This document shows, piece after piece, positions 1 to 64,000 of a stretch of DNA of 64,000 bases. How positions within the stretch are numbered: the stretch's first letter is position 1; every line of letters starts with the position of its first letter. The notes beneath the pieces are model-generated. The model was not told where the DNA came from. It worked only from the letters and a program-made list of their open reading frames with translations, and searched no databases. Both the position numbers and the translations under genes were made by a program. The stretch comes from Selaginella moellendorffii (taxonomy: Eukaryota; Plantae; Lycopodiophyta). The DNA is taken from contig NW_003314399.1 of assembly GCF_000143415.4 (NCBI RefSeq), forward strand, positions 1 to 64,000, given 5' to 3'.

Positions 1-714
1 CAATGTAGGTGTGTAGGGATGCTTCCGAGGGGCAAGTGTTGGGCCTGGATTCGTGGTGAAAAATCTGCTTCTGTTCCAGCCCCATGTTTCTATGGGGAAC
101 GAAAGCAAGCAGGATTTTCAAGATGGTGCTGGCTATATTGTTGCAACACCGACGCCAACCATACGAAGCGGCTTGAAGACACTATAGTGACTAAACCTGA
201 TGCAGTACCTAAAGAATGGCCAGTTGTTAATGGGGTCGCGCTCACCTCGGATGAGATTGAAAACCTTGAGAAATCTGGTTTTAATCTTGAGAGGAGAGTT
301 GGAGACATGAGTGACAGGAGCAGGACTATTCCTACAGAGATGCACAGGAGGCCAGCACGAAAAGGTAAAGCAGTTAAATTTATTGGTACCGTCTCCAAGC
401 AGAAGCAAGGTAAAATAAACTTGGCTCAAACACTTGAGTGTGAGATTCTCTCTACGAAGTACATCACTGCGCTTGCAAAGGAGTACATAGTCAAAACAGA
501 AGGTGGAGAGTACACAATTGCCATTCACGACTTTCCTTCTTGCACATGTCCAGACTTTACGAAGCGCGAGGAACATGGGAAGGCATATGCTCCTTGCAAG
601 CATATGTACTACATCTTCATCAACATCTTGCACCAGGATCCTAAAGTGGATATTCATATACACCAAGCAAGCCTTACTATTGCTGAGTTGCAGAAAACTT
701 TTGGAGCTAATTAG
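1..714 (+). CDS. 3' part of a SWIM zinc-finger protein, probably transposon-encoded (frame open from window start)
   Basis: Frame is open from base 1 (QCRCVGMLPRGKC...). C-terminal CTCPDF-x11-CKH matches the SWIM CxC...CxH pattern, and the N-terminal part is also Cys-rich. Confidence 0.65.
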   Translation, partial: QCRCVGMLPRGKCWAWIRGEKSASVPAPCFYGERKQAGFSRWCWLYCCNTDANHTKRLEDTIVTKPDAVPKEWPVVNGVALTSDEIENLEKSGFNLERRVGDMSDRSRTIPTEMHRRPARKGKAVKFIGTVSKQKQGKINLAQTLECEILSTKYITALAKEYIVKTEGGEYTIAIHDFPSCTCPDFTKREEHGKAYAPCKHMYYIFINILHQDPKVDIHIHQASLTIAELQKTFGAN

Positions 715-805
715 ATTTCTCCAACACTATCGATGTTTATTCTCTATCAATAAAACTTATTATACTTTATATAATTAATACAAATGTGCTTTTTCATTTC
801 ACTTT

Positions 806-1258
806 TCATTTTATATGCTTCCGAGTGTTCTTCTCGCAATACTGCCCATAGTACTCGTGTGTCTCCATTTCTGTCTTTACCATCTCAAAAAAGATTTCAT
901 GGTAGTCTTTCGGGTGCGTGATGTTGCAGTGTGTCGCAAGAGCATATATACCATCATACTGATCATTGCCATTGTTTCCACCAGACGCTAGAAAACATAT
1001 GGGGCACTTCTTGAAAGTGGCAGAACTGCACTTTTCTAAAACAAGTAAGAGGGCATTCTTTTTCACCCAATTTGTTGCACCCTCTGTCATTGCATTTATC
1101 TCCAACTCATGATCACTATCCTCACTATCCTCTCTTTCATTCTCTTGTGTGATTTGGTTATGCTGTGCAATGGGATAGTTATTGCATCTCCTAGCCCTTG
1201 AGCCCTGGGAAGAAAGATTGTGAGAGTTAAAATTACCAACACTAGAACCCATAGACAT
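806..1258 (-). CDS. 150-aa protein with an acidic tract and a CxxC...H...H putative zinc finger, convergent with the SWIM ORF
   Basis: Intact ORF starting at ATG; contains EREDSEDSDHE and CPIC...ALATHCNITHPKDYH. Confidence 0.45.
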   Translation of the reverse strand: MSMGSSVGNFNSHNLSSQGSRARRCNNYPIAQHNQITQENEREDSEDSDHELEINAMTEGATNWVKKNALLLVLEKCSSATFKKCPICFLASGGNNGNDQYDGIYALATHCNITHPKDYHEIFFEMVKTEMETHEYYGQYCEKNTRKHIK

Positions 1259-4200
1259 TTGTGGGTGTATTTCCCTTTTTTCGAATGAGAGTGTGAATGA
1301 AGATCTATAAATTCTAGACAGTATGCTACGACAAACCCCTCAAGAATGTATTCTACAAAGAACCAAGTCTTTCTTTTATATGCAATAAGCTTACATCAAC
1401 GGTTATTTTTTTTCCTTTCAAACGGTTATATGGTTTCACATAGAATCTTATTTCAAATTTAATAATTTTTTAATTCTGACAAACCTAACATTTACTAGCC
1501 AGAAAGCATAGAGTACAAATTTAAAGAAGTGACAAGAATACTCTTTTTTCAAACATTTTATTTTATGTTCTAACAAATGTCCCTATCATTGCATGTAGTA
1601 AATATTTAAATTATTAGAACAAAATGTGTTCTTTAGAACATTTTTATCTATATAATATATAGAGAGTTATTAAATTATTAGGTTCGCCATAACCTTAAAA
1701 TTTTAAAATTTATAATGTTTGTACTAAATTACAATTGAAAATTGAGCTCAACTCGTGAGCTCAACTCTTCAACTCGTGAGCTCAAGTATGGTCCGCGCCC
1801 CCAAGGACACAGTCACATGGTGAGGAAGTCCCAAAGGACAGTGAGACTTAGTGGTCAGGCATATGAGCCTTGACGCAGTGGCAATGTTGGCAAACGTGGC
1901 CATGGACAGAAAGGGACTTGGTGGGAACTAAAAAAGGGATATTGGGGAAGAATGTTCCCCATGTCTATGGGCATCCTAAGGATGTTAAAGAGTGGATTTG
2001 GGATGAAGACTCATGAATGGATGATTTAGTCTTTGGGAGATAAGACTATGATGTAAATGGTGTTGGATCATTAGTGTGATAAAGGTGAATGGGCATGGCC
2101 TTAGTGTAATGGGCTGATATGTCGGTGGTACCTTTGGGTGTCGGTCATGGGATCGGACATGTGGAGCACTTGGATCAAGTGCAAAGGTTGAGTGGCATAG
2201 ATGCCATTTTTGGGGCTAATAAACCCTAAATCCGGAATAAGACTTATGGAGGTTGTGAGTGAGACTCCTCCAAGTAGTTAGAGATGTGGTTAAGTGACTG
2301 AAGTAGAATGGAAAATTTAGTTGTTTACTAGAGTTATTCCTTAGTTCGACTCTTACTGGTGGTCAAGTATATCACCACTTATCTTAGCATTGGAAAGTCC
2401 CAGAAGTGGGCCTATCCTTGAGGAGTAACATGTTGAAAGGGCATGACTCTCCACCTTAATTCATAAATGAACATGTTGGCAATGTGGTGGATAGAAAGAG
2501 GCCAATTTGGGAACGACTTTGGAATCTTGGGAATAGTATAAGGTTTTCCTTAGAGAGTTGAGGATGTGATCCAGAGGAGTGTTTGATATAACAAATTGGC
2601 TAATGTAGTTGTGGTAAACAACTATAGTTGGGATCACGGGAAAGATATAGACTCCAAAACTATAAAGGAGTCACAAGATTATCCTCATATAGTTGAGGCT
2701 GGTGCTCATGAATTTGAGATTAGAATTAATAAATATGAGAAGTAAAATACGGATGAAGACACAAGTCTTTGAAATGGTAGCTAGGGTTACCTTTTATAAA
2801 TGCTGGAAAAAACTCTAAAACACTAGGAAGTGGTGTTTGGTATTAAAAGGGCATTAAAGGAGGCCCAAGGGACTAAGTCCTTAGTAAGTAATGGATAAAA
2901 AGTGCTATCCAATGTCTAAGGTCACGAAGACAAGAGAAGTTTATCTATCCAAATTAGACAAAGCTAACAAGGATTTTGGCATGGTTAGCAATAGGCATAA
3001 AGAGGCCCATATGTAGCAATATTAATCCTGGTGTGTGGGATTACATGATGAGTATATCCAAATTGAAGAACCACTCCTTAAGTTATTGAGTAGGTTCATC
3101 CCTAAGAATACTTGTTAAGGCATGGTAAAAAGTGCAAAACTACCCTCTTAGTTTGGAGGAGAATAACTAAAGGGAAGACAAAAGGCTAAAAGCAAATAGT
3201 AAAGGAATAGAACCGAACGATAGGAATCGAAAGGAATAATCAAGGGTAATTATGCAAGTTAAGAGTGAATAATCAAGTGGGTGATCGAACATGTTATTAT
3301 TAACAGCCATGATACCATGGAAAGTTTAAAGTATAGAATTGTCCACGTTAGACCATATAGCAATTAAAAAGCTTGCGAAAGGGGAGGCTTTAGCAAGCTA
3401 AGGGATAAAGTCAATTTAAGGTGAGGATTTAGTCCTTGAGTGTTCAAAGAGATGGCTTTGAATGAAAGTCGATGGTTAAAGACTTTCACACTTATGCATG
3501 AAACCATATTATGCTAGTCATGTGACTTGTTAAGCGAAATTGGTAAGTCGGAGCAAACAAAAACCCTAGTTGGAGGTGTTGACTTCAAAAAGGGGTAGCC
3601 CATGGGGCCAAGCATGAAGGAGTCCATGCATGATTATAAACTTGTTAAGTGAAAGGATTTGGTAGTTTGGAGGAATTAGGTTCCTAAGTTATAATCCATG
3701 GCATGCTTTAAGTATAAGTTGGTGCACCAGTATAGGGAGTCATGCCATGCATCTTGGGTGATGCCATCCATATATGCATATACGGAGGTTGGGTTTGAGT
3801 TCCAACCATGGTTTGGAATATGAAGACACTCATTTTTTGGTGGTCATGGACTCTGGGAACACCGCTAAGTGGGGGATGCCTTAGAGTCATGATGCACGGT
3901 TAGATTGCTTAGTGTGAAATTTAGTATATTTAACTTGAATACTTTGGTGCAAGTAACACCAAGGAGATAGGGACACCTAATTTCAGTTGCTATAGACCCT
4001 TGGTCAGAAGGGCTAGCATGGGTGCATCGCCAAGTGTGGGGTTATGGTCAACAATTTAAAGGTCTAAAAGACCTAATACTTATTGGCAAACCTGTTAAAG
4101 TGTCAAGGTTAGATCACTAGGTGATCTTACGGCTAAACAAGGACAAGGTCCTTGTGAAGTTAAAGAATAAGATTCCTAGTTCAAAGTATTGATTTAAACT

Positions 4201-5424
4201 ATTGATAATGGTGTGGCTCGGTCAAGATAACCAAATGGGAAGGGCACATAAGGGAAATCAACTATAATAATATAATGGTATTGTAAGTTTAAGAAAATAG
4301 TTTCCAAGGAAGGACCCATGAATGGGTCATAGAGTTAGGCTATAGATAAAGCCTAGAATAGAAAATATTGGGGAGACTTACTAGGGGTGAACACTCTCTA
4401 GATTTAGCAAAAGCAAAGTTTTTGCTATGGGAATAAAGGGATACCTCAAGGATGGAGGTAGTGATCCTATATTATTTGGTGTAACAATTAAAGGATGGGA
4501 GCAAAAGATTAGTAGCTAAAAATGGGCCATGGAAATTATTGGAAGGACCAAATGGCCCTATTAAGTGAAGAACATTCTTAGGTTGGGTGCTAATGGATTT
4601 TGGGAAAGGAAATACATTTTCAATGATGGATTCTCAAATGCTTCAATTTGGTAAAGGAGAAAACTCCAAAGGAAGGAGTGGCAAGGTAGCCAAATGATAA
4701 AGTTGTGGATAGCCCTAGAACAAATTATGGGTAAATGGAATTTAGTGCCTAGAATTGCACAAAAATAGAAGAGAGGATGATGTCCTCAAGTACAAAACTT
4801 TCTAGGATGGGGGAATGGAGATTGCACAATATATGCAAAGCACGGTCTCGGAGACACGTAGGAAATTAATTTCTAAAAATCAAAGTTAAAAGGTTCCAAA
4901 GTGCTATAATTATATCAATAAAAGTTAAGACTACTTGAGTATAAATAGTGGGATTGAGATAAAGAAGGTTCTTCTAATGGGTTTAACGAGAACTAAACCA
5001 ATAAAGGAAGAGAACCACTACAAGTGGTCTATGTTGGAAAGACTATACTTTTTAGAGGATGGACAAGGTTTGCTGAGCCTTCGGTGTCAAACCATTGATG
5101 GATAATTGGCTAGATGCCAAGGATGAGAAGTGGTAATCCATGATAGAGTACTTTATAAAAATGTTTACTATTTAATGAGGATATCAAACTTCATTTATGG
5201 GTGGTGGAGTTGTGAGACACAAATCCCTAAGCCTCAAAGTGGAGCTAAAAGGGTGCCATATGGTAATGGCCGAAGTGAAAGCCAAACGAGCATAACACAT
5301 TTGGACTAAAAACTCTGACTTGAAGAGTTGTGGAACTCCCAACGAAATACTCAAGGAACGAGCACAAGGCAAATAATAAGAGAGCCTTTAGAAAAGGGAC
5401 ATAAGAAGACCAACACATGACACA

Positions 5425-5690
5425 TGGTGGAGTCCAAGACAGACCCAAGGTGGAATCCAAGATAGAGTTTGAGATGGACCCGAGATAGAGTCCGAGATGG
5501 ACCAAGATGGAGTCCGAGATGGACCAATATGGAGTCTGAGATGGACCCAAGATAGAGTCTGAGGTCAAGGCCAAGATCAAGACCAAGACCGAGACCGGGA
5601 TTGGGACTGAGATTGAGACCGAGTCCGAGTCTAAGTCCAAGCTCGAGTCTGAGCCAAGTCCGAGTCTGAGTCCGAGTTCGAGTCCAAGGG
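5425..5690. repeat. Minisatellite inside the family A LTR (12-bp GAGATGGACCC/GAGATGGAGTCC units followed by 6-bp units)
   Basis: Visible tandem periodicity; the same array occurs inverted at 60300-60615. Confidence 0.85.
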
Positions 5691-6066
5691 TATAAACCCA
5701 AAGCTTTTATCCCTAGGGGGTTTGGTGAGCTCCAAAAGTATAGTAGGGGGAGGACTCCAATGGAGCTAGTTTGGCTAAGAAAAGCTAATGTGACCAAGGA
5801 AAACTATACATATGGTGGGTGATAAAACCACTGAGGAGTCCAAAGCTAAAGTGAACACAAATAAACAAGTGGGGTAACTTGGTGAAGTGTTTAAGAGTTA
5901 ACTTTAGCTCCCCTAAGAGATCGAATGGTTGATGCTCCCAATCCAAGTGTGGGTGGGACTCTCTATTTGGATACTTTGCATGGCTCATCGGAACCTCACT
6001 CTAACAATATAGCTAAACCATCTAAAGGTAGAAGGTGGGGAGAGTACCTACAAGGCTCACATAGGG

Positions 6067-9000
6067 TGTCGTGAATGTGACTTCGGATATCAAAAGTTAC
6101 CTATCAGTTAGTCCTTTTGGATATTCTTTCTTTACTGCCACGACGGCAAAAGGTTGGTATTGCTGGACCCGTTATCAGTTTCCCACTTGATGAAAGAAAG
6201 AATGACTCTTAGTCTAGAAATGCAAACTTTCAAGACTCAACCAACTTCTTCTTACCAACAACTTCACATAGGTTCACTTCAACATATATTCTCACGACCC
6301 CTAGTATATCTAAGCAATGAAAATCATGCCCATATTTCAACATTCAACACCAACATTCGTAAAATGCAAAATGAACATCCAAGGCCTGATCACAAAGACT
6401 ATATCTTTGGATATCCACATTGCACTAACACTCTTCTTCAACAACTTTTAAAATCTAATATGAAACCAAAATGCTAACAAGAAAAAGAAAATGACATGGA
6501 AAATCAAGGTCTAAGGAAAATTCCTCATCACTCAAAATCACAATGCCACTTCCATTAACACCAGTGTTAGCCATGCCAATGCCTCAACTTCACACTTTCA
6601 CCATTCAATAATCTACTCTAAGTGCAATGGATGAATCGACAAGCCATAGCAAGTGAATATTATTACCCTTTCCAACACCTTATGGGCAACCCCTCAAGAA
6701 CCAAGGTACTAACATAAGCTTAGCATATCATAAATCATTATTGAGAACCAAGTCAAAGCTACTTCAATGCTACTACTTGCAAGTAGATTAGCTTCACTAT
6801 CAACCACTTTATGGTTGATCATCATTTAACCAAGCAACTTTGTAAACATATTGTTCACTATCACATGGATATGACATAAAAATCATAATGACTTGATCAT
6901 CAATTGAGCAACACCATGAGCAAGCCCACATTATTAATTCAAAAGTTCACATGAGTATCAAGTGCTAACTCAATTCGACAAAATGCAACATAAATGCTAC
7001 ACCCCACCGATAGAGATTTATAACACCAATACCACCAACTTTGTTCATAACATAAATAAGCTCATACCACTCTCTTTTTAACCAAACTCAAAACTAATCC
7101 AACACCAAGCTACTCACCTTGAAAAAAAATTGAACATTGTAACCCAAGTCTTCAATAGTAAGCCTAGATAAAATGGTATAGCACTTTATCGCTATCCATC
7201 CCATAACTCACCATTTGTAAGACTATCATTTCCAACATGCATCAAAATAAGGTCTCTTGATTGCATAACATGAACACGAGCAATGAGTTAACACTTCGTT
7301 GCAAATCACCTCTCCAAAAAGAGAAGATGATTTATGTGTTTGATCATTCATCTCTGACAACTCTCTTTTTGAACTTTACTTTGACCAAACCTCAAGCTTG
7401 CTTTTGCACCGCCTTCAATCCAATCCAAGAAAAGTTTATGAGAAAGCGTGGCAATGACTACTTGAACCAATAGACTAATTCCTATAGTCTTGGTTGATCC
7501 ATGTAGCGCACCTGAATTTAGAGCCGAACTCCAAGCCCGTTGTGCTACGAATGAGGGTTCGGTACAATCGAGCACCAACTCCCCGTATCCAGCTCCTGCA
7601 CGCAAAATGGTGTCAGACGGAGTCTGGCACAATTTTGGCATACCAGTGGCCTAACACGAGGAGGAGGGTACTCCACCAACTAGAACAGCATGGAGCTTGG
7701 GCTTGGGCTTAAACCTAAGCCAGACACAGAACAAGGAGTGACACAACCCAGCGGAAGGCAAACTAATGTCTCAGATGGTCAGACATGCATTCCAACCACT
7801 ATCCCTACTATACATTTGGAACCCCCCACAGCCCCCCCCCCCCCTTGAGGAACACACGCTTTGGGCTTTCACCCCAAGGCTCCTTTAGTACTAGGAGTTA
7901 GTCTCTGGGACAAGCTCGAAACTTACTAATGATGTGTTCCATTTGCATGAGTTTGCACTTGGGCTCGTGAGTGAGGCACATTAGCAACTCAATGTTATAC
8001 ATTTGAATTGGCAGGATTAATGTAAACCTATCAGTGGTTCCATAAGTATTTCCAAGTACCATAGGTTAAAGTAAACCTCCCTTGGGTTTGCTATGAGTGG
8101 TAAATAGGCTGTTCCGTAGCTGCTTAGCACGGCATTAGTGAATCCTTCCTAGATATGATTACGAGTGGATTGTCGCGAATGTGACTTCAGGTATCAAAAG
8201 ATACTTGTCGGCCAGTCCTTACGGGCACTCTTTCCTTACTGCCATGACGGCAGGAGGTCGGTACTGTTGGTTCCCTTCAATAGCCCCTCTTGTCCAAGTG
8301 TTAGCAAACTGGACTTAGCATATGTACTTGGCCGGATGAGCATAAGGAAGGAATTCCTAAGTGTCTATTTAGCCAAGCATACTTGGCCCGGCTTGTTAGT
8401 TCTCTTTTGCTCTGTCTTGCACTTGCTTGGCAAGAACCCTCACGTATTGAGACTAGTCCCTCAACATCGCCAGATGATAGCTTACCGTGTCTGCCAAACA
8501 CCCTCGCTATCACGCCCTTTGTGTTGGTTTCATTTCAGTCCCAAATGCTATTTATGGAAAGTGTCTAGATTAGCTCATTTAGTATATCTACGGAATGTAG
8601 AGATCGGCCTGAACACAATGGTGTTCATCCCGTGTCGAAATTCGCAATCTAAGGACATTCTATAATTAGTAAGTTTCGAGCTTGTCCCAAACACTAACTC
8701 CTGGTATTAAGGGAGGCTAGAGCAAGCTCATATAATCTAGTACAAAAAAATAACCAAAATCTCTACCCAAGGAATGATTGTAAAGCCTTTTCACCCAAAT
8801 GTATACCCACTTGGTCATTTTCATCTTTGCATATACAACAAGATTAATTGTCCAATCTCATTAGATAGTACTTGCTAAGACTCATCCTCTAATACCAAAC
8901 GTAGCGCATGTGGTTTTTACCCTTTATCCTATGGTGATTTACCATAAGATAACTATGAAGTAGAACCTAAACCCTCTATATACCACGTGTTATATGCCAA

Positions 9001-9458
9001 ATGTCACATGCCACATGTCCAAAGGACAGTGGTGTGGAACCCAAGTTTCAGAGCCTTAGCCACTGAACAAAAGAACGGTGCCAAACTCCTAAACATGAAG
9101 CCAAGGAGCAATGGCACTAGAGCATGGAATGACTCCCAAGCATACAGCTCAAAGAGCAAAGGAACATGAGCGCAGAGCGATTTAGAACAGTCCTAAAGCA
9201 TCCAACATCCCAATGCCAGAACCAATATGTAAAATGGAGCCAAATAGAGTTTGGCACTATTTCAGCAAACTAGTGGCCTAATAGAAGGATATGGGTACTC
9301 CACCAACTAACATAGTATGGAACTTAAGCTTAGACCTAAGCCGGATGCAGAACAAATACAAGCATGCAAGTGGGAGCTAGACTATGCCTTAGGTTGGTCA
9401 AGCATACCTAATCTACCTACTATCCCTACTATATATTTGAAATTTAAAACCCCCCACA
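6067..9458. mobile_element. Nested family B LTR-element fragments
   Basis: Left-end motif TGTCG(C/T)GAATGTGACTTC at 6067 and 8171. Minus-strand LTR 7502-7830 has a poly-G PPT at 7831-7850. Minus-strand LTR 8900-9458 has a degenerate tRNA-iMet PBS (TGGTATTAGAGG) at 8886-8897. Confidence 0.7.
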
Positions 9459-9749
9459 GCTAGTGTGATAAAGATGAATGGGCATGACCTTAGTGTAACG
9501 AACTGATATGTCAGTGATACCTTTAGGTGTTGGTCATGGGATTGGACATGTGAAGCACTTGGACCAAATGCAAAGGTTGAGTGGCATGGATGCCATTCTC
9601 GGGGCTAGCAAACCCCAAGTCCAGAATAGAACTTATGGAGGTTGTAAGTGAGACTCCTCCAAGTGATTGGAGATGTGGTTAAGTGACTAAAGTAGAATGG
9701 AAAATTTAGTTGCTTACACAAGTCCAACTTGAGTTTTCTCCTAGCCTCC

Positions 9750-12480
9750 CAATATGGACACAACACTGTATGCTCCACTAGAAAGCACGAGAATTGGCCA
9801 TATTTTATTTCTACAGCTTCGAAAATCCTTTTTAACTTGTCTATGATGTCCCTATTTAGTTGAAGATGCCTGTATTTAAAAAACAAGCTATGTTATCCAC
9901 TAAAAAATGACAAAACTAAATCTTAACATTTTTCCAAGTACAAGTGTCTTGTAATCTCTACGATAGCGTAGGCATTTGGATCATGTGAGTTCTCCACCAC
10001 AGTGTCAATACCCCCATCATAGAAGAGAGCTTTATAGTCAACCTCCACAATACCTGCTTGGCCAAGAATGCATTGCCACTCCTGCCAATACAACATTGCA
10101 TTCTTATTGAGAATCTAACATAGAAAAGAGCTCCCCATAAGCCATTTCAATTGAGGGGCTTTTGCTATTATCTCCACCATGTCCTCGTCCTCTACATCTC
10201 CCATTCCATACCACCCAAGGACTTTGGTCTTCAACCATGTTACCATAGCTATCATATTGTCATCCTAAGATTTGAAGGCAAATTACTCTTGTTGCACGCT
10301 TGATAGCACCAATCTCCCCTACTTACAACAATTGAAATCTCACATTTTCTTGTGAGGCTATCTGGACTTCTTGTATGTACTGCTCACACACTCGCGGCTA
10401 ACTGTCTTGCATACATTCAAACCTACATGCACAATTGTTAGTAAGATGTCAACAAAACACATGAAAAGCTTACTTTGGTACATCTCCAACCTCTAGGAGA
10501 TCTATTAAACATGTAGGTGGTTGCATGTCACTCCCATCACAAATTGGAACTTGGTGTGATAAATCTTCCTTCATTCGGTTGTATTCACTGTCAAATATCA
10601 TAAGCAATCGATCTATGGAGAAGTGTTAGGGATGGAGGCAATAGAAAACAACACTTCTTACCTGAACTAGACATTGGAACAAATGGTGGGAGTTCTGGTA
10701 CATCTTTTATTTCTTTTAGTTTTTCATCTTTTGCATTAACTCTGCCGGCATGAACAACCACCTCTTCATTGCATTGTTGCTGTCGAATATCTAACAAACT
10801 AATATTTTCTTCTTGTAGGATTTGATTGACAGCATTGCTTGGTGCTAGAGATGGTATCCCAACACTTGTAAATGCATCTGTAAGAAATAAATGACACCAT
10901 CAATATAATGATAAAATTCTACAAGAAAAAAGAAATATACCATTGGTATTGTTCTCTTGCTGCCAATAGGTATATGCCCATTTTTAGTAGTGAAGCAAGT
11001 GTTTGTGCATCAAGTATTGACTTATGTCGTACAAGTAGATGACCAAAGATAGTTTTTGTTGCTTTTGTTAGTCATTGCATTCCAAAAGCATAGCTTCAAA
11101 AAGCTAAAAAGCTCTCTCCAAACTTGAGAGTCTCAACATACACCGATGTTCCTTGCATCTTGCGAGACTTCTTCACAAAGGCACCAAGCGGTGTAAATTG
11201 ATCTATTGGTAGATTGTGTGGAGGACGTTGGAGCATGTCACGAATAGCATATTGAGCTGTCCCTGGAACAAAAGCATTTTTCCTAGTATGTACTGCCCCA
11301 TTCCAAACACTCTAGTAGCTTGAACTCAATATCCATGATCTCTGTAATCTTTACACAAAGTTCCTTGAGCCAGCTATAGATATGCTCATACCATGCAATC
11401 TAAATAGCAATATACTTGGAGCACGACATTGTCATCAATGACTAAGGTACTCCTTCATTAAAAGAGCCTCCACACCTCAACAGTTCTAGGGTGCCAAAGA
11501 CTGAAGGTTGTTTGCTGCACGTTGTTGAACACTAGCCATAATAGGTGATACAGTCTGCATGGAGATATTTTAGCTATGAAAAGCATCAAAAAAATAAACC
11601 TTACTGATGGCTCAAGTGGCAATGCACAAGCTGCCACCTCTCAATAGCGATCTGTCATTGGGCCATTGCAAGATGTTGAGGACCCCATCGAGAGAGTGTA
11701 GTGCCTGAGGCTTCTAGAAAATCTAATTGCTGACCATTGTCTAGATGCCAATGTGGCAAATGCATTGAGTTGTGACTAGGAAATACAATCAGAGAGTGAG
11801 TATTGCAAATAGGAAAAACAAAAAGCTAACCACTCTTATGCATCCCTCTGGATGTTAGAGCCAACTGTGTTAGTGTGTGCTCGGTGGTGTTGTGTGGCCT
11901 TGAAGAATAAGATTGTCTAGGAGTATAATGCATGTGTTGGCACTCAATTGTGGGATTTGAGCTGCAACAAGTTATGTATGTTGTTGCCCGCATTGATCAT
12001 GTTGTTGCCCGCAAGAATCTTGTTAGAAGAAGGATGGGAATGGGACATAGATCACATATGGGCGAGAGTGTTCTCTGTGATTGTTCTCTTGGCTTGCTCA
12101 TGTGCTGTAGGCATGATAGGAACTGAACCAGACAGAGTGCTACTCACATTAGATAGCCACAGAAGATTGAGTGCCTACTATGAATCCACTAGAGGATCCT
12201 TTCTCCGGGTTTCCCCACTTCTTGTTGTTTTTAGCCCACTCACCTGGAAAAAAAGAAGATATGGTTCAGATGGGACAAAGATCGCTTTAGCTTTACCATG
12301 CTGTAGTGCTGCCTGATCGATCGCTAGAACACCCGCAAGAAATGGATGATGAAGTTTGCTGCCTCTGAAGCTTGTGATAGCGGGAGAACACAAAATTGAG
12401 GCAAAACTGTAATCATGCCAAGTTTCAAATCCAATATTAATAAATTGATATCTCACACTGTCCAAAGAAATTAATTGTTT
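9750..12480 (-). pseudogene. Degraded multi-exon gene of unknown identity, possibly from a DNA transposon
   Basis: Minus-strand protein-like stretches with stops (e.g. ILNKNAMLYWQEWQCILGQAGIVEVDYKALFYDGG; FVPGTAQYAIRDMLQRPP) separated by short GT-AG intron-like segments. AT-rich flank at 12600-12860. Confidence 0.35.
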
Positions 12481-12869
12481 GTGTCTTGCACCAAACGGTG
12501 ACCCTAACCCTAAAATGGAAAATAGCTATAACCTTATACTCATCATCGACCTAAAAGTTCTATGGAACTTATGGTTGAATTTACACTTGAATGGAGGTTC
12601 TATGGCTCTCAGATAGTAGAATAAGAATTTTAAAAATACATTAAACCAAAATTAATGGTTTTTAATTAAAATATAATTAAAAGGGAGCTAGATATTATTA
12701 TAATTAAAATAAAATCAGAATTGCCCACTTTATTATCATTAAATAAATAAAGAAATCATAAATATTATTTATAATAATAAACAAAAAACTATAAACTAGG
12801 CACTATTGTGTTATTATATAGTTGAAATAAAGTAAAATCATACTTTAATTTAAATATTTCTGGCCACAA

Positions 12870-13090
12870 TAAGCTAGTATACATTTGGCTTAGCAAAGCT
12901 AGAACATACTTGGAGGGTAAAGAGGTTTGTTATGAACTTGGATGAATGTCTTGGATGGTGCTTCCTTCAATAGTGGCTGTCACTTTAAGCGAATGGTCAT
13001 GATATAGCTTAGAAAGCTTTACTGCAGTCACTATTGAAGCATTAAACTCTCAAATCTTTGTTATAGCACTAAACGCTTGCTCAAACCGCA
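12870..13090 (+). pseudogene. Decayed PPR gene fragment
   Basis: Translates in part to IFVIALNACS, resembling the PLS-PPR motif TFVxxLxACS; heavily disrupted. Confidence 0.3.
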
Positions 13091-13201
13091 TGAGAAAGGA
13101 AGCTAGATATGAGTTTGGTGATGGAGGAGAACTTGTCAAGGTGAATTTACAACATAAACATTTGACACAAACCTTGTCCTTGCAGCCTCCTAATGCAATA
13201 C

Positions 13202-13748
13202 TGTAGTGCACGTGGATTTTACCTTTTATCCTATAGTGATTTATTATAGGATAACACTACAAAACGAAACCTAAACCCTCCATATGCCATGTGTTATATA
13301 CCAGATGCTACATGTCACATGTCCAAAGGACAGTGATATGCAACCCAAGTTTCAAGGCCTTGGGCCATTGAGCGAAAGTACGGAGCCAAACTCCTAAATA
13401 TGGAACCAAAGAGCAACGAAACCAAACCATGGAGCAACTCCCAAGCATATAGCCCAAGGAACAAAAGCACAAAGTAACTTGGAATAACCTTAAAGAATTT
13501 AACATCTTAATGCCAAGACCAGCATGCAAAACGGAGCCAAATGGAGTTTGGCACTATTTTAGCATATTAATGGCCTAATACAAAAATATAAGTACTTCAT
13601 CAACTAACATGATATGGAACTTGGGCTTAGACCTAAGCCAAACGCAGAGCAAAGATAAGCACGCAAATAAGAATTAAACTATGCTTCAGGTTAATCAATC
13701 ATGTTTGACGTACCTACTATCCCTACTATACATTTAGAACCCCCCACA
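13202..13748 (-). mobile_element. Solo family B LTR (~550 bp)
   Basis: TGTAG...CCCCCACA termini; homologous to 8900-9458 and to the reverse complement of 51067-51603. No TSD recognised. Confidence 0.75.
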
Positions 13749-14088
13749 CACAAATTGCCACTTTTGGCATTGGTGATAAAACCTCTAACACACAAATGCA
13801 TTGTCATAGTGAAGGTTAAAGTATACAAAGTGGACTAAATAGCTAATAACATACACTCTGACAAACATGGATGGTGAGGATACTGTTTGAAAGACTTATC
13901 ATGACCTCCAAAGTGATCTTTGCACAGATGATTGGGATGTGAAATATAAATATTTCACAACTAAAGTCACAATTGTACTAACTTATTAAACTTAATGTAT
14001 AACATTAAATTTAATTATTCTAATAGAATAAACATAAGCTAAAAACAATTCGTAGATTTAAGTGCTTTTTTGTTTTGTGATCGTCTAA

Positions 14089-15036
14089 CTATGAAAATTG
14101 GCAGTCGTGGAGGAGTGCATGTTGGAGGTACTGCAACGCCTGCACTTGAGTGAAATACCTCCAACAATCCGTATTAAGGATGCTACACCGCAGCTCGCGA
14201 AGAAACAGTCCCCCGCCATCAGCTGAAAAGTAGAGATCCACCTCCGCTACGTGATTCGTCTCGCTCAAGCAGCAGCAGCACGAATGGATGGGCAGCCTCT
14301 CCGAGTAGTTGCAAGTATTGCCGACCACTTGCCCCGGCTGCCGCGAGCACAGGATCTGGAAAACCTTTGGGCTGCCACGCACCATCACCGCCCAGCTGAT
14401 CGTAAAGTCGCGTATCTCCTTCTTGCTCCACCGATTGCTGCCGGAGTTCCCCACCCACACCGCGCAATCGACATTGCCATCAGTAGGACGTTGATGAGCA
14501 TCCACGTCGCTGGCGCCCGTAGAGGTCGGGATCTCCACCACGAATCGAAATGTACCTTGATCTTCGTCATCGTTGTCGAGATGATCGTGGAGCTCCGGCG
14601 GCGCCGCTGCCGCTTGAAACATCCGCTTGAGCGTGTCGCCGCCCCTGGCCATGGAGCAAACCGGCGAGTCCCTGTAGTGGACGTCGAGAAAAAACACGAG
14701 CTCCCGCAATCGCAGCCGGGGATTGCTGCGGCTGGATCGCCCACCGCCGCCACCGAGCTGCGCGGCGGCACTCATCCGGATGCCGTAGAAGCGGCGGTAT
14801 CCCCCCGCCACACTCACCGCCTTCTCGCCGCAATCGCTCAGCGCCAGCCCCGGCCACGCCGCGGCGCACAGCCCGCGCCACAGCTCCTCCTGCCCCGCCG
14901 CTTGCTGCCACGCCCGCGAAACGCAGCAGCACGATGCCAGGCTCCGGCCGTCCAGTTTGGAGAAGACGATCCACAGCCATCCCCACCATTCTTCCTCCTT
15001 ACAGCCACCGCCATCGCCGCGATCGATCGCCTCCAT
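14089..15036 (-). CDS. Intronless F-box protein (alternative in-frame ATG at 15144)
   Basis: F-box motif LWIVFSKLDGRSLASCCCVSRAWQQAAGQEELWRGLC in a long, GC-rich ORF. Confidence 0.85.
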   Translation of the reverse strand: MEAIDRGDGGGCKEEEWWGWLWIVFSKLDGRSLASCCCVSRAWQQAAGQEELWRGLCAAAWPGLALSDCGEKAVSVAGGYRRFYGIRMSAAAQLGGGGGRSSRSNPRLRLRELVFFLDVHYRDSPVCSMARGGDTLKRMFQAAAAPPELHDHLDNDDEDQGTFRFVVEIPTSTGASDVDAHQRPTDGNVDCAVWVGNSGSNRWSKKEIRDFTISWAVMVRGSPKVFQILCSRQPGQVVGNTCNYSERLPIHSCCCCLSETNHVAEVDLYFSADGGGLFLRELRCSILNTDCWRYFTQVQALQYLQHALLHDCQFS

Positions 15037-15379
15037 CCTTCCTTCTTCTCTCGCGAGAACCGGATCGATCGCAGTCTCGCATTTAGAGAGGGTGCGCGGC
15101 CGTTGGCTTGCGGAGATGCCACTTGGCTTACCACCACACGTCATCTTCTCACAGAGCCCTAAAACCAATGCGCGAGGTGTTGGATGGTAAGCACATACAT
15201 GCTTTCGCCAAGATTTATAAGATGTGATTGGAACTTTGCCATGGAATGTTACTACAAAGGTGGCAACTTTCATATAAGAGAGGAGAGTTCTTTGGAATCG
15301 CGCTTACTACAAAAGTGCTACGTTTGCGAGAAAGAGCTTAGATACGTTTTTCCTTTACTTTTTTTCTCGTTTTTTTTTC

Positions 15380-18300
15380 TCAAAAAAATTTGGCCACGGC
15401 TCTATACAGCTGCTTCTCCTCGAACGGCTTGCTCACGTAGTCGTCCATTCCACAGCGCCGGCACTCGTCGTAAGTTGCCTGGATCACGTCCGCCGTCATT
15501 GCCAGGATGGGGACGTGAGACCCTCCGCGCTTCTCGAAGCAACGTATCCTCCTCGTCGCCTCAAACCTGGAAGAGAGTGATCGTAAGTTGATCTTCTAGA
15601 TAATCTTGGCTTGGAAACTTCGGAAAGATCACGCGCTCACTCACCCGTCCATCTCCGGCATTTGGATGTCCATGAAGCACGCATCGAACTTGTGCGGCGG
15701 CTCCAGCTTCTCGATGGCCAGCCTCCCACTCTCGACGCACTCGACGCGAGCGCCATACTTTTGTAGCGCTCCCGCCGCTACTCTCCGGTTAACTTTGTTG
15801 TCGTCCACCACCAGGATCCATTTCCCGGTGAGGAGACTGTGGAGATTGTTGCTGCTGCCACTCCCGCTGTTGATGCTGGCGCTAGTGTCGCTGCTACTGC
15901 TGGTGGGAGTGCTTGATTCTCGTGTTCTCCTCTTGAGATCCAGCCCCAGCGCTTTCTCGAGATGATTTGCGATGTGGCTTGCTCGGAGCGGCTTCTTTAT
16001 CACGTTGTCCGAAAAGCCAGCGGCCTTGGCCTTGTGCTCGTCGTCGTCGAAGGCGAGGAGCACGAGCTTCGGTGCTAAAGTTGGTCCCGCCTCCTTGATC
16101 TTGCTGGGATACGAGAGCCCCGTGGAAGAACCCCACGCATCTTTGTCTATCAGAATCATATCTAAGTTCCTGTGACCGAGAAAACAAATAAGATCCGATG
16201 ACCATCTATCTCAAACTACACGATCTTCTCTAAAATGGAAGGACTTACTTGGATCTTTGGTGAGCTAGAGCTGAGGAGACATCACTCGCAACGTCGACCT
16301 GGATCCCGAGCCTCCGCAAGTGATATCTCGTCACCTCCGATCGAACGGGCCGTCCATCCACGACGAGAGCTTTGAGTCCACTCAGCTGCGTCGTGAGCGG
16401 CGTTGACGAGTGTGCTGCTCGCTGCTGCTTGGAGCACTCGGCGCTGTGAGCAGCCTCGAGCGCTTCTAGATCTCCCACCTTGAAGTTGACGGTGAACCAA
16501 AACGTTGTCCCAACTCCAAGGCTGCTCACGAAGCCAATCTCTCCTTTCATGAGCTCCACCAGACACTTGGAGATGCTGAGGCCGATCCCAGTCCCACCAT
16601 AGTTCCGCGAGGTAGAGCTATCGGCTTGCATGAATGGCGAGAAAACTCTCTCCTGTGCGTGGACGGGGATCCCCACTCCTGTGTCTTCGACGCTAAAAAC
16701 TAGCTTCACTGTGTCAACCGGTTGCTTGTGAGTTGTGAGCCGGGACTTCTCCTGTTTCAGTATGAGCTTGAAAGTCTCCCAGTTGTTCCTTCGATCGGCG
16801 GCCTCGAGACCGCTCAGCGTGCTGCACGATCCCGCAGCGTCTACGGTGTTAAGTTTGTCCGAGTGATCTTGCGTCTCCGTGACTTGTTTCGAGCACGCCT
16901 CGCATTGTGCTGACATTGCGGCTTTCACGTCCTCTTCCAGGTGCACGGAGACGAAGATATGCCCGCGATCCGTGAACTGCGAGAGAAAAGAAACCGACCA
17001 TTTGAAAATGATATATCGATCCGGATCATGAGGGTGTTCAAGGAAACAGCTTGGAAGATCTACGTACCTTGATTGAGTTTCCAACCAAGTTGGTCACGAT
17101 CTGGTGGAGCCGAACGGGATCCCCAAGGACAACGTCAGGGACTCTCTCGGAAACGTATGCCGCCAGCTGCAAGCACGTAAGAAACGGGATTGGAGATCTT
17201 ATACAAGATTGGAGATCATTTTGCTATGTAGCAATCTAAATACTAGTAAACAAAAGCTTACTTCGATTCCTTTGTCCTTGTTCTCCGCAGAAAAGGGCGT
17301 GAGAATATCGTCGAGAATCGTGCGTAGCTTGAAAGGGACAGTCTCGAGCTCCATCCTGCCGGACTCGATCTTGGCCTGGTCCAAGACTTCGTTGATAAGT
17401 TTTATGAGTTGCTTCCCACTTTCGAGGGCCGTGTGAGCGTAATCCCGCTGTGTCGAATCGAGCTCCGTGTCCATGAGCATTTGCAACATGCCTGCGTAGA
17501 AGAAAAAACAGTTAAAATCGCAAGAAGGAATCTTTCAACCAGATCTTACGCACCAAGCACGCCATTCATGGGAGTCCGGATCTCGTGTGATACAGTAGCC
17601 AGGAACTACATAGTTAGAAAAATCTCGTGAGTCCACTGTAGAGGTGATCTAATCGTACCTGAGACTTCGCAACATCGGCCGACTCGGCTCGAACTTTAAG
17701 ATCTTCCATCTTGCGATAATCCTCCTCAACTTTGGCGATGCGGTTGCCAGCCGCGTAGAAGATTTGAGCCACCAGCAAAACAATGACAACGATTCCAAAG
17801 GTGGTGGTGATCGCCGTCCACACAACAGACGCTTCCTTGTTAAACCTGGGAGAGAACAAATCTAAGAGTAAGCTCCTGAGAGAATTATAGACAAACTCTC
17901 GAGACTTTCTTTCGAAACTTTGATACGAGAATGGAGATTGCTTTCACCTGCATCGCATCTCGTGCTTCCGGAAGGGATCCCCAAACTCGAGCTGACATAC
18001 TTCGATCTCGTTCCCGTCGGGAATGTTTGGGCCGTACATGACAAGCGGATTGGACTTGTTCGTGACATCGTTGACATTGACAATGATGGTCTGGCTTTCG
18101 GACAGCTGCCGCAAAAGGTTCTCCACAAGCGACTCGAAGTCAAATGCTCCACCTACATAGCTGCAGCACAGCCATGGCCCTTCCCATCAGAAAAATAGAG
18201 AAACCTTCCATGATCTTCTTCATCTCTCTTTTTCTGTCTGTGCGGTATGTGCTACTGAGTGATGTTGGTGGTAGAGCAAACAGTGGTATTGAGAAGATCT

Positions 18301-19557
18301 AGAGTAGTGTGAGCAGAGTTACCGACCCAGCGGTCGCTTGGATGCGTTGAGCAGGCGTTGCGTCGTCTGGAAGATCCGTCTTGTAGACTGTGAACGTAAG
18401 AACAACTCCCAAGTGATCCGACTCGAGAAGCCGGAACGGACTCGTGAGAGCTCCCTTGCCGCTTGCTCGGGAGCGTAAGATGTTCTCTCGATCCTCCTAC
18501 AAAAGCCACAAAAGAAGCGCTTAAGTTGATGGAGGAAAACTTTGGAAGACAAATCGAAAACTTATAGCAAACCTCGCCAGACATCATGTCCACGGACGCT
18601 AGATGGGCGAGAGTGTTCTGCGAGAGAACCGTAGGAGCGTACTCGTCCAGGTTCTGAGCTCGCGGAGCATTGCTTCGCATCTCTTTGATGCTCCATCCCA
18701 TCTCCTCCTCGAAAGCTCGCCGTTGCCAGTGCTCCACATTGTGAGCATACGCCACCCCGGACATGAGCGGCCTCTCGAAGGACGTCCTCGCAGTGTAGGC
18801 CGCAAAAGTCTCCTGCAAAGCAACAAGCCACGAAAGCTGAGCTAAAGTTCCAACTCCAAAAGCTCGAAAGCTGGCCTTGTTCTTGAGAGAAAAGCTCTCA
18901 AGAACCAGGCCAACTTTCGAGCAAAAACCAGAAAAACTGCCTTGCCTGATCGAGCGCGGATGGCTGCTTCGCGAGATGGAAAGTGGTGACGAGGGCCGTC
19001 AAGGATCGGACGTGGTTCATGCTGGAATTAAACTGGTCCTGGAGCATCCACGCTCGCTCCTTGCACATATTCGCGAGCGTCTCCCTCCGGCGCTCAATGT
19101 AGGAGTCCGTGAGCGAGTGATTGATGTAGACCGCGGCTCCAAGCCCGAGGATCAACCAAAGAACCAGCAGCTTGCCGTGATACTTCTCCCCAAAGTATTT
19201 TACGTGGCGCTGCTTGCTCATGCTAGCACTGCTGCCACTGCTGCTGCTACTCATCGTGGTCGTCGTTTGAGTCGTGGTTTGCGTGGTTGTCTGCTGGATC
19301 GTCTGCGTGGTGGTGGCGCTCGATGGTCCCAGCAATCGCCCCCTAGAAGAAGACGAGGAGGACGTGATCATCACCAAGTTGCTGTTAACTTGGTGCTTCC
19401 ACGAAGAATTCCTAGCTCGCGCCTTGAGCTCCTCCGTGGTGGAGAGCTTCTCCTCCGGCATTGCCTCTCTGCTCTTCCTCTGGAGCTTGATCCTCACAGC
19501 AGCTGCCGCTGCCGCTAAGAAGCTCACATCGTCCCGCGGTGGAGGAACTTGACACAT
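15380..19557 (-). CDS. CRE1: Cytokinin receptor hybrid histidine kinase (TM-CHASE-TM-HisKA-HATPase-receiver), multi-exon
   Basis: CHASE region (ERAWMLQDQFNSSMNHV, TFAAYTARTSFERPL), H-box FLATVSHEIRTPMNGV, G-boxes VEDTGVGI and YGGTGIGLSI, receiver ACFMDIQMPEMDG and VSKPF. Stop TGA at 15380-15382. The symbol denotes the family (CRE1/AHK2-4), not orthology. Confidence 0.95.
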
Positions 19558-19771
19558 CGATCGATTTCTTGGGATTTTTTTCTTCTTCACTCTTTCCCTC
19601 TCTTGCTAAGCTCCTCCACACTGCCACTCCATGGACGATCCTAAAACCCGTCGCCCAGAGGCCACATTCCACGACCCAGTACCAAAACTCGCTCCATCGC
19701 TCCCTCGGAGAACCTCCGCCGACCCATCTATCACTCCCCTGGTAGAATGCGTGCTCATCTCTCTCCCAAAA

Positions 19772-19909
19772 TCTCTCCTCTCTCTCTCTCTCGCTCTCTC
19801 TCCTCTCTCTCACCTCGCGCGATCAATCGATTTAGCCCATCCTCTCTCCTCCTGGCGGCCTGGGCGAGAAGAGGGACTATTGCTTTCGCTGTGTGTGTGT
19901 GTGTGTGTG
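19772..19909. repeat. (CT)n and (GT)n microsatellites upstream of the cytokinin receptor
   Basis: Seen directly in the sequence. Confidence 0.85.
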
Positions 19910-20993
19910 CTCGAGAGAGAGCTCACACATGGCCCAAAGCCGTGGCCACAACCCGCACGGCCGTACCCGCACCGTACAGGATTTGATTTTGGGACCGACC
20001 GGTTGGCATGTCCATCCAAACCATAGACATATGATATGCGGGCCACAGCAAATCTTCCATACAGGCGTACCACCGGATTTGTTTTCATTTCTTTTTCGCC
20101 TCCAATGCGACTTGGAGTGGCGTGGAGCAACAAACCCTTTGCCCTAAAATTTATTGAAAGGTCTTCTTCGTTATGGTTTCTAGAATTTTTCCTTTTTAAC
20201 TGTTTTTCTTATCTTTTTTATCCACTGGTGGGATATTTTTTCTCGCTTTTTATAAGAAAAGTTGTCGGACGCACATAAGAGCACGATTGACTTTGGGTAA
20301 AAATTTTGTTAGACTTTCTGGTGAAAGGGTGGATTCTCTCTTGCAAAATCATGGGTATGGGCGAATTGTTCCTTTTTTTTTTTCTTTTTACATGCTCTCT
20401 TTGTTGTGAGTGTGTCTTCTTGAAAAGTTCTGTCCAGCTTTGGGGCGAACCTTGGACTCCATGCGAAACAGTCAACAGATGGATCGAATCAGCACAATGC
20501 AGTGTGATGATGATACATCAGCATCATCATCCAGCCGACTTCGATTCGATGGTGCAAGCAGCAGAGAGAGAGAGAGGATCGAATTGTAATCAAGCCAAAG
20601 CCCACCATTTTAGTTGGGGTCTTTTCAAGAACAAAGGGGAGCGAGCGGTGTAAAAAAAACTTCACTGTTGTCACTAAGCAAGATCTGCAAAAGAGATGGT
20701 GAACAAGAATTCCACTGCGGAGATGATGCCAAGAAGAAGCAATCGAGAAAGTTAAAAGTAGAGCTTTCCTTGCCTCGAGAAGAACAGTGTTGCCCACCAG
20801 CAAGTTTCTTCCTGGAATCAATCTCACGCCTTCCAACAATGATCTGTTCGAGAAGAAAGAAGGCGATATCACAAGATCGACTACCTTTTTCCTTCCACAA
20901 TGATCGAGGGGACACATACCAGCCGGGACTTGCGAACGATCTCGCAAGGCCATTTCCAGAACCATGAACGATCGCCCAACAAAGAATGGAATT

Positions 20994-21485
20994 CTAGACT
21001 CTGCGCTTCTTTGGAGGGCGGCATCCATTGAAAGGAATGGCGGTCACGTCCCTGATCTTGAGCACTGTGAGCCCGCCCTGCTTGAATCCTCGCAGCAAGT
21101 ACTTCCTCTTGCCCACCCCAAATCCTCCTTTGAGCCTCACCTCCACCGCTTTCATCCCCAGCTGCGCGGCCCCTCGCGCCGCCTGCTCCGCCACCGCATT
21201 CGCCGCAAACTTGGAGTCGCGATGCGAACCCTTGAATCCACACATCCCCGCCGACGCCTGCGCCCTCGCGTTGCCCTCGAAATCCGTGATCGTGACAAAC
21301 ACATTGCCGTGCGTGAATCGCGAGTGCGCGATTCCGGTCTTGCGCGGCGGCGCCGACCCCGATCCTCCCGCTGCTGCCGTGCCGCCGCTGGGCGATGCCG
21401 CCGTCTTCACGCCGCAGAGACGCTGGCAGAAGAGAGCGCCCGATTCCGCCAGCGATCGCAAAGCCCTACGCGCAGCCAGCGCCAT
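20994..21485 (-). CDS. RPS11: Nuclear-encoded mitochondrial ribosomal protein S11, intronless
   Basis: uS11 motifs GNVFVTITD, SAGMCGFKG and IRDVTAIPFNGCRPPKKRRV; Arg/Ala/Leu-rich N-terminus resembles a mitochondrial presequence. Confidence 0.92.
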   Translation of the reverse strand: MALAARRALRSLAESGALFCQRLCGVKTAASPSGGTAAAGGSGSAPPRKTGIAHSRFTHGNVFVTITDFEGNARAQASAGMCGFKGSHRDSKFAANAVAEQAARGAAQLGMKAVEVRLKGGFGVGKRKYLLRGFKQGGLTVLKIRDVTAIPFNGCRPPKKRRV

Positions 21486-21728
21486 GAGAAATTTTAGGGT
21501 TCTTGGCGTGGGCACATTTTAGGGTATCTTGCTTAGCGTAATCGCTATCTTCTACACAGTAGCTCGTTTAGTAGCGTTTGTGGATTAGGGCGCCCATCGC
21601 CCACGCCCAGTGTGGAGGGCGGAGATGGAGACGCCAATGCTGTGAGTGAATGAATCGAGGTACGATTTAGCGGCAGCGCGAGGTCGCCGATCTAATTGCG
21701 CGCCGGATCTAGATTCTAGATCTGGGAG

Positions 21729-24456
21729 ATGGAGGATTTCGCGAACTTGCTCCACAGGGATTATGGCATCAAGCCCCAGGGCAAGATGGCTCCCATGTCA
21801 GCTGCCAAGGCCACGGCATCCGCCGGGGGTGAGCCGGCGATGAAGGGTAAGAGCAGCAGCGGCGGCAGCAATGCTAGATCGGCCAGAGCTTCCTTCGGAG
21901 ACGACGATCTCTTCTTTGGTTCCAAGCCGCGCAATGCCTCTTCTTCCTCGGAGCCGCTGGGTGGATCCTACGACGATGTTTTCGGTGGTCCGCCCAAATT
22001 TGCTCCTCCCAAGCACACATCGTCCTCCGCCCCATCGGTGCCTGTCTACGAGGACATCTTTAGATCGCAGCCGCCGCCTCCGCCATCGTCGTCCTCTTCC
22101 AGAGATCACTCTCTCCCGGTTTTCGACGCTCCTTACGAGGATGATATCTTCGTGGGTGTGCGAGGGACTCGCTCCTCCTCGGGCGTTTCTTACGACAATG
22201 TCTTTGGTGGTGGTGGAGGAGGAGCTAGCTCCAGTGAAAGCCCGACGGATGATCTGCTTGGGGGATATAGATCGGGACCAAAGACCAAACCTCCTCCGCC
22301 ACAGTTCGACACTGGCTCCACACCTTACGATGATGACCTGATACCAGGCATGGGATCCGGGTACGTGTTCTTTGTAGTTTCGTCCTATAAGTCTGGAAAC
22401 TTAAAAATGCTGTTTCCAGGTACTCTTCTTCCAAGCAGCCAGAGCCGAGCTCTTTCATCTCTGTCGACGAACCGGCCCCTGCTTCGACGGAGGTAGACCC
22501 TTTCGCCGGTATTGAACCCGATCCATTCTCTGGCGTACCTTCTGTTTCAGATCCTTTGGATCCCTTCACCGGCTATCCAAAGTCAGTTAGACAAAGCTTT
22601 GGTTCTTCCAGGAAAGCCGACGTGGACAACGATAGTGATGATTCTTTGCCAGAAGGAAAAGAGGAAGCGGTGCAGGAAGATTATGTTCCGGCGAAGGACT
22701 ACGTCCCGAATGAAGAGTACATTCCAGCAGATAGTTATGGATCAGGGGACTTCACGGAGGAGGGAACTTCTCGTGAGTTTAAGGAACCTTGGGTGACCGT
22801 TCACAGTGTGCGGCTCTTGACCGACCCTACAGTAGCGCCGCCTCCTTCCCGACCACCTCCTGGTCTTGGCTACCACGAGAGTCCGTATGTGAATGGTCGT
22901 CACGACTTTCAAGGGGGACTAAGTGACGATGAGGACGAGGCAGAAGCAAGATACAAGCTTGAGAAGGAAAGAGAGTTGCAGAGAAAAGCGGAAAGAGAAG
23001 AAGAGGAACGCATACAGAGAGAACGGGAGGAAAAGGAGAGGTTGAGGAGAGAACGGGAGGCTGTTGAAAGAGCTACTCAGGAAGCGAGGCAGAGAGCAGC
23101 GAAACAGGCTCGTGAGAGAGTCGAGCGAATTGCTGTGGAGAAGGCGACGGCTGAGGCTCGTGAAAGAGCAGCTGCTGACGCTAGGCAGAGGGCTGCTGAG
23201 AGAGCAGCAGCCGAGAAAGCGGCTTCGGAAAAAGCAGCGGCCGAGACTCGAGCAAGGGAACGAGCAGCAGTGGACAGAATCAATGCTCAAGTGCGCGAGA
23301 GAGCAGCAGAAGAAGCACGAATAGCAGCAGAAAAGAAGGCGGGGGAACGAGCTGCCGTGGGAAAGATCAATGCTCAAGTTCGCGAAAGAGCTGCTGAAGA
23401 AGCACGTAAAGCTGCTGCTGCGCAAAACAAAGCGAAAGAGCAAAGATCATCGTCTGACGACTTCGAAGGAGGTATCTTCGGCCGCGCAACAAGTGCTCCC
23501 AAGCAACGACCTCCAACTTCGGTAAAAACGGCGCCTTTGTTATATTTTTGGTTGACGAGCCCCTCGTATTTTTCCTACAGGATTTCTCGAAGCCGTTTCC
23601 TTCGAGTGATAAAAGAGGCTCCTCGGGCGCGCCAGTGAAGAAAGTCTCATCAGTCTCTGGCATTGATGAGTTAACGAATTTATTTGGTAAGCAGAAGGCG
23701 TCTTTAGTGCAATGGTCGGCTAACGGGCTCTATGCTTTCTCTTAGACAATCCATCTTCTCCTTTCAGAGAGATAGATGGTGAAACACCTGATAGAAGGAA
23801 GGCTCGGCTGGAACGGGATCAACGCACACAAGCACGAGCAGTGAGTGTTTTCCAAGTTTCACACTTTACGCTTGCACTTACGTGCTGTTTAATAGAGACA
23901 AGCTCTGGACGAAAAGCATCGGAGAGATTTGGCGACCCAGAGAGAGCAAGCGGAGAAACACGTAAAACGTTTTTCAAACATTAAGATGCGTAGAACCTTA
24001 ATTCGGTTGCATACTTTTGCAGAGAGCTAGCGAGACATTAGACTCGGAGATAAAGAGATGGGCTGCAGGGAAGGAAGGAAATCTTCGTGCCTTGCTTTCG
24101 ACCCTGCAATATGTAAGTAGAAAACGCATTGATCGATTCATCTCAATTCTTTGGTCCATGAATTCGCAGGTATTGTGGCCGGAATGTGGGTGGCAACCCG
24201 TTTCCCTCACGGATTTACTTACTGGAGCGGCCGTGAAGAAAGTGTATAGAAGAGCTACTCTGTGCGTGCATCCTGATAAGGTGCAGCAGAAAGGAGCGAC
24301 GATCCAGCAGAAGTACATCGCAGAGAAAGTGTTTGATTTGTTGAAGGTGGGGAGATTCTCTCTCTTGTTCTTCCCATTTCTCTGGAGCTCACATCTCTTG
24401 TTCTTGGTTTTCTCCAGGAAGCTTGGAACAAATTTAACTCAGAAGAGCTTTTTTGA
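21729..24456 (+). CDS. Auxilin-like (clathrin-uncoating) J-domain protein, ~8 exons
   Basis: N-terminal [16 protein letters not shown] motifs, E/R/A coiled coil, and C-terminal [18 protein letters not shown]...LCVHPDK...[12 protein letters not shown]. Confidence 0.93.
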
Positions 24457-24554
24457 TTGGCAGGGATCGTTGTTTCGCATTTTCTTCTTCGCAGGTATTA
24501 TTGTAAATGTGGTGGTGATGCCAAATAAACAAAGATATCACATTTTGAGGCTCA

Positions 24555-24571
24555 AGGGTTTAGGGTTAGGG
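24555..24571. promoter_or_regulatory. Telo-box-like TTTAGGGTTAGGG immediately upstream of the PRP3 ATG
   Basis: Interstitial telomere motif, as commonly found near plant translation and RNA-processing genes. Confidence 0.45.
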
Positions 24572-24582
24572 TGGGAGGGGCG

Positions 24583-27129
24583 ATGGAGAAGGAGAGGAGG
24601 GATAGGCGCCATAGGGTGGAGGAGGACGATCGCTGGCACCATGACGAGAAGCGCGAGCGGCGTCACCACAGGGACGTGGATCGGGAGGAGGATGATCATC
24701 GCCGGCGCCACAAATCTTCTTCTTCGAGGTATGACAAGCAGGAGGATGATAGGCGGCATCACAAATCCAAGGAGGAGAGGCACGACCGAGGTCACAAGTC
24801 TTCCAAGGAGGAGAAGGAGAAAACGAGGTCGGAGAAGCGCGGCAGGGAGCAAGATGATGATTTGAAGAAGCGTAGCAGGGATCAGGAAGATGGATCTAAG
24901 GTGGAGAAGCGGAGCAGGGATCAGGAGGATGAATCAAGGAAGGACGCGAAGCGCAAGCGCGATTTGGAGAAGGAGACGGCCGATAAGTCGGTGAGTAAGC
25001 GGAGTCGTAGCGAATTTGCTGAAGAAGAGAAAGCTTCCAATGTAGAGATGAATGGACAAACACCAGCACAACCAGTGGTGGCCTTAACTCCGGCTCCAAC
25101 TCCGACACCGGCTCCATTTTCATCTCCAGCTCCAGCTCCTGTTCCTGTTCCTACCCCTGTTCCAGCTCCAGCAGCAGCTCCAGCGGCTGTTCCACAGACT
25201 GCCCCTGTTGCTCCAGAACCGTCTCCAGCACCGGAACCAGAGGTGGCACCAGTTGCTGGTGATGCATCGGCCATAGCGAAGGCCAAGGCGAGAATGAGGC
25301 AGCTTCGCAAGGAGCTCAACGAGAAGCTGAAAAAGTTGCCACTGGTAAGTGAAGTGGAAGTTTGTTATTTCTTTCGTTTGAGTTCCTTTTTCTCTTCTCT
25401 TGTTCCTAGTTGGAGCAGCTGGCAAACGAAAATGATAGCGCGAACACTATAACCCCAGATTCTGTGGTGCCTTCCGGAACAGTGGACGTTGTTGCTAATG
25501 CCGCAAACATAGCGAGTTACAAGCGTGCTCAGGAATGCGTAGCTCGCCTCGGCTTCCAACAGCCGCCTGGTTCCATGGCACTTCACGTACCGGGTGTTCC
25601 ATCGGCTGGGCCAAAAGTTGTAAAGCACCCCGTTCTTCGCTTGGACAAGCAAGGAAGAGAGATTGACGAGCACGGTGTCGTTGTGGATAACCGGAAGTCA
25701 AACATCAGCACACTCAAGGTGAGTTGGTTGTTTTGGGGTGCGGTCTGATCTTTCTACGGTTTGTTATATGTACTTAGGTGAACATCAACAAACAAAAGAA
25801 GGATGCTTTCCAGATTTTACATCCAGAATTGGAGGAGGATCCAATAAATAATCCTCATTTTGATGCGGACATGGGAATGGACAGAACAAAGCTTGTACGT
25901 CAAAGGAGAAACTCCTTTCAGTTCGTGGAAGAGGGAAGATGGACGAAAAAGGCGGAAATCTTTCGACTTAATGTAAGGACTCTGATTTTTTTTCTTCTAC
26001 TAGTCACTCATAACTTGTGTTTAGAATCGTTTTGGGGCTGCTAAAGCCCGCGAGATAAGGTCGAAGCAGGCGGCCCTTGCAAAGGCCAAAGCAGAAGGGG
26101 ACATTAACCCAAATCTTATAGAAGTTACGGAGAGGATATTCAAGGATGACAAACAGCACCAAGACCCGATTCCTCATGTGGAGTGGTGGTAAGTTTTCTT
26201 GAGTTAAGCACAAAGTAAAATCTGACATGAAGTTTTCCTACAGGGATTTCGCTGTTCTACCTCCTCAGACACAGAGTTACGACGAGGTGATCGACGGAGC
26301 TGAGGTGAAGTTCAAGAAAGAGAAGATCAATATCTACGTTGAGCACCCCGTACCGATCGAACCCCCAGCAGAGCCAGCGCCTCCACCACCACAGCCACTC
26401 AAGCTAACGAAAAAGGAGCAGAAGAAAATGCGGACCCAGCGTCGTCTAGCCAGGGAAAAAGAAAGGCAAGAGCTGATCAGGCAGGGAAAGATCGAACCTC
26501 CAAAAGCAAAGGTGAAGATGTCCAACCTCATGAGCGTGCTGGGAGCCGAGGCAACCCAGGACCCGACGAGGATGGAACACGAGATCAGGACTGCCGCGGC
26601 CGAGAGAGAGCGCGCTCACACGGACAGAAACCTCGCCAGGAAGCTCACTCCAGCCGAGAGACGCGAGAAGAAGGAAAAGAGGCTCTTTGACGACCAGGGG
26701 ACGCTGGAAACCATAGTCGCGGTGTTCCGGGTGAGCGACATCTCCCATCCCCAGACTCGGTTTAAGGTGGACATCAACGCCCAGGAGAACAGGCTCACAG
26801 GTTGCGCGATCATCACCGACGGCATGACGGTGGTGATCGTCGAGGGTGGCGCAAAGTCGATCAAGCGATACACCAAGCTGATGCTCCGGAGGATCAACTG
26901 GTCCGCGAAAGAAGAAGGCAGCGGTGGAAACGAGCAAGGGGACGAGGAGGATGGAAACGAGGAGAAGGAGAACAAGTGCGTCCAGGTGTGGCAGGGAAGC
27001 GTAGCTCGGCCAGCGTTTGACAGGTTCTTCTTCCAAAAGTTCCACACCGCCGGGGCCGCGAGGAAGTACTTGTCCGACGCTGGAGTTGGGCATTACTGGG
27101 ACAGCGCGCTGCATTACAAGGAGGAGTAG
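24583..27129 (+). CDS. PRP3: U4/U6 snRNP protein Prp3 (RDM16-like), multi-exon
   Basis: R/D/H-rich N-terminus, then PRP3 motifs [54 protein letters not shown] and VIVEGG. Confidence 0.95.
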
Positions 27130-27450
27130 ATAAAGAAGAAGATCGCGATGATCCATTGCGCTGCATTACAAGGGGGAGTAGAAAAGAAGATCGCGAGCGA
27201 TGCAAAGAAGGATGATGGTCGAGTGGTGATCGAAGTTTTGCTACTGCTACGAGCAAGATGGTGAGTGGTCGAGTTTCTTGCTGAAGGATCTGGTTTTAGA
27301 ATTCTTTCGTGTTTCTTCCAGCGCTCGATCGAGGTAGAAAGCTGCGAAATGCTAAAGCTTTGGTCAAATAAAAGAGGAGGGTTTGGTTTAATTGGTTTAA
27401 AAACAAGTATATGATTGGAGGATCACGGGAGGAATAGGGAGGAGAGAGCG

Positions 27451-29183
27451 ATGGCGGCGAATCACGCGCCATTGTCGCCGCTCAGCTTCCTCTATAGATC
27501 CGCGGCAGTGTTTGGGGACAGGACATCGCTGATTCACGGCGCCTCATCCTTCACTTGGTCGCAGACTCTGGATCGATGCCGTCGTCTCGCGTCCGCAATC
27601 TCTCTCCGGTTCGGCGTCAATCCTGGCGCTGTGGTATGCGAAATTCCAGTGCTCTCGATCGAAATTGGCCGATTGATCCATCGAAATATCGTGTTCTTGG
27701 TTGTCATTTCTTGTTCTTCCAGGTCTCCGTCGTGGCCCCCAACGTCGCCGCGATCTATGAGATGCACTTCGGCGTTCCCATGGCCGGGGCTATCCTCAAC
27801 ACGATCAACTTCCGGCTGGACGCGCGCACAATCGCGCTGCTGCTGGATCACGCCCAGAGCCGCGCGGTCTTTGTGGACTCGGAGTTCTTCCCTCTCGTCA
27901 CGCAAGCTCTCCAGCTCCTGGCCGAATCGTCCAAGCCTCTCCCCCAGCTCGTCCTAGTCAAAGATAAGTCCTATACTTCTCAAGCAGCTCACAGCTATGG
28001 TGGAATTCTAGAGTACGAGGAGTTGCTCGAGAATTCCAGCCCGGATTTTCCTCTCGTCCTTCCCGACGATGAAGAACAGTCCATCGCCTTGAACTACACG
28101 TCCGGTACCACTTCCAGGCCCAAGGGCGTTCTCTACACTCACCGTGGAGCGTATCTCAACTCCATAGCCAGCATTCTCCTGTGGGAGGTGGGACCTTTTC
28201 CAGTCTACCTCTGGACGCTCCCAATGTTTCACTGCAATGGCTGGTGCTTTACGTGGGCGATCGCGGCCCAGGGTGGAACCAACATTTGTCTACGCAACGT
28301 CACTGCCAAAGCCACCTTTGATGCCATAGCCGAGAGCTCCGTCACTCACCTCTCTGGAGCTCCCACGGTCCTCAACATGATCGCCAGCTCCATCCCCAGC
28401 GAGAGGAGAGATCTTCCGGACAAGGTGGCGGTGATCGTCGGGGGCGCTCCTCCGCCAGCGGCGATCCTCTCGAGCATGGAGGAGCTCGGCTTCGTCGTGA
28501 CACACGCTTACGGCCTCACGGAGACTTACGGGCCGGCTTTAGTCTGCGCGTGGCGGCCTCACTGGAACTCTTTTCCTCTCGAGGAGCGAGCCAAGCTCAA
28601 GAGCCGGCAAGGCGTCGTCCACCTCGGGCTCCACCAGGCGGACGTCAAGGATCCGGCAACCATGGAGTCGGTTGCCCGAGATGGCCGGACGCTGGGAGAA
28701 GTGATGGTCCGCGGAAGCACTGTGATGAAAGGCTACCACAGAGACGATGAAGCGACGAGGGCGGCGTTCCAGGGAGGATGGTTCCATACCGGTGACTTGG
28801 GAGTGATCCATCCGGATGGTTACATCCAGCTGCGCGACCGATCCAAGGATATCATCATCTCGGGTGGCGAGAACATCAGTAGCATCGAGGTGGAGTCGGT
28901 TCTCTACGGCCATCCGGAAGTTCTTGAGGCGGCTGTGGTCGCTCGGCCCGACGATTTCTGGGGGGAGACGCCCTGTGCATTCGTGACGCTCAAGGACATT
29001 GGTGGTGCGACCAGCGCTCGAGGGATCATCGATTACTGCCGGGCTCGGATGCCCCACTTCATGGTTCCTCGATCCGTGGTGTTTGGAGAGCTTCCAAAGA
29101 CGTCCACTGGTAAGGTCCAAAAGTTCTTGCTCCGAGACAGGGCCAGAGCCATGGGAAGCCTCAAAGCTCCCAGCAAGCTTTGA
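27451..29183 (+). CDS. Peroxisomal acyl-activating enzyme (AAE clade I, short-chain acid-CoA ligase), copy 1; intron 27634-27722
   Basis: AMP-binding YTSGTTSRPKG, YGLTE, GWFHTGD, DRSKDIIISGGENI, LPKTSTGK; C-terminal PTS1 SKL. Confidence 0.95.
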
Positions 29184-29516
29184 TACTAATTATGTTTAGT
29201 AAGATGGTAGTAATATAAGAAAGCATTGATCAAGCAGAATTCTAATATATCACAAACTGAGTTGTTTCAAATGTGCCACAATGGCACGTACCATCAATAA
29301 CAGGTCCTTTGCAGCAATCGTGCAAAAAGCTCCTTTTAAGCACTTGTGAATAGACTAACATACTGAGATATACTTATTAGCATCTTAAATCATATGCTGC
29401 ATGAATACAACAGTGAACGAATAACGTTGTTACAGGATTGAATAAGATTTCCTGCTTTCTCGTAATTCATGGTCAAGCGACAAGGTTGGTCCAAAACTTC
29501 TCTCCTCCAGTATTTG

Positions 29517-30513
29517 TTATTGAAACTGCGAGGAGACTTTGTCGAGAAGAGGAACTCTTTTAACTGCGAGAGAGATTTTGTTAAACCAGTTATGAAAAAA
29601 AGAGAAGCTGTGATACTTACCATCACCTGTAGCAAGCCATGGTTACTGGGGTGGAAATAATCTTCTCAGCAACTTTGCCAATATCATCCAAAGTCAGCTC
29701 TCGAACGGTGTCGATAAACTCCTTTGCGGGTTTCCTGTCACCAAATAAAATGGTCACAAATAGATTCACAAACCATTTAGCTCTCTAACCTGCAACCATA
29801 GGTGAGAATTTGCCGACCAATGTCCTCATTCACGACCACCTACAAAGAAAACATTTTGTTTATCTATGGAAAGACAAAAAGTTTTTTTTTTTTGGAAGAA
29901 AATATTGTTCTACTTCACGAACCCGAGACTCGAGATTAATCAAAACAAGTGAAACGGTTGCATTCTGTGTGCGCTCCAATTCAATCTCGTCGACTGGAAT
30001 GGAAAAGAGCGATCAAAGACAAGCTAGAATTGAAAAGTTTCAAAGTAGCTCATCTCCTATGAGATCTACAAGCTCGCCTACAAACTTGTGCTCCTAGAAG
30101 AAGATCACAGGAACACGCGTTTAGCAACTAGAAACTATTGCGAGAGAGTGCTACTCACAGACGATGCGTGAATTCCAAACAAGCCGGAGTCATTGTACAC
30201 GGAAGTAAAAGCAGTAAAATTTTCCACCTTGGGATGAACAGCCAGAACGCGAGTATCTGGAAGAGTTATTGCAAAAATTAAGTAAGAAGAAAACCAAAAC
30301 CACGAACGATACTTACACAATCTAGAATGGACACCCTTGCCCTGGCCTCCGGAAGAAAACGAACCACCTCCTCCAAGAAGCGACTAAAGGACGTAGACAT
30401 TCCTACAGTAAACTTGATAGAGAAGGGAAGCTTACTTGTAACACGGTCGCCGTGACAGCATCGCATTCGTTTCTCCAGCCACCAGGGATTTCAAGCGCGA
30501 TGGAAACCGATGT
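29517..30513 (-). pseudogene. 3' half of MPP-alpha, truncated duplicate
   Basis: Reverse complement of 33456-34476. It lacks the 5' exons, has a deletion at ~30045 (missing ACCTTCTCCAGGTTCTGCCACAGAAATA) and an indel near 29627. Confidence 0.9.
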
Positions 30514-31159
30514 TCTTGACTTTCTACTGCATATTTATTGAACTCAAACCTTTAGTAATTCATTGTAGGTGTCAATAAATCTGAAAAGATCACAAAATCA
30601 GCATATGCATCTAAAAACAAAGTCCTCTGCTTAATATCTAAGCTCTACAAGCTTATTGATAAAGTGTAGAAAATCTTCATAAAAAAGTTGGTTTGGATTG
30701 GCTGATTACCATGAAATATGGCCAAGTTTTGTCATAAAAACTCAATTTTCATTTTGTCCTCTTAAAGGTTGTGAAACAACTTTCCCAAATTACTTCCTGG
30801 TTGACATATTAATAGCCATCCCAGACACAAAATTGATTTACACCTAACCCAGGCCATAGAATATTCTTGAAAAATTCCCCTGATTTACTTGAAGTGCATA
30901 GAAACAGGAGGTTCTCTCCCACGGTTTGATGCAAAGGATGCCCATGGGAGATTGTTATGGTGGATGATGCCAAGGTGCCACAATGACATTGTGACATAAA
31001 GGTTTCCTCTCAATTTCAAGCAAAAACTTTAAAGTGGGTTTCTTACAGTTGGCTCAGACGCGCATGGCATACAGGACATAGATGCGGAATAGTAGAAGAC
31101 ACAAGATGAGAGCTTCACATTATCAGCCATGGCGACCATAAAATCCTTCTTCTTCTTCT

Positions 31160-32020
31160 CCCAGTGGCCAGCATGTTGCCTGAAATCTCCGACGGAAGTT
31201 ATAAGCAGCTACTTGGGCTTTTTTTTGTCGATGGTGTTTGCTTTTGCTGGAGAAAGAGTAACGAGTGTTAGCGGATTTTTCTTTTCTTGTGGGAAAATAC
31301 CTTGATGAGCTCTTCCTGCTGTTCTGGAAATGCTGGCGCTCTTCTCGCTGGGAAGCAGACGAACGCTCTGCAAGAAATCAAACAGCAAAAGATGAAATAA
31401 CCAGAAACGAAAGTCCAAGTTTTTACCTGGAACAGAGCGATCTAAAAGTCAAGCCATTTGCTTAGCTGCAGAAAGCTCTTCAAACTTAAGACGCTATCAT
31501 CTCTTGTGGTGTCAAGGAAACTAGCCCTCGGGTTCCGAAAGCGAGTTTCTGGTTGGGCCTTCCTCTTCAACTTATCCGGCCAAGGATCATCACTAACGTG
31601 GAGTTCTTCAGCCTCACTCGCCACCTTCCTGCCCTTTCTGGAAGAAGCATCGGAATGAGAACAGCTCCATCCTTGAAGCCACATATTTGTTGTTGTTGAG
31701 CGACTCTATATGTTGCTGCTGCTGCTGCTGCTGCTGCTTCTCTTTCTCCCTCCTCTCACCGCAAGACAATCAAGCAAACTGGGAAGAACTCGATACCCGA
31801 GTTGTGTGGAGGAACGTAGCGAAAGCTGCGAGCGACAGCAGTAGCGTTCCTGTGCTGTGCTAATCTTCTCACGGCCAAGCTGACGCTCCCACTGGCAGCA
31901 CGGCACCAAGATCTTAGATCGTCGAATCTTGGTCGATCCAGTCGATGGAAGCTGCTTGAATTCCCGGGGCAATCTAAACAAGGAGTCGTGGCCATCTGGA
32001 TCCAAAGTCTTCGATGTGGA
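31160..32020 (-). pseudogene. Internally deleted LETM1 duplicate
   Basis: Matches 38724-40950 (AVRRLAQHRNAT...SFRYVPPHNSG, CAG tract, VASE/VSDDP, last exons and introns). The ATG and most central exons are deleted. Confidence 0.88.
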
Positions 32021-32034
32021 GCTGCTGCCCAGGC

Positions 32035-32139
32035 TTACTTGCAATAGCGGTCGGCTTTCTTCCCTGGATCCCTGGATTTCTTCTTCGTCTCGACCGCTTG
32101 CCCAAGAGCCCTAAAATTTAGGGTCCTTAAACCTTGAAT
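32035..32139 (-). pseudogene. Collapsed remnant of the FRG1-like gene and its promoter
   Basis: The reverse complement reads ATTCAAGG..TTAA..CCCTAAATTTTAGGG (cf. 38250-38290), GAAGAAGAAATCC (cf. ~38395) and GAAGAAAGCCGACCGCTATTGCAAGTAA, identical to the FRG1-like stop region. Confidence 0.85.
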
Positions 32140-32156
32140 AAACCCTAGCGAGGGGG

Positions 32157-34476
32157 ATGAAGAAAGCGAGGCGGCTGGGCGAGGTGAGATCTCTCATTGG
32201 GAGCTTGAATGCGGCGATTGAATCAGTTCTTTCAGGCCGCTCTCGATACTTGGAGATCGATCTCGACTTCCAGAGTCTCCAAGCAAGCTTTAGCAGCCAG
32301 AACAGCAGCCGCAGAGGAGCCCAAAGGAAAGGGGTTGCTCTCGTGGTTCCAGCGCAAGAAAAAGAAGGGCCTGCTATCAGATCTTCCCACGCTCTACGAG
32401 CCTCTTCCAGGCGTCAAACTCCCTCTCGATCTGGACGATGGCTTTGCTCTGCCAGTGGAGACTAAAATCACCAAACTCGCCAATGGATTGACGGTGGCTT
32501 CCGAGAACACTATGGTGAGAAGCTCTTGCCATTCTCGATGGTTTTCTACGCTCAAAATCGTTTTTTTTTGTGAGAGTTCTTACTCTATCTCTCGTGCAGG
32601 GACCGACAGCAACCATTGGAGTTTATGTTGATTCCGGCAGCTCTCACGAGACTCCTTTCAACTCCGGCGTGAGCCATATTCTGGAACGCATGGCTTTCAA
32701 GAGCACGCGAAACCGGACGCACTTGAGGCTTGTCCGCGAAGCGGAAGCCATCGGCGGTAATGTTCTTGCGTCTGCTTCGCGAGAGCAAATGTCTTATACG
32801 GGTGATGTGATAAGGAGCTTTGTTCCCGAGATTGTGGAGCTTCTTGCCGATAGCATCCGGAACCCGGCTTTCCACGACTGGGAAATCAAAGAACAGGTCC
32901 CTTTCTCGCTGGTTGATTGATCATCTTTGAGAACTTTCTTTTTCTTTTGGATCCACAGGTGGATATCTTGAGAGAAGAGATTCAAGAGATGGCAAAGGAT
33001 CCTCAAGCGATGCTTCTGGAGGCTCTCCATCCTGCCGGTTATAAGGGCCCTCTTGGCAAAGCACTGGTGACAAGCGAGTCCTCGTTGGATAGAATCGACT
33101 CTCGCGCTCTTCACGAGTTTGTAGCTGTAAGTTCTTCCTCTCTTCTTTTTGTTTTCCTTGTTCTTGTGGTTTTCTAATACCATGGATCTTTCTAGGCAAA
33201 CTATACAGCTTCACGGATGGTTTTCGCTGGCTCTGGCGTCGAACACGACTATTTCCTCTCGCTGGTTAAACCGTTGTTCGAGGACATGCCTCTGGTGGCT
33301 CCTCCAGAGCCTGTGAAGTCCGAGTATGTTGGTGGCGAGTGGCGGCTTCAAGGCGAAAGTGATGTAAGAGTTTTTCTTCTTCCTCTTCGTTTTTTTCTTG
33401 TTCTTTCTGTGTGGAAGTGTAGACAGATTTAATACTTTCATTCCTTAAGCAGACTACATCGGTTTCCATCGCGTTTGAAATCCCTGGTGGCTGGAGAAAC
33501 GAACGCGATGCTGTCATGGCGACCGTGTTACAAGTAAGCTTCCCTTCTCTATCAAGTTTACTGTAAGAATGTCTGCGTCCTTTAGTCGCTTCTTGGAGGA
33601 GGTGGTTCGTTTTCTTCCGGAGGCCCGGGCAAGGGTGTCCATTCTAGATTGTGTAAGTACGGTTCGTGGTTTTGGTTTTTTTCTTACTTGGATTTTCCAA
33701 TAACTCTTCCAGATACTCGCGTTCTGGCTGTTCATCCCAAGGTGGAAAATTTTACTGCTTTTACTTCCGTGTACAATGACACCGGCTTGTTTGGAATTCA
33801 CGCATCGTCTGTGAGTAGCACCCTCTCGCAATAGTTTCTAGTTGCTAAACGCGTGTTCCTGTGATCTTCTTCTAGGAGCACAAGTTTGTAGGCGAGCTTG
33901 TAGATCTCATAGGAGATGAGCTTATTTCTGTGGCAGAACCTGGAGAAGGTACTTTGAAACTTTTCTCTTCTCGCTTGTCTGTGATCGCTCTTTTCCATTC
34001 CAGTCGACGAGATTGAATTGGAGCGCGCAAAGAATGCAACCGTTTCACTTGTTTTGATGAATCTCGAGTCTCGGGTTCGTGAAGTAGAACAATATTTTCT
34101 TCCAAAAATTTTTTTTTTTTGTCTTTCCATAGATAAACAAAATGTTTTTTGTAGGTGGTCGTGAATGAGGACATTGGTCGGCAAATTCTCACCTATGGTT
34201 GCAGGTTAGAGAGCTAAATGGTTTGTGAATCTATTTGTGACCATTTTATTTGGTGACAGGAAACCCGCAAAGGAGTTTATCGACACCGTTCGTGAGCTGA
34301 CTTTGGATGATATTCGCAAAGTTGCTGAGAAGATTATTTCCACCCCAGTAACCATGGCTTGCTACGGCGATGGTAAGTATCACAACTTCTCTTTTTTTCA
34401 TAACCTGTTTAACAAAATCTCTCTCGCAGTTAAAAGAGTTCCTCTTCTCGACAAAGTCTCCTCGCAGTTTCAATAA
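32157..34476 (+). CDS. MPPA: Mitochondrial processing peptidase alpha subunit (M16 family), ~11 exons
   Basis: [29 protein letters not shown], glycine-rich loop [21 protein letters not shown] and [13 protein letters not shown]. Confidence 0.95.
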
Positions 34477-34713
34477 CAAATACTGGAGGAGAGAAGTTTT
34501 GAACCAACCTTGTCGCTTGACCATGAATTACGAGAAAGCAGGAAATCTTATTCAATCCTGTAACAACGTTATTCGTTCACTGTTGATTCATGCAGAATAT
34601 GCTTATAAGATGCTAATAAGCAAAGGACATGTTATTGCGTGCCATTGTGGCATATTTGAAACAATATCAGAATTCTGCTTGATGCTTTCTTATAATACAA
34701 CCATCTATTAGTA

Positions 34714-36454
34714 TCAAAGCTTGCTGGGAGCTCTGAGGCTTCCCATGGCTCTGGCCCTGTCCCGGAGCAAGAACTTTTGGACCTTACCAGTGGAAGTCTT
34801 TGGAAGCGCTCCAAACACCACAGATCGAGGATTCATGAAGTGGGGCAGCCGAGCCCGGCAGTAATCGATGATCTCTCGAGCGCTGGTCGCACCACCACTC
34901 CTCTTGAGCGTCACGAACGCGCAGGGCGTCTCCCCCCAGAAATCGTCGGGCCGAGCGACCACGGCCGCCTCGAGAACTTCCGGATGGCCGTAGAGAACCG
35001 ACTCCACCTCGATGCTACTGATGTTCTCGCCACCCGAGATGATGATATCCTTGGATCGGTCGCGCAGCTGGATGTAACCATCCGGATGGATCACTCCCAA
35101 GTCACCGGTATGGAACCATCCTCCCTGGAACGCCGCCCTCGTCGCTTCATCGTCTCTGTGGTAGCCTTTCATCACAGTGCTTCCGCGGACCATCACTTCT
35201 CCCAGCGTCCGGCCATCTCGGGCAACCGACTCCATGGTTGCCGGATCCTTGACGTCGGCCTGGTGGAGCCCGAGGTGGACGACGCCTTGCCGGCTCTTGA
35301 GCTTGGCTCGCTCCTCGAGAGGAAAAGAGTTCCAGTGAGGCCGCCACGCGCAGAATAGCGCCGGCCCGTAAGTCTCCGTGAGGCCGTAAGAGTGTGTTAC
35401 GACGAAGCCGAGCTCCTCCATGCTCGAGAGAATCGCCGGTGGCGGAGGAGCGCCCCCGACTCTCACCGCCACCTTGTCCGGAAGATCTCTCCTCTCGCTG
35501 GGGATGGAGCTGGCGATCATGTTGAGGACCGTGGGAGCTCCAGAGAGGTGAGTGACGGAGCTCTCGGCTATGGCGTCAAAGGTGGCCTTGGAAGTGACGT
35601 TGCGTAGACAAATGTTGGTTCCACCTTGGGCCGCGATCGCCCACGTAAAACACCAGCCATTGCAGTGGAACATTGGGAGCGTCCAGAGGTAGACTGGAAA
35701 AGGTCCCATCTCCCACAGGAGAATGCTGGCTATGGAGTTGAGATACGCTCCACGGTGAGTGTAGAGAACACCCTTGGGCCTGGAGGTGGTACCGGACGTG
35801 TAGTTCAAGGCGATGGATTGTTCTTCATCATCGGGAAAGACGAGAGGAAAATCCTGGCTGGAATTCTCGAGCAACTCCTCGTACTCTAGAATTCCACCAT
35901 AGCTGTGAGCTACTTGAGAAGTATAGGACTTATCTTTGATAAGGACGAGCTGGGGGAGAGGCTTGGACGATTCGGCCAGGAGCTGGAGAGCTTGCGTGAC
36001 GAGAGGGAAGAACTCCGAGTCCACAAAGACCGCGCGGCTCTGGGCGTGATCCAGCAGCAGCGCGATTGTGCGCGCGTCCAGCCGGAAGTTGATCGTGTTG
36101 AGGATCGCCCCGACCATGGGAACGCCGAAGTGCATCTCATAGATCGCGGCGACGTTGGGCGCCACGACGGAGACCTGGAAGAACGCAAGAACAAGAAATG
36201 ACAACCAAGAACACGATATTTCGATGGATCGATCGGCCAATTTCGATCGAGAGCACTGGAATCTCGCATACCACAGCGCCAGGATTGACGCCGAGCCGGA
36301 GTGAGATTGCGGATGCGAGACGGCGGCATCGATCCAGAGTTTGCGACCAAGTGAAGCATGAGGCGCCGTGAATCAGCGATGTTTTGTCCCCAAACACTGC
36401 CGCGGATCTATAGAGGAAGCTGAGCGGTGACAATGGCGCGTGATTTGCCGCCAT
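34714..36454 (-). CDS. Peroxisomal acyl-activating enzyme, copy 2 (possible upstream ATG at 36469)
   Basis: Intact ORF with the same motifs, intron position and SKL terminus as copy 1. Confidence 0.95.
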
Positions 36455-38297
36455 CGCTCTCTCCTCCATCTCCTCTCCTCCAATCATATTCACATATGGT
36501 TGTCAATCACAAACATAAAATTGATAAATATCCCTTTACCTTTTTTATGTTTTTTGAGTTGGTCTCTCTATTTCTATCATTAAGATTTCCTCCTTTTCAT
36601 CATAGTCATCATCATTAATGTCATATTTCTCAATATCCCACTCCTTTGCCATCTATTCTAATATATATCAATGAAATGAGTAAGGAGTATAACTTTAGGG
36701 CAATACTACCTAAAACATAGAGAAGGAATAATTTTATGATAGAAAGTTAAAGATTGTTTAAGAGTGCAATATTGAGAGTCTTTGCGAGTTAGAGACTAAG
36801 TTGAGCATAATTAATAATAAGCATCTACAATCAATTGAATTGATAGATAAAGCATATAAATTAGTTTTTAGAAGTGGGAAACTGGAGTATAAAAAAGTAC
36901 CTACTTTTGCTTAATTTTGTTTACAATAGTGCTTAATAATTAATTATTAGCATTGCCATTCATAGCAATGTATAGTTATAAATCAAGGCTTATTGTGAGT
37001 TTGAGTTTAGTTTTTGTTTGAGTGCCTTTTATTTGTGATTTTCTCAAGATTATTCAAATAATCTTGAGCAGGCAAGCTCAAAAACAAGATAAAAGGTTAA
37101 CTAATGAATATCATTATCATCAAAAGTATAAAATTGATGATAAAATTTTCTTTAAGCTATGTAATGTAAAATGGTCTCTAAAAGGAGGTAATAGTGTGAA
37201 GTTGTCTCTACAATATTATGGACTTTGGACAATTTTACAATATGTGGGGGATCTTACTTACACTTTGGATTTATTAGTTAGTTTGAAAATTCATCAAACA
37301 TTCATATCACCAAGTTTAAAACATATATACACTCTAGTGATGTTATGGATCAATTCATAATCCAAGTCCTAAAGATTAATGCTGAAAAGATTAGTCCAAT
37401 AAGAATTTTCACTCAAAAGTTAGTAAAGGCATATAACAAAACAATTTAGGAATTTTTGGTTCAATAGAATAGTTATTCATGGATGAGGTCACATGAAATC
37501 AAGGATGACATGAAAAAAGTGTTTCTGAGTTTCCATTATGGCTTTCCGAAGAAGGGGAAAATTAAGTTTTTTAACCGTATTATTATATAATTTGAGTTAT
37601 TGCTTTATTCTTATTCTTTTATTTCCATAACTGTATTATCATATAAATTTTTTTTTCTTTCATTGTTGTTTGCTACAATGTTAATATTGCTATTTACACA
37701 TCTTTTCTCTATGGCTGTATTACTTTGAACTCCCTTCATTTAAGTATTACCTTGGACTCTCTTCATCTAAAGCTAGTTTAGCTTTTCAAATACTACTATT
37801 AATGGATGAAAGGAGAACAACACGACCAACTGAAAAATTCTAAGAATATTCTATGAGCGTTGGCCTTTGTTTGTTTCACCCACAGCCATGAAATAAGAAA
37901 CTAGCAAACAACACAACAAAATCGTGTATCACACCAACATTGTCCTCTGTGGCGTGTCGGATCGATTGATTGGCCACTCATCCTACAAGGAATATCATAT
38001 TTCCAAGTATATTCTCCATGTGTGGTAGTGTTAAAGCCTGTTAAAACATCAACTTCAGTGATATTTTTGAGTAGGACAATACATTTTGGGCTATCACACA
38101 CCAAGCCAGATAGAGGATCTGTACAAGTAGTGTATAATAGGATATTATAGAATCTTTCGTTACATATTTTATTTCAACATTTAGTTTCACATTTACGTGG
38201 TTTATAACATACAGCCACTGGCAAGTTATGCCGAAGTAGATGTCTAAAGATTCAAGGGTTAAAGAATCTAGAGCCCTAAATTTTAGGGTTCTTAGGG

Positions 38298-38681
38298 ATG
38301 GCATCGTCCGCCTACGAGAGCGTCAAGGGAGGTAAGCTCTCGCTCAAGCTCGGCGCCAATGCGGCCGACAGGCCGATCGCGAAGAAGAGGAAGAAGAAGA
38401 AATCCAAGGCGCAGGAGGAGGAAGAATCCGGCGCAGGGAAGACACTGGAGGAATCCGGGGGCTATGAGATCGACACAGGGATAGGGCATGCGCCGGATGG
38501 GAAGAAGAGTAAGAAATACGAGGAGCTCTTCCCTGTGGAGACGAAGAGATTCGGGTATGAGATCCCGAAATCTTCTGCTGCCGCGGCCGCGGCTGTCGCG
38601 GCGTCTGCGAAGGAATCGGCATCGCGAGAGGCGGCTCTGGACGAGCGCGTGAAGAAGAAAGCCGACCGCTATTGCAAGTAA
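38298..38681 (+). CDS. Small basic nuclear protein, FRG1-like (N- and C-terminal motifs only)
   Basis: 127-aa intronless ORF: YESVKGGKLSLK plus a Lys-rich NLS at the N-terminus, and LDERVKKKADRYCK at the C-terminus, resembling the FRG1 terminus KADRYCK as I recall it. Confidence 0.7.
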   Translation: MASSAYESVKGGKLSLKLGANAADRPIAKKRKKKKSKAQEEEESGAGKTLEESGGYEIDTGIGHAPDGKKSKKYEELFPVETKRFGYEIPKSSAAAAAAVAASAKESASREAALDERVKKKADRYCK

Positions 38682-38902
38682 GAAAATACCTTGTCAGCAG
38701 CTTAGCTAGTGTGACATGGCCGTGCCACATCGGAGACTTTGGATCCAGATGGTCACGACTCCTTGTTTAGTTTGCTCCGGGAATTCAAGCAGCCATTTGG
38801 CCTTCCATCTTCCCGGGACGGCTGGACCAAGATTTGGATTTTTACTGCTCGACGATCTAATGGGAGGCAGCTTTGCTTTGGTGCCGTGCTGCTGGATTTC
38901 TC

Positions 38903-40915
38903 ATGGAAGCCCGTGTTGCTGGGAGCCTCAGCTTTGCCGTGAGAAGATTAGCACAGCACAGGAACGCTACTGTTGTCAGCTTTCGCTACGTCCCTCCACA
39001 CAACTCCGGATATCGAGCTCTTCCCAGTTTGCTCGATTGTCTTGTGTCTTCTAATGGTGGAAGGGATAAGCAGCAGCAGCAGCAGCAGCAGCAACATGGA
39101 TATAGAGTCGAGCTTCGTAGAGTAGACCAGGGAAGATTTCGTGTCCCTCATGGCTTCAAGGATGGAGCTGCTGCTCGGCTCCCGCCATTGTTATTTTTCT
39201 CCTCCGATGCTTCTTCCAGAAATGATAGGAAGGTGGCGAGTGAGGAAGAGAAAGAAAAGGCGAGGAAGTGGCGCAAGAGGCTTGTGGCATCAGTGGAAGA
39301 ACTCCAAGTTAGTGACGATCCTTTGCCGGATAAGTTGGAGAAGAAGACCCTTCTGCAAAAGACATGGAATCTGCTTGTGAGGATCGGTTCGGGACTGAGA
39401 AACATGGCTTCGATGAGCAGGCAAGGTTTTTTGTTAGTGCTAGTTCCTTGATTTTCTTAATAGTTTGCTTACTCCAGAGAGGACTGGGCAAAGTGGCTCA
39501 AGAAAGCAAAGACGACTGTGTGGCTGGAGTTGCAACATTATTGGGTTGGAAGTAAGTTGCTATGGGCGGAGATCCGGATTTCCACCAGGCTTCTCGTCCA
39601 GCTCTCGGGTGGTAAGAAGCTAAGCCGAAGAGAACAGCTCCAACTAAGGCGGACAGCAGGAGACATTGCTCGTTTAGTCCCGTTCATAATTATCGTCATC
39701 GTGCCCTTCATGGAGTTCTTACTGCCAGTTCTTCTCAAGGTCTTCCCCAACATGCTACCATCAACATTCCAGGACAAGTTGAAGCAGGAGGTCCGTTTTA
39801 TATCTTTTGCGCCAACGTACAATCAGTCTAGTTCTGTTTTTTCAGGCGGAGTTGACAAAACGATTGGAAACACGGCTTCGCCACGCGAAAGGCTTAAAGA
39901 ATGCGTTACTGGAAATGGTGGACGAGCTCAAATCCAAACGGGGAGAAGATATTCAGAAAACCGCCAAAAATCTTGACGACTTTATGACCAAGGTCCTCGC
40001 GAATAATATTTTTTGTCATCTGGTTTTATGGAACATGCTTTGTCTCTGGCAGGTCCGCACTGGACAAAACATAAAAAACGCGGACATACTGGGATTTGCA
40101 AAGCTCTTCAATGACGAACTGACTTTGGACAACATCAGCAGGTCTGAGCCGTGATTTTCCTGCACCAAAGGTTTAAACGTTTTCCTTGTAAACGCAGGCC
40201 GCGATTGATAAGCATGTGTAAATACATGGGCTTACGACCATTTGGGACGGATGCGTATCTGCGCTACACTCTTCGCAAAAAACTGGCATGGTAAGAGCTA
40301 GCAGTAGCTTCAAGCTTACGCAGTGTAGCTCCTTACTTCCAGGATCAAATCCGATGACCGGCTAATCAGAATGGAAGGAATAGACTCACTTTCGGAACCC
40401 GAGCTTCGAGCTGCTTGCCGGGAACGAGGAATGCTTGTTTCTTTGACACCACAAGAGATGAAAGCACAGGTAAAGTCTCTATTTTTCTTAAGAAAACTGC
40501 GTCTTAAGTTTGAAGAGAGCTTTCTGCAGCTAAGCAACTGGCTTGATTTGTCACTAGATCACTCAGTACCATCCTCGCTCCTCATCTTGTCCAGGTAAAA
40601 ACTTTACCTTTCGTTTCCGGCTGTGTCATTGTTTTTTCTTGCAGGGCGTTCGTCCCGGACAAACTAAAACCGGCAGAAGCTGTCCAAGCGACACTGTCAT
40701 CGCTTCCAGACGAAGTGGTGGACTCGGTCGGTGTCACAGTGCTGCCCAGCGAGGACACGCTTGAGGAGCGCCGGCGCAAACTGGAATTTCTAAAGCAGCA
40801 GGAAGAGCTCATCAAGGTATTTTCCCACAAGAACATCTCTGCAAAACCTCTACCACCGCTCGCTTTCCAGCAAGAGCAAACGCCACCAGCAAGAACGCCT
40901 GAGAAGCCCAAGTAG
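38903..40915 (+). CDS. LETM1: LETM1/Mdm38-like mitochondrial inner-membrane protein, ~9 exons
   Basis: LQHYWVGSKLLWAEIRIS, RLVPFIIIVIVPFMEFLLPVLLKVFPNMLPSTF, FNDELTLDNISRP, ELRAACRERG and VPSSLLILSR; poly-Q from a CAG repeat in exon 1. Confidence 0.92.
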
Positions 40916-41124
40916 CTGATCCGTCGAGTTTTCAGGCAACTTGATGGCTATTGTTTCAAAACATCCGACTGACTTCTTACACATTTTTGCAGGAAAGTCT
41001 TACTTCAAAGCCAAGGAAGTGATTGAGGTGGTTCTCTCTGAAATTCATAAACAACAAAGAGGAAAAACTATCACGAATCTTGATATCTTACATAAACACC
41101 TCCAAATGTTACAGCTTGCTGCCA

Positions 41125-41694
41125 CTACCACTCGCTCTCGCGCGTCACGTATTGGAACAAGATGACGGTGCTCGTCAAAATAATGAAAGACGAGTAAGCG
41201 AGAAACATGGCGCCGATCTCTATCAACATCGCATGGCGCAAAATGGCCGGAATCGCAATGCTTCCCACGGTTGAAAATCCCGTCAGGAACTTTGCAGCAT
41301 CAGCCCAGCTATAACAGTCCAGGTAAGCTCTCTAGAGAGGAAGAAAAAAAGAGAAGCTTACTCTCCAGTAGCATCGCCGACAGATAGAAGCGACTCGGAC
41401 GAAGAGCTTCCGAAGAACAAGCAAGGCATTGGAACCATCACGTACATGAGAGCTGGAGAAGAAGAATCAAAGCAAAGAACTTCCAAAGTTGATCGAGGTA
41501 CCTGTGAGCATTGGCCACCAATTGCTGTACAAGGCACAAGCCTGTGAAAGAAAACGAGTTTTAATCCACCAGAGAGAAATCTTCCATCTACTCACCAGGA
41601 TTTGCATCATAATTCCCACAGAAAACATGAACGCCAGTCCAGCAAGCCTACAGGGGTGCAAGCACGCGAGAAAATAAGCTGAAGTGTCTGCCAT
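41125..41694 (-). CDS. VPS55: Vacuolar protein sorting 55 (OB-RGRP/LEPROT family), 4 exons
   Basis: GIMMQILACALYSNWWPML, MYVMVPMPCLFF and WADAAKFLTGFSTVGSIAIPAILRHA. Confidence 0.9.
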
Positions 41695-42058
41695 TGTGCC
41701 CGTGAGAACAACACTCACACTGCTCTCGGCGACGCCGAATCAATCGCCATCGCCAGTGCCACAGCGCGCAAGAATCCGTGCTATAATCTTAGCTACATGA
41801 CCAGGGATGGAATCTCAAATCGCCAAACCTTCGATCGTCATCGCCATAGCAGGAGCTCTCCAAGTAATAGTGAAAGAAACCCTAGAGAGGAAGGAGAGAG
41901 AGGGGTTTGGGATCGAACACGCGACGTCCACGTGTACGGTAGGGGTTGGAAGGGATTTGCAATATATTCCTTGCGGAGGGCGAGAGAGAGAGGAGCAAGA
42001 CGCGCGGACGCCTGGCGCTGGCGTCGATCGATCGATGACGCTCACGGGAGGAGCGGCG

Positions 42059-43552
42059 ATGGAGATCGCAATGCCTGCTGTGAGGAATGCGGCTCAGGTG
42101 AACGCTCTAGGCGCTGGAGTGGGAGAAATCTCCTGCTCCACCTCCTCCTTTTGTAGAATGCAGCAGCGCAGGGAGAAATCTCCATCTCTTGCATGGCGTG
42201 GGAGGCGAGCTATAGCCTCCGCGATCGATCTAAGGTCCGATTCGGCTGTGAGCAGCAACGGCGTCGCAGCTGCGACGCTGATCCCAACGCCGACCAAGGA
42301 TCTCAGCAGCGGTGCCAGCGATGATCCACCTTTCGGGATTCTCTACAGTGAGAATTTTACTATACGCTGTTACGAGGTGGGCACGAACAAGAAGGCGTCC
42401 ATCCAGACCATCGCAAATCTTCTCCAGGTATGGAAATTCTTTCCTTTCTTCGCTTGTCAAGAGCTTTTTGAGAATTTTAGGAGGTGGCTTGTAACCAAGT
42501 GAGAACACTTGGATTTTCCACGGATGGATTCGCGACAACTTTATCGATGCGAAAGCATCATCTCATCTGGGTGACTGTTCGCATGCACATCGAAATGGAC
42601 GATTATCCAAACTGGTTGGTAAAACTGCGTGCTTTGTTTTTCTTTTCTGTGACAGAGCTTTTGATCTTACAGGGGTGACGCCGTGCAAGCCCAAACATGG
42701 TTCCAGGAGAATAGAAATGGGACCCGACGCGATTGGCTGTTAAAGGATGTCAATACCGGGTTGACACTCGGTCGAGCTACCAGGTTTGTCTTTTTGCAGT
42801 ATCGATTCTTTGTTATAGCGAAACGGTTTTTCTTTCTTTTTTTTCCCTTTTTGTTGTTGTGCAGCACCTGGGTGATGATGAATCAAGAAACAAGGCGATT
42901 TGCAAGAATAAATGAAGAGATCAGGGGAGAATATCACCAATACGCGTTAGATCCTCCAAGGTCGGGATTCAGCTGTTTATGTCGCAAGCGTGACGCCGTT
43001 CGTATGTTGTTTCTGCATTTTAGATTTTCGTTCCCAGAAGATCATGCCACATACAAGAAGCACCAACTGGCGAAACTGGAAAACGCAGAGCATCATATCA
43101 CCGGGCTCAAGGTAAATCGTGTCTTGTCGTGGTGCTATCTTAAACGTTGCTGCTTTGAGGCTTTAAACTCTCCATAATGCAGCCGAGACGGGCGGATCTC
43201 GACATGAATCAACATGTGAACAACGTGGCGTACATAGGCTGGATGATGGAGGTACTAGAATCACATTTCTCGTGCTCTAGCAGATCTACTAATCCTTACA
43301 AAATCCTAGAGCCTCCCGGCTGACATCGCAAACAGCCACGAGCTCCGCGGGATCATCCTGGAATTCAAGCAGGAGTGCAAGCACGACGACTGCGTGGAAT
43401 CGATGGCAGCTAAATTCTCTCCAGCGGACCAATCCGGCGACGAAGAACACCAGTTTTTGCATCTTCTCAGACTCGATGGCAGCAGCCGAGAGATCAACCG
43501 AGGCTGGACTCACTGGGTGAAAGCCAAAGAAAGTTCACAGCAGGGAGCTTGA
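42059..43552 (+). CDS. FATA: Plastid acyl-ACP thioesterase, FatA-like, multi-exon
   Basis: Transit-peptide-like N-terminus; FTIRCYEVG, IANLLQE, GFSTDGFATT, LIWVT, catalytic DLDMNQHVNN and EFKQEC. Confidence 0.9.
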
Positions 43553-45230
43553 CAGGGAGCTTGACTTCTGTGAAGTTTTGCGAGGGTTTGGAGGTTAAAA
43601 GGTAACCTCGTTTCTAAGATTCTATAGTCACATCCTTCCTCGCTCTGTGCTCTTCCAGATCACAGGTACTTGATCGATACGTAAAAAAGACACAAAGGAA
43701 CCACCAATAAAAAGTCAAACGCTACGAACGATATATACACTTCGTCCAATCAATCAACCATCCTTCACAGTTTTGAGCTAAAGTAAAGAATCTCGTAAAC
43801 TCTTGACTTGATCAGCCCAGCTGAAAATCCGGGTCGATTGCGTCATGATTAGGATGGGCGCTCCAAAATGTGTGTCGTGGTTGGCTTCATTAATAACATC
43901 TCGGCTGGCTGCCAGCGGATCTCTCACCCGTTAACGTATAGATACCCAAGAATATCACCGGAATCTCGAGAACCTGCCCAGCACTTTGTTTATACAATCA
44001 AGAAAAAAGGTAGCAAGCTGGTCCTTTCCCTTTCTTTTCAAACGCCCGGCGGTTTCCCGCGCTGCCAAGCGTAGGTGGCGAGATAGTATATCGTATTAAT
44101 ACGGACGCCTTAAAGGAGATCTCTCGCTTCCCTCTGGAGAGAACTCCCGCAGAGTGGCAGCGCAGCTATAGCTACTGTCCATCAAAACGTTGCTTTCATC
44201 TCTCCGCCAATGTCGCCGTCGAGCTCTCACTCACTCGGTCGCCGTCGAGAGCGCGCAGAGATTTTAATGAATGCCTCCGCCATGGCTCACAGTCACAGCA
44301 GCACAGAGAAAAGAATCGAAAGGAAAAAGCATGACTTGAGTGAGTGCTGCGAGGGAGGCGAGTAGACACTGGGCACAAGTCCTGTGTACTATACTGTAGC
44401 GCAATAGATGAGAGTACACTCGCCTCCACTGGTCAGCAGCAACCAGCTTGAGAGATCACTTCACCCCCTTTTCGCTTTCACGGCTATGAATGCTCCCTCC
44501 CCGGATGGATCAAAGTGGCTGCGTGTCCAGATTCCAAAGCAACGAGACGAAACTGTCGCTGAGAGCGAGTGATCGCCACCGCTGCTGTGGTTACCCCGTT
44601 CCAGTCGAAAGAGCTGCTTCTTTGATCGGGTTGATCGATCGATCGATCTCTTCTTTGCTCGCTAGCTTTTCGTCGCAAATGGCGCACCCGAATTGATGGA
44701 GAGCTCGCTTGGTTGGCTGCCTGCTGCTATGTGCCAGTTCCAACTTTTCCTTTCTTCTTTTCTCTTGGCCACCACGGACGGACGGACTGCGCCGCTGCTC
44801 GCTCTGGCACCATTTAAGAACGCTTCTCCACGAAACTTTTCTCCTTTTCTTCCTCTCTGTTCCCGGCCCAGGGATGGAAGAAAAGAGGTACCTTGCGTGC
44901 TTGCTTGCTTGCTAATGCCGCTCTAGCTCAGCTCGCTGCGCACTCGCCTCCTTTTTTCTCGCATCGCATCTGTCCGGTCACGAAAAGCAGAGATCACCTG
45001 GCACACACCACAATGTTTGTGAGCAGCGATGCCACAATTAAAAACATCCAAGCACATGCCATGCCACCCACATTTGCCACGAAAAAAGAAACTATTCTCT
45101 TGAATGAATGATGCCAACGATCCGAGCCCCCATTCATGGCACACGATGCGATAAACAAAAGAAGGAAAAGGCAAGAACACAAAGAAAAAGCAAAAAAAAA
45201 AGAGCAAGAGCTACCTTTGGGGGTGGCTTT

Positions 45231-46127
45231 TCAATCCTCCTCTCCAAGACCAACTAGTCGAGCCGATGACGATCCCAGATCCTGCCAAACATCCGAAAAG
45301 GACTGCTTGATCACCTCGTGGTGCTCGGGCGAATTCAAGCTCAAGTAGCAGAACAAGAGCTCCTCGAGATCGCACCACTGCTGGAGACCCTTCTCCCGGA
45401 TCATCTCCAGCATCGAGTCCCGGAAGTCCTGGTAGGGATTGTGGGAGTACTTCACCAGCGGGATGCTGTCCGCCACCACCCCCTTGATCTCCGACGGCAA
45501 GCATGCAGAGAAGCTGTTGTCGTTGTGATTCCTCCTCTTTCTCGCCCAGCCACCGCCGTGGCCGCTGCATGAGCCGGCCAGGTCGAGATCGCAATCGCCC
45601 TCTTCCTCCTCCCCATTCTCTCCCCCTGGATCGGAGCAGCAGTCGGAAGAAGAAGTGGAGCACGCCTCCACGATGTCAAATTCCGCGATATGAGGATTCC
45701 TGAGCAAAGGGGGAAGAGCGTCGTGATCTTCCTCCTCGCCGCCCTTGTTGGATGATCGCCGCCCTGGATTATTCCCGTCGAGATCACTGCGGCAGCTAGA
45801 CATTGAGGAGAAATCCTGGTCCCAGGGAGGCTCCTTCCTGCTCCTGAGATGGTTCTCTATCAGAGACCCTGCTGCTGCGCTAGAGCTACTGCTAATCTCC
45901 TTATCTTTGTCCGAGACACCCATCCTCTGGGGCAATGCTGCTCCAGATTTGGGCGCTCTAGTGGTGGCATTCTTCTCGGCGGCGACTGATCCCCTCACCG
46001 TCAAATCGTAGCCCCCTCCGCCGCCGCCGCTGCTGCTGTTGCTAGCGCCAGCTCCATCTCTCTTGCCCGCCGCTGTCCCCCGGAGCTTTTGGTACCAGCT
46101 CGACTGCTGCTCGCTTCCTCCTCCCAT
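45231..46127 (-). CDS. OFP: OVATE family protein (transcriptional repressor), intronless
   Basis: C-terminal OVATE domain SIPLVKYSHNPYQDFRDSMLEMI...DLEELLFCYLSLNSPEHHEVIKQSF. Confidence 0.93.
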   Translation of the reverse strand: MGGGSEQQSSWYQKLRGTAAGKRDGAGASNSSSGGGGGGYDLTVRGSVAAEKNATTRAPKSGAALPQRMGVSDKDKEISSSSSAAAGSLIENHLRSRKEPPWDQDFSSMSSCRSDLDGNNPGRRSSNKGGEEEDHDALPPLLRNPHIAEFDIVEACSTSSSDCCSDPGGENGEEEEGDCDLDLAGSCSGHGGGWARKRRNHNDNSFSACLPSEIKGVVADSIPLVKYSHNPYQDFRDSMLEMIREKGLQQWCDLEELLFCYLSLNSPEHHEVIKQSFSDVWQDLGSSSARLVGLGEED

Positions 46128-47498
46128 GGCCACTGCCGCTTAACGGGAAGGAAAGAGAGAAAGACGAGAAACCCTTAAAGCGTGTGTGTGCTCTCAATTC
46201 AAGAGCGGAAATTCTTTAAGAGAATATGCTAGAAACCTCATTTAAAATGCTAGGGTTTTCCCTCCTCTTTTAGCGCTTTTCGACTGTGGAATCGAAGCTT
46301 TGAGGATTGGAGTTGTTTGAAGCTGCGTCTCCAAGTCCTGCATACGAGGATGGCCATAGTTCTAGCAAGTTGTATGCTTGGCAGTTTCGCGAGTGAAATA
46401 AGAATTTGGTCAGCAGGATGCTCGATCTCGGAGCAATATTGACCAGCAGCGAAGATTATGACAGGTTGTGCTTCCGCTCACGCCGTGAACAAGCTAAGGA
46501 TTCCCCAGAGTCGTCCATGGTGGAGCAAGAGTTTGAGCAGTAGGTTCAACTCTTCTACAGAGCTTCATTCACCGAGTGAGCTTGTGTTTGCCAGCATGGG
46601 CTTGCAAGTGCGATTAAGCACCAATTTTGACCACATGGTCAACGTCGGTCAAAAGGAGGCTCAAGGATATATTATAATTTACCTTAGGGCTCATAATGAA
46701 GTTAGTGGACCAGCAATGTAGTGGAGCTTTTGAGGTAGTTCAGAGGTGGTTGAATGGTGAGGAATTTCAAGAGGTGGCATAACATAATCTAGACTGACTA
46801 AATCTTTGTCTTTTTGCACCAAATAATAACAACTATTATCACATTGAGCAACAGTCCTCTCCATCTTGGCAAGTTCCTCTTGCTCGAGTTGCTCCTCTCC
46901 ACCATGGTGCTCGGCTACATGCCTTGAGGAATCAATTGCCAGTCAACCGTCGTCCGGCAAACTATCCTCCAACGATTGAGCTGCTCCTGGTGGCATCGCC
47001 ATACAGGCTCGCTGCAGAGTCCACCTCTTGCACTACTGTTTTGGAAGTCAGACTCCCCCAGAAACAAGACTCTACCACTGGCTTCCATACTTATCACACA
47101 CACCACGTAGCCCCATGCGCGATCTTTGCCAGCTCTTGCCTCTTGCCCTAGCCTGCGATCCAAGAATTGCTCCCAGCCTACAGTCATTCACCCACTTCTT
47201 GAGAAGCGCATCAAAAGCTCTCTTGATCCAAGATAGCTGCAAAAGAAAAAAGGGCCGGATTGCCTCGTCAAGCAAATAAGCTACAAGATCCCACCGTGAA
47301 GATGCTGCAACCAACCCTCTCCCACGCGACATCATGACCCGCCAAAATTCGCCAGCTCTTGCGCCACTTGCCTCGGCCAACTCTCACCCAGGCAGGAGAA
47401 ACAAAGCAAGGTGATGATTGTTGTGGCAATCTTCTCTTCTGGACATAGAACCGTGCACCCCATGCTCATTTACATGGACGGAGCCATATGAACGATTT

Positions 47499-47600
47499 AA
47501 ACGTATTTCAAACCGATTGACCATTTTTCAAAGAACGTGTTTGGCTAAACCTAGAAACTCAACGTATTTCTATTTCAAACCGATTGACCATTTTTCAAAG
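47499..47600. repeat. Direct repeat of ~35 bp (AACGTATTTC...AAACCGATTGACCATTTTTCAAAG), two copies
   Basis: Seen directly in the sequence. Confidence 0.75.
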
Positions 47601-47720
47601 CATCTAGATGCATCGCTTCATAACGTATTTCTGATGCTCGGCCTTGTTTCTTCGCGAAAGATTGTTGACTTCGGTGTGATTTAACCCTATCCAGAGTTTC
47701 TCATGCAACACAATGCAAAA

Positions 47721-49930
47721 ATGGTGCTGTTATTGCTATTGCTCCTTTTCCCTGTGATTCTCATAAGCATGAGGTATGAGCTTCCACCTGATTGGTATTA
47801 TCGACGGCAGGCAACAATTATTCGGTTTTTATGAACACCACAGAAGGCCTTGAGGCCAGGGACAAAGATATTGTCAGTGACAATGGGAATTTCTCACTTG
47901 TATCCTTTATACTTCGGAAACTATTTTGCCCTTGGCGTAGTGTTGGAAAATGCAGCTTCCCTAGTGTTACAAAACTCTGGTGGCAATGTTTCGATTTTCC
48001 CTCATAATTTCTCCTCCCAGCCCAGATTTTCACAACAGGGATGGGCCTAATTAGGAATGACTATGAGACTCAAGCTATTGTCCAAGACGAGGGACTGTTT
48101 TGGATTTCTTCTACTAAACTTCTACAAGAAGGACACTTCCAACACCAAGCAAATCAAGCATGGTGATTTACTTCTACATGTAAGCTCTACCTCAACTTTT
48201 CTTCTGTACACTGGCAGTAATTTGACCCTCTCCAATCATTATCATTAAAATGAATCAAGTACTCAATTTCCAACCCAAGATGCATCAGGAGGGGCAACAG
48301 GCAGGTCAGTGAAGTCCAGGGCAGGGACAGAAGGCTTGGTGGCAGAAGACCTGGAGAAGTTCAGCCAACTAATGCTTCATGAGATCATCAAAACAGTTTA
48401 CTATAATCCATTGGTCTCATACCACAAGACCTTGTGAACAGTTAATGAATGAATGAATGAATTTGATTCAAATGGGAGCATCACATCTTCCAAGTATGAA
48501 GAAATCAATGGAGAAAAAATATTCAGCTAACGGACTATACAAACTAGATCAAATCATGGCCAGGAAATCCTGCATGTAAGGATTGTTCTCCATATGAGAT
48601 CTGCAATACCCACAATGGAAGCTGAAGCTGCTTGAAGGGTGATAACTTTGTCTATCTAATTTTGATTTAAGTTCTTGCTCCAATTTTGAGTTCTCCCAAC
48701 ACTACATTGTGATGAAACACAAGTTTCCTGGTATTGGATATTATAGAACTGAATTCATGCAACCCAACCAAAGGAATTCCTCTCTAGACAACTGCACTAA
48801 AGCCTGCTTTTCTATGAATTGTAGCAGCTGTATGTCACTTATTTTCAATGGCGATACCAAGGACTGCTTCTTCATTGACTATGATATATATGGGAGTTTC
48901 TACAGAGATGACACTTATCATCAAAACTCTGAAGCCTCACCATCCACTGACACTTTATATTATAACTCTTACCATGAGTTGCATTTTGATAGTCCTCTGC
49001 TTTCTAGCGGTATGTGCTCTTTCGTTTCATGAGTGCAAGCTCAAGTTCAATCCGGCAAAGGAGATTGAAGCATTGCTGGCTAGTATGCAAGGCCGGTTGC
49101 CCCAGAGATTCTCATATACTGCATTGGATACTGCAACAGAAGGATATAGCACAAAGCTGGGATCTGTTACAAATAGGGGTTTTGAGCGATGGTAGAGTTG
49201 TGGCAGTCAAGAAGCTCGACTACAGTGGAACTCAAGGGGCAAAACAATTTGTGAAAACCGAGATTGCTGGAACTGGAGGCATAAACATTGTCAAACTTTG
49301 TGGCTTTTGCATCGAAGGAGCAACACAGTGGCTGCTGGTGTACGAATTTATGCCCAATGGATCACTCGACAAATGGCTTTTCGAGCAAACTTCAGAGAAT
49401 TTATGGCTCAGTTGGCAGCAGAGGATCGACATTGCCCTTGGCACGGCTCAAGGACTTGCGTATCTTCACGAGGAATGCAGGGAGCCCATACTGCACTTGG
49501 ACAGCCGGGAGCCCCAAAACATTCTGCTGGACACAGAGTTTGTCGCAAAGGTGGCGGACTTCGGGATGGCCAAGCTGCTTGAGAATTGCAATGAGACGCA
49601 GGTCATGACGATAATAGGTGGCACTCCAGGCTACATGGCTCCCGAATGGCTCACACATTTCATGGCTACAAAGAGATGCGACGTTTACAGCTATGGAAAG
49701 GTGCTTTTGGAACTAATTGGGGGTCGCAGGAACATTGATCTCTCAAAGGCTGTGAACTCTGGGGACAACACTCAGCCGGAGGAGAGCCGGTTTTTTCCAA
49801 CTTGGGGAACCAGGTGGAGAAGGGAAACTTTCTCGATGTGATTGATGAGAGGGTGAGAGCAAGTGCCAGTGAAAACTATCACCAGGCCAAGAAAATGGTT
49901 CCTCTTGCACTGGTGCATTCAAGACAATGT
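47721..49930 (+). pseudogene. G-type lectin S-domain receptor-like kinase pseudogene
   Basis: Signal peptide MVLLLLLLLFP, B-lectin remnant (IVSDNGNFSL), PAN-like cysteines, TM, LPQRFSY, and kinase motifs VAVKKL, DFG, GTPGYMAPEW. Many frameshifts and stops; the Gly-rich loop is deleted and the catalytic loop altered (HLDSREPQN). Confidence 0.85.
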
Positions 49931-50127
49931 TGATGCTTAGCAGAAGTGTTGCAAGGGCATTTGGATTTGGGTTCTGCTCCTTTGATAGCAAAAGTGGCAT
50001 TTTGTTATATGTTTGAGATTATATAAACATATTATGTAATACAAAAGTTGTGGTGATGAAGACTGAAAGTCATTCTAACTATATAAATGCAGCCACATAT
50101 TTAAAGCAGAAATTACCTCCAAAACAA

Positions 50128-50200
50128 GTGCTTGGTCACATGGTGAATTCAAGCTTAAGGAGCTCTTCGAGATTGGACCAATTGTGGAGACCCTTCTCCC
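50128..50200 (-). pseudogene. Fragment of the OVATE domain, copied from the OFP gene
   Basis: Matches 45305-45397 with deletions (GAATTCAAGC, GAGCTC.TCGAGAT, TGGAGACCCTTCTCCC). Confidence 0.7.
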
Positions 50201-50309
50201 AAACACTGGACCTGTGAGATAAAAAGAGGTCCAGCCTCTGGGACAAGTGGTGCAAGTTTGTTAGCTAAAAAGTAACGAATTATCTTGTATTTATCTATCT
50301 TCCAAATCT

Positions 50310-50375
50310 GCTTTCATAGCTCAGTTTGTTAGAGCACTTGTTTAGTAAGTGGGAGGTCTTGAGTTCAACTCTTAG
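50310..50375 (+). tRNA. tRNA-Thr(AGU) pseudogene, 3'-truncated
   Basis: GCTTTCATAGCTCAGTTTGTTAGAGCACTTGTTTAGTAAGTGGGAGGTCTTGAGTTCAACTCT has A-box, AGT anticodon at 50344-50346 and B-box. It lacks the 3' acceptor strand and has a D-loop GG>TG change. Confidence 0.8.
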
Positions 50376-50426
50376 TATATTTATTTTTCCAATGGGGGTT
50401 CAGGCTTTGCTACAAAGAGCCAGTTC

Positions 50427-50500
50427 TTTTGATAGTGGCGGAGAGTGGATTCGTGGCTGCCATTTTTGATAGTGGCGGAGAGTGGATTCGTGGCTGCCAT
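50427..50500. repeat. Perfect 37-bp tandem duplication
   Basis: TTTTGATAGTGGCGGAGAGTGGATTCGTGGCTGCCAT x2. Confidence 0.9.
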
Positions 50501-50507
50501 ATATGAA

Positions 50508-51603
50508 TGTCACGAATGAATGTGATTTTGGGTATCAAAAATTACTTATCGACTAGTTCTTACAACACTCTCTTCTTACTACCACGACAGGAAAAAATTG
50601 GTATTATTAAACCTTTTATCAGTCCCTTTTGTTCAAATGTTAGTAAATTGGACTTTACATCTATATTTGGCCAAACGAACATAAGGACGGAATTCCTAAG
50701 TGTTTATTTAGCTAAGTATATTTAGCCCAGCTTATTAGTTCTCTTTTGCTCTATCTTGCATTAGTTTGACAAGAACCCTCAGGTATTGAGACTAATCCCT
50801 CAATATAACTAAATAATAGCTTATCGTATCTATCAAACACCCTCTTTATTTTATGTTAATCTTATTCTGGTCCCAAATGCTATTTATGGAAAGCATTTAG
50901 ATTTGCTCATTTGGCATATCTATGGAATGTAAAGATTGAATGATGTTCGTCCCATGTCCAAATTCACAATTTAGGGACATTCTATATTTAATTTCAAGTT
51001 TGTTCCAGAGACTAACTCCTGGTACTAAAGGTGAAAACCCAAAACATATGTTCCTCAAGGAGGGGGTGGGGGTTCCAAATGTACCAACTATATAGTAAGG
51101 GTAGTGGGTAAGTCGGGTATGGCTGACCAACATGAGATATAGTCTAGCTCCCGCTTGCATGCCTGTTTTTGTTCTGCATCTGACTTGGGTCTAAGCCTAA
51201 GTTCCATACTATACTAGTTGGTGGAGCACCCATATCCTCATGTTAGGCCACCAATATGCTAAAATAGCATCAAACTCTGTCTGGCTCCGTTTTGCATATT
51301 GGTCTTGACATTAGGATGTTGGATACTCTATGACTGTTCTAAGTCGCTTCGTACTCTTATCCCTTCGCTCCTTGGGTTGCATGCTTGAGAGTTACTCCAT
51401 GTTTTAGTATCTTCACTCCTTGGCTTCATGCTTAGGAGTTTGACACAGTTCTTTCATTTAGTGGCCTAAGGCCCTAAAACTTGGGTTCCGCACCATTGTC
51501 CTTTAGACACATGGCATGTGACATGTGGTACATGGAGGGTTTAAGTTTTGTTCCATGATGGTAAATCACTATAGGATAAAGGGTAAAAACCATGTGTGTT
51601 ACA
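50508..51603 (+). mobile_element. Family B element: ~550-bp TGTC-initiated segment, PPT (51053-51066), then LTR (51067-51603, ending TACA)
   Basis: The first half matches 8171-8712; the second half is the reverse complement of 13202-13748 and 8900-9458. Confidence 0.75.
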
Positions 51604-51896
51604 ATAGGGCATCACTGAGCCATCGAAACAATCACCTACTCATCCTCGTTTCCATCTTGCCAGCAACAGCAAAAGCTAAAGCCTAACAATGGCAATGGTG
51701 GATTTAAGAAAAATGTAGCTCTAGCCTCTCTAGCTTTGCTATGATCTTGCTGGTGGTGGTGAATTTGGAGGCTTCATCCTCATGGTGATAAAGTCAGCCT
51801 CACAACACCAGTAAGCTGGCTCAGCCCCAACAAAAAGTACATGGAGTTGTCAACTAAGGGACATGCCAAATCATCTCTCAAAGAAAAAAAAAAGAG

Positions 51897-51970
51897 TTTT
51901 CCATTTGCCTTGCAGGCAGGGACAAGGTTGACCACCCACTCTGAGTTCTCCAAAGGGTAAATAAAGTTAC
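51897..51970 (-). mobile_element. Isolated ~75-bp reverse transcriptase fragment of the Tat family
   Basis: FIYPLENSEWVVNLVPACKANGKL closely matches FIYPLESSEWVANLVPARKANGKL at ~63300-63372. Confidence 0.75.
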
Positions 51971-52510
51971 ATGTTAAGTTTTCCAACATTGATCTCATGG
52001 ATCAGCACAGCAAAAGGACTCTCAATGGCAAGGATCCTTTTTCAAGTTTGTCATTCTTCGGACTAGTGGGGTTTTCATGAAAGACCAGCTTGAGTTGGAG
52101 CTGGAGAACCTCATCAACTATGGCATGTTCCAGACCATGGAGATGGAAGGCATCACTCAGGCTGATGAGACTATGAAGATCAACATTAACTTTGTTGAGA
52201 GCCTGGGAAGCAAGAAGAATAGTACAAGAAGTGGGTGAGGAAAGCTAGGAAGTGCATGCTACCGAGAAGGATCAAGCAAGAAATTTCAGGCTGGCTGTCC
52301 ATCGAGTCTCGTGTCATTGCGAGAATGCTGCAGAGAATTCGAGAGAGAATGCAGAAGTGGTATCACGATATGCATGTGTTCAAGTCGTCAACTTCTTCCT
52401 TTTAGTATGCAGCACAAAATAGGGCTTATAGCATATTCTCTTAAAGAATTTCTGCTCTTGAATTTCTATTCATGGGTTTCTGTTCCAATTCTTCCTGTTG
52501 CTCTTCCTCG

Positions 52511-52768
52511 TAGGAGGAGGAAGTGAGCAACGGTCGAGCTAGTATCAGAAGCTTCGGGTGACAGCAGCAAGCAAGCAAGATGGAGCTGGCACTAGCAGCA
52601 CCAGCAGTAGCAGCGGCGGAGGGGCCTACCATTTCACAATCAGGGGATAATTTGCTGCCCAAATCTGGAGCAGCATTACTGCAGAGGATGGGAGTCTTGG
52701 ACAAAGATAAGGAGATTAGCACTAACTCTAGTCCAACAAGGTCTCTGATAGAGAACCATCTCAGGACA
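52511..52768 (+). pseudogene. 5' fragment of the OFP gene, inverted relative to the intact gene
   Basis: Matches the reverse complement of 45842-46125 (PKSGAAL.QRMGV.DKDKEIS...SLIENHLR) with frameshifts and CpG>TpG decay. Confidence 0.85.
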
Positions 52769-52949
52769 TCATTTGTATGTCTGTGATGTCCCTTTCCATT
52801 ACTTCATAGACTATTTCATTCATATTGGTTCTTAGTAGCTTTATGCACAGCAGCTTAGTGATAGTGATCCAAAGTGGGAATTTTGTTCCCAATACTATAT
52901 TGTGAACAAGCTTGATTTTCTTTTTTCTTTTATTCTTTTAAAATTTGTG

Positions 52950-54560
52950 TTGTATGTCAATTAACCCAAAAACCCTAGCTTATATACAGGAGTGAGTGGT
53001 CTGGATTGAAACCACTCCGACAGCTACCAAAATCCCACTATACTAATATTAGTATATGGCATCGTAGCTATACACTTAGACCTCACATCATCCTCTTCTC
53101 TCGGAATAATGGAAGACCATCAGGGTGGGATTTAGAGGAACATTAAGAGGAGGCATTGGTGGATATGTAAGTGGTACCAATTGTTCCTAATCACTTTGTA
53201 CGAAGTGTTTCAACCACTGTATATGCATAATTTCTAGAGGATTGGCTTGCTAGATGTTATGCCGAACCTCATAAACTTGCGGTCCAACTTACTGCAACAT
53301 CCAATACGGTCCTTTCCACTGAGCAAAGAGCCTTTAGATAAACTACATACTGTAAAATGGGGAAAATAGACTAACACCAACTTATCCACTTTATACTCCA
53401 TATGTGGACAATAATGGGAGTTGTAGCGGCATTGTTGTCCCACTTTTACGTGGCCCAAGTGTTCAGTAAACTCTATTTGGACAAGTGAAAGAATGCTTGT
53501 CAAATATTGATCCTACAACCTAACATCGGTAACTCGTGGTAATTGTGAAGTTAAACTCAACTCCGTTGGTAATATTAGATCATGACCATATAAGAGTTTA
53601 TATGGTGAAGCACCAATAGAACTCTGCACCTTTATGACATATGCATGCCGAAGAAATAGTAAATAACCATCCCAATCCGAATGTTGAAAGTTTACATACT
53701 TTATGATCATCCCTTTGAATATCTGAATGAGCTGTTCCACCAAATTATATGTTTGTGGATGATAAGCACTCATGAAAGCATGGCATATCCTCAATCAAGA
53801 TGTCAAAACATGAAATGCCTTAGCCATAAATGTGGGACCATTATTTGAAAGAATCTGCTCTAGATAAGAATGCTAGAACACCACACAATTAAGAAGGAAG
53901 TACCTAATAACAATTGTAAAGGCACTAGCAAGAGCATGAACTTCCACTCAGCGAGTCAAGTAGTCAAAAGTAATAATAACATACTTATTGCCAACAGTCG
54001 ATCGTGGAAAAGCTCCCATAAGATCAAATACCACCAACTCAAATAAATGAGAAATTGCAATTGACTCCAACCATCTTTTTGTGGCATGAGGGGGAGTATT
54101 ATGAGCATGGCACCAAATGTAACTATGCACATACCAGATTACATCATGTTGCATTTTCGGCCAATAGAAAGACTTGTGCAGCTTCTTGGTCACACGATGA
54201 TGTCCCATATTCCCACTTAGAATAGGAGAATCATAGTAGGTATGGAGAAACCATGGAATAAATATTAAAGGCACCACTAGTTGTAAATGATCATCATGAT
54301 TTGTCCCTACAAAATAAATAAGGTCGTCTTCAAAACGATATTGAGAATGTAAATGTCGGAATGACAAGTTATTAGCAAGTGATGCAGGATTTTTAAACCC
54401 ATCTCAAACCTTCGAGTCCATGGCTCAATCTTTTGAGCCTCACGAACCTCATCAAGAGAAGGTAAATCTTGTTTTACATCTTGTGGACACTAAATGTCAA
54501 ATACAATAACTTGCTAAACACTCCTTCTTTATCGTGGAGTGATTTGCCTTCGTTAGTTGT
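52950..54560 (-). mobile_element. Decayed Ty3/gypsy integrase region with PPT and short LTR-like end
   Basis: Integrase remnants FYWPKMQHDV...C, DLMGAFPRS..GNKY, SAYHPQT and SPYKLLYG; purine tract at ~53089-53105 followed by TGTGAGG. Confidence 0.8.
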
Positions 54561-54626
54561 AATGTACAGTTTATATATACAATGAGATGGTGCTAACCAA
54601 GCACAGTTTGGGGTTTTGAGAAACTT

Positions 54627-56590
54627 CAAGAGGCCGTGCTCCCAGTGGAGATCCAGGTGCCATCACTCTCACTTTCACTTTGATATGCAACAGCGATGCA
54701 GCTTAGCGATGAGGACAAGCTTCATGCACGTGACTTGGAGGTTCTTGCCTTGGAAGAACAGCGACAATCCATGACTGAACATCTCCTTTGAGGCAAGTAG
54801 AAGATCAAGTCAGTCATCGATCACCAGCGGTCTGCCGAACCATTCGAGGATGGCGATCTCGTTCTACTCAAGGAGTTCACGCCACCTTCGAAGTTCTCCC
54901 CTCGCTGGACCGGCCCCTACTTTGTCCAGCGACACATCGGAGGTGGAGCATATATGCTAGTTGATGCTGATGGACATGAGCTCCCACACGCTCACAATCA
55001 CTCTCATCTCAAACGCTTCATCCGGTGAGGTGTTCCTCTTCTCTTCTTTTTCTTTTTCTTTCTCTTCCTTTCTTTCACTTTACTTTCGTGGCTACTTTTC
55101 TTACTTTTAGAGGATGTTTCTCCATTGGACAATGGCCCATGCCTTGGATTTCGTGCTCAGGCTACATTGCCGTTTGTATGGAGGTTCCTTGCTTGGCTTA
55201 GTCTATGTTCCAGGTTCTTTGGCCCTTCCCTTACCATTACTACACCCCACACATTCTCCTCACTCATTCCATATCATCTACACTCACAATTCCATTACCA
55301 ATCACTTCCAACAGTGTTGCCCAGACTTATCTCTAGATGCCCATCTTGCATCTTTCATTCTTTCACCATCACCTCACATCTCCATTTGAGGTCACGTTTA
55401 CACCATACCACAGACACACATACGTGCACTAGCAGCAAAAGACACCACCTCATTTGGACGTGCCGTTTCTGAGATGTCCTTATGACCATTTGCCGACGAT
55501 GCACTAGCTTTTCTGGAGCGACTTTCTTCCAACTAGGTGAACCTGTTCACCTAGGTGGATCTTTAGGCGAGGCCACAGAAGCCAAAGCCACTTTCTTCTG
55601 CTCCAGCACTCAGTGGACACATGCCACCTCCCTTCACCGGCAACCCAGCGACTACGCCGTCCTTTTCAGCTGCTATCTTCTTCAGTCCGACACATCAGAC
55701 TGGCCACCTTCTCAGAGTGCCACCCCATCTCAGTGCTCCGCCGTATCACTCCACCATATCGGTGCTGGAGCAAGCGCAGGAGTAGGAGCGAGAGTAGGTG
55801 GTTACCGGTTACTGATTACAAGTACTCGGCTACTGGTTACCGATTACCGGCTACTCCGAGTGGTCAGTGCTTACTCTACGGGCCAACGGTTATCAATGGC
55901 TACCACTTCAGAGTGCCACCACCATCTCGGCGCTCCACCATATCACTCCATCTTTCATCATTTCCTCACTTACCACCCTTGGGCAACGCATCCCCTCTTC
56001 TACCTCTCTTTCTTTCTCAATTTCGGCCAATCCTTGGAGCATACCGGAAGTCATCAAGAGGCTGCATTTGCATATTACACTTTCCTGAGCCGAAATCCAG
56101 GTACGGGTTAAGTTCTTTGGGTACTCACACTCTTTTTCCCCTATTTTTCCTCCTCTTTTCACACTTTTTCTTCACTTTTTCTTCAACTTCAGGGTCCAGT
56201 TTGACTATAGGGTTTCCCACCGGGTTTTCTCCCTGTTTCCAAACTTCACACCTACCTCTTTTCTTTCTTTTCCACTTTGTTTTCTAGAGTTTCTACTATT
56301 TCACGCAGCTACCAGCACTCGGCATCAGTAGCAGCAGTACACTCTACACTCTTCAGAGGGTTCACGTGCGTCTGGAGCCAACACGATCCACCGTGGTCGC
56401 ATGTTAGGGCGTAGCCACCGAGAGAGTGAGAGAGAGAGAGGGAATATTCTGGTCCTCAGAATATTCCCCATCTTCCTTGTATAAAACCCTTGCCTCACAA
56501 GGGCAAGGGGGGGCATTTTTGCAGAGAGCAGTGAAGCATTTCTCGTGTTTGAGCGAGCGTTGGGGGAGGCACCCCTCCTTCCCCCAACAG
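54627..56590 (+). mobile_element. 3' part of a Tat-like gypsy element (integrase C-terminus to 55028, then long 3' non-coding region)
   Basis: QEAVLPVEIQVPSL...GDLVLL...KFSPRWTGPY...AYML...HLKRF* (GPY/F module). Confidence 0.8.
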
Positions 56591-56599
56591 AACCTCACA

Positions 56600-59500
56600 A
56601 GGACCTTGTCCTTGTTTTATCCATAAGATCACCTAGTAATCTCACCATGGCAACTTAATAGATTTGCTAATAGGTACTAGGTCTTCTAGACTTTTAAGTT
56701 GTTGACCATGACCCTAGGGGCATCCCCCACACTTGGCGGTGCACCCAAGTCAACCCTTTCGGCTAAGGGTCCATAGCAATTGAAACTAGGTGTCCCCATC
56801 TCATTCACTACGTCCTTAGTGCCACTTGCACTAAAGTGTTCAAGTTAGATATGCCGAGTTTTCACACTAAGCAATTTAACCGTGCATCACAACTCTGGAG
56901 CATCCCCTGCTTAGCGGTGTGCCCAAGCTAGTCTCCTTACTAAGAGTCTATAACCACCAAAAAATGAGTGTCCTCATATTCCAAACCGTCACTATGCCTT
57001 AGTGAGTTGGGACTCGAACCCAAGCACTAGAGGGTCGGGACTCAAACCTAACCTCCGTATATGCATCTATAGATGGCATCATCCAAGATGCTTGGCATGA
57101 TTCCTCACGCCAGTGCACCATCTTATACTTAAAGTGTGTTACAAATCACAACTTAGGAACTTAGTTCCTCCACACTGCCAAGTCCTCTCACTTGACAAAT
57201 CTGTAATCATGCATAGACTCCTCTATGCTTGGCCTCATGGGCCGCCCCTTTTGAAGTTAGCACTTTCAACTAAGGTATTTGTTCCCCCAACTTGCCAATC
57301 TCACCTAGTAAGTCATCCAACCACTGTAACATAGTTCATGCATAAGCGTGAAAGTCCTTAACCATTGACTTTCGTTCAAAGCCCTCTCTTTGAACACTCG
57401 GGAACTACTTCCCTAATCTTGATAGCCTTGCCTCATGGCAAGTTTCAAGATCGCGCTTTTGTTGTGCCACTTTGATTTCACGTACACTATGAACCATTTA
57501 CCTTTGGCTTTCTAGGTATTTATCTACCTAGAATTGTCTTTGGGAACCTTCAAGGAACTTTTTGCTAAGGCCTCTCCTTTTTACAAGCTTTTTAATTACC
57601 ATATAGTCTAACATGGATAATTCTATATTTTAAACTCTCCATGGTATCACGGTTGCTAATAACAACTTGCTCAAGCCCCCACTTGATTTTTCACTCCTAA
57701 CTTGCATAACCACCCTTGGTTATGCCCTTTGATTCCTATAGTTCAGTTCTATCCCTTTACTACTTGCTTTTTGGCCTCATATGTTTCCTTGTGATATTCT
57801 CCTCTAGACTAAAAGGATAGCTTTGCATTTTCTACCATGTTTTAGCAAATATTCATAGGGATGAACTTACCTGATAGCCTAGGGAGTGGTTCCTCAATCC
57901 GGGTATGCTCACCTTGTAATCTCACACATCGGGATTAATATTGCTACTTATGGGCTTTTATATGCCCATCACTAGTCTTGTCAAAATTCTTTTTTGGCTT
58001 TATCCAATTCGGGTAAATGGACTTTTCCCATCTCTGCAACCTTGGATGTTTGGATAACACCTCTTATCCATCATTGCTAGGGACTTAGTCCCTTGGGCCT
58101 TATTTAATGCCCTCATAACACCAAATACCACTTTCTGGTGTTTTAGAGTGTTTGGGTGTCCCAATAATGGCCTTCTTTGACAATGAGCATTCTCTTTCCA
58201 ACATTGACTTACTATATCGCAAGCAATTTATCCCTTATAAGGGTTATGTTTAACTTCCTTATCCCAATAAGGTAGTTACCTTCTACTAGTTTAATCCATT
58301 ATTTTGCACCTTTTGCTTAGTTGTCTCATAGTTTTCAAGTTCTACAACTCATTGTTGGTGCTTCCACACCTCCATTATTATTTGGTCACCACACTTTAAT
58401 TGCATATCTTCCAGCTTAAGCTATGCCATTCTCATTTCCCTTAGGATTCATTTGGGAAGGGGTTCTTATGAATCGGCCAACTTGACCTCAAGGCATCATG
58501 CTTTGGCACATTTGGTGTCTTCACACCATTAGCTCCATAAACCTACTTTCATGACACTTCTTACTTGTGTTTAGGTCTTTGCCAAGACCAATACAATTGT
58601 CTCTTATGCCAATTATTCATTAGTACTGCATCATAGAATTTAGACACAACTTTGTGTCAAAGTTGTTTTCTTCTGGGAACCTTTTTCCCACAACTTTAGC
58701 ATGGCACATTCTGCCATCAATGAGATACCCATTATTCTCATATTTGGATCTTATGATCCTCTCCATTCTTTGTGGGCAAAATGCACCTTAGTCCAAATGC
58801 TTCTACCAATCCCGTAGGATTATTCCTTGACTCTACTTGAGTCATTCAGCTTTTTGGACTTTGCTAATCTGATGACCTATAAGGTTCTACTTTTGAGGTG
58901 CCAGCTCGATACAACTTCTTGTATTCATGTCCTACTCATAAGGTTCATCTTTGCAAGTGTTACTCCAACACTTGATTATTTTTCGTTCTCTATGGGCTAC
59001 CTTTGCATCTTAAGACTATCCATCCATATGATGAGAATACCGACTCATCCTTTGAGCACACCCCCAACTCTTTGGGTTTGTTCCAGCATTTATAAAAGGG
59101 TAGCCTATCCACCACCTCACCTACAAGTTGACACATGAACTGTAGTGGAGAGCCATGTCTTCCTGACCTTCTACTCCTAAAAGATAGACCCACTCCTAGG
59201 ACCTTCCAATGCCAACACTAGTGGTGATATACTTGAGCACCAATAAAAGTCAGACTAAAGAACAGCTCTGATACCAAATTGTAAGCGACTAATTTTCCAT
59301 TCTACTTTAGTCACTTAACCAAACCTCTGACCATTTAGAGGAGTCTCATTTACAACCTCCATAAGTCCCATTTAGGACTTAGGGCTTGCTAGCCCTGAGA
59401 ATGGCATCCATGCCACTCAACCTTTGCACTTGGTCCAAGTGCTCCACGTATCTGATCCTATGATCAACACCCTAAGGTACCACTAACATATCAACCCATT

Positions 59501-60853
59501 ATGCTAAGGCCATGCCCATTCACCTTGGTCATACTAGTGGTCCGACATCACTTATATCATAGTCCCGTCTCTTACAGATTGGGCCATCCGTCCATGAGTG
59601 ATCATCTTAAATCCACTCCTTAGCATCTTTAGGATGCCTACAGATATGGGTACAACCTTCCCCAATATCCCTGTTATAGTCCCCACCAAGTCCCTTTTCT
59701 GTCCATAGCCGTGTTCACCAATACTACCACTGGGATAAGGCCCACAAGCCCGACCACTAAGTCTCATTGTTCTCTAGGACTTCCTCACCACATGACTGTA
59801 TCCTTGGTCACTATACCAGAGGACTACTATTTTTCCTTTCCACAGTCTGGGACTTTGGGACAACATTTCTGAACATTGTACCCCTACGTAAGCCTTGTGG
59901 GTACTCTCCCCGCCTTCCACCTTTGGGTGCTTTAGCCATGGGATTAGAGTGAGGTTCCATTGAGCCACGCTAAATATCCAAGTAGGTAATGCCACCCACA
60001 CTTGGACTGGGAGCATCGACCATTCGATCTCTCAGGGGAACTAGAGCTGGCTCTTGAACACTTCACCAAGCTACCCCGCTTGTCGGTCCGTATTCACTTT
60101 AGCCTTGGACTTCCCAGTGGTTATTTCATCACCCAGCACTTAGGTATAGCCTTCCTAGGCCAAACTAGCCTTTCCTGGCCAAACTGACTCCACTAGGGTC
60201 CAACCCCCACACTCTCCCTACTATACTTTTGGAACCCCTTGCAGCTTCCCCCCTTGGGGAATGATTGCTTTGGGCTTTCACCCAACAACTTGTATTAGTA
60301 TTCGGATTTGGACTTGGACTTGGACTCGGTCTTGGTCTCGGATTCGGACTTGGACTCGGTCTTGGTCTTGGTCTCGGTCTCAATTCCATCTTGGACTCCA
60401 TCTCAGGTCCATCTCGGACTCCATCTCGGACTCCATCTTGGACTCCATCTCGGGTCCATCTCAGGTCCATCTCCGACTCCATCTCGGGTCCATCTCGGAC
60501 TCCATCTCGGGTCCATCTCCAACTCCATCTCGAGTCCATCTCCAACTCCATCTCGGGTCCATTTCGGACTTTATCTTGGGTCCATCTTAGACTCCATCTT
60601 GGGTCCATCTCGGACTCTTCTACATATCATGTGTTGGTCCTCTTATGTCCTTTTTCTAGAGACTCACTAATTGCTCACTGTGTGTTCGTTCCTTAAGCAC
60701 TTCATTGGGAGTTTCACCCCCACTCTTGACTTTTCAAGTTGAAACTTTTAGTCCAAATGTGTTACGCTCATTTGGCTTCTACCTCAGCCACTACCATGTG
60801 GCATCCTTTCGGCTCCCCTGTGGGGCCTAGGGATTTTGTGTCTCACAACTACA
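56600..60853 (-). mobile_element. Family A LTR element, second copy: 5' LTR 60853-59280, tRNA-iMet PBS 59265-59276, decayed internal region, 3'-truncated
   Basis: TGTAG...TTACA LTR followed by a perfect TGGTATCAGAGC; homologous to 1801-6066. Confidence 0.85.
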
Positions 60854-60904
60854 CCATTGCAAGCGTTGTTGAAGTCATTAACGTCATCTTTTATTTAATC
60901 TATG

Positions 60905-61040
60905 AATTGTGAGCAGACATTCATGGATCTCAAAGAGCTATTGACAACTCCCTTGATTTTGGCGTATCCTAACTACACTCGACCTTTCATTTTGCATATA
61001 GATGCTTATGATATTGGTCTTGGAAATGTGTTTATGCAAG
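60905..61040 (+). mobile_element. Gypsy RT-connection/RNase H N-terminal fragment
   Basis: DLKELLTTPLILAYPNYTRPFILHIDAYDIGLGNVFMQ. Confidence 0.75.
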
Positions 61041-61331
61041 AGAGTTTGAGTGTGCTGATGGCATAGAATCCTTGTCTAGAAAATCCATAAATGTTGGAAT
61101 AACAGACTTATCAAAAACATGAGAAGAGAGCGAAGAAGAAAGAGGAGCTCGAGAAAGGGCATCATCATCAGCCATAGAACTCTCTAAGCGATGAACAACA
61201 TATAAATAATATATTTAAAGCTTCAAAGCCCACTAAGTAGTACAACCAACCAAGTTCTTTAACTTTAATAATGAGGTAATGGCAGCATGATCACCTTCCA
61301 GTAACGTCTCAGAACCATGTAAATATGCAGT

Positions 61332-64000
61332 CCCATAGACAAGGGAGAATGGGGTCGCAAAGATGGATGTCTTGAAGGATGTCCAAAAGGCCCACAACGC
61401 TGTAACCAAGTGCTCGTGCCAACGCCTTAGGTGATCCTCCACAAGCTTTGAGATGACTGTCTTCAATATCTTGTTGCTGGACTCCGCCTAGCCATTGCAC
61501 TCAGGATAATAGCTGCTGCTCTTCACATGCTTGACCTGCAACTGCTGGAGAAGACGCTGCATCACATATCCAAGGAAGCCGCTGCCACGATCAGAAACCA
61601 AAACTGCGAGAACTCCGAATCGGCAAATTATGTACTCGTAGACAAACTTTGCTGTAGACTGTTGATCTGCTTGTCGCAAAGGGGTGGCCTCGACCCATTT
61701 TGTGAAATAGTCCGTCGCCACGATGATGTATCGCTGTCCTTTTGAGCTTGGTGGGTTGATCGGGCCAACGAAGTCAAGTCCCCACTGGAAAAAGGGACCC
61801 GGAGAAGTGATGATCTGGAAAGGAAGACATGGAACATGGCTCTGGGGGTTGAACCGTTGGCACTGCTCACATGACTTTGCATAGGCCAAGCTGTCTTGGT
61901 GAATCCGAGGCCAAAAGTAGCCATGACGCAAGAGAAGCTGTGCTGTAACCTGTCCCGAGAAATGCCCCGCACAAGAGTGGAAAGCGCGAAGGAGCTCAGG
62001 GACCTCGTGTTCCCCCACACACCGCAACAAAACTTCCTGAGAAGTCCTCCTGTAAAGGTGTTCATCAAGAAGGCAAAACCCCCGTGCTCGGATCTCCAAT
62101 GCCTTTTGTTGTACTGGTGAGGAATCTGCTGGGAACTGACCTGAATCCAGGTACACCACAACATCCTGTAATGCTGCTGGGACCACAAAGGAGGTAGCTT
62201 CAGCAACCAGGAACTCGCTTGGATCCATCACACGCTTCCGCCGCATGTGAAAAGTTGGTTGGAACTCTTGGATGGTCACAATCCAAGATAAAGTACGAGG
62301 ACTATGAACCGGTCGCTGTAAAAGAAAGGTCAGCACATTAAAATAGACATGGAAATGGATACGGGCTCCAGCGAGAAAGTGACGGAATCGCTCCAAGGTG
62401 TAAACAACAGCCACTGCTTCTTTTTCCGCATCCACATATTTCTTTTCAGTCTCCTTGAACGAATGTGAGGCATAATATGTTGCATGTGGTGGCTTGCCAG
62501 GCTGTGAACATTGGCAAAGGCATACTCGAAAAGCCTCTGTACCCATTGTGATGTAAATGTCAAAAGGAAGTTGTCGTTCTGGTGGTTGGAGTACCGGGGC
62601 TATGCGGAGTGACTGCTGTAGTGATTCAAAGGCTTGTTGTTGGGACTCACCCCAGATAAATGGAACACTGTGTTGTAGCAAAGCTACCAGAGGCCGTGAA
62701 TGTGCAGCATAGTTGTGGATGAAACGGCGAAAGAAACCCGTTTGCCCAAGGAAACTGCGAAGCTGCTTCAAGTTGGTTGGTGGGTTCCAATCCAGAATCT
62801 CCTGAGCCTTGGCTACCTGGGGTTTGATCCCATCCTGAGAGACGTCAAAGCCCAGTAACCGGCCTTCGGTTACCCCGAATTTACACTTTGCCGGGTTCAA
62901 TGAAAACCTGTGGTGTCGGCAGCGAGTGAAAACCTGTTCCAAGTGCATAAGATGATCCTCAAAGGAGTCCAAGGTCATGCACAGATCATCCATATACACC
63001 CTCAAGGTGCCTCCAATCAAGTCGTGAAAGGTGTGGGTCATAAAGTGCTGAAAAGTAGCTCCGGCGTTACACAAGCCGAATGGGAGGACATTGAAAGCAA
63101 AGACGCCCCAAGGTGTCCGGAAGGCCGTAAGATCTCGATGATCTGGATGAATGAAGATCTGGTTGTACCCTGAAAAGCCATCCATGAAAGAGTAGTACCG
63201 GTGGCCAGCCATCTCATCCACAATCGCATCGATAAACGGAGTTGGAAAGTGATTTTTAGCAGTTGCCTTGTTCAAGTCTCGAAAATCAATGTAGAGGCAG
63301 AGTTTTCCATTTGCCTTGCGTGCAGGGACGAGATTGGCCACCCACTCTGAGCTCTCCAAAGGGTAAATAAAGCCGGCTGCCAGAAGTCGCTCGATCTCCA
63401 ACTTCATCTCTGAGTGAGCTGCCGGGCTGAAACGCCGCATTTTTTGACGGACTGGTTTGGCTGACTCTGAAAGCATGATATTGTGCATGATTGTGTCCAT
63501 GGGAACTCCTGGGAGCTGGCTGTAGTCCCAAGCAAACACGTCCTTGAAACAGTGAAGGAGATCCAAGAGCTTTGCTGCGTTTGTTGAAGCAAGCGATGTG
63601 GCAATAAAGACCGGGTCCTTGTCATCACCTAGAAAAACGCCATGAACCCTGGAGTCTGGAGAAACCTTGGTTTCAGGAGGCTCTATCTTTAATTCTTCCC
63701 TGACCCTGGAAACCGAAGAGCAGGGAGTGCCTTTAGCTTCTCGCATCGTGGTGATTGCTTGGTGTGATAACCTGTCTGCCCAAAAGTTTTCTTCACGGGG
63801 GACACTTTGAAAAGACACCTCAGAGAACTCATCCTTCAGGTTGACCGCCCGCTGCCATAGCTCTTTCAGGTTCTCTTTGCAGACTTGGTATTCTCCAGTA
63901 AGTTGGCGTATGATGAGTTGTGCATCTCCAATGAAAGTGACTCGCCTAAACTTGAGGTTTGTGGCCAGCTTCATGGCACTGATGGCCGCCAAGTACTCTG
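61332..64000 (-). mobile_element. Ty3/gypsy Tat (TatI-like) pol: archaeal-type RNase H, RT, degenerate RH, integrase; one in-frame stop at 61488
   Basis: aRH (GDAQLIIRQLTGEY...VPREENFWADRLS), RT (MDGFSGYNQI, LPFGLCNAGATF, VYMDD), integrase (GHF, YFWP, CEQC, WGLDFVGP, DYFTKW, SDRG). Reading continues past the stop to PFSLVYG. Confidence 0.95.

Follow-up and report, generated by a model that had tools for sequence, protein, structure and literature searches.

How did a reversed copy of a small block of genes come to lie within that same block in Selaginella moellendorffii? The window analyzed here, the first 64,000 nucleotides of contig NW_003314399.1, is part of a 338-kb scaffold and contains a rearranged stretch of 13.5 kb. 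The original prediction described this stretch as a four-gene unit whose inverted copy sits between its outer pieces. Sequence self-comparison locates the inverted repeats where that prediction had them, and the topology, gene order, and orientations are also as it gave them. The segments run in the order B x D' C B' y D, as follows. Arm B, the outer left arm (27409-30513), carries the AAE1 gene and a 3' fragment of MPP-alpha. It matches, in inverted orientation and with sharp ends, the inner arm B' (33456-36489), which carries the MPP-alpha 3' exons and AAE2; 106 of 2997 aligned bases are mismatched (3.5%; 27409-30513 against 36489-33456), and there are indels too. Filler x (30514-31166; 653 bp, 37% GC) lies at the B/D' junction. 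D' (31167-32139, minus strand), delimited by its alignment to 38250-40948, is a decayed inverted copy of a LETM1-like gene, a small gene, and 48 bp of promoter. The 1.3-kb core, C (32140-33455, plus strand), holds the rest of the MPP promoter and the MPP 5' exons. Filler y (36490-38249; 1.76 kb, 30% GC) is at the B'/D junction, and D, the outer right segment (38250-40948), contains the working small gene and the working LETM1-like gene. The match between D' and D (31167-32139 against 40948-38250) is patchy, with 10.7% divergence within the well-aligned blocks. The segment boundaries are sharp, the novel junctions number only two, and no second copy of C was found within the window.

The gene that crosses the C/B' boundary at 33456 is the working MPP-alpha (32209-34476, plus strand), placed by its Peptidase_M16 match (Pfam, E 3.9e-32) and an exon map. 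Exons were searched singly, and those of AAE and MPP were joined only for substitution counts. Its closest solved relatives are plant MPP-alpha proteins (E 1e-41 to 8e-42, versus 1e-18 for beta), which identifies the alpha subunit. As a query, a full-length MPP-alpha from a non-seed plant was sought; the representatives were fragments or, judging by their N-termini, angiosperm-like. The likely start codon is at 32209, the ATG at 32157 being out of frame. It follows that the promoter remnant stops some 70 bp short of the start, rather than the 17 bp that had been predicted from the ATG at 32157. The second MPP-alpha sequence, in arm B (29517-30513, minus strand), is dead. It consists of the last 8 exons only, which correspond to some 200 C-terminal residues out of roughly 500, and its break falls inside an exon, sharply and without fading out. 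Compared with the inner gene, it has 8 nonsynonymous and no synonymous differences over six ungapped exons, a 25-bp deletion at the end of exon 30047-30090, and a 1-bp insertion near 29625. In extent the inner unit is complete. From the outer one C is missing, with sharp breakpoints and no decay trace of a former copy. The outer piece was probably truncated at birth rather than lost later, and with C present in a single copy there is no need to invoke the loss of a second MPP.

Both AAE genes are intact. AAE1 (27451-29183, plus strand; exons 27451-27633 and 27723-29183) matches EFJ06290/XP_002992588 at 100%, and AAE2 (34714-36454, minus strand; RefSeq model start 36469) matches XP_024522004 at 100%. 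The Pfam domains AMP-binding and AMP-binding_C and a C-terminal SKL mark the product as an AAE1-like peroxisomal acyl-activating enzyme. The two paralogues are present, and intact, on each of two independently assembled haplotype scaffolds, of 338 kb and 3.15 Mb (the latter encoding XP_024528706 and XP_002967798), so the claim that AAE stayed double holds for both haplotypes. Alleles pair up by copy, with 5/486 and 8/486 residues differing (1-1.6%), less than the 18/486 residues (3.7%) that separate the paralogues; the two enzymes show 14 fixed differences. Between AAE1 and AAE2, dN/dS is 0.23 and dS is 0.085, and derived changes number 5 in one copy and 4 in the other. Judged by these substitutions, both copies are under constraint. 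The extra AAE seems better explained by purifying selection, by gene conversion between the arms, or by both, than by the proposal that neither copy of the unit could be deleted whole and that the second enzyme gene was thereby locked in.

The small gene (38298-38681, plus strand) is a 127-aa open reading frame encoding a Lys-rich protein, with a 98% match to LOC112345550 of the other S. moellendorffii haplotype. The name FRG1, given to it in the original prediction, has to be abandoned. The protein is only 127 aa long and gives no Pfam match to the FRG1 domain (PF06229) even at E values up to 10, and FRG1 is absent from its solved-structure matches. Instead, it fits a family labeled AT2G25720-like in one source, with a length of about 110-140 aa, KADRYCK at the C terminus, and the motif YEELFPVE. 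Its relatives in the search number 73 and range from Chara to angiosperms, and 17/17 invariant residues are present in the S. moellendorffii protein. FAM32A (PF08555) scores 14.7 bits (E 0.056), below its cut-off of 22, and in the nearest Atlas cluster FAM32A occurs in 18% of members. None of the papers found in a literature search mentions AT2G25720. By sequence, then, the small protein belongs to a conserved, uncharacterized streptophyte family.

MPP-alpha and the small gene share a promoter that contains a telomere-repeat-like palindrome, CCCTAAATTTTAGGG. Within the window it occurs only at 32109-32123 and 38274-38288, with 0.02 sites expected by chance, and the two copies are identical although their flanks have diverged. 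The MPP ATG is 108 bp away from the remnant of the inner small gene's start codon (32100-32098, now CAA), and the palindrome falls between the two, an arrangement that bears out the proposal that the two genes stood head-to-head before the event.

The outer LETM1-like gene (38903-40915, plus strand; predicted start, several exons) carries LETM1_RBD (PF07766) positions 1-78, 99-131, and 172-207 on three successive exons and is followed by an acyl-ACP thioesterase gene at 41807. Its inner counterpart and that of the small gene are truly lost, as had been claimed. Relative to D, D' has lost 1754 bp in 25 deletions and gained 72 bp in 5 insertions, and the start codon of the small gene is missing as well. 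D' retains an intron and is therefore a genomic copy, which rules out a retrocopy. Methylation-type hypermutation does not account for the higher divergence of D' either, since there are 25 GC-to-AT changes against 30 in the AT-to-GC direction. Fillers x and y have no match elsewhere within the window and no target-site or terminal repeats. An open reading frame in filler y (37022-37360) is a decayed piece of a Ty3-type integrase (Pfam SH3_Tf2-1, E 2.8e-8, above the curated cut-off), which identifies this filler as transposon-derived.

On balance, we take the layout to be a real small inversion with both ends copied in reverse, and a single rearrangement is the account to which we lean for the whole of it. 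Each of two distinct end segments has a second, inverted copy, and the order matches A C' B' A' C. The ancestral order would have been PRP3, AAE, MPP-alpha, the small gene, the LETM1-like gene, and the thioesterase gene, with MPP-alpha alone in reverse orientation. One rearrangement would have turned the unit from AAE to LETM1 around, leaving a copy of each end behind. Its product, B D' C B' D, would have held two complete AAE coding regions, two small genes, two LETM1-like genes, and one complete MPP along with one fragment dead on arrival. The inner LETM1 copy would have been cut 35 bp past its stop codon, and it and the inner small gene would then have decayed through deletions, with both AAE genes retained under purifying selection. 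AAE2 would have kept only 42 bp of upstream sequence that is native to it, and the working small gene a promoter remnant of 48 bp. Fillers x and y may have been captured at the new junctions during the event or inserted afterwards. The proposed inversion yields in one step the order that had been ascribed to reciprocal loss, including loss of MPP from the outer copy; MPP would never have been present twice. The survivors are copies with native flanks, namely AAE1, which kept the region upstream, and the outer LETM1-like gene, which kept its 3' flank; this also counts for a single event. In Diphasiastrum, Ceratopteris, and Adiantum, relatives of AAE and of the small gene, orthologous or not, appear from their locus tags to be on different chromosomes.

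The ages of the two repeats have to be reconciled with a single origin. The MPP portion of B is 3.5% diverged (5.6% in the MPP introns alone), against 10.7% for the good D/D' blocks (p=6e-8 for 3.5% against 10.7%). Between working and dead copies, divergence reaches 10.2% in LETM1 exon 1, compared with 2.0% in the MPP exons (Fisher p=7e-7). D/D' thus looks older than B/B', and a single event needs later homogenization of the arms. The differences between B and B' are clustered, with a longest identical run of 284 bp (P=0.003) and a raised variance per 100 bp (P=0.003), which suggests gene conversion between them. Coding constraint on AAE could add to this clustering. The D/D' level is approached by the arms in their most diverged patches (7%) and by the AAE dS of 0.085. 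Gene conversion may, then, have kept the 3.1-kb arms partly alike, so that they now look younger than D/D'. A further proposal, that the arms are a small palindrome kept by gene conversion whose 2.9-kb spacer flips by recombination between them, strikes us as improbable. MPP-alpha crosses the arm boundary, and a flip of the spacer would place its 5' exons in front of the 3' exons of the other arm. If the spacer does flip, haplotypes or accessions might differ in its orientation. Conversion would likewise account for the 97% likeness that the dead MPP fragment keeps to the living gene.

The difference in apparent age could also reflect two separate inverted duplications, an account that we hold to be possible but doubtful. 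An older duplication would have placed the small gene and the LETM1-like gene past the far end of the block, the source copy then decaying; a younger one would have taken the MPP 3' end and AAE to the opposite side. In favor of this account, the divergence of D/D' is about 2- to 5-fold that of B/B', depending on site class, and its deletions are far larger; the AAE copies, moreover, have had almost no exchange since the haplotypes split (1 discordant among 30 variable sites). However, each inverted copy must then land across the same 1.3-kb core from its source, mimicking the signature of one step by coincidence, and a fully flanked native small gene and LETM1-like gene must die with truncated copies surviving. 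The clustering of the arm differences and the closeness of AAE dS to the D/D' divergence also speak against two events.

Less likely still is the scenario of the original prediction, in which a full inverted four-gene copy was inserted in the outer MPP and complementary losses under dosage constraint followed; a variant of it invokes a duplication with an inverted triplication and a later deletion. The final topology is the same, and D' was once complete for coding regions and did decay. Yet this scenario has to add a deletion that removed precisely the core C from the outer copy, there is no sign of a second full MPP at any time, and the sharp end of the outer fragment inside an exon is not what it would lead one to expect. 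Nothing requires a dosage constraint, the loss of one redundant duplicate being the usual fate of such pairs. The lock-in argument fails because single genes can be inactivated by small lesions, as the point changes and small deletions in D' demonstrate, and selection accounts for the retention of AAE. An assembly artefact, either merged haplotypes or a fold-back chimera, we consider very improbable. The published S. moellendorffii assembly does contain both haplotypes, but both scaffolds have both AAE paralogues, with alleles pairing by copy; the arms are set apart by indels as well as by a 3.5% divergence, and no assembler would produce an old relic as full of deletions as D'.

An inversion with duplicated ends is a known kind of rearrangement, of which the Selaginella locus would be a plant example. 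Brand et al. reportedly described in 2015 a class with the segment order A C' B' A' C and two junctions, the same order and number of junctions as in Selaginella. Replication template switching is the usual explanation for it. Among human structural variants this class is named dupINVdup (Collins et al. 2017, PMC5338099). Unlike the human variants, which are recent, of kilobase to megabase size, and found in patients and populations, the Selaginella case is small and old and has undergone gene decay, and its AAE pair is present on both haplotype scaffolds. In Drosophila, inversions by staggered breaks leave both breakpoint regions duplicated in inverted orientation around the inverted segment (Ranz et al. 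2007, PMC1885836), much as the Selaginella segment is accompanied by inverted duplicates of both its ends. The Drosophila duplicates diverge by substitutions and small deletions, some being kept as genes, and in that series the duplicated ends reach about 1.9 kb (PMC1885836). The Selaginella ends, at 3.1 and 2.7 kb, exceed both that length and the 1.3-kb core, and filler is present at both junctions, features that weigh against a single event. The ancestral state of the Selaginella locus is also deduced rather than seen in a sister species.

The arms of human Y-chromosome palindromes are kept near-identical by arm-to-arm gene conversion. The Selaginella arms resemble them in being inverted, in carrying intact gene copies, and in their mosaic pattern of differences; unlike them, they are 3.5% diverged, and conversion is suggested by clustering in one sequence pair. 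There is a likeness to fractionation after duplication as well, in that one of the two copies of the small gene and of the LETM1-like gene was lost, but the loss would not be reciprocal between once-complete units, the MPP piece most likely having been incomplete from the start.

The locus leaves knowledge of how genomes rearrange unchanged. It also carries a caution, as nested inverted copies need not mean stepwise reciprocal gene loss. If our preferred reading of one inversion with duplicated ends holds, the locus is a clean, fully resolved plant example, and it illustrates how such an event can yield a retained gene duplicate, here AAE, leave dead pieces of genes behind, and break up a two-way promoter that two genes had shared.

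The original prediction of an inverted copy nested between the outer pieces of a gene unit is borne out by a repeat search, self-BLAST of the window and a global alignment. The complete order is B, x, D', C, B', y, D, as follows. Arm B (27409-30513), carrying an acyl-activating enzyme (AAE) gene and a 3' part of the MPP gene, is the inverted match of B' (33456-36489) in the repeat search and self-BLAST. The same searches give a patchy inverted match of 31167-32062 with 38654-40948, and the global alignment carries this D'/D match to 32139/38250, inside the promoter upstream of a small gene. D holds the working small gene and a LETM1-like gene, and D' their decayed copies. The core C (32140-33455), with the rest of the MPP promoter and the 5' exons, is single-copy; x (653 bp) and y (1.76 kb) are junction fillers. 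All four repeat boundaries have sharp edges. The AT-rich filler between AAE2, the inner AAE copy, and the small gene contains a degraded remnant of the C-terminal part of a Ty3-type integrase (SH3_Tf2-1; 37022-37360); neither LTRs nor a target-site duplication turned up. The block is flanked by the last exon of PRP3 (U4/U6 snRNP; 26227-27129) and by an acyl-ACP thioesterase gene (41807-42502), which follows the LETM1-like gene; no part of either flanking gene is duplicated. Positions 1-14000 of the window, which are probably transposon-rich, have about 40% GC vs. about 50% or more across much of the gene-rich part.

Exons were searched against databases singly. Domain and relatives searches identify the MPP gene as the alpha subunit. 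The working gene (32209-34476, + strand) crosses from C into B'. The outer piece (29517-30513, - strand) consists of the last eight exons only and begins within an exon; a further exon lacks its last 25 bp, and another has a 1-bp insertion. Across six gap-free exons, eight nonsynonymous and no synonymous changes set the outer piece apart from the working gene. An out-of-frame ATG at 32157-32159, 52 bp upstream of the likely MPP-alpha start, either begins a small uORF or precedes the point where transcription starts. The stop codons of the tail-to-tail genes AAE and MPP-alpha are only 237 bp (inner, 34477-34713) and 333 bp (outer, 29184-29520) apart, so that read-through from AAE1, the outer AAE gene, would yield antisense RNA against MPP 3' exons.

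The small gene (38298-38681, + strand) is a single-exon ORF encoding a Lys-rich product of 127 residues. It had been called FRG1, a name we withdraw, as the FRG1 domain is absent; FRG1 has ADRYCK at its C-terminus too, and this probably misled the first reading. Its family, whose members have 110-140 residues, extends from Chara to angiosperms; the YEELFPVE motif and, at the C-terminus, KADRYCK are invariant in it. The family is uncharacterised: no Pfam family scores above threshold for the small protein, FAM32A gives a sub-threshold signal only, and AT2G25720, which one source likens to a member, is mentioned in no paper. The protein collection has no exact entry for this scaffold's product; the allele on the other haplotype carries the annotation LOC112345550. 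The predicted head-to-head arrangement with MPP stands, 108 bp separating the two start codons in the inner copy. Between the starts sits a 15-nt palindrome of telomere-repeat-like halves, identical in both copies. The telo-box AAACCCTA at 32140 remained with MPP, and the working small gene keeps just 48 bp of the shared promoter.

The LETM1-like gene, ending at 40915, has its LETM1 ribosome-binding domain spread across several exons. Since an intron is still present in D', D' is a genomic copy. As predicted, its two genes have decayed: the small-gene start codon is now CAA, the small gene is short of about 320 bp and LETM1 of about 1 kb, domain exons included, and deletions total 25 and insertions 5. 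A CAG/CTG run (polyglutamine, LETM1-like exon 1) is kept in the working (39070-39095) and dead (31706-31735) copies.

AAE1 (27451-29183, + strand) and AAE2 (34714-36454, - strand) both have AMP-binding and AMP-binding_C domains and a C-terminal SKL. The outer protein matches EFJ06290/XP_002992588 at 100%, and the inner XP_024522004 at 100%. Used as a query, the large AAE exon retrieved a cluster of six Selaginella moellendorffii proteins from two scaffolds (338,253 bp and 3,149,477 bp); the two exact matches place the window on the 338-kb one. The published assembly of this species contains both haplotypes, and the other alleles sit on the 3.15-Mb scaffold. Both paralogues are present on each haplotype scaffold and alleles group by copy (5 and 8 allele differences, 18 paralogue differences, per 486 residues); thus, the duplication predates the haplotype split. 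These observations, with D' an old relic that no assembler makes, rule out an assembly artefact. Between AAE1 and AAE2 there are 56 differences in 1644 coding bases and 21 in 548 residues; 14 residues are fixed between paralogues among the four haplotype copies. The dN of 0.020 and dS of 0.085 (ratio 0.23), with five derived changes on AAE1 and four on AAE2 when polarised with outgroups, indicate that both are constrained. Retention of the pair is explained by selection, possibly also by conversion.

We propose that an ancestral order PRP3> AAE> <MPP small> LETM1> thioesterase> would have given the observed layout in one event, an inversion with both ends duplicated, with two new junctions. 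The same segment order is reportedly given for the dupINVdup class by Brand et al. 2015. MPP would not have been duplicated whole, and hence the "loss" of MPP from the outer copy, as originally proposed, would be no loss. The surviving copies are those retaining native flanks. The inner LETM1 copy is cut 35 bp past its stop codon, and AAE2 keeps only 42 bp of upstream sequence. Dosage-driven fractionation is not needed, nor is a "lock-in" of the extra AAE; D' shows single genes here dying through small lesions.

A two-step origin, with D/D' and B/B' arising separately, would accommodate the greater divergence of D/D' (10.7% over all good blocks vs. 3.5% for the MPP part of B; p=6e-8), and we consider it rather unlikely. 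LETM1 exon 1 differs by 10.2% vs. 2.0% for MPP exons (Fisher p=7e-7), a comparison confounded by unequal constraint; MPP introns in B differ by 5.6%. The AAE dS is near the D/D' value. Arm differences are clustered (longest identical run 284 bp, P=0.003; variance raised, P=0.003), with some patches 0% and others 7% different. This clustering fits gene conversion between the arms, under which their real age would exceed their apparent one. Hypermutation of D' was rejected, the substitution spectrum showing none. In Diphasiastrum, Ceratopteris and Adiantum, AAE and small-gene relatives, of unproven orthology, lie on different chromosomes by locus tag.

Inverted duplications of the ends accompany 17 of 29 Drosophila inversions, with staggered breaks as the explanation (PMC1885836), and human genomics names the class dupINVdup (PMC5338099). 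The layout of the Selaginella locus is real, and it is probably a neat instance of this known kind of rearrangement.
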